From NCBI GenBank assembly GCA_051294905.1, contig CM119377.1, positions 7,936,001 to 8,000,000 on the forward strand: a stretch of 64,000 bases of DNA. Direction: 5' to 3'. Of this stretch, positions 1 through 64,000 are shown piece after piece. The notes beneath the pieces are model-generated. The model was not told where the DNA came from. It did no database searches and saw only the letters and a program-made list of their open reading frames with translations. Origin of the DNA: Botryllus schlosseri. Its lineage: Eukaryota. Each line of letters begins with the position of its first letter. Position 1 is the stretch's first letter. Made by a program: the position numbers and the translations under genes.

Positions 1-450
1 ATACTGTACTGAAGACAACACTCTTCCTCTTCAAATCGCAGAAAACGACAATATTCAGGGCAATACGGCTCTGAGATGCTCCTGATCGATGTGGGGAAGT
101 GATCGATGTCGAAGTGATTATTTTCAGTACTAATGTTAATTTTATTAGTGGGGGAGATTGTGGTGATCGCTATCGTCCCATTTCGGTTTTGTCATCATTG
201 TCCAATTGGTTGATTGTCCGAACGTTATGGGATGTAGGCCTAGGTATAAAACCATTGCGTTTCCATGCATTGCGTGTCTTAGTTAATAAAAGCCTTTGAT
301 TTATAGAGGTGTATCCGATTCACTACACATTCCATTGACACGCCACATCTAACCGGACATTCGAGGCTTGCGGTTTTTATGAGAAGCTGAATTAGTACGA
401 TGAGATGACAGACATTTTTGATAAAAACGACTAAGTGCTTGAATAGACTG

Positions 451-1858
451 TAGGGTTACCATATTTTTGTGACATAAATTCCGGACGCTCTCTAGCGCCC
501 ACTAGTGGATTTTAAATGAGTTATGAGCACATTGTCGACCAATATGACGTCAGACCAGCAAAGCTTTGTCTATCGACTAGAGGTGGTCACTGGTCACCAT
601 CCGGTTCAGGAGTATGTGGCCGTGGGTTGTAAGTTGTAACCACGGCCGAAGCCGCATTTTTTCAGCCCCCTCCCGCACAGATTAACACTGATCGGCCCAC
701 CGTGCGGTAATCGATGCAACTTCTGGGGGCTTACTATATGCATCTGGTCGTAAATGATTTGAATGAATTACAGAAGAGTGCGGAGAGCTAATCCTCCTCG
801 GTAATCGATAATCGATACCGATAATGATAATAATTAATGATCGTTAAGTTATATTTATATCTGAACAAGACACACAATGTACAGTGCGATAAGACACAAT
901 GCGTTGTAATGAACAGATAGGCCCCCGACGTCACAGTTCTTTTCGATGTTGATATTTTTGAAGCCGCGGCCCATCTAGTTCTTTTTATTCCTTGTGAGTG
1001 CTTTCTTTCGTCGGATCTTTTTCTGGGCTTTTTATGGCGGCGAAAGAGGAGACCAGATAAGCCTCCGGCGGTAATCGTATCGGGGCCGCCCGATTAGTGG
1101 GCCCTTATCGTCACCACTACGCTATCTCCCCGCTTATTGTGGAATTATGTCAATAATATTGGTTCTTCTATATATTACTATATAATTTTGATCCTCTCTC
1201 CGCCCACATGATCATAGTTGGCGGTAGAGCTGGTGGAGGATGATGACTTCGAAAATGCAACATGTCACACCGATAAGATTATTTATCAGCCTAATGCCGG
1301 TGCACACTGCACCACTGAGCTACATAAACACCGCACATCCTGTGGTTTCCAACCTTTTATGGTCACGACTTCATTTCCAACTTGCCGTGGCCCTGCTGAT
1401 TACTAATTAAAGGTCGGCAAATTTTCCCAGACTTACTCACAGCCTATTTTGGAAGCTGATCGTTCAACGTCTTCGAAAACCCCAGAATAGAGGCAAACTA
1501 TCTTTGAATAAAGCAACCAAACAGCCTCAACCAACTCTATGAATATACCGTTACCTTGTAATTGCGATTACCTATTTCTGTAAATAAATGCTATTTCTTA
1601 TTGCAGTTTTTGCGAGGGTGGTAGTCCCCATATTAAAACGAATATATGTGATACTAAATCGCGCGCAGAGCGAAGAAAAATTTACTAAATCTGCCCAAAA
1701 ACAATCTTGTTTATGTTGATCTACGAAAAAATGATGAGCTTACTTCAAGCCTTCAAAATTCCGGACATTTAGGCATATTTTAGAAATTCCTCCCGGACGC
1801 AGCAAAAACAGTGAAATTCCGGACATGTCCGGGAAATTCCGGACGTATGGCAACCCTA
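451..1858. mobile_element. Non-autonomous hAT-like element (MITE) with TAGGGTT(A/G)CCATA terminal inverted repeats
   Basis: Starts TAGGGTTACCATA at 451 and ends TATGGCAACCCTA at 1858. Subterminal AATTCCGGAC motifs occur at both ends. No clean 8-bp TSD is readable. Confidence 0.7.
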
Positions 1859-2263
1859 TAATAGAGCAGTTTTTCGACAATAATGTTCATACTCAGTAGG
1901 ACTGATTGTCGGTAGTTCGCTACATATGTTTTTCGCCAGCTGTGTTGGCAGGGACCGTCCGATATACCTGTTTTCAAATATCATATTACCTTAAATTACT
2001 AATATCGACGAAGCCAAGATAGTGAGTGGACGTAATGTTTCTGCAATATTGGTTTCTGTACTTTGCAAGCAATACATAAATCGAATATTGCTACACATAG
2101 ATACTTGAAATCTTTGTCGATCTAAAACACTGGAAGCCTATATTTTAGCTATACAGTATATAGTTACTTGCGTTCAAAGGTCACATTAACAAATTTGTGA
2201 CATTTCACTTTACAACAAACAATGATACAAAGATATAGCGGAATGACATTAGTTATTCATCAT

Positions 2264-2708
2264 TAGGCTTACCATATTTTGGAAATCTAAAAAGAGGACA
2301 CTTTTTCAGAAATTTGCAATTTGCAAAACCAGAGTAGAATTCTCAAAAACCGGTGAATTTTTCCCACTTTGAGAGCGGTTAACTGGAAAAAAAAAAAGTT
2401 CATCTTTTCCGCTCAGACCTCAAAATACCGTTTTTCTCTCCACATTGCCAGGTGGATGACTATAAAAAAAAGGTCATCTTTTCGTTCAGAGCTAAAATCA
2501 CCGTTTTTCACTCCGAAATACCCGCCGGAGCGCCACTTCTGTGCTAATTTGCGCCTCATCACTCGCAATTTGCTCTAAATCGGACATAAATTTTCAAATA
2601 AGAGGACAAAATCTCAAAAAAGAGGACAAAAGGGCGTCCTCCGAGGACAATTTAAAACAGTCAAAAAAGAGGACAAATCCTCTTAAAAGAGGACGTATGG
2701 TAAGCCTA
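2264..2708. mobile_element. hAT MITE, AGAGGAC family, inserted just 3' of the PITP stop codon
   Basis: 13-bp TIR TAGGCTTACCATA; perfect 8-bp TSD TTCATCAT; repeated GAGGAC motifs; second copy in opposite orientation at 61262-61730. Confidence 0.92.
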
Positions 2709-2784
2709 TTCATCATTAACGTAACAAAACAAAGGTTATTTAAGCGTATAGCTTCAACATATTCTGTGATCGCAGACTTTACGA

Positions 2785-3585
2785 TCATTTTTCTGACATT
2801 CCTCGCGGTTGACCAGAAAATCTCAGCCGGTTAAGCTCATCTTTCGTTTCCGCTTCAAACTTTCTGACGTCATTCATCGTGAGACCGGACCAATTATCCA
2901 TCCAGCAGTACAGCTGTCTGTGCAGCTTGTGCATGTATCGACGGAAGGCGAGATGGATCCTGCTCTCCACTGTCTCTTGCATGCCAAACCACTGGAAGTG
3001 CACGCGAACCAACTTGTAGACGCACACGTGAGGGTGCGACTGGAATTTTCCGCTTTTCATGTCTTGCAGCCAGTTGTCAGTGAGCGGCCCCAGCTTAGAT
3101 GTTTTCGGCACGAATTTCATCGGGTCTTCGGTTTCTGCATAGTCACGTGGGTCGACTTTATCATTCACCAAATCGATGAAAACAATTTCTCTCTCCTGCA
3201 ACTCTTCGGGTGTCAGGTTGTGTACGTTGTCTAGCTCACCGAAATCTTCTTTGTGCCATGACTTCACTTCAAAAACGAATTTCTCCTTCATATAATCGGG
3301 GTTTGCCATGTCGGTACTGACATACGGGTAGTCATTTTGTGATGTTTGATGCAGCTCCTCGGCTCCCTTCGGCACTAATGCCCGTATAAGCGAGGGTAGT
3401 TTAGATCGCAAATGTAATTTCTTGTAAGTGAATTGACCAGAATCACGGGGTTCGTTCACAATTATCTCAACTCCATCTCCCCCACCTGTTTCATGTTTGT
3501 TGGCTGCAGCTGTAGACCAAAGGTGAGCGATTCGGTATTGTTCCAAGCTTAGCGGTAAAACGATCCTGTATTCCTTGATAATCAT
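2785..3585 (-). CDS. Class I phosphatidylinositol transfer protein (PITP alpha/beta-like), divergent, uninterrupted CDS, 266 aa
   Basis: Starts at MIIKEYRIVLPLS (ATG 3585; the first 80 codons of the listed ORF are not homologous). Family motifs: ETGGGDGVEIIVNEP, GQFTYKKLHL, NDYPY, EDPMKF, GPL..NW, YKLV, HRQLYCWMDNW..LTMNDVRKFE. Length matches class I PITPs. Confidence 0.93.
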   Translation of the reverse strand: MIIKEYRIVLPLSLEQYRIAHLWSTAAANKHETGGGDGVEIIVNEPRDSGQFTYKKLHLRSKLPSLIRALVPKGAEELHQTSQNDYPYVSTDMANPDYMKEKFVFEVKSWHKEDFGELDNVHNLTPEELQEREIVFIDLVNDKVDPRDYAETEDPMKFVPKTSKLGPLTDNWLQDMKSGKFQSHPHVCVYKLVRVHFQWFGMQETVESRIHLAFRRYMHKLHRQLYCWMDNWSGLTMNDVRKFEAETKDELNRLRFSGQPRGMSEK

Positions 3586-4969
3586 TTTTTTAATGCCGAG
3601 TACTTCAGATTGCGTAATGTAATGATGACTGTCCGAATGAAAGATTTCATGAATGTCAAGCAGCTGGAAATTATTATGAAAGCATACCCAATACCCATAT
3701 ACTCTTCCGCAAATGTGGATTTGTATAAATGTTCTATCACTTCGAAAACGTGCGATAACGAGTACCAATACATACAAAATGTCATCACGATTACTGACGA
3801 CTAAATTTAGCACATAATGGGCCAAATAACCTACATCCTGAAGTTTGGAATCGTAATAAAACTTGCATGAAGATCGCTGATGGCTCGTCGATCGACATTG
3901 AATATAAGGGGTGGTAAAATAAGCTTGTCCTCCTTTTAAAGGGAGTGTTGGTAACGATCACGCTTCTGCGCACTCATCTGTGAACTTTTTAAATATTCAT
4001 TAGAATCTGCCCTTGGATATCAATGGACCATTGTACCCCATCCAAATTGTTCGCATGTGCCCCACCCACTTTTTCAGAGAAAAATATAATAAAAAATTTA
4101 CAGTCAGAATCAGAATGGCATACGGGGTAACAAATACCTGCTCTGTCTAAGCGTACTAATTTCAAGTACAATTTCAAACACGATCCAGAGGTACATTGAT
4201 GTAAATTTACGCAGGTTGAAAAAATTAGGTAACTAGTCATTTTCTTACAAAGACTACGGCCCTGGCGAAATTAAACCAAGTTAGGATTACGGCTGGTAAG
4301 ACAGTGCTAAATCACCCATGCGATGCATAGGCCCGTTCTTGCTGTTGTATTTTAAAAATATTCACGATGTACCATTGTGTCCCTGTATCCACTGCGCCCA
4401 CCTTCCCCTACACCGACAATCAACATAATACGGACATTGCGAGCCGCTGTTAGGAATAACCAAAAAAGAGCAGCTCATTTTATCGAAGACCTACATCAGC
4501 AACTGAGTTGTGATGATTTGATATTTTGAAGAGCATAAAATTTTCAAATCTTCAATCGCTTATAAGCAGGAGAATTTGTGCGGTCGCGGATGTCCTTGTC
4601 GCCCGGCAGCAGCGTAAAATCTGAATACGCTAGTAAGCATACCCATTACCATATAGCCAAACGCCAGTTCGCCAAATAGTGATGGTGTCGACTTGCGTGA
4701 ATTAAAAACGTTTTAATCGCATCATGGTAGTGCTTGTGGTTCTCTTACGAGCTAGCATGTTATTGACCGGGAATATGACCGCGGGCTGGTTCTCACCCAA
4801 ATTTCTACAGTCAATGTGATACATCACTCTGTTCTTTGTTAAGTTTATGCCATCGCCCGGATTCGGAAAACTAGAAAAATTCAAGCTTTTTCGAATTAGA
4901 TTAGAATTAGAATTATATAGCTATACACAGATGCAAATTGGAAGTGCTACAATTATGATGGCACTATAC

Positions 4970-5985
4970 AATGGTTCTCAACCGGAGGTCCGCGAAGCCT
5001 CGAAATTTGTAAAATGATTGACAATTTTTATTATATTTTCCAATCAGAAAATGCATGAGATAGTTTCGCTTCATAGTTGCTAAAACTTTACGACTCCCGT
5101 CATTAACATGGTCTGGTCGTTTGAGATGAAATATCTGACAGTACAAACCAAATTGCCAATAGCCTGCTGATACAAACATGTTGCTGTTTGGAGATGTTTT
5201 GTTGGGGATTGTTGAAAATTGAAATGTTGGAGATCGCAACGTCAAACGGGGTGACTTCGAAATGAATTTTTTCCTTATATGGCCGAATGAAGGAATTGAA
5301 ACTTCGCTACGAAATATATCTTTTCTGTGATGTATCCACTAAACAACTTCAAGATGAGATGCTAGATAGACTAGACTGGGCGTGATATGTTCACTCTCAC
5401 CAAATGCTGTCTTCCGGATCGTTACGCATTAATATCACATTCGCAACCAATATATCTTGGAGGAAATGGATTTTCGGCACTCGTTCGTATCAAACCGAAG
5501 ACGCAATCATCAAATCAATCATCCAATTGACCAAGCCTATTTTATGTAGACAAAAAGATTTTCTGTTTAACTTACAAATTTCCCATTAGTGCGTTCTAAT
5601 TCGTGTTTGTTATTGTTTAGTTTCAAATTGATATGTTACTAGTACCGTACACTTCAAGTTTTTATTGTTGCCATTGTTACATTGCGGACTTCATGGTATG
5701 TAATTTCTGATTGTTGCGTCATATTTAGCCTTTCTGGTTTTGCTTTTCATTCTGTTTGAATCCCTTCAGTGTGCCGTTAACTCTTGAAAAGAGGCACCCG
5801 AAAAGTCTTCGAGTTGAATATCTATATTACTACAATGGATGTTGTATTGAAAATTAATATTTGCACAGGACAAATGACGTTTGCACGATAATTGAGCTAA
5901 TTTTGAACGAAAACTTGAGGGGGTCCGCGAAGGTCCATGATGGTCCGAAAGAGGTCGGCGCAGACAAAAAGGTTGAAAACCCCTG
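4970..5985 (+). mobile_element. Internally deleted Buster/Charlie-type hAT element with a decayed transposase C-terminus
   Basis: Ends (C)AATGGTTCTCAACC and GGTTGAAAACCCCTG; TSD CACTATAC (nnnTAnnn, Buster-type). Around 5435-5510 a frameshifted TFAT.YL...GFSALVRIKPKT matches the PFATTYLCExGFSALxxIKTK motif of Buster/ZBED5-like transposases. Confidence 0.75.
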
Positions 5986-7627
5986 CACTATACGTTTACA
6001 AAGTTGCAAGTAACAATTGAAGTTATATCATTGTTTCACGCTCATTGAATCTCTTTTGAAGTAGTCACCTCGGAGAAGGGGGAGTAATAAGCCCGAGATG
6101 TACTTATAACACATTATTTTATAAATACCGATTCCCCAACCAATTTGTCAAAATTTCATGTATACAGTACTGTAAGAAATAAACTTGCCGGAGTTGCTCG
6201 TGATCCGAATTAGGTCATTTCGCTTTGTCTTGGATGTTTAGCAATCAAACCCTTTGGAAATGTGTGGGCTCTGAAGTCGGGCTATTGCGCCCGCAAAAAT
6301 GTATTATATAAATGCGACAGTAAGACTATATCTTATAAATATCATGATGAAATACATTAAAAAAATATTTAATCATGTCGTTCCAGTAATTAGATTTTTA
6401 CTTTATATTTGATCAATATTTTTATAACGTTTCTTGGGGCTTTCGTGCGCCACATGCGGCGCGAGGGCCGCAGTTTGCCCACCTCGGATCAAACAGGATT
6501 TTTTCGCTAACCAATGACGCTGTCTGGTTCGTGATACCAACAACATGTGCAATTGTGCATTGTGTAATCTATTCTGATGGCTATTCGCGGCCACTGTGTA
6601 GTATTATCACTGAGCTTCTAGCTGTCTACTTAGACAGATACCTTTACAAGTCGGATTCGAAATGTATTCTCCACAGACAACATGCTTGTCTGTCATCAAA
6701 ACAATACGGAACCCATCGCATGCTCAATCAAGCATATCATAACACCACACACTGCCCGTTTAATATTACGTTGGTCTCTGAATCAGCGCACGGTAATTAG
6801 TAATTACATTATAATACCAGTGCCCAAGATGCTATCACATCCTGTTTGTGAATCAAATGGCATTGCCACCTGCAAATTCTCCAACGATTGATTCATATGC
6901 CTTGCTATGATCCATCTCTAATACTATATTGAATGTGCTGGAAACAGACCTGGATATAACAAGATCGATTCTAATGCTCCCGGCCGACCACCTTTCGTAA
7001 AGTGCTATCATAAATATATTTAATGTACTGCTTATTATCTACTATAGGTGTGATACGTTGGATCGCTATTATGATGCATCCGTCCTGCGCCAAATATTAG
7101 ATCATGGTTGTTGCGGTAACATTTGGCAATACCCAAACAGCGAAATATCACTGTTTGTGACGGTGTTATTTCTTGCGAACTCATGCGTAGGCTACTTTGA
7201 ATATGGAAGATGTAGATACATTACATTACATTGTGAACCACATTGTAATTGCCTGACTCTACATGACGAACCACGAATAGCTTTCATGCCTGGTTTGCAG
7301 AAAACTATATACGCCGCGCGACTATATAGTGACAGTCTTGTTGTTATCGATGGCTGTATAGTTTAGTGCATAATTGAAGACGAGAATAAATTAAATCATG
7401 ATTGCCTTATCGATTCCAGAATAGCCTTGAATGCCCTCCAGCAGGTATAAGAGCACACCCTGGTGTGAACTGCACATATAAACCTGTCACTGATGACGAT
7501 GCGGAGTATTTTACTGTATAATTTACACCGCATATCACATTCCCCGAAACATATGCGTTCGACCTTGCTATTAGCATAGCAGATCGCAGCGAGCCACCCT
7601 GGAAAACCAGTGAACCTTTCCTTAAAT

Positions 7628-8457
7628 CATGGGCGGGCAACTTCTCTAGTCGGCGGGCCGCATATAGGAAAATTAGGTACTTGGCGGGCCGGATTGCTGA
7701 AACGATACATCATTCGCTCATTTATCCACATATACAAGGAATGTATGAATGAATAACGACAGCAATGTCACCTCAAAGCCATTTCTCGCCAATAGTGACG
7801 AAGACAATGTGGATTTGAGAATAGCATTGTCATACAGGCGACGCCATGTTGTCTGCTTCTATCTGATCAATCAACACACCGTGCAATCTTTAATTAAGAT
7901 TTCAAGGTGTTCCATAAGCCCCAAATTTACCAAGATATCAATTCATTATGGTTGAGTAGGTGACGAGATGTCGTCGTTGTTCAACTGTGCGGCCTAGTTA
8001 ATCTCGATATTTCATTTATGCGGTCCGCGACCCGTTTTGAGTTGGCGACCCCTGGCATAAACGGTGTCTTACAAAAGCCTAGAAGTGTGCCGTGCTACAA
8101 GTCGGCGGTTACGGAATCAAAAATAAGAAATACCAGCCTGGTGTAAATGACCATTGTCGTCGACGAACACCATGATTACCACAAACGACATTAGGGTTGA
8201 GTACATCGTAAATGCAGATAACGCAAGTCTTCTCGCTTTGACGAACTTACGCGTAAGCTCCACTCTCGCACGCTGCGTTACACGGATATAATAACAAACA
8301 GTCACTAACATTTGACGTAGCAAGCAAGTAGTGGGGAATCTCGGCAGTCTGGGTCCGCGGACGACATTATCATGTAAGACGGAAAACTGTCCGCGGGCCG
8401 GACAAAATCCCTTCGCGGGCTGGGTCCGGCCCGCGGGCCGTATGTTGCACGCCCCTG
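7628..8457. mobile_element. Buster-type hAT MITE
   Basis: Ends CATGGGCGGGCAAC and GTTGCACGCCCCTG; perfect TSD CCTTAAAT; GCGGGCCG subterminal motifs; contains the end of a further element near 8054. Confidence 0.85.
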
Positions 8458-8531
8458 CCTTAAATAATACAACGTCCAAAAAATTATTATCATTTCATAG
8501 CTGCACTTCTATAATTGATTAGGCCTACTCG

Positions 8532-10208
8532 CAGGGTTGTAATGACTCGAGTCATGACTCGACTCGAGTCAGACTAGAGTCACGATTTTTCTGTGACTCG
8601 ACTTGACTCGAGTCATGTTCTTGAAATGGGAAAATGACTCGACTCGACACGAGTCAATATTTGGATTGACTCGACTTGTACTCGAGTCATTACGCATGAC
8701 TCGACCCAAGTCATTGACTCGGCTTATTTTATATGACTTGAAGATGAAGAAATTTGCGAATCGTAATGGCTAGATCAACGCATATGACGAATTCTACCGA
8801 TATCGCTATTTGTCATCGCTGCTTTCGTTGCACTTGTCTGATATCAGATATGACGCCGTAAAAACAACATACAGTGGTACATATAGTAGCAATGCATTGT
8901 ACAAAATCATCCAGTGACGAAGATGTAATAGATCCTCCGCAATCAAAGTACTCAAGACTTTTCAATTATACAAACAATCGAAGCAAAGTTCAATTAGAGC
9001 CAATGAAATGACTCAGATGGTCAAGTACTTGGAAAAGACTGATAAGCTCATGTGTAGATTTGAAGGCGATGATTCTTCGCATTTTTGGGCGACTAGAAAG
9101 AATGTTGCTCTTCAATGTGGTTCAAAAATGCTTGTCAATTCCTGTATCTAGTGCACCAGTGGAACGTGAATTCAGTAGATGTGGATTTATTCCAAGGCCA
9201 TGCCGCTATAACATATATGAGGATATCCTTTCCACTTTAGTATTTTTGAAGTGTAACTCAATGATTTGATCTGCTGTCTGTGAAAACACACAATACCCCC
9301 GTCCATTTGACGTTTTGTTAGGTATGTGCATTGCGCACGTGAGTAATAATGAATGTATAATATTGTGTGATGTTTGTACAATAGGGCTGTTCAAAAATAA
9401 CTTCTTTTTCATTTTACTAGGTGGCTACTTGATAAAATTGGTATGTTGCATAAAAAGAACACTGAATCGTGCTTAATTTTAAAAAGTTGAATCAATGATA
9501 TTAGAGGAGAAAATTTTATTTTTGAAAATATTAGGAGTGTTTTTAGTCTGAAATTCTTTCATATAATATAATTAGGCTACATACTAGTAGTAAGCCGACT
9601 ATTTTTTCATATCCAAAATATTCCAGTCTAATAAATTCTCTTTTTCTAGTTGGAATTGCGTCGATTTTGCTATGAATCGTATTTTTACACAATATACTAA
9701 TATCATAAGGTAGCCGGTAAAATTCAAAAATCTCTATTTGTAATTAATCCAAAATTTCTCTCATAGTAGTAACGCTCCGGCGGCTATTTCGGGAGCTGAC
9801 CAGGAAAGCTGACCTTTTTTAGTCAACCACCTGATAATGTGAAAAAAACTGTACCTCTACATAAACATGTATCTGTTGATTCTCTATCAGCTGGTATCTA
9901 GACGTGACTTCGTTGGTTCTATATCAGATAGTATATATCAGATAGTATATAGACGTAAATTCGTTTCTTCTCTATAAGCTATAAGCTAATTCAGGATTGA
10001 AAACATGAGTTGAACATGACGTCAATGCAGTGACTTGGACTCGGACTCGAGTCATAACACTATGACTCGGACTTGACCCTTTAAACGGTGACTTGGACTC
10101 GGACTCGACTTGGTGATGAATGGAAAATGACTCGACTTGACTCGAGTCAATACCGAAAAAGTAAGATTGACTCGTGACTCGGAACCATGCGACTTGGTTA
10201 CAACCCTG
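8532..10208 (+). mobile_element. Non-autonomous hAT element (GACTCGAGTC family) with a transposase dimerization-domain remnant
   Basis: TIR CAGGGTTGTAA and TTACAACCCTG; perfect TSD CCTACTCG; dense GACTC/GACTT repeats in both arms. 9060-9269 encodes QKCLSIPVSSAPVEREFSRCGFI..P.R......LSTLVFLKCN, the typical hAT C-terminal dimerization motif. Confidence 0.92.
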
Positions 10209-10299
10209 CCTACTCGTACTAGATTTGGCGATGAATTTCAGATCCAAACATTTTTGAAACTCTACTTGACTCTCGTTTAGATATATAACTGGTTAGTTA

Positions 10300-10605
10300 T
10301 CGAAGAAACAACTATACTATATTGATATAGCCCCTGGAAGGCTATATTTTAGAATGCATCAGTGACGAGCCCGAAATTCACGTAAACAGATTTGTGAATA
10401 TTTCGTCAACTACAATGCTAGCGAGATACATTTGAATAATACATTCTGCACCTAACATTATCATTACAAAACGATAATATTTATAAGCGTATATATAATT
10501 GGCTCAGATATATTTGCAACCGTATACTCCACAATCAGTTTTCTGACATCCATATCGGTTGACCATAAAATCTCAGCCAATTTTCATCCTTCGTTGCGTC
10601 TTGAA
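10300..10605 (-). pseudogene. Duplicated fragment of the PITP 3' end (last ~22 codons plus 3' flank)
   Basis: About 10537-10600 translates DATKDE-NWLRFYGQPIWMSEN*, versus AETKDELNRLRFSGQPRGMSEK* in the intact gene. Adjacent non-coding DNA aligns by eye to 2120-2263 and 2709-2760 and lacks the MITE. Confidence 0.75.
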
Positions 10606-11965
10606 GTATCAAGAAGAAATGGTACTGGTATCGACCTAGGCCGATGTTTTCAACTATTTTTGGTTAAAGGATACAATCATCCAAGGATATTTCACACACA
10701 TATTTGATGCAAACTGCAGGTTATGAAAAGAAAAATAAATGAATATTACATTTACAATCAGCAGTAGGTTCAATGGCACATTCAGCTTATCCGGTGTACC
10801 TTGAAACTCCTATACGCTCGTTTATTTGGATCAAGATGAATATTTTAGGGATAGCAGCTAATGATAAAGATTTTGAAATCGAAGATGATTCAGAACTGAG
10901 AGTAGTTCATCAACACAAGTTATTGATCTGACATAAGCTTTGGGCGTTGGAATAGAAATCTTCGGAACTTTTAACATCCTTACGAAGTGAGAAAAGATGA
11001 AGGTAGAGAAAGTATCTCACTTCCGATTAGGAGAAACAACCTTTTCTTTTCAGCTACTTTCGGAAGCTTTGTGTATTGCCGTGATACTGGCATTGGCGTG
11101 ATACTGTTACAATGGATTACTGGAGGAGTTAGGAATCCCGATTTACAACTCAAGTGAATGGCAGATGCCTATAGGTAGCTCGAATAGGATCCTAAAGTGT
11201 GGAATTCTCCAAATTGCCATCGCCTTATAGGAGAATTAACAATTGCACACCAGTTAGTCTTCGTTAATTATACAGAATCATTGAGAATGATACAGAAACA
11301 TTGAATTGAGGCGATATCAAGAGCACGATTGGATCATACGTGTCAGCTTTGAAATATTGTGTTTTCTTAGTGGTCAGAAAACAAGGATGCACGTAACCCA
11401 GATACACATGTGCCAAGGCGATATGTTTATGTCGGACAGCAGACATTAAAAAAAGATAAAATATCGAAATGATTTCGATGAAAACCTTAATATAGTCAGA
11501 GATGGGCAAGGAGAAAATGTCCTCCAACATCTGATGATGATGGGAGTAAGGTACCAGAGTATATGGGAGATTATACATATGTTAGCTTACTATTGCTCGA
11601 GTATCAAACTAGACAACCTATAAAATTATTGGTTATTAGCGTAAATTTGGACCCTGAATCTCACACTTTATCTGTCCCGTAGAAGCAATATCAGTTTAAA
11701 TCAACCAAATGAAGCAGTGCAAATGTTCATTTGAAGTTATAAATTTACTTTCGACTGCTTGTGGTCTGTGAAACGTTTTATACAATAAACACAAAATAAT
11801 AGAGGTAGTGCAATTATGTGGGTTATGAGACAATGTGGTGGGTGCCTATCCCAAAAACTTGACGTGATGGAGAAAAACGGAAGACATTTTCGAATTCGGC
11901 CCCCAGAAGTTAGTCAAAATCAATTGTCTGATCAAAGTCAACAAAACTTTTGTTGACCAGTGTTA

Positions 11966-12270
11966 CAGTGTTGGGATCAAGTCACTACCTTCCAGTCACG
12001 AGTCATCTCGAGTCATTGCACATTTTGACTCGAGTCAAGTCAAGTCAATCGATTTTCGAAGGTGACTCGAGTCAAGTCAAGTCACGAGTCAGGTCACAAT
12101 TCAAGTCAAATTGTATTTTCGAAGTATGAGGGAGGATTCAAAGTCATAACATTTTGCCTGTTGCGTTAATGACATATTGATTGGTAATATATCTTGAATC
12201 AAATAACGAGTATTAAGTTAAATACACGTGCAAAAAGGCGTCAATATTTTGGGCTAACTTTTGTAACAAA
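11966..12270. mobile_element. Solo end of the CAGTGTTGGGAT (GACTCGAGTC) hAT MITE family
   Basis: Begins CAGTGTTGGGATCAAGTCACTACC and is the reverse complement of the right arm of the 16042-17394 element. The other end is not found. Confidence 0.75.
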
Positions 12271-12529
12271 GCAAATAAAGTGTTTGAAATCGGCAAGGTG
12301 TATGCTCGTTTAGTGCTGAGTCACTTTTTGTGCTGCCAACTCCCCACAGAGAGTGGCCCGAAGTTGAAATAGGAAGACTTTCAACCAAAGCTGTTAAAGT
12401 GACGTAAACAATGTAATTTTGAAAAAGGTTCACAGTGCAGAACCTACCAAGGTTCTTTTGTAAACGCGAACCTCTAAATTTTCGAGGTTCGCACACAGAA
12501 CGCGTGAACCTCACGTTCACACCATCCCT

Positions 12530-13355
12530 ATTAAGAACCTCTCAGAAAGATTCTGGGTAAGGCGAAATTGAACTTTACCGAACTCTACACCATTTTGACA
12601 GATATCGAGTGTGCGATGAACCAGCGCCCGTTGACGTATCTCGGTTCCGATCAGAGAAACCTACAAGCAATCACTCCGGCTCCTTTGGCAATTGGTCGAC
12701 CACTGCGACATATACCGTATTTTCCGTCCAAAGGGATGTCAACGTCTCGAAGCGATTTGCCTATCTCCAAAGGCTGTTACGGCATTTCTGGGCGAGATGG
12801 TCGAAGGAATATCTCCCGACGTTGATCAGAAGAAAGAAATGGGTTTTCGAACATTCTGTTCCAAATTGCGGACGACGGATACGCGCGCTCGAATGAGAAG
12901 GTCGGCCGAATCGTGCATGCTTTCAAATGGAAAGATGGCCTCGTGAGAACATTAAAATTACGCGATCTACGCGACCTATACAAAAACTCCATTTACTGGA
13001 GAAAGACCATTCGGTTGACTGCAGCCAGTCAAAGGGGGGGGGGGGATGTTAGCGCGCGCGTTTGGCATTGTATTGTTCGAATCCTCGTGTATTTTATTTT
13101 AATTGTCGCGTCGTCTGATCATCATCATCATTATTAGTCTCGTTTTCGTTACCTATATATTCACTGCTATAGATAAAATTTCGTTAGTCACTTTGCTGAA
13201 CAGACAGTTGGAAGATTCTTGGGATAAAGCATCGTTGTAAATCCTATACTTAATACCTTATATTCCTGCGTAATGCGTGCTGCCATTTATGCTGTTTACG
13301 TTCTAATAAGCGTTAATTTGGATTAAAAGGTTGTTTGATTTATACCGGCCTTACA
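12530..13355 (+). mobile_element. Bel/Pao LTR retrotransposon 3' remnant (integrase C-terminus, PPT and 3' LTR)
   Basis: Frameshifted KILGKAKLNFTELYTILTDIECAMNQRPLTY..AITPAPLAIGRPL and RFAYLQRLLRHFWARWSKEYLPTL..RKKW, typical of the Bel/Pao integrase/DUF5641 region. Polypurine tract AAAG12A lies immediately before TGTTAG at 13047. The LTR 3' end is approximate. Confidence 0.85.
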
Positions 13356-13419
13356 TTCTATCGTCGATATTAGACAGGCTTCTGCGCCTTAGTCGCCACA
13401 CGCTCATTTCGTGTGCCAC

Positions 13420-14477
13420 GCAGAAACAGAAGTAGCGACGAAAAAATCTACTCAAGTACGAGTAGAAGTACTTCCAATAAACTACTTGAAGTAGAAGTAG
13501 AATTGACTGACTTCGAGTCTACTCAAGTAAGTAGTTGGTAAAACTATCGTAATTCGTACGCATTGATTGTCAACAGGTGCAAATTGAGCTACGCGAAAGG
13601 TGCCGAGCTTGATTCATATTGATGTATACCAGGGGGTATTCGTACGCATCATGGGATGAAAATGATAGTATTGATATGGAAATGCGATACTAATCCTCTG
13701 TTTACTCGAACAGCACGTTTTAGAAAATATCATGTTATGTCGCACTTCCCCATATTAAGGCCCGTGGTTTAGTCGAATAGCAATACGTGGAAGTTATATA
13801 GGATACGGTGTAAACACTTTGCGCGATTAGTAAATGTCAATAAAAAATATGGTGGATCGTAAAAATGCCATATTGTGTAGCCTTTTTTCCTGAAATTAAA
13901 GGCATTAGTAGGCTACACTTGCTTTTATATTTCAACATGTATGTTATCCAGACAAAAGAACTGATATTAATTAGAACTCAAAGTATATGATACTGGGAAT
14001 TGGAAGTGAAATATAAACACTACTTCTAAAAGCGTAAAATGTATTTCATGTCTTTAGTCCAAAGAGTTCCGAAGATGGTGTGCTAAAACAGCTCTAAAAC
14101 TAAAAAAAAGTCAGGATTTCACTTTTACAGATCACGACACGCCATGGACTGCTAGATTACGATATGATAAGTAAATGCTAGATTGCGAAACATCAGTTTC
14201 AAACGTTATGATGAGCCATATATACTGTAATGAAATATTCCATATGGTCGAAGGGCGACAATGTGGTGTGAACGGAACCACGCCAGCCCGATACCTATAT
14301 TATATTCACCGATACTTTCGTGAAATCATACTGGTTACTCCGAATCCACTGAGCGCGAAGCGCGACGAAAATTCTGGGCTTTACTCGACTTTCATGAAAA
14401 TTAAATGATAATACTCCGTGAAAACGGTGCTTCTACTTCTACTTGAGTAACTTTCTTGACTACTTTGACCACCTCTG
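13420..14477. mobile_element. AGTAGA-repeat DNA element (hAT-like, end CAGAGGTGGTCAAAGTAGTCAAG), left end decayed
   Basis: Right end ACTTTCTTGACTACTTTGACCACCTCTG at 14477. The body aligns by eye with 60944-62562. Smaller fragments occur in LRRC63 introns (~25150, ~28550, ~29630-30000). Confidence 0.75.
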
Positions 14478-16041
14478 GTTATGAAATTGAAATTAGGTCT
14501 CTGCACAGAGGAAAAACCAGGATACGGTGGTAAATCGCGCCGGGCGCGAAAAATATTTTTATTTGAACACAGCTTTGCGCCCCCCGTCAGTCGCTTTCAC
14601 TCCCCCAAGGGGGCGCGCACCCCAGTTTGAGAACCACTGTTCCAAATGGAATGGACACAGCTATGTCGATCGGCCAACTACGTTTGCGTTAGGTCATACT
14701 TTCCAATTGGTGAAAAACCGGTTTGCGGGAATTTTTGCCCGACTTAGCGAGCGCTAAATTTGATAAAACAGGTATCAATCGAAAACTGCCGCAGTACTGA
14801 TTACGAAAATATATTAAATTTTATTCCGCTCATGACCCAGGACCAGGGCTTTGGAGCCGGAGCCGGAGCTCGAAGCCGGATCCCCGGAGCCGTGCATTTC
14901 TACCGGAGCTGGAGCCGGAGCCAGAGCTATACATAAAATTCAGCCGGAGCCGGAGCCGGAGCTGGAGCCAGTTATTTGAGGGGTAGCTCCGGCACCGACG
15001 TATTTCGTAAGTTGCTATTATATATGCAACAACCATATCTGCTGAGTTCACATAATTCAACGGCAGGGATTCGCGAAATTAAAAATCTTTTCCTCTTTAA
15101 CGCTACCTTTTCCGACTAACCATCTTCATGGGGATTTAACAGCAGAGCAGTCTTATGTTCAATGTTCAATTTTCATACATTAGTGCCGTACCTCGGTATG
15201 CGAAATATGCCTGTGAATATTGTGGGTATTCGGCATACCCGCAATTTCATCATCAGCACAACCTTGTTGGCCAATTGTATACGGTTCGAAAATAATGATC
15301 ACTCACTATGTATTACGCGAAATGGGAGAGACGATAAAAACGTGATTTCGTTCCACATGTCGATATGACGAGCACGAGCCGATAAATTCCATCTCATCGT
15401 TGCTATGAATCGGATGAGCAAATAGGCCTGCTCGTTTTTTTCGTGATAGTTCTTTAGTCGGGCCGCGAAATTGGACAGTGTTATTGCGAGTATGCAATTA
15501 TGCATGCTAATTGCAATTCATTACTGCGCATCATTGTCATTGACTCCAGTAAGGATTTTCGAGAGGGGATGACAGAATAGTAGCCCAAATCCCCATGATA
15601 TTCTATGTTGTCTATGTTGGATACAAATTACTGATTTGATACGCGATTTCCAATTTGTAATCATCTGTTCCGTAAATTTGTAAATGTGCAATGTAGTCTA
15701 CTGCATAGTTTAATTCGTTATGGGCATGGCGGAATGTGCATGACGCAATGTTTAGTTCGATTATTCGATTCGTTTCAACTGGAAAATATTATTCCGATAA
15801 ACTTGATCGACACCGGATAGAGTGGTAACGAGTGCACCAATATCGAACTTCAAACCATTGGCCATTTGGTACAAATCGAATTTCTATTGATCACGTCGTT
15901 ATATCCGCCCATTTTGCTCTTACTGCAGTTACAGTTGAATAACAATCGCACATTTAAAGATTGAATTGAGCTGTATTGCTTAATGTTACCGAGTACAGTG
16001 CCAGTGTTAAAACGCCGCATCATATTTTTAATGCTGTACAC

Positions 16042-17394
16042 CAGTGTTGGGATGACTCGAGTCAACTCTTTCGTATGACTTGACTTGACTCGAGTCACTT
16101 TGCAAAAATGACTTGACTTGACTTGACTTGACTCGGCGCTTCAAAAATGTGGATTGACTCGTGACTCGTAGCAAAATTTACGAGTCAATTTCAAGTCATC
16201 AAGAAACGCTGTCGACTAAATCAATGTATTTTGTGCATGTTCGGATTATTCACGATACACCGTTGTCGCTTGTGAAAACAACCAGTCATTCACTGATTGT
16301 ACGTTTCACTGATTCTACATTATTACATCACAAATACACTGACCGCAAACGAAATGATCACAGCTTGCGTTGTTGTAGTAGAAGATTAATTTAATAGCAA
16401 CGTATCGCTGTTTATTGGACGGCTCTGTCCTTACATTGCACGGCGCTCAACTTTACCGACCCTCATGTATGATTTAAATCGAACAAATATATTTTATGCG
16501 TTTATATTCTCACGGATGTGTATAGATGGCTAGTGTAATGTAGGCCTACGATATCGATTTCGTTCAACTTCTCGAGGCTTCGTATTCGGTCCTCTATTTT
16601 GGCTGATAATAAGAGAATGTAGCATATGCTACATTATCTTATTATCAGCCAAAATAGAGGATCGAATCGAGCTACATATGTAGCTCAGAGTTGTCATACT
16701 CAACTGACGTCGCGGGCCGGATTCAAATATTCAGATCACTCGCGGGCCGCACCAGTCAAATGATTCCAAAATATTACTAACTCTTAACTCAATATATGCA
16801 CCTTTTCGCATTCTCGGAATTGGATGTCAATGTCAGCGATTTTATCCTGACGATGACTAGAAATCACAACTCCGCTGTCGGGTGGCTATAATGTGGTCTA
16901 TGAACATGCTATCTTGAAGGAATATTTATTAGTAGTATTTCTTATTACAAATTCGGGAAATGTGTTGGATAAAATCCACCTATACCCAGAATTGCTTGGA
17001 GGGCCGAATGAAATCATTTGGCGGGTCGAATCTTTGACACCCCTGATGTAGCTATATAGCCTACAGTTACTGACGTATTTTAATAGCAGTTCTACGCGTG
17101 CGTGAGCGATACAACGCATTTTTGCATGTATATTTAACTTTATATTCGTTATTTGATTCAAGATAAATGACCAATTGATCTCTCTTTAACACAGCTCGTG
17201 AAATATAATGAATTTGAATGATCACTCATACTTCGAAAATTCAATTTGACTTGATTTGTGACTTGACTCGTGACTTGACTTGACTTGACTCGAGTCACCT
17301 TTGTAAATAGATTGACTTGACTTGACTCGAGTCAAAATGTGCAATGACTCGAGATGACTCGTGACTCGAAGGTAGTGACTTGATCCCAACACTG
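16042..17394. mobile_element. hAT MITE, CAGTGTTGGGAT/GACTCGAGTC family, nested in 14844-18446
   Basis: TIR CAGTGTTGGGAT; TSD CTGTACAC/CTCTACAC (1 mismatch). The empty site is visible in the sister copy near 62800 (ATGCTGTGCACAGC). Confidence 0.9.
16686..17045. mobile_element. Small Buster-type hAT MITE nested in 16042-17394
   Basis: Ends CAGAGTTGTCA and TTTGACACCCCTG; perfect TSD ATGTAGCT. Confidence 0.8.
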
Positions 17395-17585
17395 CTCTAC
17401 ACAGCAATGGCACGGAGTAAAGTGTGTTCTAGTACAACTATGATGTTATCGACAATTGACAAGTATTCATTATGTCGTCACCTATGTCTTCGTTGCTGCA
17501 TCCGATGTTAGGCCTACTGACGGCTGACAGACTCTAGATTACTATAGATAACTAACCTACGGGTAAATTAGTGATCCATATAGAC

Positions 17586-18286
17586 CAGGGGTGGCCAACC
17601 TTTTCGGCTAAAGGGCCACATGAAATTGACGAACGAGTGCGCTGCATACTAGCCGCGCCAGGCGCGTAAAATTTTCTAAGTTAATATTATTATTACTTGG
17701 GTATATTGCGTGTCGACTGTATGCCGCCCACTGGACTCAGTCTGCAAGGACGGGACTATTCGGCATCTGGACATATCGATATCGAAGATTTCCGCTAATA
17801 TGCGACGATCATTTTGTGCCTCATTTCATCGTCGACGATCTTTCTGCGAGCGCAAACGCGAAAATACTTTCTCTCGCAATTGCGAATATAGTTAGACTCA
17901 ATCGGCTAAATCAGGCGTTTTTTCATTTTCAGGGGGGTAGGCTAAAGATAAAGAAATCGTGTGGAAATTAAACACGCGACGCGTGAAAAAATTTTTTACT
18001 ACTTTTCTAGTTTATTGTAATGTACGACGATTTACTAGAAATGTGACTGGACCCTGGATCTGCCAATGCGTCGGAACTGATATTTTAGTCCAGTCATCAA
18101 CATCCCAAGTGTCGCGGCCAGACTAATCATATTTTTGGTTGGCCTAGCGAGTTAACAATCTGAGCAATTCAATTCCGACAATATAACAGAATTTCGATAA
18201 TATAATGGGAAATTAGCTGGCGGGCTATACTCGAAGCCTTCTCACGGGCCACATATGGCCCGAAGGCCGCAGGTTGCTCACCCCTG
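17586..18286. mobile_element. Buster-type hAT MITE (CAGGGGTGGCCAACC) nested in the GGAGCC element
   Basis: TIR CAGGGGTG(G/A)(C/G)CAACC; TSD ATATAGAC/ATATAGAT. The same insertion occupies the same site in the sister copy (63000-63667). Confidence 0.88.
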
Positions 18287-19653
18287 ATATAGATGGACAC
18301 ATTCGATAGTTTTCAGAGCCGGAGCCGGAGCTGGAGCCGGAGCAGTGGTAATAATGCGGCTCCGGAGCCGGAGCCAATGTATGATAGAAGAAAGCTCCGG
18401 AGCCGGAGCTGGAGCAATGCAAATTTACGGCTGCTCCGAAGCCCTGCCCAGGACTCCCCAAATCAGCCTCGCATTTTGCATATTGTGAACATAAACTATA
18501 AACATAAACATGTCGGATTATAATGCCGATTGACTGAGCCTGGCAATTGACGATTGGTGACAAAGATGAGGCACCGCTAGTAGCGTATGTTTTGAGTTGT
18601 CGGTCGGGTCTGCGGCAATAGTATCCGGTGCAGATGTTGCTTATTTGCTCTCTGCTATTCAAATAAACGACCGCTTTCATTCTGCATGGGTACCAATTCT
18701 CTTAAAAATAGGTTGCTGGATTTCGGAAAATCCCACAATAATGATAGGTTGGCCATCCAACAGGGCAAGCACTGTTTACATGTGACTGACTTCTTTCTCT
18801 CGGGAAGAGTTGATGATGCTATTCACTAAAACCAATCATGTACGAAAAAGAAGTTACGTCGGAGAAGTGGAAATGTGGCGAAGTAAACAGCACTATGCTG
18901 CGACGCGAGAGAGTCTTCATTTTTCATCCAACCAAAATACACAACAAACAGTCGCCAATGATAGCATCAAGCAGGTGACACTTGTCTCGAACACAAGCGA
19001 AGTCCTCATTGCGATTGAGCACTCCCACTCTCGCTGCTCACTTGCTCCAGAGCTGAGGCGCAACAATCCTGACAGCTTAGTTGCGTCACAATGCCGAACT
19101 CGGTCACAATGCAAAATGCGAGGCTGCTGGTTTCGGGAGGTTCCGGGGCCATGGGCAGAATAAAATTTACGTTCTCGCAATCAGTACTTGGTGGCTTTCG
19201 ATTGATACCAATTTTATCAAGTTTCGCGCTCGGCAAGCCGGTCAAAAATTACCGTCAAATTGCCTTTAGCCAAATGGAAATGACGACGTTGACAAATCGC
19301 GGTGAGCTGTGAAATTTGCTTGTGTCAGTCAATCAGGTTTATTAATATTTTTATAGTTTCAAAACGTCACAAGACTGCGATACAATGAAAGGTAGGAAGG
19401 TGTCGAAACAACACGACACTATTGTAGGACACTATGGACACTACAGTCCATCCTCAAGAATACCGGACCACGACTTACCTATCGATCAAGCTTCCCATGA
19501 CATGCCGCCCTATTTCCTTGTCGCTTTCTTTTTTTCTATCCCATCTTCTTTACTTTTATTCAGTGTGCATGCCTCCTCTTTACATCGCCTATAGGCCAGT
19601 GGTTCCCAACGTGGGCGATATCGCCCCCCAGGGGGTGATTTTATATTGGAGTC

Positions 19654-21386
19654 CTGGGCCGTAACTGCCACACCCTAAACCCCCGAGCTCGAAGGGGGCC
19701 CAAATTTTTTCTTGAATTAACATAAATTATAGTGGAATTTTTTGGAAATTTACCCAATATTTTCAAAAAATTTTCGCGCTGCGTGCGATTTAATGGTGTC
19801 AAATTTCTTGCTTATTGGATATCCGGGCCCCAAGAAATAATATACGCATGAGTTATAGAAATGGGCATATCGGCGTCAGCCAATACCACGCCATGATGCA
19901 GCAAGACATGAAATTTCAGGCCATGTAGCATGCGACTCCGAGAAGTGTACCAGAACGAGAAAACCTTGGAGGAAAAAGGACTGCCTTTATGCTGACCGAC
20001 CTCGATATATATATACGATATACATATATGCTTATAATTGTCCATAGGCGCCTAAATGGCTGGCGCCAAATGTTCCTGTCCTGGCAATCAGAAACCCACA
20101 AGACAAATTTCAAGACAATGTTCAATTCAGTGTTGGGATGACTCGAGTCAGACTCGAGTCATCTTTTTCGTATGACTTGACTTGACTCGAGTCACTTTGG
20201 AAAAATGACTTGACTTGACTTGACTCGGAGCTTCGAAAATGTGCATTGACTCGTGACTCGGAGCAAAATTTACGAGTCAATTTCAAGTCACTAAGTAAGC
20301 GGTGTCGAATAAATCACTGCATGTTGTGTATGTTCAGAATGTTCAAGATACGCTGGTCCCACTTGTAAGAACAACTAGTCATTCAGTGATTGTACGTTAC
20401 AAGGTTACTCTATCACAAATAAATTGACCGCAAAGTAGAAAATTAATGTAAATAGCAATGTGTCTCTGTTTCTTAGACGGCTCAATGCTTACGTTGCCCA
20501 GTGCTCACATTTACCAATCCGCTTGTATGACTTAAATCGAACGAATATATTGCGTGCGTTTATATTCTCACGGATGTGTAGATGAGTAGTGTTGGCTATT
20601 GTACCATATCAATTTGTTGTAACTTCTCGAAGCGTCTTATTAGGTCCTATATTTTGGCCGATAAGAACTGACTGTAGTAGGTAGCTGTACAGTTACTCAC
20701 GTACCAGCTCTACCTGTGCGTGAGGGATACACTGTCGTTTTGCGTTTATATTTAACTAGATATTCGTTATTTGATTAAGATACATAATATATGAATCTGT
20801 CTTTCACACTGCTAGCAAAATGTAATGACTTTGAATCATCACTCGTACTTCGAAAAATCAATTTGACTTGACTCGTGACTGACTTGACTCGTGACTTGAC
20901 TTGACTCGACTTGACTCGAGTCATCTCCAAAAAACGAGTGACTTGACTTGACTCGAGTCACCTTTGAAAATCGATTGACTTGACTTGACTCGAGTCAAAT
21001 ACTGCAATGACTCGAGATGACTCGTGACTCGAAGGTAGTGACTTGATCCCAACACTGGTTCAATTATTATTTGCGGGCCCTACATTTTCCAAGACACCTC
21101 ATTCAGCTCTATACGGGTAAATCTGAATATATGAGTGGAGTGAGGATTAAAAATTGACAGCAATATTGACCGATTCAATCATGGATGATAGAAATTTTTC
21201 GCGCTTCACGTGAATTAAGCCGACTAATTAAAGAGCCAAACAATTTTTTTTGAGAAGTAGCGGTAAAGAGGTATCGGGGAAGGGGATCTGAGGGGCGAAG
21301 CCCCCCCCAGAAGTCTGGTTTATCACCAAATGGGGGCCCAAGACCAACGTTTTGAGGGGGCTGTTACGAGTGGTGTTACGGTCCTT
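19654..21386. mobile_element. hAT MITE, GGGCCGTAAC family
   Basis: Ends CTGGGCCGTAAC and GTTACGGTCCTT; perfect TSD TTGGAGTC; sister copy at 59174-60625. Confidence 0.88.
20128..21057. mobile_element. hAT MITE, CAGTGTTGGGAT/GACTCGAGTC family
   Basis: TIR CAGTGTTGGGAT; perfect TSD GTTCAATT; collinear with 16042-17394. Confidence 0.93.
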
Positions 21387-21539
21387 TTGGAGTCAAGTCG
21401 GAGAAATGACCTTTTTTAGTTAAATCGCCGGTGATTACCGTTTGTATGCCCATTTTCCAGTTCCCAATATTAGGGGGGCGATGATCAGTGTGGAGCTTGA
21501 AAAGGGGGCGATGAGTCGAAAAAGGTTGGGAACCACTGA

Positions 21540-21682
21540 CCTAGACCAAGGTGGGTGTCTGATTCCATAGACTACTCCAAGTCGCTTCGACATCTTCCTG
21601 TCTTTTCACTGTATCGCATTTTTGTGGTGTATTAAACTGATAAAAATTGCTAATAAACCAATGATGATATGATGATGATGAT
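21540..21682 (+). repeat. Short interspersed repeat ending AATAAACC-(ATG)n; probable 3' end of a non-LTR retroelement or SINE
   Basis: Related copies at ~19330-19420, ~57840-57950, ~60185-60330 and ~61970-62140. The tail is a CAT/ATG microsatellite next to AATAAA. Confidence 0.6.
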
Positions 21683-22263
21683 GGCAGGACACTATGGTCT
21701 AACATAGCGGGACAGGATCCAGATTTTGAATTTGCTTTGAAAGTCAAATTTTAGCGGGATTTTCTCACTGATATACGATAAGTCAGCATGATTTTAGCCG
21801 GTGTCAAACACTGAGCTATATAACCTTCGGCCAATATGGTACGCCCCAAGTGGAGGAATGTATCTCATTAATAACATTTAACCAGTCACCCATTCGGCTG
21901 CGGCTTCAGGGTCTTGGCAACGCGAGAAGCGCGGTTCCGTTCGTTGAATGATAAACGTTAGTGTCATGGATATTGATATTGATTTCCACTCATTTCAACC
22001 GAACAATAAATAGCTCTAAATCTAGTAATTATTTCGGATGTTTTAGCGCATAGTGATCTCGGGCAGCGGGCAGGTAACGTAAGTATCAATTCTGTGGTTT
22101 TTAACTGCAGCTATATAAATCTTCTCCAATTCATTGAAAAAGAGATAAATTTCGAGCTCGTGTCAGGGATACACGGATTCAGCTTTTCCGAAATTAACTC
22201 ATGGCGGTCACCTTTCTAGAAAATCTTGGAAGCTTATTGTGATAGTTGATATTGAACTTGAAC

Positions 22264-23085
22264 ATGTTACGAGTAGCCCTAGTGCAGATGTCCGTCGGGA
22301 CCAACAAAACTGAAAACGTAAAAAGAGCCTGCAATATGATTAAAAAGGCGGCATCCGAAGGGGCAAAACTCATCGGCCTTCCTGAATGCTTCAACTGTCC
22401 GTACGGCACAAAATACTTCCCAGAATATGCAGAGCCAATCCCCGGCCCTTCCACCGAATCTCTGGCTCAATGTGCAAAGGAAAATAACGTCTACATACTG
22501 GCTGGTTCCATACCAGAAAAGCACGAAGACAAGCTGTTCAACACGTGCACTTTGTATAATCCTAGTGGCAGCATGATCGGGAAATATCGCAAGATACATC
22601 TTTTCGATATCGACATCCCCGGGAAAATTACATTCAAAGAATCCGAAGTTCTCAGTCCGGGAAGCGACTACTTAACCTTTGACATCGAAGGCGTCAAAAT
22701 CGGAGTGGGGATATGTTACGATTTGAGATTTGCCGAGCTTGCTCAAATTTACACCAAACTTGGATGCAAACTGATAATATATCCAGGCGCTTTCAACATG
22801 ATCACCGGACCTATGCACTGGAAGTTACTCCAACAGGGTCGGGCTGTGGATAATCAGATATATGTAGCCAGCGTTTCCCCTGCGAGAGACGAAAATGCGT
22901 CGTACATCGCTTGGGGTCATTCGATGATTGTTGATCCGTGGGGGAAAGTAGTAGAGAGCGCTGAAGCGGAAGAGAAAATCATCACGGCTGATTTGGATTT
23001 TAACAAAGTCGACGAGGTCCGATCGAATATTCCTATTTCTCACCAAAAAAGATCTGACATGTACAAATCTGCTGAAAAAGCATAA
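22264..23085 (+). CDS. NIT2: Omega-amidase NIT2 (nitrilase superfamily), uninterrupted CDS, 273 aa
   Basis: Starts MLRVALVQM. Catalytic Glu-Lys-Cys contexts LPECFNCPYG, YRKIHLFDIDIPGKITFKESE and GICYDLRF. Also AFNMITGPMHW.LLQQGRAVDNQ and YIAWGHSMIVDPWG. AATAAA lies ~20 nt after the stop. Confidence 0.96.
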   Translation: MLRVALVQMSVGTNKTENVKRACNMIKKAASEGAKLIGLPECFNCPYGTKYFPEYAEPIPGPSTESLAQCAKENNVYILAGSIPEKHEDKLFNTCTLYNPSGSMIGKYRKIHLFDIDIPGKITFKESEVLSPGSDYLTFDIEGVKIGVGICYDLRFAELAQIYTKLGCKLIIYPGAFNMITGPMHWKLLQQGRAVDNQIYVASVSPARDENASYIAWGHSMIVDPWGKVVESAEAEEKIITADLDFNKVDEVRSNIPISHQKRSDMYKSAEKA

Positions 23086-23432
23086 TGTGTTAGAGATGTT
23101 ATCTAATAAATGCAATCTTGTTTCATTTCATTTTGTTATCGTGTACATTGCCGTTCCAACAAATATCAAAGTTCCTCCTTATAATGGTGCATGTCCTTGA
23201 GTGCATTTATCATTTTCCACCAATATTTTGCTCTACTTCAAAGGTCATTTTCTTGCCTCTGTCAAATTGTAACAATGCATTCTATATGATATATATATAG
23301 TATATATCTTTGTGAAATTTCCATCAAAGAATTCGCTACCTCCTTGGAAATCTTTGAGTTTAAATTTATTTGACATGATTAGTATATAGCTGGTAACTTT
23401 TTCGGGTTGAATTTTCATGCGTACTCCAGGAG

Positions 23433-24274
23433 TAGGGTTGGGCACAACGATTTGAGTACAGTATTCGGAACTGAACCGGGCATTAATTTCAAGTTCAGAT
23501 TTATCAGAATACGTGCATCAGGCTCGGTGAGAAGCTCACCCTCAACTCATCCGCTTAAGGTTGATGCTGACCGATCAAAGGCCATTAATTTTGCCATCGG
23601 CAAACATCTATTAGATAATCCGATTTGTGCGAATAATTATCGAGACGACAGATTTTGCGTCATATTTTGTGATACCGGTACGATTGTTGATATACAATGT
23701 TCTTTCCAATTCTCTACTAGTTGCTGACGATTACCCCTGACGAGTGTCAGCCGAAAATATTCGGGTTTATTTCAATATGAATATAGGCTACTACTCAACT
23801 GTATAATGAAGTTCTGTACCTCCAAGAAGCTCTTCTAATTTCAAGTGGTAAGAAGAGGTGATTTTTTTGAGTATTTAAATTGTGCGCTCCTTGCAACTAT
23901 GAGTTAATATGTCAACGTAATCATAGTTTTGATACCATTTTCCGCTGTGGAAGACTGTAAACCTCGATTTGTCATATTGCAACATATGAAGCCTGTAGCC
24001 TGTACACGGCTACCTGCATTAGTGGAAATGACATATTTGTGAAGTCGTGATCAACCCGCAAATTCACAACTTCCAATGAAATACGTATTGCCGGAAAAAA
24101 AAACTTATCCTCTTTAATTGGCATTATTTTCTTTGTGGCCATGTGAAAGATACATATTCAACATTTCCACGTCATTGCATCTTTGATTATGCCGTCATAA
24201 CCAGTGACTCGACTCGAAACCTAATTCTCGATTCAGAATCGAATCAATCAAGTACTCAAATTTGCCCAGTCCAA
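23433..24274. mobile_element. hAT MITE (TAGGGTTGGGCA family) between NIT2 and LRRC63
   Basis: Ends TAGGGTTGGGCA and TGCCCAGTCCAA; perfect TSD TCCAGGAG. Its internal segment (TGACGATTACCCCTGACGAG...AATATTCGGGTTTATTTCAATATGAATA) recurs at ~40880-41050, ~47060-47270, ~56930-57050 and ~58050-58250. Another part of the element recurs at ~26150-26550. Confidence 0.88.
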
Positions 24275-24710
24275 TCCAGGAGCCTTATTGGTTTCAATCT
24301 GCTTGTGATCAGCATATCAAAATTTATCTTCGATTGTATCTTAATCCCAGAAACCCCCATAGGCCTAACACTGATGGATGTGATGATTTTTCGTCTATAT
24401 TAGTTTACGAACAGCACTCGTCTAGAAGGCCTTACTTCAAATTGAGATCCCTTGTCAAACACCCGAGAATTCATTACAATTGTTCGGTCAATCAATACAC
24501 TGTAATCATGATTGTCTCATAATGGTGACGATTAGGTGTTTAACCTTTCTTTACTAATATGTTCAGTAATCAAATCATGGTATTCAAAGATCATGAGAAA
24601 CTTACGAATGCATTGCTTTGTTTCATTGTCCAGATCCGTTATCCTAATGTAGATCGTAAAACTAATGTTTTGATTTCTGACTGTAGCTGCTTCAAATTCT
24701 GTGATTTGCC

Positions 24711-27700
24711 ATGTCTTCTTCGCAAGCATCAACGGGATCCTTGCTGAGAAGGCCATTGCGTCCTCATCAACCAAGTTTGTCAAGTATACTGAGCCAACGA
24801 AGCACAGAAACTCATGTCTCAAATCATTCAAGTAAGTTCTTGGTTGTTACTTGGCTAGTGTCTGGAAGAGGTATCGACTTCCATGCCGTTCACACGTGTT
24901 TCTATTACATTGAGTGTCTTAAGTGGATGAAAATGTAAAAGCTTACTATTATTGCGGTTATTGCTTTTAGAGGTGCATTATTTATTCGCATGATAATGTT
25001 TTTAACTACTTTCCTGCTTGTACTGTTTTTTAGACAAGCAACTTACTTTTTTAAAATTCAGATCCTGAAAAGTAGAAATCTTAGCTTTGGTATAAGTTTT
25101 CTTGACTTTTACAAGTGAAATTGTGCTTGTAATTGAATAGAAATTAAGGCATTACTTCTACTACTCGAGTAGCATCGATATCTACTTGGACAGCCTCTGG
25201 CTGGTACCGAAATACAAGCAGTGTAAATTTCTACTCCAATACAAATACCGGTAATAATTGCAATTTTCAAGGCGTACCAAAACCTGTCATACTGCAAGTG
25301 GAAGTCAAAGATAAAATGTCTGAGGAGTACTCAAGTTTTAGCTTAAGGAAGAGGAGTAGGATGATGCATCATCGACTGGCTAGCAAGCTACTCTCACTTT
25401 GTGCTTGAATGGTAATGGTCTATTAAATTTAGGTGTTAATAGTTAGTGTATTCCAGTTTCTGAGATGCATATCGGACCCAGTTTAGAGTGAATGCAGTTA
25501 AGTTTTCTATCTAAAACTTATATTCGAACCCTAATCCACTTTCGAATTAAGGCAGCAGCGTCTCCGCACAAGAGCTAAAATCTGTGATGATTCTAATCGG
25601 TTCGAGTATCCGCTACAGGAATGCAGCCTGGCATGAGACCGATGCCAAGTCTGGCTTCGCATCTGGATGGCATGCAGTCTCCGGTACCCACAATGCAATC
25701 GGAATACGATCCAATATTTCGTCCGAAAAAATCAAAACAGCAAAAGGGATATTCTCAACTCGCCGATTCGGAAAATGCTACAACGGGTAGGTCCTTCAGT
25801 TTATTAACACATGTGAATAATATAATTACAAACGTTTATTTGGGCGTATTATGCTGCCAATTCTGGTGGTCAGTGTATTTTGATATCTACATTCTTCTAA
25901 ACTATTATCTGGTACTGCTCATTCTGGTGCTATTTGAGCTACCGTGCTAATTTTTCAAAGTAGTTAATAGACTTACCTATATTCAGAAAGACTACTCATA
26001 GTTATAGCGAAGTATGTTCATCGTTCAGGTCTGTAGGCTAACTACTTCAATTTTTTCCTGGAAGATAGGAATTTAGCATCTCCCTTCATTGCTACTTTAG
26101 TATCAGAGGGACTAGAGCTGCACACACTGATTCGAGTTCTGAAATAAACACTTCTCACCACTAAAGAGTTTCTTATCAACGAGAATCATAGTTTTGATAC
26201 TGTTATTCACTGTGGAGCGCTGTAAACCTCGGTTAGTCATATCGCAGGATACGAAACATGTAGATCAAAGCTACGAATATTAGCGGAAATGACATACATG
26301 TGGATTTGTGGCCAACCCGCAGCATTGTCGCAATGTGCAGTGAAACAGACACGGTCTAAAAGTACCAAATCATCTATAATGTGGTGTAGAACAGGCATTG
26401 TTTTTTGTGGTCTGGCAAAAGGTACATCTGTTGTGAACTTTCCACGGCATTCATACTGCTGTGAAATCATAATAAGTATCAAGTAATGCTCGAATACTCG
26501 ATTGGAAGTCGAATACTTGATTCAGAATCAAATCACTCTGTTTAGCCCAGCCCAAGGCAGGAACTATGGATAATTTCTATTGTTAGGGATAGGGTGCTCA
26601 AGTACGAAAATGCAGCCAGTTCTACTAAAATCATTACCGGTAACTGTTTACATCATATGCGACGTGTTCTCAACAGCTGGGGATACTGCCGATACTCTAA
26701 GCAAGAAAGGTTTGGTGCTCCCATACAAACCAAGGGGACCGGACCCGTTTCCAATGCGTGAACCAAAAAGACCTGCCGACATAAAAAGAGAGTATATTCT
26801 CCCTGAGGATTCTGTTAAGATATCGCCGGAATTCACGTGAGAAAGTTTTTTATCTATTTTTTTTTCGAGCAAAACGATATCTCGTTTTTGTCCAGGTTGG
26901 ATGACTTCATGCTGAAAACTCGTCCGTACGGCAGGATGAGAAAAAGTAGCCTGAAAGCATCTGTTCTGTCCAGGGCTAATTACAAGAAATTGACTCTGTA
27001 ACTATTCTTATCTTGGTAGATTAGGAATGCAAATAAAAGTAAGAATTTGATGGTCGATGTTATAGATTGCTACAGCGCGAACTGACGCAGCATCAAAGCT
27101 CTGTCGGAACTGTGGATATAACGGAACAAGCCGCCATCGAGACCAAGCATAAACGTGTGCCGAAAAAGCAACTTTTGTTAGGTAACTATTACGTACAGTG
27201 ATTGTTCCACAATACCAAATGCAACACAGTCTGTCGTTTGCACGCTCCGATGGAATATTGTTGCCAGAGCATACCACATGATGAATGTAGAATTTCTCAA
27301 AAATATCAGCGACTAGCAAACGGATAAAGCAAGGTCAAGACGAGAAATCACTCCCAACATCTCACACCATGAGAGTTTGAATACGATGGCATCTCAGCCC
27401 ACAGTAGTCTTCGAAAGTTTGACCTCTGCGCATCATCCAAGCTAGGCAACCGCCATACAGCATTAAAAAATGAACTGGATTAAAATGAATAATACAACGC
27501 ACACCGTAGGTAACACGCGCTAGGTAACTAACTCGAAGGAAAACCACTCAAGCCGGTTTGGACAGGTTTTGAAGCAGTATGGCATGACCGCTCGAGGTTC
27601 GCTTTACAACAATGAAAAACTATAATCAGCATATGCGACTCAATCGCCTCAAAACTAACTCTAACATTAACCCACACACTGAAGTGTCGTATGCTTGTAT

Positions 27701-30700
27701 GTAGGCTGCATTGTACACATGGACCATGGAACACATTTTGGTTGTCATGGTGCAGAAATGTTTACTTTGAAAAAAGTTTTAATCTAATCTGGTGATAACT
27801 ACTATGAATGCACGGTCTCCTACCGTAATTTCCTACCAAAGCAGCAGTATAAGTTGACATTTTATACCATTTTCGGTAATACGCCTGACTGATTCATTAT
27901 ATCTGTTATAGGCTATCCTGTTTTGTGCCAGAACCTAGATGTAATAACAAACTGCAATTGAAAATTTCCAGCAAATAAATGGCGTGTCATCGGTTCTTAT
28001 TCTGTTGATTTTCACAGAAATGAAAGGCATTATACAAGACAGGCTCAAAGAGCTCGGTGTCACCTCGCCTGGTAAATTTCACGACAGCAAAACGGAAATC
28101 AGTAGACTTTACGAGGAAATTCAAGATATCGGAGGTATGCGCGATAAGAAATATATGAATGTAAATTGATCATCGTAACTGTAATCAGCGGTTCTATTAT
28201 TTTTTAAATGACGAGTCGAGTTGTCTTGCAGATAGCGAAGGCGTCGGCAGGAAATCGCAACTGGCGTTGTTCAATAAAGCAACCAACACCGTGTTCCAAT
28301 CGCACGGGCGTTTGCGATCGCCGTTTGACGGAGAAAATACAGAGTCAATTATCACCCCTTCGGAGCTTTCCATTCTCAACTGTTTGATGGAAGGAGGCTA
28401 CGTCCTCAGCTTGAAGGTTACCGATGTATTTATGGTTATTAAGTGATACAAACCAATCCAAAATTCCAAAAGATACAGCGTATAATAGTTGGTGGTTTTG
28501 CATCAAAAACTGAAAGTGGTGTGGAAATATAACCGCTTGACTACTTGAGTACTCTGAAAAAGTAGAAGTACTTAGTTACTGGCCAAGCGGCCATCTTTCA
28601 TGATGTTTGTTGGAATCGGAATATAAGTGAACTATCATTTACAACAGTAACCTGTTGAAAATATGGTCAATTACTTATTAAAAAGTATTACAGATGGAGC
28701 CAATGAAGCTTATGTAGCCCCTTTGAATACCACTGACCATCTACGATCGAGAGCTGGTGTTTTACCTCGTTGGTATTACAGCAAACCGTATTATCTTATT
28801 ATGTCAGTTGGCAAAATGAGACGACTGAATGTTTCACAGGCTCATTTCATACCTCGAATTCCGGAACTGTCTCCGTTATCGACGACTCTGGTCTATTTGA
28901 ACCTTTCGTTTAACGAACTGGTGGAGTTTCCGAGAGACGTTTTACTCTGCCGGGAACTGCAAGTGCTCAAGATGAGAAATAACCCGCTCAAAGACATTCC
29001 GCACGAAATAAGCAAGTAAGCGGTAGAACGTTTTGTGTGGTTACGTGAACTGTTACCGTGTGACGCATACTGCTTTTCGGCTGCATGGGCGCTATTGAAA
29101 TTTGAGAATGCATTTCAATCTGAGCTTTGAAAGGTTCAAGGGTTCCTTGTGCTGAGCGTGTGGGTCAAAGTTAATGGCAATTTGTTTAAAAAAGGTACAC
29201 TTTCACAGACTCAAGAACTTGCGCACTTTGATATTATCGTTCTGCTGCCTGTCTGCGTTACCGCTGTCACTGTTCTCGTTGACGAAGCTGGAATTCTTCG
29301 ACGTCTCGTACAACAAGCTCACGTTCCTCGCAAACGAAATAAAGAAATTGGAAAAGCTAAGGTACGAGTGTTGACCGCACAGTCTCTTCATTGGCAATCG
29401 TCTCGGACTGGTTCCCATAATTATCGATGTTCAGTGATCATGAGCATTTTACATTCTTAATATTGCTATCGGTCAGCCCGGGTGGGTGTTTGATGGCCTG
29501 TTCCAGGTCATTTCTATCTCATAAAATGTTGATGAATGAATTCGAGTGAACGGGAGAAATACTGTTGCATGTCGACGCTGTAAAATATTTACTTTGTAAG
29601 GAAAGGACTTTGCTCGTAACCATAGGTAGTCGATAATACTCAAGTATGCGTTGCCCACTTTGAGTACTTGGTCGTATTGTTTTTTGACTACTTCCACTTC
29701 TACCTGATAGTTTTCAAGATAAAAATACTTGCTTCTTACACTATCCAGTTTTGTAAATTAGAAAGTAGTTTTGCGGTGTTTGCATCACCTTCATGTATTG
29801 AAATGTCATAAGAGGGTGGAATGACCCCTGTATCTTCAAGGAAACTGCATATATTTTCGAAAAATGCCCCCATCATCATTTTCTACTTCCGCTTGAAGTA
29901 GTTTTTACATGTTTTGTGAATCGCTACTTCTACTTGTACTGGAGTAGAAATTTATGACGTTATTTCTACTTGAGTATCAACGCATTCTACTTTGACCATC
30001 ACTTTGCTACTTGATGAATTGTATCGAAGTGAAGATTGAAACGCATTTCATGAGGTAAATTCCTATCCCTCGTCGATAGTTCGACCCAAAAATCCCCAAC
30101 AAGTCATGTGCACTGGAGCAGGTATGGTTTTTGGTGAAGTAATGTTGTATAGCCTATGTATCTTTCGGTCACTCTTAATAGTCTTGGTCCATTTCAGATT
30201 TCTCAACGTTGAAGGAAACGAATTGGCCGGGCTTCCGTGCGGTTTGTTGAAGTTGAACCTGTTCCGAATTCGTGTGCGCAACAACTTTATGAATCCGCTG
30301 TTTTGGAAAGAGAACTCCACAAACGACCCGCAGAGGCTGACGGACATGTGTCTGGTGGTTTTGAAAGCCAAAGTCGCTCGCGAGGACTCGAAGAAAATAA
30401 AGACCTTTCCACCTGAAATCGTTCGGGCTATAAGCAAGTGAGCTTCTCGCCCTTACTGATAATAGTGTAAAAAGCATCAGAATGCAGAATTTTCAATTAC
30501 AATTTTGGACCCAATGTCCCTCTCTCAGAGGTAGTCTAAGTGGTTATCAGTCAATTCCGCACTTGTATCACTTTTCTAATGAATTCCATCATTTCAAAAC
30601 ACCACAAGACTGTGACTCCTAGTGCTAACCATGACCTGAATACTGTAATACAAAGTGTATCAAAAGATACGGCCATATTCAGTGAAACATTCTTTTCCAA

Positions 30701-31288
30701 TTTAGTTGTTGATGCATCGAAAATCTATGCATTCCAGTGCAAAATTCACCAAGTGCCGAATTTACTGGCAACGACTTCTCATCTAGATGCAGAAGTAGTG
30801 CTGTAAATTTTTGAAGTATATGCATCAATTTCCATGAACTGCAATTAAACTACTTCACGTACTTTGATACAGGGGCTATTTCGCCCAATAATTAATTCCT
30901 GAATACTTTCACCACAAGTGATATACGATATCTGTCTGTCTCAGGTGGGAGTAGTCTACAAACATAACGCCACCAGTTGGCAAAACGTTGCAATTTTTCC
31001 AGTTTTTTGCCTTGCGACTGCTGCGACGGCCCCCGCTTCGGACCGGGTCTGAGAATAATCCGACCGTGCACCGAGATCTGGGGGATAAAGCGCCTGCCCT
31101 TCGTCTTCCAATCCTGCTCGCCCAACTGCTACTCTGACTTCATCCACAACATCGACCCCAAGATCAGCGAACTTCTTTACGGAATGATGAACGAAAAACC
31201 CTGCACTCCACTACGGGAAGAGGAAACTGAGGATGACGACAGTTTGGGAGAAGCCCCTCCGCTCAGAGAAGGAGCAATAACTGCATAA
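24711..31288 (+). CDS. LRRC63: Leucine-rich repeat protein LRRC63-like, 10 coding exons, ~594 aa
   Basis: Hand-assembled GT-AG exons with consistent phases: 24711-24831, 25619-25786, 26677-26836, 26896-26997, 27066-27181, 28018-28134, 28694-29015, 29209-29361, 30198-30437, 31003-31288 (1785 nt). LRRs include LVYLNLSFNELVEFP, LQVLKMRNNPLKDIP, LEFFDVSYNKL and FLNVEGNELAGLP. C-terminal CDCCDGPRFGPGLRIIRPC...LPFVFQSCSPNC resembles LRRC63. AATAAA at ~31357. The junctions of exons 4-5 are least certain. Confidence 0.8.
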
Positions 31289-32215
31289 CTGTAGTAACTG
31301 CACTACTACTAATAACTGTACTAGTCTTCACTGTGAACGGAATCTATATTTTCATGAATAAAGATATATTTTAGAATATTTTCTCGTTACTATGCGGTAG
31401 GAGTTGTAGCTCTTAGCTCAGTGGTGATAGCGTTAGTTGTGCAGAAAAAGGTAAACAAAGTTGTTGACAACAAAATAATTTGGGACATCCAAATCGCACT
31501 TGTAGGCTGCACCGGAAAGAAAGTTTGTGTTATTGCGATCTTGCAAATGGCTTACACAATTTACAATGTGATTCAATGAAAAGATAGGAGGGTGTTCAAG
31601 CGGCCATGTGCTGTACAGCAATATATACCTTACTGGTATTATTTGTATTTAAGTAATGGTGATATTGATAGGTCTTTTCTCTGTTGTTCCCTAGCATGAG
31701 TCCTTCTTTTGGGTTTTTCCATGGGGTTTTGTAGAGACATTGTGTGAACACTGAACAGCAATGCAGGCGTGAAGAAACCTATACAACCTTTGACACTAAA
31801 AACATGCTTGGGCCGAGACTCAAACCATATTTATAATATAATAAACATATGAAAATTGAACAGTAATGAATACACTGGTCTCCAAAGTGCTACAGTGGTT
31901 AATGCGAATATTCATTATAATGAACTTTGTAAATAAACACCTATCAGTTGAAAAAATCTAATGAGAAAGTGGCCAAAAGCAATAGCATAGTATACATTGG
32001 GATTTGGATAGCACGCACAACTAGAACATATTTATAGAAGAGCAACAACATTACACATTGAACACATAATCTCTCAAAACTGAAACATCAATTTGGTAAT
32101 CACTTGATTAGGTTAAAAACGATTTTTCACTAAAAAGTAGCAAAGCTAGTAACGATGATCTGTTGAAGGCATTAGTGCAGCATGATCACCATAGTTACTA
32201 CAGGGACCACCATAT

Positions 32216-33088
32216 CTAGCTCAAATACTGTGCAATAACTTGAGCGATCAATCCGTATTGTAGTAAAATTGGAAACGGTATCCAAAGCTTGTGTAGTTTG
32301 AATCTCGCGGCATGAGTGACAATCCCATGTCCCGGCGGCAATTTATCTGCCAAGTACAGTCTGACCTGGGAGGCTTGGAAGTAAGAGCAATTCTTACATT
32401 GAGGAAGTAATTTACCAGTAACCGACACGTATCTTTTTGGATAGTTTTCGGCCAAAGCAACAGGGGGATTATGATCGCCAAAGTAATTGACACGCACATG
32501 GGGAATGCGGTTACGAAAGTACTTGTTGAAGTATAATGCGAGAGCGTCCAAGACATTGTACCGCTTCCCACACGTGTGACACCCATACTTTTCGCCGATT
32601 TTCTGAATTTTTGCTAACCTCGGCTTGGAGACTGCGGATGTCAACGTAGGCAACGGCACGTGTTTAACAGCATACGAACCGGGGTGCAAAATATGACTGG
32701 GACATAGGTTTCTCAATCTACCTCCGAACAATTTGAAAGTGAACACGCAAAGCAGCCCGTAAGATGTGATGTTAGCTGCGGCCACGTTTACATCCGTAAA
32801 AATTAACATTGATTTCGGAGACTTGCCGATGGAGTTTTCCGTTAATGCAAACGCAACGGCCGCACAGGACGAGGCAGTGATCAGGGAGAGCATCCCGCCC
32901 ACAGGCGCAAGTCCTTTATGCGCAGTTAAATTCACACTTTTCCACACATAATTCTGCATCAATCCCAACACTGTGGGGAAAGTCAGAATTCCGGCAAGGG
33001 AAGGTAGAACGAGTTCGTTTGCCTTCCTGATGGTCTCAGCGGTAATCGCAAAGTCCTCCGCAAGCGATAATATACCTTTATTCTTCAT
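32216..33088 (-). CDS. Uncharacterised membrane protein with an HNH/His-Me-finger-like zinc-binding domain, 290 aa, uninterrupted CDS
   Basis: Three hydrophobic segments (~aa 27-48, 60-83, 102-122) are followed by GC170HTC173G, D205H206NPP and LLPQC231KNC234S, then a hydrophobic C-terminus. The ATG-to-stop ORF is intact while its tandem duplicates have decayed. Confidence 0.8.
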   Translation of the reverse strand: MKNKGILSLAEDFAITAETIRKANELVLPSLAGILTFPTVLGLMQNYVWKSVNLTAHKGLAPVGGMLSLITASSCAAVAFALTENSIGKSPKSMLIFTDVNVAAANITSYGLLCVFTFKLFGGRLRNLCPSHILHPGSYAVKHVPLPTLTSAVSKPRLAKIQKIGEKYGCHTCGKRYNVLDALALYFNKYFRNRIPHVRVNYFGDHNPPVALAENYPKRYVSVTGKLLPQCKNCSYFQASQVRLYLADKLPPGHGIVTHAARFKLHKLWIPFPILLQYGLIAQVIAQYLS

Positions 33089-34416
33089 AGCTATGTTGCC
33101 CAGTAGTGCTGCTTAGGCCTATTGCTTATGCCCTCGCTTAGACTTACATGGCTGTAATGAATGTAAAGTATGCTCTTTTATTGCAAGACTGGCAATATTA
33201 ACACGAATACAAAATGCATAACTTCTAATTGAACCATACAAGAAAATGAAGACACTTCCATCATTTTAACTACACCCCGTGATCGCGAGATGTCCGATAT
33301 TATTACATGGTGTGATAAAGATATGTAGCAGTAATGGCAAAAACCTTTCGAGATGCGACGAGTTACTTACTGGTTCCGAATTCACGGTAATCTCTACGCG
33401 CAACAAATTCACATACATTGATATATTGGCTGCCAACCACCATGTCACCACCAAGGCCTACTCTATTCCTGGAACCAGGATATCCGACAAAATCCCTGGG
33501 CAGCTAATAACAAACGATCATTTTGCACAGTGATGGTACATGCGGGTTGATTGAACGATCGTAATCCTAATACATTCGCATAAGATCTCGGGCAGTAAGA
33601 TTTAAAAGCAGCAGTGGTCACTGTAAATTGAGCAACGGAAACAACAACAGAAAGAGCCCAACTGATGCTAGCGTAGTTGAATCATAGTGGTATTGATAAC
33701 ATCAACATGGCATTCGAAGCACAGTCCAATAATATATGTGTATCGGTTAATGATTTATATCAGTCGATGGGGATTAGCAGTCAAAACGACAGAAGCAAAA
33801 AAAAAGCTGCCAATGATAACAAATCATATATACGGGAGCGGTACCAAAAGGCAGACACAATGAGATTCATGGCGAACCAAACCACGCGAGACTTTCAAAT
33901 TGAAACACAAAATGCACTAACTCCATAATTCAGGTCAGGACATCCCGAAATAGCAGTCTATCGTCTATGATACCGAGTGTGACGGGAGTGTCCCATATCG
34001 CAGCTTCCAATATGGCAGCATCGACGGATTTTGAGCAAGGATACACTTTAGAAAATGCAAAAAATATCCAGATTCTCAAACGGCAGGTCCTAGGCAACAT
34101 TCAATTCAATGGGCCAGAATAAACATAGCCGTAGAGTGGCAGTTACGAAGTTGGCGAGCAATGGAATGGGTTAAGAAGTGAGACCCCGACACCACAGAGA
34201 TTGATGAAGTGCAATAGGACCGTTCGTGAAAATATTTTAGCCGTGGTTCGAACATAGCCACATTTACAACATAAACATGCAACCATTACATATTTAGAGC
34301 GTAACGTTGTTCATTTAACGCACTTGAATACACTCAAAATACCAGAATATTGGGTCACAAAAAATAGAATGTACAGTATCACACTGCCTGCATGATTCAA
34401 TATTCCGTACAAGTCA

Positions 34417-37400
34417 TCATTCCTCAGTCGCAGCGACAGACAAAGAAATCATCTTGTTCGCGACAGACGTCCACTGGCTGACAATCACCAGCCCGTCGTC
34501 GGTCGCCTCGTAATAAACCACCGTCTTGGCCGGAGAAGGCGCACCAAACAACCTCTTCACTCCGGGACACTCCACAGACATCTCTTGGATGCATCCGGTC
34601 TCCTTCAAGACGCGCAGAAGCTCCACAATCACCACCCGTTGGTAACTCAGCGACGCACAAATCGAGTCTTGCGTTATGCCTGGCGACGAATACACCTTCA
34701 TAAACACGCTGGTCAGCAGTGACTTGGCGCTTGCAAAGCTAATCTCGCCGCACAAGTTATGCCAGGGCCTGCAGATAAATTCGACTGCCTCGTACTTGCT
34801 TTGTAGACGCTTCCCTTCAGCTGGCAGCGCTGCCGGGGCTTCCTCTTTCGAATCCTTTTTTTCCTTGACCTCTTCACCACTTTTTTCAGGCTGGAAGAGC
34901 TTCAACTCGTACAAAATCTCGTTCTGAAAATTCCGATTCCCGTCCTTGTACCTGAAGCCTTTCGCTACCCACGGTGATACGTTTTTGTAAGACACAACGC
35001 GAATCTCCTTGATTCCCACAGAATACAAGACGAGTTTCTCAAAAAGCACATCAAGACACGCGTTCACAGACTTGTTATCAAACCGCACCGATTCAAACAA
35101 CCCTCGCATACTGATTCCGGCATATCCAGCACTGTCTACCGAGTCAAAAATCGCGCGTGCTACTATACCGTGCGCGTTCACCTTCCGATTTCTCTGTGCC
35201 CATTCCGCTTCAGAGCGTTCGATATTCACAGGCTTGCTACGTAGCAGATTATTGATGGTCGTCACCCGTTCGGAAGGGTCTACGTTGCAGTACTGGTCGA
35301 GCATAGTGAGAGTGTTGTTTATCTTGATCGTGCATGGCGTCAAAACGATACAGTCCGACGTGGATGAGAAGTTTAACGCTGAGAATTTTGATTCGGACCG
35401 TTTCGAATTGGATTTGATCAGTATCAGCCAGTTGCTGTACGACGGGTGCCTGTGGTACAGCCTCATTAGCTCTGCGATTTTCAATTTCCTATCAGCCGCA
35501 TTAGAGTTCGCCTCCGAGTTTTCACCTGTTTTCGCATTGTCATCAAAATTTTCTTTCAATATACAAGCAGCGGCCGCCATTAAACTGTCTGGCGGAACAG
35601 TGCTAGAGTCGCCTTCATTGGTCTTCGAGTCGCGCACTTCTTTCAACAAGTCTTTCTCGGCGCCTTGCAGCATGGAACGGAACTGATTTTCGAACACAGA
35701 AGAGTTTAAAGCTTCCGGCACGACTACGTCATCAGGAATATCGACTTCGATGTCCAGAGTTTTTTTCGTCATAAAGTACGAGGTCAAGAAGACATGGTTC
35801 AACGTGGTGACGGTTTTGATTTCTAAATCGCCGCTCTGCTCTAAACCTTGCGACACTTCGTCGACCACAGTCATCGGCACGGGCGCTTTTAGACTCAAAT
35901 GGTGCGCGTACGTGAGTCGGTACATGCGCATCGCGTACGGCACTTTGCGGTACTGGTGTCGTTTCCGGCACGCGTAACCTCCGATCTTCATTTTCGAGAA
36001 CACGTCCTTGAGCGTGCTCTCTGGAAACTCTTCAAACGCGCGGTACGCTTGAAAGATGCTGAACTCCGAGTCGGACATAGCAAGGGCGATGTAGATCATG
36101 TTTTCTGCTACTGATTTGCGTACATCAAGTTCATCGTTGATGGCGTCATCAAAATAGCATCGTCTTGGCACGATATCACCCGATTTACATATAATGGTCT
36201 TCGGAACGTACCGATTCAAAACCTGCTCACTTGTGTCGGGTATCTCATCTTCAAACAAGCCCGGTTGCGATTTGAATCTCTTTTTCAGTTGCTCCACAAG
36301 TTTGCAGTACACCTCCCGCACTTTCGCAGAGTTGCATTCCAAATCGAGTTCTGGTGGGCAAAATTCCGCCAAAAACTTATTGTCGCTTTTAATATCGGCC
36401 ACCGATATATCGTGACATATCCTGGTCTCGGGGTTTTTCATGAGTATGTGCGTCCGTCGCCCGCCCGAGTACGAGGTCTTGTCGGCCGACTCTGGCAACG
36501 ACGAGTGCATGATATCACGCACGACGGACCACGGTATGATCTGTTTCCTCGGTCGGTGCGGCTTTTTCCAGTACAAATGTACGAGCAACGTGGTGGTGAC
36601 GTGACACAGCAAGTACAGCGCGTCTTCCGCCTTCGTAAAGCTGGCGCGGATGCGTCCGTTCCTGCGCTTTATCGCTTCCAAGTCCACGTCGTCCAAGTAT
36701 TTTATCCGCTGCTTGCCCTGCTTCAGCATACCGCCCGCTTTCTTGGTGTTACGCCTCCTTACTTTGTTCAAGTTGAGCAGAGTGCTGGACGACGAAGGCT
36801 GTTCGGGCGGCGCCGGCGCCGCTTTGCGTTTGACACCGCGGCCTCCTTTGACGCGCTCGTTTCTGCCGACATTACTCTCCATGACAACTTCGATTTCTTT
36901 CGTCTGGACAGTCGTGGATGGTTTGGCTCTTGATTTCACAGGAGGGGGCGGTTTTTCACTTCCTTTCGACGCAGTTTTTCTCAATTTCGGCTTAGGCTCG
37001 CCGGCTGCTTTGACATCAGCCGGCGGCCTTTTTCTGCTTTTCTCGACCACAGCAGGTTCCCGTTTTTTCCTCGTGCCGCTACTCTTCATCATCTTCCTCG
37101 CTTGTAGCGCGTTCCAATTCCTGTACAGGAAGCTGAACAGACTCGAGTCAAGCCCGCCGGCACCTCGACCGTCGCCGGGTATGTGACCGTCGTCGCGTGG
37201 CTCTTGCACGGTCTCCGACGCGGACTTCACAAAGTTTTTAACGGCCGTGTTGCACATGTGGCTTTTCGGGGGCTCGCCGTCCATGTGCTGATACGAGCCG
37301 AGCTTGGTCTGCATGCAGATCGCTTGTAGTTTGTACCAAAACGACTCCAGCACCTGCGAATCGTCCAGCTTATATGCGATCTTCTCATAGTGTTTCTCCT

Positions 37401-39873
37401 CGACCTTCATATATCCGTTGCGGCTTGTGCGCGTATCCACCACAGTCACATTCTGATGTACGTACAGCATCATACTTTCTTTCGGCATGCACCTGCTGTT
37501 AACGACCGTGCTCGTCATCGTGACTAAACCCATAAAGAACAACTGATGCACGCATTCCATCAGCGAATAAATGTACTTTCTCTTGGCGAGCAGTATGCAC
37601 TTGATGCCGGGAGGCAAGTGCCTGACCAGCATGTGCCGCTTATCGACGTCCTGGAGATACTCTTCCAGCTCGTCTGTGATACGGCAAGGCCTGTGAAACT
37701 GACACAGTATCGACAGCGGCATGATCAGCGCCAGCTCTCCGACTTGCAGCCAGTTTTGCGTGCCACGAGGGTGCAGAGGGGCGGGCGGCAAATATCGCTT
37801 CCACGTGAACTCGGGGTCGTACACTTTCGGAGTATCAGTCTCGGAGGTATCGTCGTCGATCGAGGTGGACTGAGGATGGCCGTACGCCAGATACCATAAA
37901 AACTCGTGCAGGACACGCAGCCTTTTGAACCTCGGCTGAAAATACGGGTTGTCCTGATTCTCTCCCGGCGTTTCGTCCTCTTTCTTACCGACCTCGTGCT
38001 TCTGCCGCTCGACTTTTTTATGATCTTGCCTGGCGATGCGGTTCTCTTCGCGACCGATGTGTTTAAAGCGTGCCTGTTCTATCGCGGACTCGTACTGCGC
38101 GTCGGGGCAGTCCAGCGAGCGTACGAAATGAAAAGTCTCGGTCACATCTTTGTACGTGATCGGCACCTCGTCGTGTTTCAGCACTCCGCTCGCTTTCATC
38201 TTCTCTACGAGCCTGGTGACCGAGTGATGGTCTACGGTAGACGTGTCTCCGTCTTTCTTTCCGGCGGTGTTGATGAGTTTTCTGATGGTCACAAATCCGA
38301 TGACGACTTTTTCCCGGTTCACATACTCCAAAACGACATTGTGACGCTTGATGGTACGCGCGGTCAAATTCGCGTCCCATTTTTTCAAATGAGTCGTCTC
38401 AGCCTGCGCTGTCAAATTTGAGTCGGAACTTAGCTTCTCAAATTTTGATTTCCTGGCGCCTTTCGATTTCACATTCCCGGCGTTATGCGCCGGTTTAGGA
38501 TCTCCTTTATCGCCGTCCTGCGTCGCGTCGTCGACTTTCGTTGACAACACTAGTTCCTGCATTTTCTTTTTCTCCGCTATAAACTCCTTGCTCTTACTGC
38601 AGTTCGCGGATATCGCCTTGGGTATGTACATCCGAATACGCTGTTTGCCTTTGTCAAACAGCACCACGTCAACGACTTTCTTTTGCAGCAAAGACTTCAG
38701 AACGTATCTCGCGTCCAGCGTGCCGAAACCTTTCAGGAACCGTTTCATGTCAGACTGACACACGCCCCTCACCGCGTTCAGCTTTATGAAATCGTACGCC
38801 TGGTTCAAGTACGGTCGGTCAAGCGTGAGTGGCGTTAAGGCGAGATCATCAGTGTCGACAGCAGGCTCTGGGTCTTCTTCTTCGTCTAAATCTTGTTTAT
38901 CGGCAAGGGTGGCTACCATTTCGTACACTGTTCGCATCTGTTTGCCCGGACGCACGCTCGAAATCGTGATTTCGCCCGTTTTTTTCAGCGTCTGATACGA
39001 CGATTTAAACGGTTTGGTGTCCGCGTGAAATTTCTCTTTTAAAACACCGAGGTTCATCGAATGATTCGGAGCGTTTTGCAATTCGTCCAGAATCGCCTTC
39101 ATGACACGGGCGCACAGAGGCAGGGAGGTGCGCTCGTACTTTTTCAAGTTCACCAAAATCTGACTGCACACTCTGCTGTCCGCCGCGACTTTGTACGAGT
39201 GGTGGGACTTCGTCACGAGCCCAAGAACTTGTAGTTTTTTCACGATGGCGTGGAACGCCTTGTGGGGGAAGTTCATTTTTGAAAGTCGCGACATGATCAC
39301 GCCTTCCCATCTAGAACGCGCGATCAACTCCAACACGCAGTAGCAATATTCGCTTATATCCTCCAGAAGCACACGGCTCAAATTTCCCGAAAGCAACGCG
39401 TGTTCTCTCATGGGTCGCGACGCGACGATGACAATCCGCTGTCTGCCATATTTGGCAAAACTCGCGGTTAAATCTAAGGATTGTTCGATGATTTCATCTT
39501 TAATATCGACCCTCTCGTTATAATTCGAGCAACATCCGTGTATGCCCGGATCATCCGTTTTTACTGCGCTGGTGCTGTACACTTCCACTATAGTATCGAG
39601 CTCGTCTGGGGCTGTGGCTACGGGCACTCGTTGCTCATCAATACTTACTGTCCGTTCGAATATCTGTGGTTCGTCACGAGGTTTCGGTATTTGCACGACT
39701 CCAAGCGGCGTTTGATCCAGGATGAATTTCCACAAGTACTCGTGCAGTTTGTCGGAAACCGTGTACGGAAGCTTTGGCTTCCGATGATTCATGCGCAGCC
39801 ATAACGCGGGCAATGTGATGCCTTCCAGGCCCTCAAGCGCGATTTCTTCGACGCAAATTTGTTTGATGTCCAT
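34417..39873 (-). CDS. GTF3C1: General transcription factor 3C polypeptide 1 (TFIIIC220), full length, 1818 aa, uninterrupted CDS
   Basis: N-terminal EEIALEGLEGITLPALWLR; B-block winged-helix region YCVLELIARSRWEG; PRFKRLRVLHEFLWYLAYG; IPGDGRGAGGLDSSLF..LYRNW; K/R-rich linker; then LDDVDLEAIKR..RASFTKAEDALYLLC, WSVVRDIMH and C-terminal ICRPWHNLCG...VYSSPGIT. These match GTF3C1 landmarks in order. Confidence 0.95.
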   Translation of the reverse strand: MDIKQICVEEIALEGLEGITLPALWLRMNHRKPKLPYTVSDKLHEYLWKFILDQTPLGVVQIPKPRDEPQIFERTVSIDEQRVPVATAPDELDTIVEVYSTSAVKTDDPGIHGCCSNYNERVDIKDEIIEQSLDLTASFAKYGRQRIVIVASRPMREHALLSGNLSRVLLEDISEYCYCVLELIARSRWEGVIMSRLSKMNFPHKAFHAIVKKLQVLGLVTKSHHSYKVAADSRVCSQILVNLKKYERTSLPLCARVMKAILDELQNAPNHSMNLGVLKEKFHADTKPFKSSYQTLKKTGEITISSVRPGKQMRTVYEMVATLADKQDLDEEEDPEPAVDTDDLALTPLTLDRPYLNQAYDFIKLNAVRGVCQSDMKRFLKGFGTLDARYVLKSLLQKKVVDVVLFDKGKQRIRMYIPKAISANCSKSKEFIAEKKKMQELVLSTKVDDATQDGDKGDPKPAHNAGNVKSKGARKSKFEKLSSDSNLTAQAETTHLKKWDANLTARTIKRHNVVLEYVNREKVVIGFVTIRKLINTAGKKDGDTSTVDHHSVTRLVEKMKASGVLKHDEVPITYKDVTETFHFVRSLDCPDAQYESAIEQARFKHIGREENRIARQDHKKVERQKHEVGKKEDETPGENQDNPYFQPRFKRLRVLHEFLWYLAYGHPQSTSIDDDTSETDTPKVYDPEFTWKRYLPPAPLHPRGTQNWLQVGELALIMPLSILCQFHRPCRITDELEEYLQDVDKRHMLVRHLPPGIKCILLAKRKYIYSLMECVHQLFFMGLVTMTSTVVNSRCMPKESMMLYVHQNVTVVDTRTSRNGYMKVEEKHYEKIAYKLDDSQVLESFWYKLQAICMQTKLGSYQHMDGEPPKSHMCNTAVKNFVKSASETVQEPRDDGHIPGDGRGAGGLDSSLFSFLYRNWNALQARKMMKSSGTRKKREPAVVEKSRKRPPADVKAAGEPKPKLRKTASKGSEKPPPPVKSRAKPSTTVQTKEIEVVMESNVGRNERVKGGRGVKRKAAPAPPEQPSSSSTLLNLNKVRRRNTKKAGGMLKQGKQRIKYLDDVDLEAIKRRNGRIRASFTKAEDALYLLCHVTTTLLVHLYWKKPHRPRKQIIPWSVVRDIMHSSLPESADKTSYSGGRRTHILMKNPETRICHDISVADIKSDNKFLAEFCPPELDLECNSAKVREVYCKLVEQLKKRFKSQPGLFEDEIPDTSEQVLNRYVPKTIICKSGDIVPRRCYFDDAINDELDVRKSVAENMIYIALAMSDSEFSIFQAYRAFEEFPESTLKDVFSKMKIGGYACRKRHQYRKVPYAMRMYRLTYAHHLSLKAPVPMTVVDEVSQGLEQSGDLEIKTVTTLNHVFLTSYFMTKKTLDIEVDIPDDVVVPEALNSSVFENQFRSMLQGAEKDLLKEVRDSKTNEGDSSTVPPDSLMAAAACILKENFDDNAKTGENSEANSNAADRKLKIAELMRLYHRHPSYSNWLILIKSNSKRSESKFSALNFSSTSDCIVLTPCTIKINNTLTMLDQYCNVDPSERVTTINNLLRSKPVNIERSEAEWAQRNRKVNAHGIVARAIFDSVDSAGYAGISMRGLFESVRFDNKSVNACLDVLFEKLVLYSVGIKEIRVVSYKNVSPWVAKGFRYKDGNRNFQNEILYELKLFQPEKSGEEVKEKKDSKEEAPAALPAEGKRLQSKYEAVEFICRPWHNLCGEISFASAKSLLTSVFMKVYSSPGITQDSICASLSYQRVVIVELLRVLKETGCIQEMSVECPGVKRLFGAPSPAKTVVYYEATDDGLVIVSQWTSVANKMISLSVAATEE

Positions 39874-40034
39874 CGCATAAACACATACCACAGGCCTAAA
39901 GTTCGATAACTGAATTTATCTGTAGATAAATAATCGTTAGAATGTAAACGAACCAATAAAATACAACAATCGTAGAACACAGTGTCCGAAATGACCTGAC
40001 CTGACATACATTTAAATGAAGTGTCGGAATGGAA

Positions 40035-40210
40035 CATCACACCTACATGTGCAGGCAAGCTTACACTATTTCAGACCATCAACCCCAACACCGAAGGGAA
40101 AGTCAGACTCTAAATCAGGAAAGGTAGAATGAGTTTGTGTGCCTTCCTGATGGTCTGGGTAGTAATCAAATTCCTTCGCACTTGACAATATACCATTATT
40201 ATTCACAGAT
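40035..40210 (-). pseudogene. Decayed 5' fragment of the 290-aa HNH-like gene (tandem duplication remnant)
   Basis: Aligns by eye to codons ~1-70 of 32216-33088 (e.g. ACCATCAGGAAGGCA, CTGACTTTCCC). The ATG has become GTG, and there are indels and a stop. Confidence 0.8.
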
Positions 40211-41453
40211 ATATTAGGCAGAAGTGCTGGTACTGTGGATTCATGCTTATATCATTGCAGAAATTTAAGAGAACATATTATAATGAATGTAAAATGAAGT
40301 AGGCAAAGCACTTTTATTGCAAGCGTGCAATTGGCCTGAATACCATATGCATTATTTTGAATTGAACCGCACAAGAAAATGCAGACATTTCCACCATTTC
40401 AATTACAGCCATTCAACACAAAACAACTGATCTTTTTACATACAGAATATTTGAGGATCAAAACGACTGAATACAACCTAATTCGGTTCATCTCTATCCG
40501 CAAAAAATTCACATACAATGATAGGCCCACTCTGGTATGCGGATCAGGTGCAAACCACTCCCAACACCATCACCTCGCCAACCCGTATTCTATGCCTGGT
40601 GACATCATAAGCGAAAAGTCAGATAGTTCACACGGGTAACAACCGTAATCCAAATGCATTCACATATTATCGTTGAAAGCTGGGGTTACAACATAGTCCC
40701 TGTAAATTGACTGACTTGCCCAGAAAGAGAACGAATGATCACAGTGCCACTATAGCAATGATGATTTATCACAATAACATCAGCATGGCAGTACAATATT
40801 CCATGTGTATCAGTGATGATTTTATCAGGCAGTTGGGATTTGCAGTCAAAACTACAGTAGTAACAAGAAATGAAAAATAATATATTCTTATTGAAATAAA
40901 CCCGAATATTTTCGACTTACATTCGTCAGGGGTAATCGTCATCAACCAGTAGACTAGTATCAACAATCGTATGCATTGTTCTTTCCAATAGTTGCTTACC
41001 CTGGATGAGTTTCATCAAAAAATATTCGGGTTTATTTCAATATGAATATGTCATGCAATTGTATATTGAAGTCCTGTGCCTGAAACAAGCTATATCAAAC
41101 TTCAAATATGTACCCGTTATGCCACCACAAAGAATATAATGCCTGTTATCCATCACTTCAAAGACACTTTGTTATTTTTTGACCCTACCGATTTCATTAC
41201 ACTTTGTGACAATGTTCTAGGAAGATCATGACTTTGGAAATGGGATATTTCCAGCAACATTAGTAGCTTTGTACTATATGTTTAGTATGCTGGGATACTG
41301 CCAATCAATGTCTCAAGGATTCCACAGTCGAAAACAGTATCGAGCCATAATTTTTGATGAAATAACTTTCGGTGGCTGGTAGAATATAATTTCAGTACTC
41401 GAAAAAATAGTCTTTTACTACTCGACTCGAATCATTGTGCCCAGCCCTATAAG

Positions 41454-42549
41454 TAGGGTTGGGACTTCGGGATCAAATTTGAAATCCCGGGATCGGGATT
41501 TCCCGGGATTTGCGCTTCTCAATCCCGGGATTTCCCGGGATTAGCAAAGTAGTAAAATACACATACAAGCTACACACACAACATTTATTCCTTGTAGTAT
41601 TGACGAAAAAACATGCTCCCGTGAATACGAATGAAACCCAGCGACCGAAGGCCACCCGGATAATGAGTGTTTAAATTCATGTACCGCCTGTTTCGTGTAG
41701 AAAATGATTCGTCAAACGTGATCGAAAAACATCCAACGCTGCGTTTCATTGCCATAAGCTGATCTTCTTCCACACACTTACGGATTTATTTGCTGTGCTC
41801 GATCACCAAGTCACGAACCCGTTTGCGACATCTTGACAAGTCATAGCCATAAGCCTTGAAGGCCCGACGAATTCACTCACTTTGGGTAACTGAATAAATG
41901 TTAACCCGTCCACAGCAGTTAACTGGTTATGAAGTTCATCGAGGCGAGGCTTATGCGATTTATTTTATAGGAATCGATCTTCCTCATCTTTATTTTTAGC
42001 TGATCTTTCTTTGACGTGTCCGATTGAGTCATGCATGATTTAATTACTATCATTTGTACGGACCTTAAATGCGGTATTAGTCCCAGCTAGACACTGAAGC
42101 TTTCAAGACGTCTTGACACAAGTTGCATTTGGCTTTTTATGTAGATTTATACAACATCAAACAGTTTCGCTAGACATGTGATTTTCTCTTTGCATTGACA
42201 TCTTCGAAATTCGCCATTATTCGACCTGTATTTCATCTCCACAGCACCGTCCTTGTGACTTTCCGATACTCAGTTACACTAATACGATTCGTAGACTACG
42301 ACGGAAGTGATTATGTAGTACATTGTTATGCCATAGCTGGCTTTAATATCAAATAATTGTGAATTGTTTTAGACAATCAGCAGAGTTTGTTACATTGCTT
42401 TATTACCAAAATAAGAGATATATGTTGCCACGTAAGCCTTGGAAAATGCTCTTTACAAATCCCGGGATTTCATTGGGAGTAATCCCGGGATCGGGATTGC
42501 TTCAAATCCCGGGATCCCGGGATCGGGATTTCCCGGGGTCCCAACGCTA
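41454..42549 (-). mobile_element. Internally deleted hAT element (CCCGGGAT family) with a transposase catalytic-region remnant
   Basis: Ends TAGGGTTGGGAC and GTCCCAACGCTA; perfect TSD CCTATAAG; CCCGGGAT arms. The minus strand encodes FSITFDESFSTRNRRYMNLNTH..SLGFIRIHGSM, resembling the first catalytic Asp region of hAT transposases. Confidence 0.9.
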
Positions 42550-42746
42550 CCTATAAGTAACAGAAAAAAGAAATAATAATATAACCACTCAAATATATGA
42601 GAGATACCAAAAGGCAAAAACAGTGAGACTCATCGCAGACTCTGGGAGACTTTCAAATTGAACTGCGCCCAAAATGCTATTTCTCATCTCCAGAACGCCA
42701 GTTGGGATGTCGCACATTGCACCGAAAAATACTCTTTGACGCAGGG

Positions 42747-45700
42747 TCACAAGGGAGTCTTGTGAACCGCTTTAGAAAATCGTTTCTTGTCAGAGTTTAA
42801 CAGAGCGCTCAAAGGCGAAGGTGTGGTGGCGGCCTTACGTTTGACGCCGGGCCGGAGTGCAGCGCGTTTCTTCCTTTTTCGGTTGCTCACAATGACGACT
42901 GTGATTTCTTTCGCCGGAAGACTCGCAGATCGTTCGATTTCAGATTTTCCAGTCGTTTCTACAGTACTTTTCGAATCTTTACCGCTTACCTCCGCCGAAC
43001 CCACACAGTCGATCATTCTCGACTTCACCTCACCGGAAATGCCATCATCTGCCCGCGACCTTCTTTTGCGACCCTTCTCCGCTTTAATCTTGTTCCAGGC
43101 TTGAAGAGTATGCCAATTCTTGGGGAGGAAACTGAAAAAATTTGAATCGAGGCCACCAGCGCCGAGACCGTCGCCAGGTAGGCCTATGCGACCGTCGTCG
43201 CGATGCTCGAGCTGGGTTTCAAGAGAAGATTTCACAAATTCTCTAACTGCAGTGACGCACAGATGGCCATTTGTTTCACCCCCGATGTACTTCAGCGAGC
43301 CGAGCTTGGTCTGCAAGCAGACCTCCTGAAGGTTATCCCAAAACGACTCTAGCACCTGCGAGTTGTCTAATCTATACGCTATCTTCTCGTAATTATTTTC
43401 CTCAACTTTCATATATCCGCTGCAGCTGGCACGCGTATCCACCACAGTCGCGTTCCTATGTACGTACACCATCAGACTTTCCTTCGGCATGTGCCATCCG
43501 TTGCCGATTTTGCATGTCATCGTCACCAGGCCCATGAAGAATAACTGGTGCACGCTTTCGACGAGAGAGTAGATGTACTTTCTCTTGCCGAGAAACAAGC
43601 ACTTAATGCCCGAAGGCAAGTGTCTGACCGGCGTGTGACGCTTGTCAGCATCCTGCAGATACTCTACCAACTCTTCCGTCATCCGCCAAGGTCTGTGAAA
43701 CTGGCACAGTATCGACAGCGGCATGATCGATGCCAGTTCTCCGATTTTCATCCATTTGCGGTCGACGTAAGTGTGGATAGGGGCCGATGGCAGATACCGT
43801 TTCCACGTGAATTCGGGGTCGTAAAGTTTTAACGCGTCTGCTCCCAAGTCACCATCATTAGCTGCATCGGAGAGCGGATGGGCGTATGCCAAATACCACA
43901 AAAACTCGTGTAACACACGCAGCCTTTTGAATCTCGGCTGTAAATTTGGATTTTTAGCCGCTTCTTCCTTCTTACTCATTTCACGCTTCTGCTTCCATGC
44001 CTTCTCCTGAAATTGCCTGGCGATACGACTCTCCTCGCGTGCGATGTACTCAAACCGTGCCTGATCTATCGCGGACTCGTACAGCGCGTCAGGACAGTCC
44101 AACGAGCGTATGAAATCAACAGTCTCGGTCACTTCTTTGTGCGTCAGCTGCACATGGGTGTGTTTCAGCACTCCGTTCGCTTTCATATTCTCGACAAGCC
44201 TGGTTATGGAATTGAGGCACACTTTACATGTGACGCCGTCCTTCTCGTCGGCCGTGGTGATGAGTTTTTTATCTTGGCCAATCCCGTGACTACTTTTTCC
44301 CCGTTGACGTACTCCAGAATGACATTGTGACGCTTGATGGTGCGTGCCGTCAAACCCGCGTCCCGCTTTTTCGAGTGAGCCATGTCTGACTTTGCCGTCA
44401 AATCGACGGAAGGGTTCAATTGATCGAGTCTCGAGTTCTTAGTTCCTTCCGATTTCGAAATCTCGGAGACATTTGCAGGCAGATCTCCGGCATTAGCATC
44501 CCGTGTGCACTCGTCATACTTCGTCGACAGCATAAGTTCCTGCATTTTCTTTTTGACTGCAATAAACTCCTCGCTTTTGCCGCAGTTTGCGGTCACCGTC
44601 TTGGGAAAGTACATCATAATGCGCTGCTTGCCTCGATCGATCAGCACCGCGTCCAGCACTTTCTTATGCACTAACGAGGTGATGATGTATCTCGCTTCCA
44701 ATGCACTGATACCGTCAACAAGCCGGTGCACGTCTGTCAATGACACGCCCCTTGCCACGTTTTGCTTGATAAAATCATACGCCTGGTTCAATATAGGCCT
44801 ATTGAGTGTCAGCGGCATCAAGACGAGTTCGTCGCTGTGTGCAACCGGCCCAGGGTCATCTTGTTTTTCAGCAAGGGTAACTGTCTTTTCGCACCTGCCA
44901 TGCTCAGAAATCGTGATTTCACCAGTTTTTTTCAGCATCTTATACGCAGTCTTAAAGGGTTTCGATCGTGTCTTAAATTTCTCTTTTAAAACGCCAAGGT
45001 TCATGGACTGGTTCCGGGAATTTTGCAATTCCTTCAAAATCCCCTTCCTAGCTCTGGCGTAGAGCGTCAGGGAGGTGCGCTCATACTTTTTCAAGTTCAC
45101 CAAAACCTGAGTGCAAGTGCGGGTAGTTTTGTACGAGTGGTGCGTCTTTGTAACCAGCCCGAGAACGTGCAGCATCTTCACGATGGCCTGGTAGGCCTTG
45201 TTGCGGAAATTCAATTTGGCCAGCCTCGACATGATCACGCCTTCCCACCTGGAACGCGCGATCAACTCCAACACGCAATAACAATGATCGCTTACATGCT
45301 CCAAAAGCACGCGACTAAAATTTCCCGATAGCATCGCGTGTTCTCTATCGGATTGAGACGCGACAATGACTATCTGCTGTCGGCCGTACTTAGCGAAACT
45401 CGTGGTCAAATCTAAGGATTGTTCAACAATCTCATCTTTGATATCAACCCTCTCGTTATAATTCGAGCAAGATCCGCGTATGCCCTCATCATCCGTTTCT
45501 ACCGCACTGCTACTGTACACTTCCACTATTGTATCGAGCTCGTCAGGAGCTGTGGCTATAGGCACTTGTTCCTCATCTAGACTTTTAGTCCGTTCAAATA
45601 GCTGTGGTTCGTCACGAGGTTTCGGTATTTGTACGACTCCAAGTGGCGCGTGATCCAGTATGAATTTCCCCAAGTACTCGTGCAGTTTGTCGGGAACCGT

Positions 45701-45800
45701 GTACGGAAGCTTTGGCTTCCGATGATTCATGCGCAGGCAATGTAATGCCGTCCAGGCCCTCGAGCGCAATTTCTTTGACGCAAATTTGTTTGATGTCCAT
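42747..45800 (-). pseudogene. GTF3C1: GTF3C1 copy 2: C-terminally truncated, with two frameshifts
   Basis: ATG at 45800 (MDIKQICVKEIALEG). An 11-nt deletion near 45736 and a 1-nt deletion in the T run at 44265-44270 split it over the listed ORFs 45612-46088, 44204-45835 and 42747-44222. It ends RFSKAVHKTPL*. Confidence 0.85.
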
Positions 45801-46159
45801 CGCACAAACACATACCACAGGCCTAAATTCAACAACTAAATTTATCTGTATATAAATAATTGTTAGAATGCAAACAAAATAATAAAATTCAACAATCGTT
45901 GAACACAGTGCCAGAAATGACTTGGATTTGGAAGTGGATTGAAACAGGCTCAACAGGGTTATGCAACTCGTCAACAAATATCTTCGATAATCGTGTTCCC
46001 GTATATACGTAACATCGGGAAAATACAGAATAGTAACACTTTTACGAAGTCTGTACCATGAATAACTTAATAGCCAACAGGCCTTCAACTTGGCTACGTT
46101 AAGGATGACAAAATACGGTACCGGTAACCCTAGAGTTACGGTCTTAGCAAACAGGACAT

Positions 46160-46380
46160 GGCACCAATCAGGGACAGAATTACACCTACAGGAGCGAGTC
46201 TCCTATGCGCAGGTAAATTTACACTATTCCACACAAAATCCAGCCTCACCCCAACACCAAAGGGAAATTCAGACTCAAGTCAGGAGAGTTAGAATGAGTT
46301 CGTGTGCCTTCCTGATAGTCTCGAACGCAATCAAATTCCTTCGCACACGACAATATATCATTATTATTCACAGATATCTT
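46160..46380 (-). pseudogene. Second decayed 5' fragment of the 290-aa HNH-like gene
   Basis: Aligns to codons ~1-72 (..FVWNSVNLPAHRRLAPVGVILSLIG versus YVWKSVNLTAHKGLAPVGGMLSLIT). The ATG is lost. Confidence 0.8.
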
Positions 46381-47527
46381 AGGCGGAAATGATGGTACTG
46401 TGGATTTATGCTTGTATCATTGCATAAATTTTAGAAAACAAAGTAGGTAAAGCACTTTTATTGCAAGCGTGCAATTGACCTGAATATAATATGCATAATT
46501 TTGAACAGAACCATAAAAGGACAAGCGGACATTTCCATCATTTCAACTAGAGCCATTCATCACAAAACGACCGATATTTTTTCGTTGTTTACAAAAAATT
46601 TTGAGGATCAAAATGACTGAATACATCCCAATTCAGGTAATCTCTATCCGCAAAAAATACAAATGAAATGATACTCCGGCAGGCAGATCAGATGAGAACC
46701 AGTCCCAACACCATCACCTCGCCAACCCTTATTCTATTCCTGGTAATATCATAAGCGACAAGTCCCTATCATTTTGCATCGAGTCAAATAGTATGATCCG
46801 GTTAACCACCATAATCCAAACGTATTCACATATTATCTCAAGCCACAAGTTTTGAAATCTGCAGTTGAAACAAAGTCACTGTAAATTACCTGACTTGATC
46901 AGAAAGAGCCAAAATGATTACAGTTGAAATAATCGTGGCACAATAGCAGTGATGAGTTATCACAATAGCATCAACATGACAGTACATTGATACATAGTAT
47001 CAGTGATGATTTAATCAGGCAATCAAAACGACATGAGTACCAAAAAATGAATAATATATTGATATTGACATAAACCCGAAGATTTTCAGCTTACATTCGT
47101 CAGGGGCAGGGGTAATCGTCATCAACTAGTAGACTAGTATCAACAATCGTATACAATGTTCTTTCCAATAGTTGCTGACGATAACCCTCGACGAGTTTCA
47201 GTCAAAAATATTTGTGTTTATTTCAATATGAATATGTTCTGCAATTGTGTAGTGAAGTCCTGTACCTCCGACAAGCTCCCCGAGTAACATAAAAAGGTGA
47301 TAATAATAAACACTCAAATACATGAGAGATACCAAAAGGCAGAAACAGTGAGATTCATCGCAGACTCTGGGAAACTTTCGAATTGAAACGCACCGAAAAC
47401 GATATTTCACAATAAAATGCACAAATTCCATAGCGCTGGTTGGGATGTCGCACATTGCACCGAAAAATACTTCAAGTAACTACCGCATTCCTTTGCGTAT
47501 AACTGACGCAGGGTCAAAGCCAGTCCG

Positions 47528-50500
47528 TTATTTACGGTGAATAATTTTAGAAAATCGTTTCTTGTCAGAGTTCAACAGAGAGCTCAAAGGCGATGGTCGG
47601 GTCGCGACTGGCCGGATCGCGAATTTACGCTTGACGCCGGGCCACAGTTCCGCACGTTTCTTTCTTTCTCGGTTGCTCACAGTGACTTTGATTTCTTTCG
47701 CCGGACGTCTCGCAGATCGTCCCGTTCCAGATTTTCCAGTCGTTTCTACAGTACTTTTCGAATCTTTGCCGCTTACCCCCGCGGAACCCACGCAGTCGAT
47801 TATTCTCGACTTCACCTCACCGGGAATGTCGGCATCTGCCCGCAACCGCCTTTTACGGCACTTATCCGCTTTTCTCTTGTTCCAGGCTTGAGGAGTATAC
47901 CAATTCTTGGGGAGGAAACTGAAAAAACTGGAATCAAGGCCACCAGCGCCGAGACCGTCGCCAGGTATGTGACCATCGTCGCGAGGCTCGGGCCGGGTTT
48001 CAAGTGAAGATTTCACAAACTTTCCAACCGCAGTAGTGCACAGATGGCCAGCATTTGTTTCGCACTTCATGTACTGCAACGAGCCGAGCTTAGTCTGCAT
48101 GCAGACCGCTTGCATCTTATCCCAAAACGACTCTAGCGTATGCGCGTCGTCTAATCTATACGCTATCCTCTCGTAATTCTTTTCCGCGACTTTCATAAAT
48201 CCGGCGCAGCTGGTACGCGTATCCACCACAGTCGCGTTCCTATGCACGTACACCATCAGACTTTCCTTCGGCATGTGCCATCCGTTGCCGACTTTGCATG
48301 TCATCGTCACCAGGCCCATGAAAAATAACTGGTGTACGCTTTCGACGAGAGAGTAGATGAACCTTCTCTTGCCGAGAAACAAGCACTTGATGCCCGACGG
48401 TAAGTGTCGGACCGGCGTGTGACTCTTGTCAGCGTCCCGCAGATACCCCTCCAGCTCTTCGGTCATCCGCCAAGGTCTGTGAAACTGACACAGTATCGAC
48501 AGCGGCATGATCGATGCCAGTTCTCCGATTTGCAACCATTTGCGGTCGACGTGTGTGTGGATAGAGGCCGACGGCAGATATCGTTTCCATGTGAACTCGG
48601 AGTTGTAAAGTTTCAGCGCGGCCGCTTCCAAGTTACCGTCATTAGCCGTATCGGAGAGCAGATGGCCGTATGCCAAATACCACAAAAATTCGTGTAAGAC
48701 ACGCAGCCTTTTGAATCTCGGCTGTAAATACGGATTAACGGGATTCTCCTCTATCGCTTCTTCCTTCTTACTCATTTCACGCTTCTGATTCTCCGCCTTT
48801 TCCTGCTCTTGCCTGGCGATACGACCCTCCTCGCGTGCGATGTACTCGAATCGTTCCTGATCTATCGCAGACTCGTACAGCGCGTCGGGACAGTCCAACG
48901 AGCGGAGGAAATGAAAAGTCTCGGTCACTTCTCTGTGCGTGAACTGCACCTCGTCGTGTTTCAGCACTCCGTTCGCATTCATTTTCTTGACAAGCCTGGT
49001 AACGGAAATGGAGTCCACTTTACATGTGACGCCGTCCTTCTCGTCGGCCGTGGTGATGAGTTTTTTGAGCTTGGTCAATCCGGTGACTATTTTTTCCCCG
49101 TTGACGAACTCCAGAATGAGATTGTGACGCTTGATGGCGCGCGCCGTCAAATTCGCGTCCCACTTTTTCAAGTGAGTCATGTCTGACTTTGTCGTCAAAT
49201 CAACGGAAGGGTTCAATTGATCGATTCTCGATTTCTTAGTTTCTTTCAATTTCGAACTCCCGGAGTTATTAGCATGCAAATCTACGGCTGCAGCATCCTG
49301 CGTGCACTCGTCATACTTCGTCGACAGCACAAGTTCCTGCATTTTCTTTTTGACCGCAATAAACTCCTCGCTTTTGCCGCAGTTACCGGAAACTGTCTTG
49401 GGAAAGTACATCATAACGCGCTGCTTGCCTCGATCGATCAGCACCGCGTCCAGGACGTCCTTATGGACCAACGAGGTGATGATGTATCTCGCTTCCAACG
49501 CACTGATATCTTTGACAAGCCGATGCATGTCTGCCTGGGACACCCCCCTCGCCGCGTTTTGCTTGATAAAATCGTACGCCTGGTTCAATATCGGTTGATT
49601 GAGTGTCAGCGGCACCAAGACGAGATCATCGCTGTGTACGACCGGTCCCGGGTCGTCTTGTTTTTCAGCAAGGGCGGCTGTCCATTCGCACACTGACCGT
49701 CTCTGCTTTGAAATCGTGATTTCACCCGTTTTTGTCAGCATCCTATACGCTGACCTAAACTGTATCAATCGTGTCTTAAATTTCTCTTTCAAAACGCCAA
49801 GGTTCATAGACTGGTCAGGAGCGTTTTGCAATTCCGTCAAAATCCCCTTCATAACTCTGGCGTTGAGCGCCAGGGAGGTGCGCTCGTACTTTTTCAAGTT
49901 CACCAAAATCTGAGTGCACGTGCGGTTAGTTTTGTAAGTGTGGTGGGACTTAGTGACCAGCCCGACAACCTGCAACGTCTTTACGATGGCCTGGTAGGCC
50001 TTATTGCGGAAATTCAATTTGGCCAGCCGCGACTGGATCACGCCTTCCCACCTGGAACGCGCGATCAACTCCAACACGCAATAGCAATGATCGCTTACAT
50101 GCTCCAAAAGCACGCGACTAATATTTCCCGATAGCATCGCGTGTTCTCTAACGGATTGAGACGCCACAACGACAATCCGTTTTCGGCCGTACTTGGCAAA
50201 ACTCGTGGTTAAATCTAAGGATTGTTCAATGATATCATCTTTGATATCGACCCTCTCGCTATAATCCGAGCAACATCCGCGTATGCCCTCCTCATCCGTT
50301 TGTACCGCACTGTTACTATACACTTCCACTAGTGTATCGAGCTCGTCTGGGGCTGTGGCTGTAGGCACTTCTTCCTCATCTAGACTTTTAGTCCGCTCGA
50401 ATACCTGTGGTTCCTCACGAGGTCTCGGTATTTGTACGATTCTCAGCGGCGTGTGATCCAGGATGAATCTCCACAGGTACTCGCGCAGTTTATCGCAAAC

Positions 50501-50614
50501 TTCATACGGAAGTTTTGGTTTCCGACGATTCATGCGCAGCCATAACGTAGGCAACGTGATCCCGTCCAGACCTTCGAGCGCGATTTCTTCGACGCAAATT
50601 CGTCTGATGTCCAT
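47528..50614 (-). CDS. GTF3C1: GTF3C1 copy 3: open reading frame of 1028 aa, N-terminal half only
   Basis: Uninterrupted ATG-to-TAA ORF collinear with aa 1 to ~1035 of copy 1, roughly 70-75% identical by eye over the N-terminal 250 aa. It ends in the basic linker with a novel tail SDKKRFSKIIHRK*. Confidence 0.85.
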   Translation of the reverse strand: MDIRRICVEEIALEGLDGITLPTLWLRMNRRKPKLPYEVCDKLREYLWRFILDHTPLRIVQIPRPREEPQVFERTKSLDEEEVPTATAPDELDTLVEVYSNSAVQTDEEGIRGCCSDYSERVDIKDDIIEQSLDLTTSFAKYGRKRIVVVASQSVREHAMLSGNISRVLLEHVSDHCYCVLELIARSRWEGVIQSRLAKLNFRNKAYQAIVKTLQVVGLVTKSHHTYKTNRTCTQILVNLKKYERTSLALNARVMKGILTELQNAPDQSMNLGVLKEKFKTRLIQFRSAYRMLTKTGEITISKQRRSVCEWTAALAEKQDDPGPVVHSDDLVLVPLTLNQPILNQAYDFIKQNAARGVSQADMHRLVKDISALEARYIITSLVHKDVLDAVLIDRGKQRVMMYFPKTVSGNCGKSEEFIAVKKKMQELVLSTKYDECTQDAAAVDLHANNSGSSKLKETKKSRIDQLNPSVDLTTKSDMTHLKKWDANLTARAIKRHNLILEFVNGEKIVTGLTKLKKLITTADEKDGVTCKVDSISVTRLVKKMNANGVLKHDEVQFTHREVTETFHFLRSLDCPDALYESAIDQERFEYIAREEGRIARQEQEKAENQKREMSKKEEAIEENPVNPYLQPRFKRLRVLHEFLWYLAYGHLLSDTANDGNLEAAALKLYNSEFTWKRYLPSASIHTHVDRKWLQIGELASIMPLSILCQFHRPWRMTEELEGYLRDADKSHTPVRHLPSGIKCLFLGKRRFIYSLVESVHQLFFMGLVTMTCKVGNGWHMPKESLMVYVHRNATVVDTRTSCAGFMKVAEKNYERIAYRLDDAHTLESFWDKMQAVCMQTKLGSLQYMKCETNAGHLCTTAVGKFVKSSLETRPEPRDDGHIPGDGLGAGGLDSSFFSFLPKNWYTPQAWNKRKADKCRKRRLRADADIPGEVKSRIIDCVGSAGVSGKDSKSTVETTGKSGTGRSARRPAKEIKVTVSNRERKKRAELWPGVKRKFAIRPVATRPSPLSSLLNSDKKRFSKIIHRK

Positions 50615-52335
50615 CACGGAAACGCATGAATGGTTTAACGCAAGTCTAACTAGGGTAGCTCAATTTTATCTGCAGATATAGAAGCATCGAGATGTAAATG
50701 ACACGAAGAAATACAACGACAATCGTTGAACACAGAGCACAATAGGACCTGGCATACATTTATACATAGTGTCGAGGTGGATTGAAACAGGCATAACATG
50801 ATGACGGTATCTCTGTGTATGCAAAATATAGGAAAATGCACACAGGGCGATATAAACGTTTCCGCAATGTGTGCATTACAGATATCGTTTACCAGTAGGC
50901 AGACTATAGATGCTTGTGTGAAGTTTGTAATAAAAACAATGTCGGGATAAACCATGCTCAGTGCAATTGTGTATTCATCTTCTGAATGATGTCAGTTTGG
51001 TAAAGATCAATAATCCCGCCTGATGAAATGATGTGAAAAAGATTATTAACACAATATATATAAAGAGGTATGGCGTGTAAATATAGCAACAATATATGTC
51101 GGCATTTATGTAAGTATTCTATTTGGCCCTTTTTCAAGAATCGCCCATTTTGATTAAGGTCGTAGTATCGTTAACGGAAGATAGATATCCTTTGAAGAGA
51201 ACAACTACATCAAGACACTCGACTATAGGTCGAATTAGCCACAAATCTGAATTCTGCAGTCAATAGCATGGAATCAGCTAGAATACAGATATAGTCCACA
51301 ACAGTAACAATAGTCCACAACAGTAACAATTTGATTTGATATCGACGCAGAAGGTGCAAAACAATTAACCGTCATATCTCTGGTGGTAAGTGTCGAAGTG
51401 ACATAATGGAAATGATTGTACTCTGACAAATGCATCCAGTAAAAGACAGAGTCAGAAAAGTCAATAGAATGAAACACTTGACAAGCAAAATTTCAACTTG
51501 AGTCCTTTGGACCGGGCTCAGCAGTAGCAAGTGATGATAAGAGCATAAACTTTGCAACAAGGCTTTATGAATTACAGTGGTTCTCAAACATTACAATCCT
51601 ATCGGTTCTAGACCGATGTAGCCATAAATCTGCCTCAGGCCGAGATGATAGGGTCAAAGTACTAACGGAATTATATTTCAACCTAGTTCAATCGGGTATG
51701 TTCCAGCAATAAAAATCAGTGCAACACTGGGATTCTTCCCGAAAATTACAGCCAACAACGACTGAAGCTTTAAAAGGTCTCATTAAACTCTGATACCACA
51801 AAGCGCAATGAAACATAACTCCAAAACTTCACAATTATCAGGTTCAATTCTCACTTGAGGAATGATATATTGACATAACAGTGATTCTATTTGGTCTGAC
51901 ATGATGCGAAATATTTAGTAATGCATAACATTATGTCATATACATTATGTGTGGATACACTGGCAAAAAAATAATCACACAAGCACTTGTGTTGACAGAT
52001 ATCACATTTTTTACATAACTGCATACCAAAGGCGATGTTCAACGAATAACATTGTAAATATGATAACACAAACACACAAAATCGGCATACGCGCCCATAC
52101 AAAATCATCACGGCACATGTTGACCTATCAACTTCGAAGTAGAATTGTTGCGCCTTTGGAATAATATTGGGTTCAACCAAAGGCCCTACAGCGGGACGAG
52201 TCATGAAAGGAATTGCAGCAGAACCCATTTTTATCAAACTGTGGAGCGTTAAAAGGATTGGCCGCATAATAACAAAAATACCATAAGAGAAAAATATGTC
52301 AGGTAGCCTCAATAAGCAAATGACAACACAATAAC

Positions 52336-52583
52336 CAGAGGTTCTCAACCTTTTTAAACGTCTGAAAGCGATAATTACTTTGAAGCACCCTAGCCCTTTC
52401 GAGTAGGCTACTCCAAGGGCCAGTAAGATCTGGGACATTTTTTAGTAAAAATGGTAATCATGCCTTAAATCACGGCCTCATTGTCAGTTGGAGTGCATTT
52501 ATCGACGACCCTTTGTTTAAAATCTTCAGCTTACCAAATGCTACTCAGAATTTGGATGCGGCACCCAGTCGAGAGAACCCCTG
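52336..52583. mobile_element. Short Buster-type hAT MITE downstream of iRhom
   Basis: Ends CAGAGGTTCTCAACC and GAGAGAACCCCTG; TSD is degenerate. Confidence 0.65.
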
Positions 52584-52711
52584 CATTAAATGTAGCCTAT
52601 CATTGAAAGCAAGAGTATACTGCACTGTACTATAACAATGTCATGTATTATAATAAAACGCTAGCTATAGATAAGATGATTGACAATCCACTCTAATTGA
52701 GGGGTCTGAAT

Positions 52712-55402
52712 TCAACTTCGATCAGTGGGAGTAAAACCGTGGTTCGAACAGAACAAGGGGATGATCTCGATGCAGTTGAGATATTGGCAAATTTTACAGT
52801 CGGTCAGCGGGCTGATGTAGAAAAACACAATCAAGAGCGCAAATATCGCGCAGAACACCAAAAAGCATGTGATCACTTGAATTCGCTTCCTCCGACGGTC
52901 AAAGTCGCTGAACGTGATGTAAGGAAGGAACACAAACGACAGGAGCAGCCCGGACAGGAACCCGAAAATGTGCGCAAAGTTATCGATCCAAGGAAGCAAC
53001 CCAAACACAAACAGAACCAGAGCGATCACGGACAGTTTTCCCAGGGCTTTGCCAGGCGACTTCAACAGCTGCCAGCTTTGCAACACTTCCACAAAGAGAC
53101 AAGCCAAAATACCGAAATGGGACCCGGCCGGCCCGACGTCGGCGCGGTACGGCAAGAAGATAGCGGAAGCCAGGTTTCCGCTGATCCCGCTGAGCATGTA
53201 GATCAATGATATCCTCAGCCAGCCGGCTAATTTCTCCATATCCTTGAGCACGGTCATTTGGAACGCGACTGATATGGCACAGTGGACCACGCCCGCGTGT
53301 AGCAAAATGGAAAGCCACAGACGATAGATCTGATCGGGCGACTGCGCTAGCCTGAACTCGATGAGCCCGCAAGTGTCCTGCATGCAATTCACTTGAGAAC
53401 ACAGAGTTGCTTCAGAGTGGAAGACACCTCTTTTATTATCGCAGTATTCCTTTGTTACAATTTCGCACTTTGCCTCCTGCCCGATACAACAAGGGTGACC
53501 CACCAGATCGCAGGACATATGCTGCAGCGTGGTGTCGCTCGTATTTTTCGCGTTGGCGCAGATCGGCCACTTTGTGATGTCATCGGGCCATTCATCCGCT
53601 TGACCGAGCACGTAATCCGCACACAAGTTTGGATCTTGACCACACACAGAACCCGACTGACGGATTTCGACTTGACCGTCCGGGTTTGTGTACCCGGGCG
53701 GGTCGAATTCGGGGTCCGGCCATTTGATCCACGTAGCGAACAAAGAGCTGCACTCGTCTTCGTTGGTTTGAATGCATCCGGAATTGTCTTTTCGCACGCA
53801 GCAAGCCGACTGATTCTCGGCCTTCATTTCTTCCAGCAGCAAAGAATGAAGTTTCGGGTCTTGCCGCATGCACGGCGAGTACTTGGCGCCCAGATGAATC
53901 AAGTCTTTTGTACGCGGGCCAATCCAGAAATTTTGCGGCTCCGAAAACACTTCGCTCACTCTGGACAGGGACTTTTTGGTGGTCGTGAAGCTCTCTTGAA
54001 AATTCGCGAAACCGATCGGAGCCACACCGTAGACAGCCAGCGATATGATGCACACGACAATGTGCACGAACGATATCCAGTACGAAAAATACGGCCTGTG
54101 ATCGTCGAAAGTGTTTAGCTGGTTTTCGACGTAGCTGTTCAAGCGCTTCCTAGTCAGACGCCTGTTAAGCCAGTTGCCCACCAAGCCTTTTCCATATTCT
54201 CGCTTTTCTTTACGACGAAAAGCCACCGAAAGCATCCTCTTCACGCCTGGCTTACGGGCGTCTTTTTGAGCCTGCGCCGGTTTTTCGGGGTACTGCTGTC
54301 GCGGCTGTATGGCGGGGCAGGATTCTTCAACAGGCGACGCGACGATAAAAACCTCATCCGGAAACGACTCTCCTTCTAAAATCGTGGGCATCTGGTCCCG
54401 CATAAACTCTGTCGTGTCACCTTCCTCCGCCTCCGCAGGGACAGCCTCTTCGGCCAAACTCTCCATCGGATAGCTTCCCCGTTCCATCGACTTTCCGACC
54501 AAATCATTCATGATGGACGTACCTTTCACCATCGCGCTCACAACTTTCCAGCTCATCTTGGCCACGGAGTCCTTGCGGTTCCGGTAATCTTGTCTTCGCA
54601 AAGTGGTTGTAGAGAACTGCGCACCGTATCTGGAGGCGTTACCGCCTAGCGATCGGTTTCCCGGGGTGACGGGTGTTCGCGGCGGGGTGCTGATAGCCAA
54701 CGGGCCCCCGGCCATCGAATTGCCTGCGTTCATCGAATAACTTTCGGATATATCCGGGGTGCCAATATGGCGTTTTCCGCCACGTCTCGCTAAAGGATCA
54801 AAAATTTGAGGGGGAGCTTGCGGCGATCCGGAAAAACTATGAAACGTTTCTCTTTCTTCTCTCTCTTCCATTTCTTGTTGCGCTTGCGGTTTCAATTTCC
54901 CATATTTCATGCTGCAGTATCTCAGATGACGCAACCGCCATTTGTTCTGGTCTTCGTCGCAGTTTTTCCCGATCCCAACAAAACTCTCGGTGGCTTCCAT
55001 CATACGACGCGACCCGCTTCTAAGCACGGCCGCACGCTGCAAGAGAGAATTTTGTCTCTGAAACGTAGACCGTTTATGCCTTGAGCCGTCGGTGTTTCGT
55101 TTAGAACCGTGCATCGTGGCACTGAAGCTTCGGTGGTACGCTTTCTGCGCGGACACACTCTGAACGTGAGCGGACCGCGGCATCGGCACGGGATCTGGCG
55201 ATATTGTGTCTTCCGGTATGCGTGATGCCAGTCTGGCTTTCGGTATGTCCAGCTTCAAGTTATGTATGTTTCTTGACGGCCTACGTTCAGAACCTGGATC
55301 TGGGTCTGACAGGGGCTCTGTGACGGGTGCTGCCGCACTGCCAGTGTTATCTTCTGTGTCGTCAGACCGGCCAGGGTTTCCATCTTGATCATCTTCCATC
55401 AT
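52712..55402 (-). CDS. RHBDF1: Inactive rhomboid protein (iRhom, RHBDF1/2-like), ~896 aa, uninterrupted CDS
   Basis: Long Ser/Arg-rich cytosolic N-terminus, then HRPYFSYWISFVH and QNFWIGP...LIHLGAKYSPCMRQD. Cys-rich iRhom homology domain (SACCVRKDNSGCIQT, SGSVCGQDP, GHPCCIG). Rhomboid core QIYRLWLSILLHAG, DMEKLAGWLRISLIY and GPAGSHFG (the GP signature of iRhoms), then WIDNFAHIFG. Likely start MMEDDQ at 55402. Confidence 0.96.
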   Translation of the reverse strand: MMEDDQDGNPGRSDDTEDNTGSAAAPVTEPLSDPDPGSERRPSRNIHNLKLDIPKARLASRIPEDTISPDPVPMPRSAHVQSVSAQKAYHRSFSATMHGSKRNTDGSRHKRSTFQRQNSLLQRAAVLRSGSRRMMEATESFVGIGKNCDEDQNKWRLRHLRYCSMKYGKLKPQAQQEMEEREERETFHSFSGSPQAPPQIFDPLARRGGKRHIGTPDISESYSMNAGNSMAGGPLAISTPPRTPVTPGNRSLGGNASRYGAQFSTTTLRRQDYRNRKDSVAKMSWKVVSAMVKGTSIMNDLVGKSMERGSYPMESLAEEAVPAEAEEGDTTEFMRDQMPTILEGESFPDEVFIVASPVEESCPAIQPRQQYPEKPAQAQKDARKPGVKRMLSVAFRRKEKREYGKGLVGNWLNRRLTRKRLNSYVENQLNTFDDHRPYFSYWISFVHIVVCIISLAVYGVAPIGFANFQESFTTTKKSLSRVSEVFSEPQNFWIGPRTKDLIHLGAKYSPCMRQDPKLHSLLLEEMKAENQSACCVRKDNSGCIQTNEDECSSLFATWIKWPDPEFDPPGYTNPDGQVEIRQSGSVCGQDPNLCADYVLGQADEWPDDITKWPICANAKNTSDTTLQHMSCDLVGHPCCIGQEAKCEIVTKEYCDNKRGVFHSEATLCSQVNCMQDTCGLIEFRLAQSPDQIYRLWLSILLHAGVVHCAISVAFQMTVLKDMEKLAGWLRISLIYMLSGISGNLASAIFLPYRADVGPAGSHFGILACLFVEVLQSWQLLKSPGKALGKLSVIALVLFVFGLLPWIDNFAHIFGFLSGLLLSFVFLPYITFSDFDRRRKRIQVITCFLVFCAIFALLIVFFYISPLTDCKICQYLNCIEIIPLFCSNHGFTPTDRS

Positions 55403-55945
55403 GAGTTCAATTTCAACTAGGCAGCTATTAAAAATACCGAAAATCTGAATAGAAAATGTGTTTAATGATATATTAGGCACCCGGCACCGTATTCAGTAAG
55501 AGCCTGTATGATCAACTGACTTCTGAAATTGAACATCAAACAGATAGCCTAATATAGATCAAAATGTGATACAAAAATCGTGATAAAGCGGACTATATAT
55601 TTTCCCACATGCCATGTTGATTGTAATGACCGTTATTTCTAGGAGATCCTACCACCAAATTCAATCGCCATGTTTGACACAGGGTTATCATGGCATTTGA
55701 AAACAATTCGAAAACATTGCAGCAAACAATACGTTTATATTGCAAATTGATCCCACTCGAAGCTTTTCGAGTGGCCCTTTTCAGAAGTGACCGCCAGTAA
55801 ATGAGGGTAAACAAGCTCGAAATATTGAAAGAATTTTGTCGTTGTGATGTAATAATGACAAGTACACAGAGTCGTGAACGGGAGTAAACAACGCACGGTT
55901 ACAGTACAACGCACACAAAATCAGCTGTACTATCTATCTCGTCCT

Positions 55946-56147
55946 GAAGAAATGCGCGTTCGATGAAAAGCTATGTATCATGTCGAGCAAATAGTTCAAA
56001 AGAGTGAAATAAATGACACATATTCACCTTCAGCCTCAAGAGAGTAGAAGAAATGTGCGTTCGATGAAAAGTTATATATCATGTCGGACAAATAGTTCAA
56101 AAGCGTGAAATAAATGACACATATTCACTTTCAGCCTCAAGAGAGTA
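55946..56147. repeat. Direct tandem duplication, two units of ~101 bp
   Basis: GAAGAAATG(C/T)GCGTTCGATGAAAAG...CAGCCTCAAGAGAGTA is repeated with few mismatches. Confidence 0.9.
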
Positions 56148-59100
56148 GAGGCCAATAAATACCCTGTGTCGCAGTCGCAATATTGAGCAAATAAGCAGGA
56201 TTCATTAAAGCATAATAGCCAATTGCACGGTGGCAATGCTTGCAATTCAGGACCTAGAATGTAATTATTGATCGGCGATATTGCAATGCAAAGGAACAAG
56301 CTATCAATGAAATTGATCTCATCTTAATCCTACATTCGTCCTAAGAAACTGGGCATGTCTAGGCTAATTGCTTGCTTGAATGCTTTCTTATTCGAATTTC
56401 AAAGAATAGGTTTCAAGCTAGATGAGCTATTTCGACCTTAGATAAGCCGTGTTTCCACAAATATCAGTCGACGTGCGTCACGACTCTTGTTACGGGTTTT
56501 GGGATCAAGAATCTGCAATTCTATGCTTACAACAGAAAGGGCGTGTTTCTGCCATCATAAGCGGTTGAAGGGACCGAGGCAATAGTCAACTGTTAACTTC
56601 AACAAATCCCACTTCAGATATACATATAATTACATAATATATATATATAATTTGCCCCTGAACAGGAGCCATACCATATTATGTACGTAATATACATGCC
56701 ATCAATAAATCCAGTGCTAAAACTCAACCTATCAACAGATGTATATAATTGAGATGATGGCAGATACGCAATATGAAGAAAGACAAGCCTATAAGAAAGC
56801 ATATTCCACAATCCACATTATAGTCTTGTCATAAATTTATCCAAGTGGATAGTTAGCGTATCTTTTCGAAATAGTACATTAAACGCTCTTGTATTCGACA
56901 TTTCATGCTGGTGACGTCATATTTTGCGCTACGATTGTTGATATACGATGTTCTTTTGAATTCTCTACTACCGTAGTTGCTAACGATTACCCCTGACGAG
57001 ACGAGTTTGAGCCGAAAATATTCCGGTTGATTTCAATCTGAATATACTATTCAATTCAAGTAGATACCGAAGGCCCAGTTTGAAATCCCGGTAGCCTGCA
57101 TTCAAGGCAATAAATTTTGTGTGCCAAGAGGGTTCTCAATGTCACACCATGTGATGTGGTGTGATGTGTGACATAAAAGGATATATGATACTCGTCATAG
57201 ATCTGGTGGAAAAGACCATTAGCAGTCGAGCACCAATATTACACTTATACAACAACAACAACAACCATGTGACGTGTGTGCACTGTTCAGTGACTGTGAG
57301 TAGAATCTTTGGTGTGAGACCATATGGGCCGTAGGGCCTAGCATCAAGCATGTATACTTTGTATGGTATATAGGCTAGTGAAGGAGTATATACTTTGAGA
57401 TTGTGGCCCAGAAGGTTTGCCTGGACGAACGGGTCTTGAGTCCCTTAATCGGTGACCAACGTCGATTAAGGATCACAGTCACATCACATTTGATACGGAC
57501 CTAATATATGGTGATATCTGATAACAACAACGTTTTAACCAATGTGGCATACCGGTAATGCTAATGTCAAACACAAAACTATTTTTCTACAACATAAATA
57601 TATACCTCATACGTTTCTAACAGTCGGAGTTGTGTCACCAACTATAGACAACTAACAGTCCCGAGCTTCTTCCGTTTCCCGCTCCCCTCGCCTCGCCACT
57701 CGACAACGCATCTGAATGTTGTTTCATTCTGGTTCTCTTCCGAGATGAATAATGCTTTGGATTTAGACTTGGATTGGAAAAATGGATTCGAGATGAATTT
57801 GGCCTTGTTTTGAACGATTTTTTTCGGTTTGGTTTGGTTTATTACCAATTTTTACCAGTTTAATACACCAAAAAATTGCGATTCAATGAAAAAAGGAAGG
57901 TGTTGAAACGACTTGAAGTAGTCTTTGGAATCAGACACCCACCTTGGTCCCGGTTCGATTCCCGTCGGAGGTTTATCTGGGCTCCTCTTCCAGTGTTGCC
58001 AACTCCGGATGGAAGAAAATCGCTAAAACTAGTGTATCACCTAAAAATAGTACATTGAACGCTCTCTCATTCGAAATTTCATGCTGGTGACGTCATATTT
58101 TGTGATACGATTGTTGATATACAATGTTCTTTCCAATTCTCTACTAGTTGCTGACGATTACCCCTGACGAGTGTCAGCCGAAAATATTCGGGTTCATTTC
58201 AATATGAATATACTATTTAATTGAATATTGAAGTTCTGTACCTCCAAGAAGCTCCTAAAACTAGTGTTAAATATCCTAGATATCGCTAAATATTTTTTTT
58301 AAAAAGCGCTAAAAAAAGCCCTAAATCTGCATTAATCGCTAAAGGTGGGAAATTGAATCAGAATATCAATACATTCTACTCAGCAATATTTACCTCGTCT
58401 TGGGCCAAAGTCACTTTATCCAGTTCATAAAATATAAGAGTCATCTCCAAGCGGCACAAAAGGTGCAGTGCTTTGCGATAAAGCAGATCGCTTTGCGCAA
58501 TGATCGCTCTGCGTGACCTGACCAGGTTTGCAGTGTTTATATAGCTCAGTGGTTTGCAGGCATAACCGCTCACTATATAGATGTGACACGAACTGCCGTT
58601 CTAAGGGGATTTGAGGTAAAACGCCTCCTAGATAAACAAGTGTCTTGCTCCATGTGTCCCCGAATACGTGATGCGATGTACCGTGGAAAGGCGCTTGACT
58701 CCTCTAAACTTTGTTGGAGTACCTGAACTCCACATGTGACTTGACCCGACACAACACAATTTGAACCGGGTTTGCCAGCCCCTATAAGAATCGACCATGA
58801 GAAAATAATCCGAAGACCAACCCGGGGTATGAATTATCAACGAAAAACTTAAAATACTCCGCTTCTACTAGTTGTAACTGAGTCAAATTTGTTTTGCATC
58901 GTCTTTGAAGACAACTCAGCTATTTTATGGGGTTATTTTTTTTTAATTTTCCCTAATAAATTAAAAATTTTAATCGGTTCTGCCGAGTTTTATACTTGTT
59001 AGAATTGAACCAAATTTGGTGTGTAGCGTTTTTTTAGCGTAACCTGACAATTTAATCAATGAATGGCTGGAATCCGGAAAATGAAGTTAGTTTTGAACAG

Positions 59101-59173
59101 CCCTACTGTGTGTATGCGTCCTCCATGTTTGAAAAAATCAGTCGAATCATTGCACGTAGCACTGAGTAATGAG

Positions 59174-60625
59174 CAGGACCGTAACTGCCGCATCCCAAAC
59201 CCCCCAATTGGGGGGCAAAGCTCGAAGGGGCCCAAAATTTTTTCGTGAATTAGCATAAATTACAGAGTATTTTTGAAATTTTAGGCAACTTTTTCAAATT
59301 TTGTTTCGCGCTGGATGCGATTTCAAGCCGCAAAATGTTTTGATTATTTGGTACTCTTACCCCAAGAAAAACACGCAAGATTTATAGAAATGGACATATC
59401 GACGTCAGCCATTACCGCACCGCACGACGCCCCAAGACATATAACGATGTAGGACATATTACATGCGACTCCAGAAGTGTGCCAGAACGATCGGCAGCGC
59501 GAAAACCTTGGCCAAAAAGGACTGTCCTTACAATGACCGAAAACTTTGTTACATGTAGATTTAATTGCCCATAGGCGCCTAAATGACTGGTGCCGAATGT
59601 TCCTGTCTGTCTGTCTGGCAATCTGAACCTCAGAAGACGATATACCATCCCGCAGGGAAAAATTATATGCCAGTGAAGAAATACCAATATGAAATCGTGT
59701 GCGTGCTTTAGTTTATAGTACGTTTGAGCGATACTGTATTTTTAGATAGGCCTATAGCAGACAGGAGGTCACGAAATAATATCATGTAATGAAATCATAC
59801 CAACGGGTCCGCCAGCCCGAACATGTATATTACGGGCCCTACAGTTGCAAATACCATTCACTCAGCTCTACCGGTAAATCTCATAACGTGAGCAGAGAGA
59901 GGACAAGAAATTGCTAGCAATATATATGCAATTCCCGATGTTATTGACCGATTTTATCATGAATTAGCCTATCGAAAATTTTTGCGCTTGGCGCTGGCTC
60001 ACTATAATCAGTACAGCTAAATTCGTGGCAAAAGCGAACAACGTTATGGGAGGAGGCCGTTTTATCACCATATGGGAGCCCAAGACCCATGTTTTTTTTT
60101 TGGGTCCTGATGAAATGCTGTTTCGTTCCTGCCAAAGGGTATAATACGCCCGAAGATATTTAATTATTATTGAAGGGCCCTACCTTTTCATCATCATCAT
60201 CATCATAAATGCTTTATTAGCAATTTATATCGGTTCAATACACCAACAAAATGTGATGAAAAGATAGAAAGGTGTCGAAGCGTCTTGGAGTAGTCTATGG
60301 AATCAAGACACACACCTCACCAAGCTCTACCGGTAAATCTGATTACGTGAGCATTGAGAGGATAAAAATGATAGCAATATATGCAATTCCCGATCATATT
60401 GACCGATTCAATCATGAATTGTTGAAAATGTTCGTGCGTCTAGGCCAGATAGCTGGCTCACCCAACGGCCCCCCAATAAATAGATGACAAGTAGCGGCAA
60501 AGAGTGGATAGCCAAAGGGGGTTGTGGAGGGCGAAGCCCCCCAGAGGTTCGGCTGTCACTCTAGGTTGGGCCCAAGACCAGCGTTTTTTTGGGGGGGATG
60601 CTGACGCAGTGCTGTTACGGCCCTG
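59174..60625. mobile_element. hAT MITE, GGGCCGTAAC family
   Basis: Ends CAGGACCGTAAC and GTTACGGCCCTG; TSD GTAATGAG/GTGATGAG; contains a (CAT)n-tailed repeat at ~60185-60330. Confidence 0.87.
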
Positions 60626-60943
60626 GTGATGAGCACTTATCTATTGAGTGAAGCTACTCCTGCTTCGGCTGAAATTTCACCTTAGTACTATCGTGTGACC
60701 GTATCTCAAGTGTGCGGTAAAGATCCAGATCAATGTGCAGTTGTTACAAAATTAGTGTTCAATTTTTTTCTTGTTACGTCAAAAGGGTACAACTGTACTT
60801 GTATATACGTAGGGCATATTTCGCAAGGCATCAGTGCATACTGTAGAGAACACTCATGCAAGTTTAGATGATTATTTAGAACAGCGAATAATGGAATGTG
60901 GTTAAATCTAAGCCCCAAAGTTACATAAGTAGTAGCCTACGCA

Positions 60944-61967
60944 CAGAGGTGGTGAAAGTAGTCAAGAAAGCTACTGAAGTAGAAGTAGATGTAGCGACGC
61001 AAAAATCCACTCAAGTGCGAGTAGAAGTTGTGAAAAATATCGTAATTCGTTCGCATAGTGTCAAAAGCTCTGAATTGAGCTATCTGCAAAAGGTGCAGAG
61101 CTTTCATGATTCATATATTGATGCCTCCCTGGAGGTATAAATTTTCGACAGAATACGCATTCGTCCGCATCCTGGGATGAAAATGATAGCATTGATATTG
61201 GAATGCGACACTGATCCTTTGTTTATTCGAATACCCCGATTTAGAAAATTTCATGGTATGGTAGGCTTACCATACGTCCTCTTTTAAGAGGATTTGTCCT
61301 CTTTTTTGACTTTTTTGAAAGTGTCCTCGGAGGACGCCCTTTTGTCCTCTTTTTTGAGATTTTGTCCTCTTTTTTGAAAATTGAGGTCAGATTTAGAGGA
61401 AATTGCGAGTGATATGCCGCAAATTAGTGCAGAAGTGAAGCTCCGGCGGGTATTTCGGAGGGAAAAGTGGTGATTTCAGCTCTGAGCGAAAAGAAGACCT
61501 TTTTTTTTTTTTTTTTTTTAGTCATCCACCTAGCAATGTGGAGTGAAAAACGTGTTTTTGAGCTCTGAGCGGAAGTGATGACCTTTTTTTCTTTTTTTTT
61601 TTCCTTTTTAGTCAACCGATCATGAAGCGGGTGAAATTTACCTGTTTTTGCGAATTCTTCTCCAGTTTTGCTTGTCTGAAATTTCTGAAAAAGTGTCCTC
61701 TTTTTTCATTTCCGAAATATGGTAAGCCTATGGTATGGCGCCCTCCCCCGTATTATAAGGCCCGTAGTTTGGGTGATCAGCAGCACGGAGAAGTGGTGTC
61801 GGATACGGCGTTAACACATTGCGCGATTAGTAAACGTTAATAAAATATGGCTGATCGTACAAATGCCATATAGTTTAGCTTTATATTTTCGGAAAATAGA
61901 GACATTTACTACACTTGCTTTTATGCTTCAATATGTAGGCTATAGGCTGTTGTTCTCCAGACAAAAG

Positions 61968-62009
<42 letters not shown>

Positions 62010-62562
62010 TGGTTTATTAGCAATTTTATCAGTTCAATACACCACAAAAAATGCGATACAATGAAAAGAAAGGAAGATGTCAAAGCGACTAGGAGTTGTC
62101 TATGGAATCGGACACCCACCTTGGCCTATAGGCGATGTAAAGAACTGAAACTATTTAGAACTCAAAATATGATACTGAGAATTGAAAGAGAAATATATAT
62201 ACTACTTCTAAAAGGCGGAAAATATATTTCATGTCTTTTATCCAGAAAGTTTCAACAGTGGTCTGCTAAGGTGTAAAGCTAAAAAAAAAGCAAAATCCAC
62301 TTTTCCAGATTATACGACACGCCATGGGATGCCAGATTACGATATGATAGGTTAACGCTAGATTGCGAAATGCTAGTATCAAACGGTATAATGGACCGTA
62401 TTTACTGTGATGAGATATTTGATATGGGCGACAATGCGGTGTGAACGGAACCACTCAACCCCACTACCCAAATCATATCAATCTACTGTGCGTGAAGCGT
62501 GACGAAAATACTGGGCTTTTCTCGACTTTTATGAAAATTAAATGTTGATACTCCGTGAAAAC
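60944..62562. mobile_element. AGTAGA-repeat element copy carrying nested insertions
   Basis: Left end CAGAGGTGGTGAAAGTAGTCAAG; collinear with 13420-14420; interrupted by 61262-61730 and the (CAT)n repeat at ~61970-62140. Confidence 0.75.
61262..61730. mobile_element. hAT MITE, AGAGGAC family
   Basis: TIR TAGGCTTACCATA; perfect TSD TGGTATGG; inverted relative to 2264-2708. Confidence 0.92.
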
Positions 62563-63814
62563 CAGGGCTTTGGAGCCGGAGCCGGAGCTCGGAGCCGGAG
62601 CCATGGAGCCGTGCATTTTCACCGGAGCTGGAGCCGGAGCCGGAGCTCTACATAAAATTCAGCCGGAGCCGGAGCTGGAGCCAGTTATTTGAGAAGTAGC
62701 TCCGGCTCCGACGTATTCCATAAGATGCTATATTATATATGCAACAACCACGTCTGCTGATTTATCATTGTTGAACAGCAGGCCTGAATTTTAATGCTGT
62801 GCACAGCAATGGCAAAGAGTAAAGTGCATTCTAGTGCAACTATGATGTTATCGAGAATTGACAAGTATTCATTATGACGTCACAAGCCGGCACGGCGGCA
62901 CCCATGTCTTCGTTGCTATATCGGATGTTACTGACGGCTGACAGACTCTAGATTACAACAGATAACTAACCTATGGGTAGATTAGTAATCTATATAGACC
63001 AGGGGTGGCCAACCTTTCCGGCTAAAGGGGCACATGCAATTGACGAACGAGTGCGCGGTCCACTAGCTGCGCCAAGCGAGTAGAATTTTCAAAGTTTATA
63101 AATAAACTAGGTCAATGAGTATATTGCGGGTCTACTGTATACCGCCCGGTATATAGGCTCAGTTTGCAAGGACACGACTATTCGGCGTCTGGCCACATCG
63201 ATATCGAAAGTCTCCAAAAATATGCGACAATCATTTTGTGCCTACATTTCACCATCGACGATCTTTATGCGAGCGCAAACGCGAAAAGACTTTCTCCCGT
63301 AATTTTGAATACGGTTAGACTCAGTCGGGTAAATTAGGCGTTTTTTATTTTCAGTAGGGGGTAGGCTACCAAGCAAGAAATCGTGTGAAAATTAAACACG
63401 CGAAGCGTGATTCACTACTATTTTAGTTTATTGTAATGTACGACGATTTACTGAAAATGTGACTGGACCCTGGATCTGCCAATGCGTCGGAACTGATATT
63501 GTAGTCATCAACATCCCAAGTGTCGCAGCCAGACTTGTAATTTTTGGTTGGCATTGCAAGTTCACAATCTGAGCAATTCATTTTCGATAATATAATGGGA
63601 AATTACCTCGCGGGCCACGCAAAACCCTCTCGAGGGTCACATTTGGCCCGCGGGTTGGCCACCCCTGATATAGACGGGTCCATTCGATAATATCGGAGCC
63701 GGAGCTGGAGCCGGAGCACTGGTAATAATGCGGCGCCGGAGCTAATGTATGACAGAAGAAAGCTCCGGAGCCGGAGCTGGAGCAGTTTAAATTTACGGCT
63801 GCTCCAAAGCCCTG
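62563..63814. mobile_element. hAT MITE, GGAGCC family
   Basis: TIR CAGGGCTTTGGAGC; perfect TSD GTGAAAAC. Confidence 0.92.
63000..63667. mobile_element. Buster-type MITE nested in the GGAGCC element
   Basis: TIR CAGGGGTGGCCAACC; perfect TSD ATATAGAC. Confidence 0.9.
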
Positions 63815-64000
63815 GTGAAAACAGCCCCGAAATTTCTCAGGCTCTATTTCTGATTAGAGGATTAAACCATAGTGTCCTACATGGTGTCGACACCAGCAAA
63901 TCTCATGCCTCAGTGAAATTGTAACACGTCACTACTTCCATTTGGCTACAGGCAATTTGACGGTCATTTTTGACCTGCTTGACGAGCATTAAATTTGGTA

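What the first reader, a model, noticed from the sequence alone, without database searches (positions are those of the whole stretch)
32216..33088. Membrane-anchored HNH-like nuclease of unknown function in an animal genome
Seen: three N-terminal hydrophobic segments, then CxxC (170-173), DH-x-PP (205-209) and CxxC-S (231-235), plus a hydrophobic tail. Known: CxxC..DHxxP..CxxC-N is the zinc-stabilised HNH/His-Me finger fold. From memory, a GCHxCG..DHxPP..PxCxxCS variant occurs in bacterial polymorphic-toxin tips (to be verified). The catalytic DH is intact, and the usual Asn after the second CxxC is Ser. Inference: this could be an organelle- or ER-anchored nuclease or nucleic-acid sensor, possibly of horizontally acquired origin and part of an undescribed innate defence or organellar DNA/RNA turnover pathway.
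Basis: partly seen in the sequence, partly recalled or inferred. Interest (0 to 1): 0.75.

Follow-up and report, generated by a model that had tools for sequence, protein, structure and literature searches.

The report
Membrane-embedded HNH nuclease-like protein family
A sea-squirt gene encodes a three-helix membrane protein carrying a zinc-stabilised HNH nuclease-type domain; it belongs to an unnamed, unstudied family found across many eukaryotes, so it is a real candidate for a membrane-tethered DNA/RNA-cutting enzyme whose role is unknown.

Summary
It has three N-terminal hydrophobic helices, GCHTCG (169-174), DHNPP (205-209), PQCKNCS (229-235) and a hydrophobic tail.

It is a real gene. 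Raw RNA-seq reads cover it at low depth, a colinear contig spans it in a probable transcriptome run, and within-species variants are mostly synonymous.

It belongs to a large family (332 cluster representatives, 949 proteins in a domain-profile search). Named members come from tunicates, amphioxus, echinoderms, a hemichordate, cnidarians, a sponge, choanoflagellates, diatoms, apicomplexans (including Toxoplasma TGME49_278170) and an oomycete. Rare TM-less relatives occur in bacteria. The family has no Pfam, NCBIfam or Swiss-Prot entry, and I found no paper on it.

DH is kept in 142 of 143 unselected homologs. The usual Asn/His after the second CxxC is Ser (133/140), with an invariant Gln three residues later.

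Loop charges place the HNH domain on the cytoplasmic or matrix side.

In a tree, the tunicate genes sit inside deuterostomes (moderate support), so recent horizontal transfer into animals is not supported.

Nuclease activity, substrate and compartment are untested.

The parts
32216..33088 (-). Complete single-exon CDS, 290 aa, of the TM-HNH protein
   Evidence: ORF list and sequence. 100% match with no stops in the genome search. A colinear contig spans it without an intron.
32948..33013 (-). Transmembrane helix 1 (residues about 26-47)
   Evidence: Hydropathy scan. It is part of helix 4-49 in the model. F37, G33 and L41 are conserved.
32828..32908 (-). Transmembrane helix 2 (residues about 61-87)
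   Evidence: Hydropathy scan and helix 61-87 in the model. G65 is conserved in 93% of members.
32726..32791 (-). Transmembrane helix 3 (residues about 100-121), only moderately hydrophobic
   Evidence: Hydropathy scan and helix 100-120 in the model.
32630..32725 (-). Conserved juxtamembrane linker GGR..(L)PS....PG(A/S)(F/Y)A (residues 122-153), with invariant S131 and G137
   Evidence: Conservation in alignment A2. These residues were not used to select the sequences.
32339..32626 (-). HNH (beta-beta-alpha-metal) domain, residues about 155-250
   Evidence: Models with pLDDT 89-91. The VIA-align top list is HNH nucleases at low Z. The family profile aligns to Gme HNH 4h9d motif for motif.
32567..32584 (-). 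GCHTCG, first zinc knuckle (C170, C173)
   Evidence: Read directly from the sequence. The motif occurs in nearly all family hits.
32462..32476 (-). DHNPP, with the predicted general-base His206 at the end of strand beta-1
   Evidence: Sequence. Strand 203-207 in the model. DH is kept in 142 of 143 homologs.
32375..32404 (-). PQCKNCS..Q: second zinc knuckle (C231, C234), Ser235 in the usual Asn/His place, and invariant Gln238 on the core helix
   Evidence: Sequence. Helix 232-246 in the model. Counts: S in 133/140 and Q in 140/140.
32219..32287 (-). C-terminal hydrophobic tail (residues 268-290); a kinked helix, probably lying on or dipping into the membrane
   Evidence: Hydropathy peaks at only about 1.2. 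Helices 272-277 and 280-289 in the model.
31400..33153 (-). Extent of the colinear contig (CDS plus about 65 nt upstream and about 800 nt downstream) in a run that is only guessed to be RNA
   Evidence: Run X1 contig of 1725 nt at depth 27 covers 31400-33153. Raw RNA-seq reads from run X22 cover the CDS at 1-5x.
40038..40410 (-). Decayed copy of the gene's 5' end and upstream region (residues about 15-60, with stops)
   Evidence: tblastn 59% identity with two stops; blastn about 70% identity.
46151..46581 (-). Second decayed copy of the gene's 5' end and upstream region (residues about 37-75)
   Evidence: tblastn 59% identity; blastn 70% identity over 445 nt.

Best explanation
This is a functional, expressed, intronless gene. 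It encodes a member of an unnamed eukaryote-wide family. The protein has three transmembrane helices and a conserved juxtamembrane linker. These are followed by a Zn(Cys)4-stabilised HNH (beta-beta-alpha-metal) domain and a short hydrophobic tail. The HNH domain lies on the positive-inside face, meaning the cytosolic, nucleoplasmic or organelle-matrix side. The most likely activity is a membrane-tethered, divalent-metal-dependent phosphodiesterase that cuts DNA or RNA at that membrane surface. In this reading His206 is the general base, and Asp205 together with Gln238 (and/or Ser235) hold the catalytic metal. The four cysteines (170, 173, 231, 234) hold a structural zinc. Shown here: the gene is real and under constraint, the family and its spread, the fold assignment and the motif conservation. 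Inferred: the topology. Not shown: catalysis, the metal ligands, the substrate, the compartment and the biological role.
For: Gene reality. RNA reads and a colinear 1.7-kb contig cover the gene. Of 12 listed within-species variants, 9 are synonymous. Against a 67%-identical ortholog, dN is 0.23 and dS is saturated.

Family. A search of cluster representatives gave 332 hits at E<=1e-3. A domain-profile search gave 949. Named members come only from eukaryotes, apart from one bacterial MAG protein.

Catalytic residues. DH is present in 142 of 143 homologs and Gln at +3 in 140 of 140.

Topology. The loops on the HNH side hold almost no Asp or Glu (means 0.07 and 0.23) but about 2 Lys/Arg each. The loops on the other side are about neutral.
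Confidence: 0.6

Rival explanations
1. The HNH-like domain is a catalytically altered His-Me finger. It would serve as a membrane-tethered zinc module for nucleic-acid or protein binding (a sensor, tether or adaptor) rather than as a nuclease.
For: Ser replaces the canonical metal-binding Asn/His in 133 of 140 members, and the middle Asn is not conserved. No significant match to any curated HNH model. Inactive His-Me fingers are known, for example SMAD MH1 and eukaryotic teneurin Tox-GHH versions (tables in PMC5714182 and PMC3482391).
Against: Asp-His at the end of strand beta-1 is kept in 142 of 143 homologs across very distant eukaryotes and in the bacterial relatives. An invariant Gln sits one helical turn after the Ser, where it could hold the metal. 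The one paralog that lost DH (Styela clava LOC120333226) sits on a long branch, as expected for a derived, relaxed copy.
Confidence: 0.2
2. It is an active His-Me phosphodiesterase whose substrate is not a nucleic acid. The substrate could be a membrane-embedded or membrane-proximal phosphodiester, such as a lipid head group or a nucleotide-linked carrier.
For: The catalytic domain is rigidly packed onto the three-helix bundle, as shown by the whole-protein pTM of 0.85. The juxtamembrane linker holds invariant residues (S131, G137, P130) as well conserved as the active site. A hydrophobic tail folds back toward the membrane. No extra DNA-binding domain is present.
Against: To my knowledge, every characterised member of the HNH superfamily that acts as an enzyme works on nucleic acids. 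The nearest solved structures are DNA nucleases. Bacterial relatives have the domain without any membrane part.
Confidence: 0.12
3. It is a recently acquired bacterial toxin, or a selfish homing-endonuclease gene that happens to sit in this tunicate genome.
For: The gene is intronless. Domain relatives occur in bacteria, and AlphaFold DB neighbours include an RHS toxin tip and a Hint-domain protein.
Against: Orthologs occur across deuterostomes, cnidarians, a sponge, choanoflagellates and protists. The tunicate genes are monophyletic (100/100) inside a moderately supported deuterostome group (86/84). Synteny with GTF3C1 is kept in a related tunicate sample. Many neighbouring genes in this window are also single long ORFs. 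The genome has one intact copy plus two decayed fragments. Variants point to purifying selection.
Confidence: 0.03

Closest known systems
Small zinc-containing HNH nucleases of His-Me group 1 (Gme HNH nicking endonuclease, PDB 4h9d; phage GVE2 HNH, 5h0o; Pfam PF01844)
   Different: Here the residue after the second CxxC is Ser, not Asn/His, and an invariant Gln lies three residues later. The signature is DHxPP. A variable insert of 15-50 residues separates the two strands. The domain is fused to a three-helix membrane anchor. No Pfam HNH model reaches threshold.
Human ZRANB3 HNH domain (PDB 5mkw)
   Different: ZRANB3 is a soluble nuclear replication-fork remodeller with SNF2, NZF and PIP/APIM modules. 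Identity is only 14%. It has no membrane anchor.
EXOG / EndoG (mitochondrial beta-beta-alpha-metal nucleases; EXOG is anchored in the inner membrane)
   Same: By analogy only: a eukaryotic His-Me nuclease held at a membrane (established knowledge; also listed in PMC5714182).
   Different: They belong to a different His-Me family (Endonuclease_NS, with a large beta-sheet scaffold and no Cys4 zinc). EXOG has a single N-terminal anchor. No sequence or top-ranked structural match was found here.
HNH-fold toxin tips of bacterial polymorphic toxins (Tox-HNH and relatives; Zhang et al. 2012, PMC3482391)
   Same: AlphaFold DB structural neighbours of the domain include the C-terminal tip of an RHS core protein (28% identity, E 5.6e-4) and a Hint-domain protein. 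A bacterial protein (P0215) carries two tandem copies of the same GCHxCG..DHxPP..PQCxxC signature.
   Different: The eukaryotic proteins have no secretion or repeat module and no linked immunity gene. They are anchored by three TM helices and, among deuterostomes, inherited vertically. P0215 itself is a 261-aa stand-alone protein, not an RHS toxin. None of the named Tox-HNH Pfam families matches.
TREX1 (ER tail-anchored cytosolic DNase of mammals)
   Same: A functional analogy only: a nuclease held on the cytosolic face of an internal membrane. This is my own knowledge, not tested here.
   Different: Unrelated fold (DEDDh exonuclease), a single C-terminal anchor, and a vertebrate distribution.

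Membership tests
HNH / His-Me finger superfamily (beta-beta-alpha-metal nucleases) | Beta-hairpin plus alpha-helix core (beta-beta-alpha) | tested here: met
HNH / His-Me finger superfamily (beta-beta-alpha-metal nucleases) | Catalytic His at the C-terminal end of strand 1, usually preceded by Asp/Glu/Asn | tested here: met
   D205-H206 is kept in 142 of 143 homologs. It aligns with the DH of 4h9d.
HNH / His-Me finger superfamily (beta-beta-alpha-metal nucleases) | Metal-binding Asn/His/Asp/Glu on the core helix (the last H/N of H-N-H) | tested here: inconclusive
   The canonical position holds Ser235 (S in 133/140). An invariant Gln238 lies one turn further on.
HNH / His-Me finger superfamily (beta-beta-alpha-metal nucleases) | Structural Asn between the two strands (the middle N) | tested here: not met
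   In the alignment to 4h9d the Asn column holds a non-conserved residue. It is Lys226 in this protein, and the family consensus has Gln one position earlier.
Zinc-containing HNH (Pfam PF01844-type, His-Me group 1) | Two CxxC pairs forming a Cys4 zinc site around the core | tested here: met
   C170, C173, C231 and C234 are present in nearly all hits before any motif selection. They are in register with the two CxxC pairs of 4h9d. Zinc binding itself was not tested.
Zinc-containing HNH (Pfam PF01844-type, His-Me group 1) | Score above the curated threshold of a Pfam/NCBIfam HNH model | tested here: not met
   No HNH family was found for the query. Across 109 members no HNH-named family appears in the 25-family table of 62 shown at E<=1; the only listed match to a known His-Me family is NinG in one member (E 0.069). 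The best HNH hit was HNH_5 at E 0.0021, below threshold, in one choanoflagellate member scanned separately.
Polymorphic-toxin HNH tips (Tox-HNH and relatives) | C-terminal position on a secreted multidomain toxin (RHS, filamentous repeats, LXG and so on) with a linked immunity gene | tested here: not met
   The protein is 290 aa with three TM helices and no repeat or trafficking domain. It sits in a eukaryotic gene context.
HNH / His-Me finger superfamily (beta-beta-alpha-metal nucleases) | Metal-dependent nucleic-acid cleavage | not testable with these tools
   This needs a biochemical assay.

The most novel reading that the evidence does not exclude
An ancient family of eukaryotic HNH nucleases built into a membrane. 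It would destroy or process DNA or RNA at the cytosolic or matrix face of a specific organelle membrane, for example clearing foreign or misplaced DNA or turning over organelle genomes. I saw no vertebrate, ecdysozoan, fungal or land-plant member among the named hits. If that absence is real, other lineages may do the same job with unrelated enzymes such as EXOG or TREX1.
Probability: 0.3. Interest if true: 0.75.

Novelty: new variant of a known kind. Interest (0 to 1): 0.6.

Why it matters
To my knowledge, HNH nucleases in eukaryotes are mostly soluble nuclear or organellar enzymes or selfish elements. This would be a conserved, multi-pass-membrane HNH protein with an unusual DH…S..Q active-site variant. 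It occurs from apicomplexan parasites and diatoms to sea squirts, yet it has no name, no Pfam model and no literature. That defines a tractable new enzyme family with genetically accessible members, such as Toxoplasma TGME49_278170, Ciona and Nematostella. If active, it would add a membrane-bound nucleic-acid-degrading activity to eukaryotic cell biology. No vertebrate member appeared among the named hits. If that absence is real, it would raise the question of what replaced the enzyme there.

Tried and rejected
- **Curated family scans on the query.** Pfam and NCBIfam gave no family apart from a sub-threshold C2H2 zinc-finger hit. PADLOC gave nothing.
- **Sequence searches against the PDB.** The single sequence and the whole-protein profile gave nothing significant.
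- **Foldseek.** Neither model matched the PDB at E<=0.001; the weak top rows were Cascade-HNH entries. The AlphaFold Swiss-Prot library gave nothing, so no reviewed protein shares the fold closely.
- **Scan of bacterial genome contigs with the domain alignment.** Instead I sampled 301 genomes of the phylum that holds the bacterial relative; 3 had a match.
- **DNA of close orthologs.** P0001 and P0003 could not be fetched because the files were too large. dN/dS therefore rests on one ortholog with saturated dS.
- **Literature.** I searched for the motif, for membrane-anchored HNH proteins, and for the Toxoplasma ortholog ID, including the held hyperLOPIT supplements. Nothing was found.
- **tRNA scan near the 3' end.** None found.
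- **Readings rejected.** Recent horizontal transfer and a selfish element (see rival explanations), and 'not a gene'.
- **Not run.** No complex prediction, because I claim no binding partner.

Full report
**1. The observation**

On the minus strand, 32216-33088 is one open frame of 290 codons from ATG to stop. The open frame extends only eight codons upstream of the ATG (an upstream stop is seen).

- GCHTCG at 169-174
- DHNPP at 205-209
- PQCKNCS at 229-235

A hydropathy scan and the AlphaFold secondary structure give long helices at 4-49 (hydrophobic from about 26), 61-87 and 100-120. They also give a kinked hydrophobic tail at 272-289.

**2. It is a real gene under constraint**

Bulk RNA-seq raw reads of the same species cover the coding region at low depth. 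A 1725-nt contig from a small run that is probably a transcriptome is colinear with 31400-33153, so there is no intron in the CDS.

Twelve variant positions were listed inside the CDS. Nine are synonymous. The three replacements (V27I, Y245D, P252S) fall at non-conserved positions.

Against a 67%-identical ortholog, dN is 0.23 and dS is saturated.

The genome has one intact copy. Two decayed pieces of the 5' end, with about 70% nucleotide identity extending into the upstream region, lie at 40038-40410 and 46151-46581. Each sits just downstream of a GTF3C1 paralog. A related tunicate sample has the same order and strand, GTF3C1 followed by this gene. So a GTF3C1-plus-this-gene unit was triplicated here, and this gene survived in only one unit.

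**3. The family**

- A word-indexed search found five close relatives, two of them Styela clava proteins.
- An exhaustive phmmer search of 1.8 billion cluster representatives found 332 proteins at E<=1e-3, 81 of them at E<=1e-10.
- A profile of the C-terminal domain found 949.

Every named member but one is eukaryotic and is called 'uncharacterized', 'hypothetical' or 'transmembrane protein':
- Tunicates: Ciona, Clavelina, Styela
- Cephalochordates: Branchiostoma
- Echinoderms: Asterias, Patiria, Acanthaster, Apostichopus, Lytechinus, Strongylocentrotus, Diadema, Anneissia, Antedon, Amphiura
- Hemichordates: Ptychodera
- Cnidarians: Nematostella, Desmophyllum
- Sponges: Corticium
- Choanoflagellates: Stephanoeca, Salpingoeca
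- Diatoms: Nitzschia, Pseudo-nitzschia
- Apicomplexans: Babesia, Besnoitia, Toxoplasma TGME49_278170, Neospora, Cystoisospora, Cyclospora, Eimeria
- Oomycetes: Lagenidium

The ESM Atlas adds clusters whose commonest phyla are Cnidaria, Bacillariophyta and Chlorophyta.

No named hit came from a vertebrate, an ecdysozoan, a fungus or a land plant. That is an absence among listed hits, not a demonstrated loss.

No member matches a Pfam family above threshold. No Swiss-Prot structure resembles the domain. I found no paper on the family.

**4. Conservation**

I built alignments A2 and A3 from sequences chosen for having the three motifs. The invariance of those motifs there is therefore partly by construction.

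I recounted on the raw hit list. Of 143 hits with GCHxCG followed by a second CxxC, 142 have DH between the two. Of those, 139 read DHxPP and three read DHxP followed by another residue. The residue after the second CxxC is Ser in 133 of 140 (Ala 4, Cys 2, Phe 1). Gln three residues later is present in 140 of 140.

The single exception to DH is the second Styela clava paralog (LOC120333226). It also lacks the segment between the strands and sits on a long branch.

S131, G137 and nearly always P130, in the juxtamembrane linker, are invariant in A2 and were not used for selection.

**5. Fold**

With the family alignment, AlphaFold gives a confident whole-protein model (pLDDT 90.6, pTM 0.85) and a confident domain model (pLDDT 89). 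The core layout is:
- strand 203-207, ending in D205-H206
- a short helix
- strand 225-230
- helix 232-246, starting at C231/C234

The first CxxC lies in a loop before this core. That is the HNH (beta-beta-alpha-metal) arrangement with a Cys4 zinc site.

- then McrA, TagI, Cap5, several Cas9 and IscB HNH domains, and retron and Cascade HNH proteins

- The family profile aligns to Gme HNH (4h9d) at E=0.12, with both CxxC pairs, DH and the Pro in register.
- Individual members give weak hits to PHROG HNH-endonuclease families (best E 0.0035) and to Pfam HNH_5.
- AlphaFold DB domain-only neighbours are named 'HNH endonuclease', an 'RHS repeat-associated core domain' protein matched at its C-terminal tip (28% identity), and an 'intein C-terminal splicing' (Hint) protein.

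**6. How it departs from classical HNH**

In the alignment to 4h9d, the Asn that follows the second CxxC (the metal ligand in that enzyme family) is Ser here. The middle structural Asn is not conserved.

The invariant Gln one helical turn after the Ser is the obvious candidate to replace the metal ligand. This is inference, because I could not inspect coordinates.

The tunicate proteins also carry a long insert (about 31 residues, a helix at 179-192 with lower confidence) between the first CxxC and DH. Most family members have about 10 residues there.

**7. Topology**

Across 109 members, loop 1 and the segment after helix 3 have a mean of 2.1 and 1.7 Lys/Arg. They have almost no Asp/Glu (0.07 and 0.23). 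The N-terminal flank and loop 2 are about neutral.

By the positive-inside rule, the HNH domain is on the cytoplasmic side, or the matrix or stromal side if the membrane is an organelle inner membrane. That fits a Cys4 zinc site and access to nucleic acids.

The compartment is unknown. This protein has no obvious presequence. The apicomplexan orthologs have long N-terminal extensions that I could not interpret.

**8. Origin**

A maximum-likelihood tree of the domain from 32 sequences gives three results:
- The tunicates are monophyletic (100/100).
- They sit inside a group of echinoderms, a hemichordate and amphioxus (86/84).
- Cnidarians and choanoflagellates each pair separately.

The gene was therefore inherited vertically in deuterostomes. 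A horizontal acquisition specific to animals is not supported.

Bacterial relatives exist. P0215, from a Bryobacteraceae MAG, is a 261-aa protein with two tandem copies of the domain and no TM helix. It lies beside a sigma-54 activator gene. Only 3 of 301 sampled genomes of its phylum had a match. The bacterial branches are too long to place, so the direction of any ancient transfer is open.

**9. Best reading and rivals**

| Reading | Confidence |
|---|---|
| Membrane-tethered HNH phosphodiesterase that cuts nucleic acid at the cytosolic or matrix face of a membrane | about 0.6 |
| Catalytically altered binding module | about 0.2 |
| Phosphodiesterase on a membrane-proximal substrate that is not a nucleic acid | about 0.12 |
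| Recent bacterial acquisition or selfish element | about 0.03 |

Fold, family and constraint are shown. Topology is inferred. Catalysis, substrate, location and role are untested.

**10. Verdict**

The proposed roles remain speculation, and the horizontal-origin idea is not supported for animals.

The protein is a new variant of a known kind: an unnamed, widely conserved, multi-pass-membrane branch of the HNH superfamily with a DH…S..Q active-site signature.

The scan's index also lists this same stretch as read again (s1-300901). That is not independent evidence.

Noticed in passing
window 40038-40410 (-) and 46151-46581 (-): Two decayed copies of the first 60 or so codons plus the upstream region of this gene. 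Identity is about 59% at the amino-acid level and about 70% at the nucleotide level, and one copy has stops. Each lies just downstream of a GTF3C1 paralog. This implies a triplicated GTF3C1-plus-TM-HNH unit in which the HNH gene survived only once.
   Followed up: partly
window 34417-39891 (-), 42747-45835 (-), 47528-50617 (-): Three tandem GTF3C1 (TFIIIC220) genes. One is full length (1824 aa). One is split into two overlapping ORFs (491 and 543 aa), which could mean a frameshift or decay. One is half length (1029 aa). All three carry B-block or winged-helix Pfam hits.
   Followed up: partly
window 2785-3825 (-), 22246-23085 (+), 52712-55480 (-): Several other genes appear as single long ORFs: a phosphatidylinositol transfer protein, a CN-hydrolase/nitrilase-like protein and an iRhom (inactive rhomboid) protein. 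Long single-ORF, apparently intronless genes seem common in this stretch, so the lack of introns in the HNH gene is not a sign of foreign origin.
   Followed up: no
P0005 (Styela clava LOC120333226): This second Styela paralog keeps both CxxC pairs and the membrane part. It has lost DH and the inter-strand segment and sits on a long branch. It is probably a catalytically dead, derived copy.
   Followed up: partly
P0152 (Lagenidium giganteum, 1561 aa): In this oomycete protein model, the TM-HNH module (about residues 129-280) lies at the N-terminus of a protein with a C-terminal HECT ubiquitin-ligase domain. It could be a true fusion or a merged gene model.
   Followed up: no
P0215 / L001:556-1341: A bacterial (Bryobacteraceae MAG) 261-aa protein with two tandem copies of the GCHxCG..DHxPP..PQCxxC domain and no TM helix. 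It lies next to a sigma-54 activator gene and is rare in its phylum (3 of 301 genomes).
   Followed up: partly
window 30587-30612 joined to 31567-31575: More than 20 RNA-seq reads in one run (X22), and a contig in a second run (X4) that is only guessed to be RNA, join these two places and skip about 956 nt. The ends are non-canonical (TG..AA), and there are many loose ends at 30587 and 31595. This could be a repeat family or an unusual splice downstream of the gene.
   Followed up: no
P0019 (Corticium candelabrum, 350 aa): The sponge ortholog has a C-terminal acidic extension of about 100 residues that ends in an extra hydrophobic, tail-anchor-like helix. Many family members have C-terminal extensions of 100 or more residues with unknown content.
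   Followed up: no

What the first reader, a model, noticed from the sequence alone, without database searches (positions are those of the whole stretch)
47528..50614. Open, diverged half-length GTF3C1 paralog: a candidate tauB-only TFIIIC subunit
Seen: a 1028-aa ORF without stops or frameshifts over 3.1 kb, despite roughly a quarter of residues differing from the full-length copy. It keeps the B-block winged-helix region, the RLRVLHEFLWYLAYG segment and the PGDG.GAGGLDS..F..NW motif. It stops inside the K/R-rich linker and lacks the ~780 C-terminal residues. Known: the N-terminal part of TFIIIC220/tau138 belongs to the B-box-binding tauB module, while its C-terminal part joins tauA, which places TFIIIB, via a long flexible linker. 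TFIIIC also binds B-boxes without recruiting Pol III (ETC/insulator sites). Inference: the break falls at the module boundary. The paralog could assemble a tauB-only complex that occupies B-boxes without activating Pol III, acting as a dedicated insulator, a SINE/tDNA repressor or a tissue-specific competitor.
Basis: partly seen in the sequence, partly recalled or inferred. Interest (0 to 1): 0.85.

Follow-up and report, generated by a model that had tools for sequence, protein, structure and literature searches.

The report
Half-length TFIIIC220 gene kept by selection
A sea squirt carries, beside its only full-length gene for the large tRNA-gene-binding subunit of TFIIIC, a shortened copy that keeps the DNA-anchoring half and lacks the polymerase-recruiting half; selection has kept it intact, but what it does is untested.

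Summary
A 1028-codon open frame lies on the minus strand at 47528-50614. It is an intronless N-terminal copy of the genome's only full-length GTF3C1 gene (34417-39873).

It is not a retrocopy. A roughly 7-kb unit was duplicated in tandem and then lost 2.8 kb internally. That removed everything from 10-19 residues before the first tauA-half domain. A second duplication gave copy 2 (42747-45800), which now has two frameshifts.

Copy 3 is under purifying selection:
- dN/dS is 0.26 against the parent and about 0.5 on its own branch (P=3e-4).
- It has no stops where neutral drift predicts about 12.
- Listed polymorphisms are 11 synonymous and 10 nonsynonymous.
- It has no frame-breaking variants in contigs of two other runs (other samples and studies).

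The model matches the human tauB TFIIIC220 structure, and conserved residues are kept about as well as in the parent. The eWH domain shows no constraint, and its base-contacting lysine is Ile.

Expression is probable but not proven. Contigs guessed to be RNA, from two studies, cover the whole gene. Two raw RNA-seq samples showed no reads.

The tauB-only mechanism fits the structure but is untested. No equivalent was found in other species or in the papers searched.

The parts
47528..50614 (-). Copy 3: intact half-length GTF3C1/TFIIIC220 paralog, 1028 codons plus TAA. Predicted domains: WH1-WH4 at residues 1-410, eWH plus a long helix at 490-620, a folded middle ('linker') domain at 633-915, and a disordered K/R-rich tail at 919-1028.
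   Evidence: ORF and translation; Pfam; AlphaFold2 model; Foldseek top match 8cli_A, human tauB-DNA, E 3.5e-36; dN/dS.
50615..50671 (-). Predicted 5' end of the copy 3 mRNA. A pyrimidine tract is followed by a CAG acceptor-like site (AG at 50671-50670), 55 nt before the ATG. An out-of-frame upstream ATG lies at 50627-50625.
   Evidence: Sequence. The acceptor-like site and the upstream ATG are conserved upstream of all three copies. A 3817-nt contig of run X2 that continues upstream toward/into the iRhom gene ends at 50669, and depth drops sharply there in X1 and X2. No spliced-leader read was seen, so the 5' end is inferred.
50758..50764 (-). TATAAAT motif about 145 nt upstream of the copy 3 ATG. 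It could be the gene's own promoter element.
   Evidence: Sequence. Copy 1 has TTTAAAT at the aligned place and copy 2 has lost the motif. Not tested.
47200..47527 (-). Probable 3' UTR of copy 3, with AATAAA at 47222-47217.
   Evidence: Sequence. An X2 contig at depth 16.7 runs from the coding region through the stop to about 47205. The part at 47459-47291 is homologous to the distal 3' flank of copy 1, 33955-33801.
42747..45800 (-). Copy 2: sister half-length copy, 85% nucleotide identity to copy 3, with the same truncation. It is broken by an 11-bp deletion at about 45736 and a 1-bp deletion in an A run at about 44270. There are no stops in the homologous frames.
   Evidence: tblastn; blastn; indel list and alignment. 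Its branch dN/dS is 0.33-0.37. Runs that hold 0.40-0.50 of copy 3's 31-mers hold only 0.09-0.29 of copy 2's.
34417..39873 (-). Copy 1: the full-length, intronless GTF3C1 gene (1818 aa). It is the only full-length copy in the 495-Mb genome and the parent of the half copies.
   Evidence: ORF; Pfam. Whole-genome searches with the protein and with PF04182 find only this locus. It aligns to human GTF3C1 chains 8cli-8cll along its whole length, including the C-terminal part.
46151..46581 (-). Degenerate duplicate of the 5' region of the downstream HNH-like gene. It marks the boundary of the tandem unit between copy 3 and copy 2. A second such fragment lies at 40077-40410, between copy 2 and copy 1.
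   Evidence: Self-blastn: 32864-33304 matches 46151-46581 (70%) and 40077-40410 (71%); 40047-41091 matches 46205-47277 (76%).
52712..55480 (-). Upstream neighbour: an intronless iRhom-like gene (922-aa ORF). Its transcript appears to end right at the copy 3 acceptor-like site, so the two may form an operon-like pair.
   Evidence: Pfam Rhomboid and iRhom1-2_N. The 3817-nt X2 contig begins at 50669 and its length would carry it upstream into the iRhom ORF; only its first 432 letters were laid.
32216..33088 (-). Downstream neighbour of copy 1: a 290-aa ORF that another reader noted as HNH-like. The GTF3C1-then-this-gene order appears conserved in the nearest relative found.
   Evidence: ORF; note s1-300901. 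In the relative's contig, an intronless 1858-aa GTF3C1 is followed by a 292-aa gene.

Best explanation
Copy 3 is a lineage-specific, protein-coding, truncated paralog of the largest TFIIIC subunit (TFIIIC220/GTF3C1).

Origin (shown): a roughly 7-kb unit, made of the intronless GTF3C1 gene plus the start of the next gene, was duplicated in tandem. One copy lost 2.8 kb internally. This removed the whole tauA-integrated C-terminal half, the old stop and the proximal 3' UTR, and it left a new stop a few codons after the junction. The truncated unit was then duplicated again. Copy 2 later acquired two frameshifts, while copy 3 stayed intact.

Selection (shown): copy 3 evolves about 2.5-3 times faster than the parent but remains under purifying selection, between copies and, on the partial variant list, within the species.

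Expression (probable): it is transcribed collinearly, with no splice seen. The transcript seems to start at an acceptor-like site 55 nt before the ATG, just where the upstream iRhom transcript ends. That is the layout of a tunicate operon.

Mechanism (inferred): the protein has the WH1-WH4 and eWH array that forms tauB with TFIIIC110 and TFIIIC90 and reads the B-box. It also has the conserved middle domain and a basic, NLS-like tail. It has none of the domains that dock tauA (TFIIIC102/63/35). It should therefore occupy B-box-type sites, or sequester the tauB partners, without placing TFIIIB and Pol III. That would make it a built-in competitor, roadblock or architectural factor. Its eWH domain has drifted, so its DNA preference may differ from the parent's.
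For: Structure of the locus:
- Self-blastn and junction mapping show the tandem units and one shared deletion, copy 1 36764 to 33955.
- Only this locus in the genome matches GTF3C1.
- The tree is (relative,(c1,(c2,c3))) with 100/100 support.

Selection:
- Pairwise dN/dS between copy 1 and copy 3 is 0.25-0.30 at dS about 0.9. Between copy 2 and copy 3 it is 0.39-0.48 at dS about 0.22-0.26, by four methods.
- The copy 3 branch has 53 synonymous and 99 nonsynonymous changes, omega about 0.5, binomial P=2.8e-4.
- Constraint is clearest in WH1-WH2 (0.39, P=0.002) and the middle domain (0.50, P=0.03).
- About 12 stops are expected under neutrality and none is observed.
- Of 21 listed coding variants in contigs of two other runs (other samples and studies), 11 are synonymous and 10 nonsynonymous. 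With the site counts (676 synonymous, 2354 nonsynonymous), this gives pN/pS of about 0.26. No frame-breaking indel lies in the CDS. An alternative allele still ends 7 codons after the junction.

Protein:
- Pfam domains are above cut-off.
- The AF2 model's top match is the human tauB-DNA TFIIIC220 chain 8cli_A, E 3.5e-36. Yeast tauB 9gc3_A also matches.
- Of 144 columns at least 80% conserved in 40 metazoan GTF3C1 proteins, copy 3 keeps 106 and the parent keeps 111.
- The break falls 10-19 residues before the first tauA-half block. Module limits are from PMC11811891.

Expression:
- Fifteen runs from 7 studies hold 0.40-0.50 of copy 3's 31-mers. At the roughly 2.5% divergence seen, that corresponds to nearly full coverage.
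- X1 and X2 show transcript-like uneven depth: about 31 on the iRhom 3' part, 3-17 on copy 3, and about 0 on copy 2's 5' end. X2 shows a 3' bias and a contig running through the stop into the UTR.

Precedent:
- Poliovirus 3C cleaves TFIIIC-alpha (GTF3C1), the box B-binding subunit. This lowers TFIIIC activity and inhibits Pol III transcription (review PMC4471892, citing Clark 1991 and Shen 1996).
- TFIIIC can act as a roadblock and binds ETC sites without Pol III (PMC12409998).
Against: - No run on record as RNA shows the transcript. Two raw RNA-seq runs, sampled at 12.9 and 10 million reads, gave zero reads on copy 3. The neighbouring iRhom 3' region was also almost unread in them, so this negative is weak.
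- The RNA nature of X1 and X2 is the tool's guess. X1 also covers some intergenic stretches.
- The paralog evolves 2.4-2.9 times faster than the parent.
- The eWH domain shows no constraint on copy 3's branch (3 synonymous, 14 nonsynonymous changes; omega 1.3; small numbers).
- The equivalent of human base-contacting K657 is Ile. It is His in the parent and in the relative, and Lys in other tunicates.
- The sister copy 2 is broken, so the truncated form is dispensable in at least one copy.
- No half-length relative was found in any other species.
- Binding to TFIIIC110/90 and to DNA was not tested.
Confidence: 0.55

Rival explanations
1. Copy 3 is a non-functional duplicate on its way to decay, like copy 2. 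The open frame and dN/dS below 1 are left over from a recent functional past, or come from gene conversion with functional DNA.
For: - The sister copy 2 carries two frameshifts.
- The paralog's protein rate is 2.4-2.9 times the parent's.
- The eWH domain and the 413-489 loop evolve at omega of 1 or more on copy 3's branch.
- Two raw RNA-seq samples gave no reads.
- Synonymous divergence from the parent is lower in the first 250 codons (0.40-0.55) than elsewhere (0.8-1.3). This could reflect past conversion.
Against: - Omega on copy 3's own branch is about 0.5, with P=2.8e-4.
- There are zero stops where about 12 are expected, and no frameshift in 3.1 kb.
- Listed polymorphisms give pN/pS of about 0.26, and the frame is intact in contigs of two other runs (other samples and studies).
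- The only possible functional conversion donor, copy 1, is at dS about 0.9 over most of the length. Conversion therefore cannot explain the constraint since the copy 2/copy 3 split.
- Conserved columns are kept nearly as well as in the parent, 106 against 111 of 144.
Confidence: 0.2
2. Copy 3 is not a stand-alone gene. It is an alternative giant 5' exon that is spliced onto the C-terminal half of copy 1, giving a full-length TFIIIC220 isoform with a different tauB half.
For: All three copies lie on the same strand in one array. Other readers describe this genome as rich in polycistronic, trans-spliced units. The idea would explain why a tauB half alone is conserved.
Against: - The X2 contig with the highest depth in the gene (16.7) runs collinearly through the stop codon and about 300 nt of 3' UTR, to an AATAAA.
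- No joint leaves the coding region. The only joints reported are indel-type replacements near or after the stop.
- Copy 1 is one uninterrupted ORF, and no sign of an internal acceptor was seen at the homologous point.
Confidence: 0.05
3. Copy 3 is functional but no longer acts through TFIIIC. It has become a neofunctionalised winged-helix DNA- or chromatin-binding protein, with new sequence specificity or new partners. Examples would be binding SINE or transposon sequences, or acting through the conserved middle domain.
For: - The eWH domain changes fast (3 synonymous, 14 nonsynonymous), and the K657-equivalent is Ile.
- Constraint is strongest in WH1-WH2 and in the middle domain, whose role is unknown.
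- Protein evolution accelerated after the truncation; the stem branch is 0.28 against 0.14 for copy 1.
Against: - Nearly all residues conserved across metazoan GTF3C1 are retained, including the R401 equivalent and the G-K-Q-R turn of WH4.
- The predicted WH array still superposes on human and yeast tauB.
- Numbers per domain are small.
Confidence: 0.15

Closest known systems
Full-length TFIIIC220 / GTF3C1 (yeast tau138), B-block-binding subunit of TFIIIC (human structures 8CLI-8CLL; PMC11811891)
   Same: It has the same N-terminal architecture: WH1, WH2 (B-block domain), WH3, WH4 and eWH. It also has the conserved middle region (RLRVLHEFLWYL..., PGDG.GAGGLDS) and the basic stretch. Pfam domains are above cut-off, and the model's best structural match is the tauB chain.
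   Different: It lacks the whole C-terminal half (homeobox-like domain and WH5-WH8), which in human is an integral part of tauA. It therefore cannot tether tauA and TFIIIB. It evolves 2.4-2.9 times faster than the parent, and the eWH base-contacting Lys is replaced by Ile.
TFIIIC-alpha (GTF3C1) cleaved by poliovirus 3C protease (Clark 1991 and Shen 1996, as cited in review PMC4471892)
   Same: In both cases the B-box-binding subunit is severed. In the viral case this lowers TFIIIC activity and inhibits Pol III transcription, according to the review.
   Different: That product arises by proteolysis during infection. As I recall it, not checked here because Shen 1996 could not be opened, the fragment is about 83 kDa and still binds DNA. 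Here the truncation is written in a separate gene, keeps the linker domain as well, and is maintained by selection in an animal genome.
Extra-TFIIIC (ETC) sites and TFIIIC as barrier or roadblock (PMC3395662, PMC12409998)
   Same: These show the proposed outcome: B-box occupancy without TFIIIB or Pol III, with insulator, barrier or repressive effects.
   Different: At ETC sites the factor described is TFIIIC itself, and the outcome is attributed to the DNA site. Here the uncoupling would be set by a dedicated subunit variant. This is not tested.
Processed (retro)pseudogene or retrogene of GTF3C1
   Same: It is intronless and is a partial copy of the parent.
   Different: The parent itself is intronless and lies adjacent. 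The duplicated unit includes upstream and downstream non-coding DNA and a fragment of the neighbouring gene. The truncation is an internal deletion that keeps the distal 3' flank, which points to DNA-level tandem duplication.

Membership tests
GTF3C1 / TFIIIC220 / tau138 family | N-terminal WH domain, B-block-binding WH domain and extended WH domain recognised by the family profiles | tested here: met
   PF23704 scores 39.0 bits (cut-off 27), PF04182 scores 38.6 (cut-off 22) and PF24101 scores 39.7 (cut-off 30).
GTF3C1 / TFIIIC220 / tau138 family | Fold of the N-terminal WH array as in solved tauB structures | tested here: met
   The AF2 model has mean pLDDT 72.8, with the domains at 80-95. 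Foldseek gives 8cli_A (human tauB-DNA) at E 3.5e-36 over 606 columns, and 9gc3_A (yeast tauB) at E 1.2e-14.
GTF3C1 / TFIIIC220 / tau138 family | Base-contacting residues of the B-box readout (human R401, R422, K657; PMC11811891) | tested here: inconclusive
   The R401 equivalent is kept. R422 is Lys, as in the parent, Styela, Phallusia and amphioxus. K657 is Ile in copy 3, His in the parent and the nearest relative, and Lys in other tunicates.
GTF3C1 / TFIIIC220 / tau138 family | C-terminal half (homeobox-like domain, WH5-WH8) that is part of tauA and links tauA to tauB | tested here: not met
   Homology ends at parent residue about 1038, and the first tauA-half block starts at parent residue 1057. 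Nothing downstream of copy 3 matches it.
GTF3C1 / TFIIIC220 / tau138 family | Assembly with TFIIIC110 and TFIIIC90, and high-affinity B-box binding | not tested
   No complex prediction was run. GTF3C4 was found only as a split gene elsewhere in the genome, and its zinc-finger part was not found. This needs a bench test.
Non-functional duplicate (pseudogene) | Stops or frameshifts, dN/dS near 1, loss-of-function alleles | tested here: not met
   Copy 3 has no stop or frameshift. Its branch omega is about 0.5 (P=2.8e-4). Listed variants give pN/pS of about 0.26. No frame-breaking indel was seen in X1 or X2 contigs. Copy 2, in contrast, has two frameshifts.
Processed retrocopy | Intronless copy of an intron-containing parent, ending in a poly(A) tract, dispersed, without the parent's flanking DNA | tested here: not met
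   The parent is intronless and adjacent. Flanking homology extends about 160 nt upstream of the ATG and into the distal 3' flank. The unit also carries a fragment of the neighbouring gene.

The most novel reading that the evidence does not exclude
Copy 3 encodes a dedicated tauB-only factor. With TFIIIC110 and TFIIIC90 it would occupy B-box-type sites (tDNAs, SINE-like repeats, ETC-type sites) without recruiting TFIIIB or Pol III. It would then be a genetically encoded separation of TFIIIC's DNA-anchoring and polymerase-recruiting functions, used as a regulated Pol III brake or as a chromatin-boundary factor. I found no such natural paralog described in the papers searched.
Probability: 0.3. 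Interest if true: 0.8.

Novelty: new variant of a known kind. Interest (0 to 1): 0.55.

Why it matters
TFIIIC has two roles: recruiting Pol III, and binding DNA as an architectural or barrier factor without Pol III. In current models the same six-subunit complex does both, and it is unclear how the two roles are separated. A natural, selectively maintained gene that encodes only the B-box-anchoring half, plus the poorly understood conserved linker domain, would be a ready-made separation-of-function allele. It could test directly whether tauB occupancy alone gives insulation or repression, and what the linker domain does. If it proves to be a young duplicate with a marginal role, it is still a clean example of a truncated paralog born by tandem duplication plus internal deletion in an intron-poor, operon-rich tunicate genome.

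Tried and rejected
- Retrocopy origin was rejected. The parent is intronless and adjacent, and flanking DNA was co-duplicated.
- A second, intron-containing GTF3C1 elsewhere in the genome was not found, either with the protein or with PF04182.
- Splicing of copy 3 onto downstream exons found no support. No joints leave the CDS, and a contig runs through the stop.
- Raw RNA-seq runs X19 and X23 gave zero reads on copy 3. Every read laid in these runs matched the stretch only partly, and the iRhom 3' region was barely covered, so the negative is weak. The single read-laying run could not include copy 1 as a positive control.
- The RNA nature of runs X1-X9 could not be confirmed; it is the tool's guess. 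I argue for it only from uneven depth and from the small total size of the contigs.
- A search for half-length relatives in other species found none. Only full-length GTF3C1 proteins came back, plus a few 715-1791-aa arthropod and unnamed GTF3C1 entries at 24-36% identity. The nearest relative is 49% identical to the parent. Tunicates are thinly sampled.
- The relative's contig shows no called gene in the 1.8 kb upstream of its GTF3C1. This is too short to exclude a half copy.
- The zinc-finger part of TFIIIC90 (PF12660) was not found in the genome search, and the control genomes did not ring either. The complex prediction was therefore not attempted.
- Shen et al. 1996 (PMC231413) could not be opened. 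The precedent is cited through a review.
- Papers on a natural tauB-only paralog or a truncated TFIIIC220 were not found.
- There are no tRNA genes in the window.
Full report
**1. What is there**

The minus strand carries an open frame from the ATG at 50614-50612 to the TAA at 47530-47528. It has 1028 codons and no stop or frameshift. Pfam finds the three GTF3C1 domains above their curated cut-offs: WH_GTF3C1_N, B-block_TFIIIC and eWH_GTF3C1.

The window has no N. It holds three GTF3C1-like copies, all on the minus strand:
- Copy 1 (34417-39873) is a full-length, intronless gene of 1818 aa.
- Copy 2 (42747-45800) is half-length and read in three frame pieces.
- Copy 3 is the ORF of the finding.

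Whole-genome searches with the copy 1 protein and with the B-block family find nothing outside this locus in the 495-Mb assembly. Copy 1 is therefore the animal's only full-length GTF3C1.

Earlier notes of the scan identify the genome as a sea squirt. They describe many intronless genes in operon-like arrays. An intronless gene is thus ordinary in this genome.

**2.

- The named motifs are present.
- Homology to copy 1 ends at about copy 1 residue 1038, inside a K/R-rich stretch.
- About 780 residues of copy 1 have no counterpart.

**3. How it arose**

Self-comparison shows three tandem units.
- Copy 2 and copy 3 are 85% identical over 3.36 kb, flanks included. Each is about 75% identical to copy 1 over 2.9 kb.
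- Upstream homology among the three runs about 160 nt beyond the ATG.
- Upstream of copy 1 and of copy 2 lie degenerate copies of the 5' region of the gene that follows copy 1. These are at 40077-40410 and 46151-46581, and both match 32864-33304. The duplicated unit was therefore GTF3C1 plus the start of its downstream neighbour.
- In both half copies, homology to copy 1 stops at copy 1 position 36764 and resumes at 33955, in copy 1's distal 3' flank. One 2.8-kb internal deletion, made before the copy 2/copy 3 duplication, created the truncated gene and a new stop a few codons later.

This is DNA-level duplication, not retroposition.

A maximum-likelihood tree gives (nearest relative,(c1,(c2,c3))) with 100/100 support. 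Branch lengths are c1 0.14, the stem of the half copies 0.28, c2 0.11 and c3 0.12.

The nearest relative in the protein database is 49% identical to copy 1. It is also intronless and is followed by a 292-aa gene, as copy 1 is here. No half-length homologue turned up in any other species. Tunicates are thinly sampled, so this is weak evidence of absence.

**4. Is copy 3 kept by selection?**

Pairwise dN/dS, by four methods:
- Copy 1 against copy 3: 0.25-0.30, at dS of about 0.9.
- Copy 2 against copy 3: 0.39-0.48, at dS of about 0.22-0.26.

Branch estimates, polarised with copy 1:
- The copy 3 branch has 53 synonymous and 99 nonsynonymous changes. Omega is about 0.5, with binomial P=2.8e-4 against neutrality.
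- The copy 2 branch has 64 and 82, omega about 0.37.

At copy 3's own synonymous divergence, neutral simulation predicts about 12 stops. None of 5000 replicates stayed open.

With the relative as outgroup, copy 3 has 115 unique amino-acid changes against 48 in copy 1 (P=1.6e-7). Constraint is therefore relaxed, but it is present.

| Region (copy 3 branch) | Omega | Note |
|---|---|---|
| WH1-WH2 | 0.39 | P=0.002 |
| WH3-WH4 | 0.66 | not significant |
| eWH plus helix | 1.27 | 3 synonymous, 14 nonsynonymous |
| Middle domain | 0.50 | P=0.03 |
| Basic tail | 0.46 | P=0.076 |

Within the species, contigs from runs of two other studies differ from the window by about 2.5%.
- Of the 21 coding differences listed, 11 are synonymous and 10 nonsynonymous. 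With the site counts this gives pN/pS of about 0.26. The tool's variant list was partial (66 variants not shown).
- No indel falls in the coding region.
- One allele replaces the last codons by a copy-2-like tail that still stops after 7 codons.

**5. Copy 2**

Relative to copy 3, copy 2 has an 11-bp deletion at codon 23 or so and a 1-bp deletion in an A run at codon 517 or so. Otherwise it has no stop in the homologous frames. It looks recently disabled.

The runs that hold 0.40-0.50 of copy 3's 31-mers hold only 0.09-0.29 of copy 2's. Four likely DNA runs hold 0.72-0.83 of copy 2's.

**6. The protein**

An AlphaFold2 model built on 42 sequences has mean pLDDT 72.8. It predicts:
- WH1-WH4 at residues 1-410;
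- a disordered loop;
- eWH plus a long helix at 490-620;
- a well-folded middle domain at 633-915, with blocks up to pLDDT 95;
- a disordered basic tail at 919-1028.

The best structural matches are the TFIIIC220 chain of the human tauB-DNA complex (8cli_A, E 3.5e-36, 606 columns) and yeast tauB (9gc3_A).

In human TFIIIC220, residues 1-716 belong to tauB. A linker of about 550 residues follows, and the C-terminal half is part of tauA (PMC11811891). In a 42-sequence alignment, copy 3's last homologous residue maps to about primate residue 1237. The first conserved block of the C-terminal half starts at primate residue 1247, which is parent residue 1057. The break is thus at the linker/tauA boundary. 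Copy 3 keeps tauB plus the whole linker, including its conserved, predicted-folded part.

Of 144 columns at least 80% conserved in 40 other metazoan GTF3C1 proteins, copy 1 keeps 111, copy 3 keeps 106 and copy 2 keeps 105.

Base-contacting residues:
- R401 is kept.
- R422 is Lys, as in the parent and in other invertebrate chordates.
- K657 is Ile in copy 3, His in the parent and the relative, and Lys in Styela and Phallusia.

**7. Expression**

Two raw RNA-seq runs, sampled at 12.9 and 10 million reads, gave no read on copy 3. Every read laid from these runs matched the stretch only partly, and the neighbouring iRhom 3' region was almost unread. The negative is therefore weak.

Contigs of two older runs, whose RNA nature is only the tool's guess, cover copy 3 nearly end to end.
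- Depth is uneven in a transcript-like way: about 31 on the iRhom 3' part, 3-17 on copy 3 and about 0 on the 5' end of copy 2.
- X2 shows a 3' bias.
- One contig runs through the stop into about 300 nt of 3' UTR, which carries AATAAA at 47222-47217.
- A 3817-nt X2 contig ends at 50669, and its length would carry it upstream into the iRhom ORF, although only its first 432 letters were laid. Position 50669 is directly after a pyrimidine-tract CAG that is conserved upstream of all three copies, 55 nt before the ATG.

This is the layout of a tunicate operon, in which the upstream mRNA ends at the downstream gene's trans-splice acceptor. That description rests on my own knowledge of Ciona operons. 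No spliced-leader read was seen here.

**8. Mechanism**

Shown:
- The origin by tandem duplication and internal deletion.
- Purifying selection on the truncated ORF.
- Retention of the tauB-type fold and of the conserved residues.
- Absence of the tauA half.

Probable:
- Transcription as a collinear mRNA.

Inferred:
- The protein enters the nucleus, because its tail is basic and NLS-like.
- It binds TFIIIC110/90 and B-box-type DNA.
- Lacking the tauA tether, it cannot place TFIIIB and Pol III. It would therefore compete with, block or replace full TFIIIC at some sites.

Precedents are poliovirus 3C cleavage of TFIIIC-alpha, which inhibits Pol III transcription (review PMC4471892), and TFIIIC acting as a roadblock and binding ETC sites without Pol III (PMC12409998, PMC3395662). 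The unconstrained eWH domain and the Ile at the K657 position leave room for an altered DNA preference.

**9. Verdict**

The functional claims remain hypotheses.

It is a new variant of a known kind, is lineage-specific as far as the data reach, and is of moderate interest until expression and binding are shown.

Noticed in passing
window 2785-3825 (-), 22246-23085 (+), 32216-33088 (-), 52712-55480 (-): Several unrelated genes in this window are complete single ORFs without introns. They are a phosphatidylinositol transfer protein (IP_trans), a carbon-nitrogen hydrolase, the 290-aa HNH-like ORF and a 922-aa iRhom. Other readers' notes describe this genome as rich in intronless, operon-like arrays.
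   Followed up: partly
window 50719-50735 (-), with aligned sites upstream of copy 1 (about 39975-39995) and copy 2: A motif, CTGTGTTCAACGATTGT, is almost invariant about 105-120 nt upstream of the ATG of all three GTF3C1 copies. The surrounding upstream DNA is far less conserved. It could be a shared regulatory element. It is only a weak match to a B-box.
   Followed up: no
window 50625-50627 (-), and the aligned positions upstream of copies 1 and 2: An out-of-frame upstream ATG lies 13 nt before the main ATG and is conserved in all three copies. In copy 3 it opens an overlapping uORF of about 40 codons. It may dampen translation of the whole family.
   Followed up: no
window 42747-45800 (-): Copy 2's two frame-breaking deletions (11 bp and 1 bp) add up to 12 bp, so the original frame is restored after the second one. 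There is no stop in any homologous frame, and its branch dN/dS (0.33-0.37) is lower than copy 3's. Either it died very recently, or the 1-bp deletion in an A run is an assembly error or polymorphism.
   Followed up: partly
window 49865-50614 (-), first 250 codons of copy 3 against copy 1: Synonymous divergence from copy 1 is 0.40-0.55 in the first 250 codons, against 0.8-1.3 further on. This suggests past gene conversion at the 5' end, or extra constraint on synonymous sites there.
   Followed up: no
window 47870-48718 (-), copy 3 residues 633-915: In the human cryo-EM work this part of TFIIIC220 is called a disordered, roughly 550-residue linker. Here it contains a strongly conserved region that AlphaFold2 predicts as folded, with pLDDT up to 95 (motifs RLRVLHEFLWYL and PGDG.GAGGLDS). 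It is under constraint in the half copy. Its function seems undescribed.
   Followed up: partly
window 47471-47546: In run X1, copy 3's last codons and stop region are replaced by 37 letters resembling copy 2's 3' end. This gives an alternative C-terminal tail...FSKVVHKTGL-stop. It is either an allele made by copy 2/copy 3 conversion or a chimeric contig.
   Followed up: partly
window 40879-41060, 47045-47246, 56974-57056: Short related segments, some in inverted orientation and one with a 31-bp inverted repeat at 97% (40882-40912 against 41019-41049), look like a MITE-type element. They show high, repeat-like depth in the runs laid. Unit 2 also carries about 1.5 kb (41091-42556) that is absent from unit 3.
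   Followed up: no
window 55946-56149: A 103-bp direct tandem duplication at 93% identity lies just upstream of the iRhom ORF.
   Followed up: no
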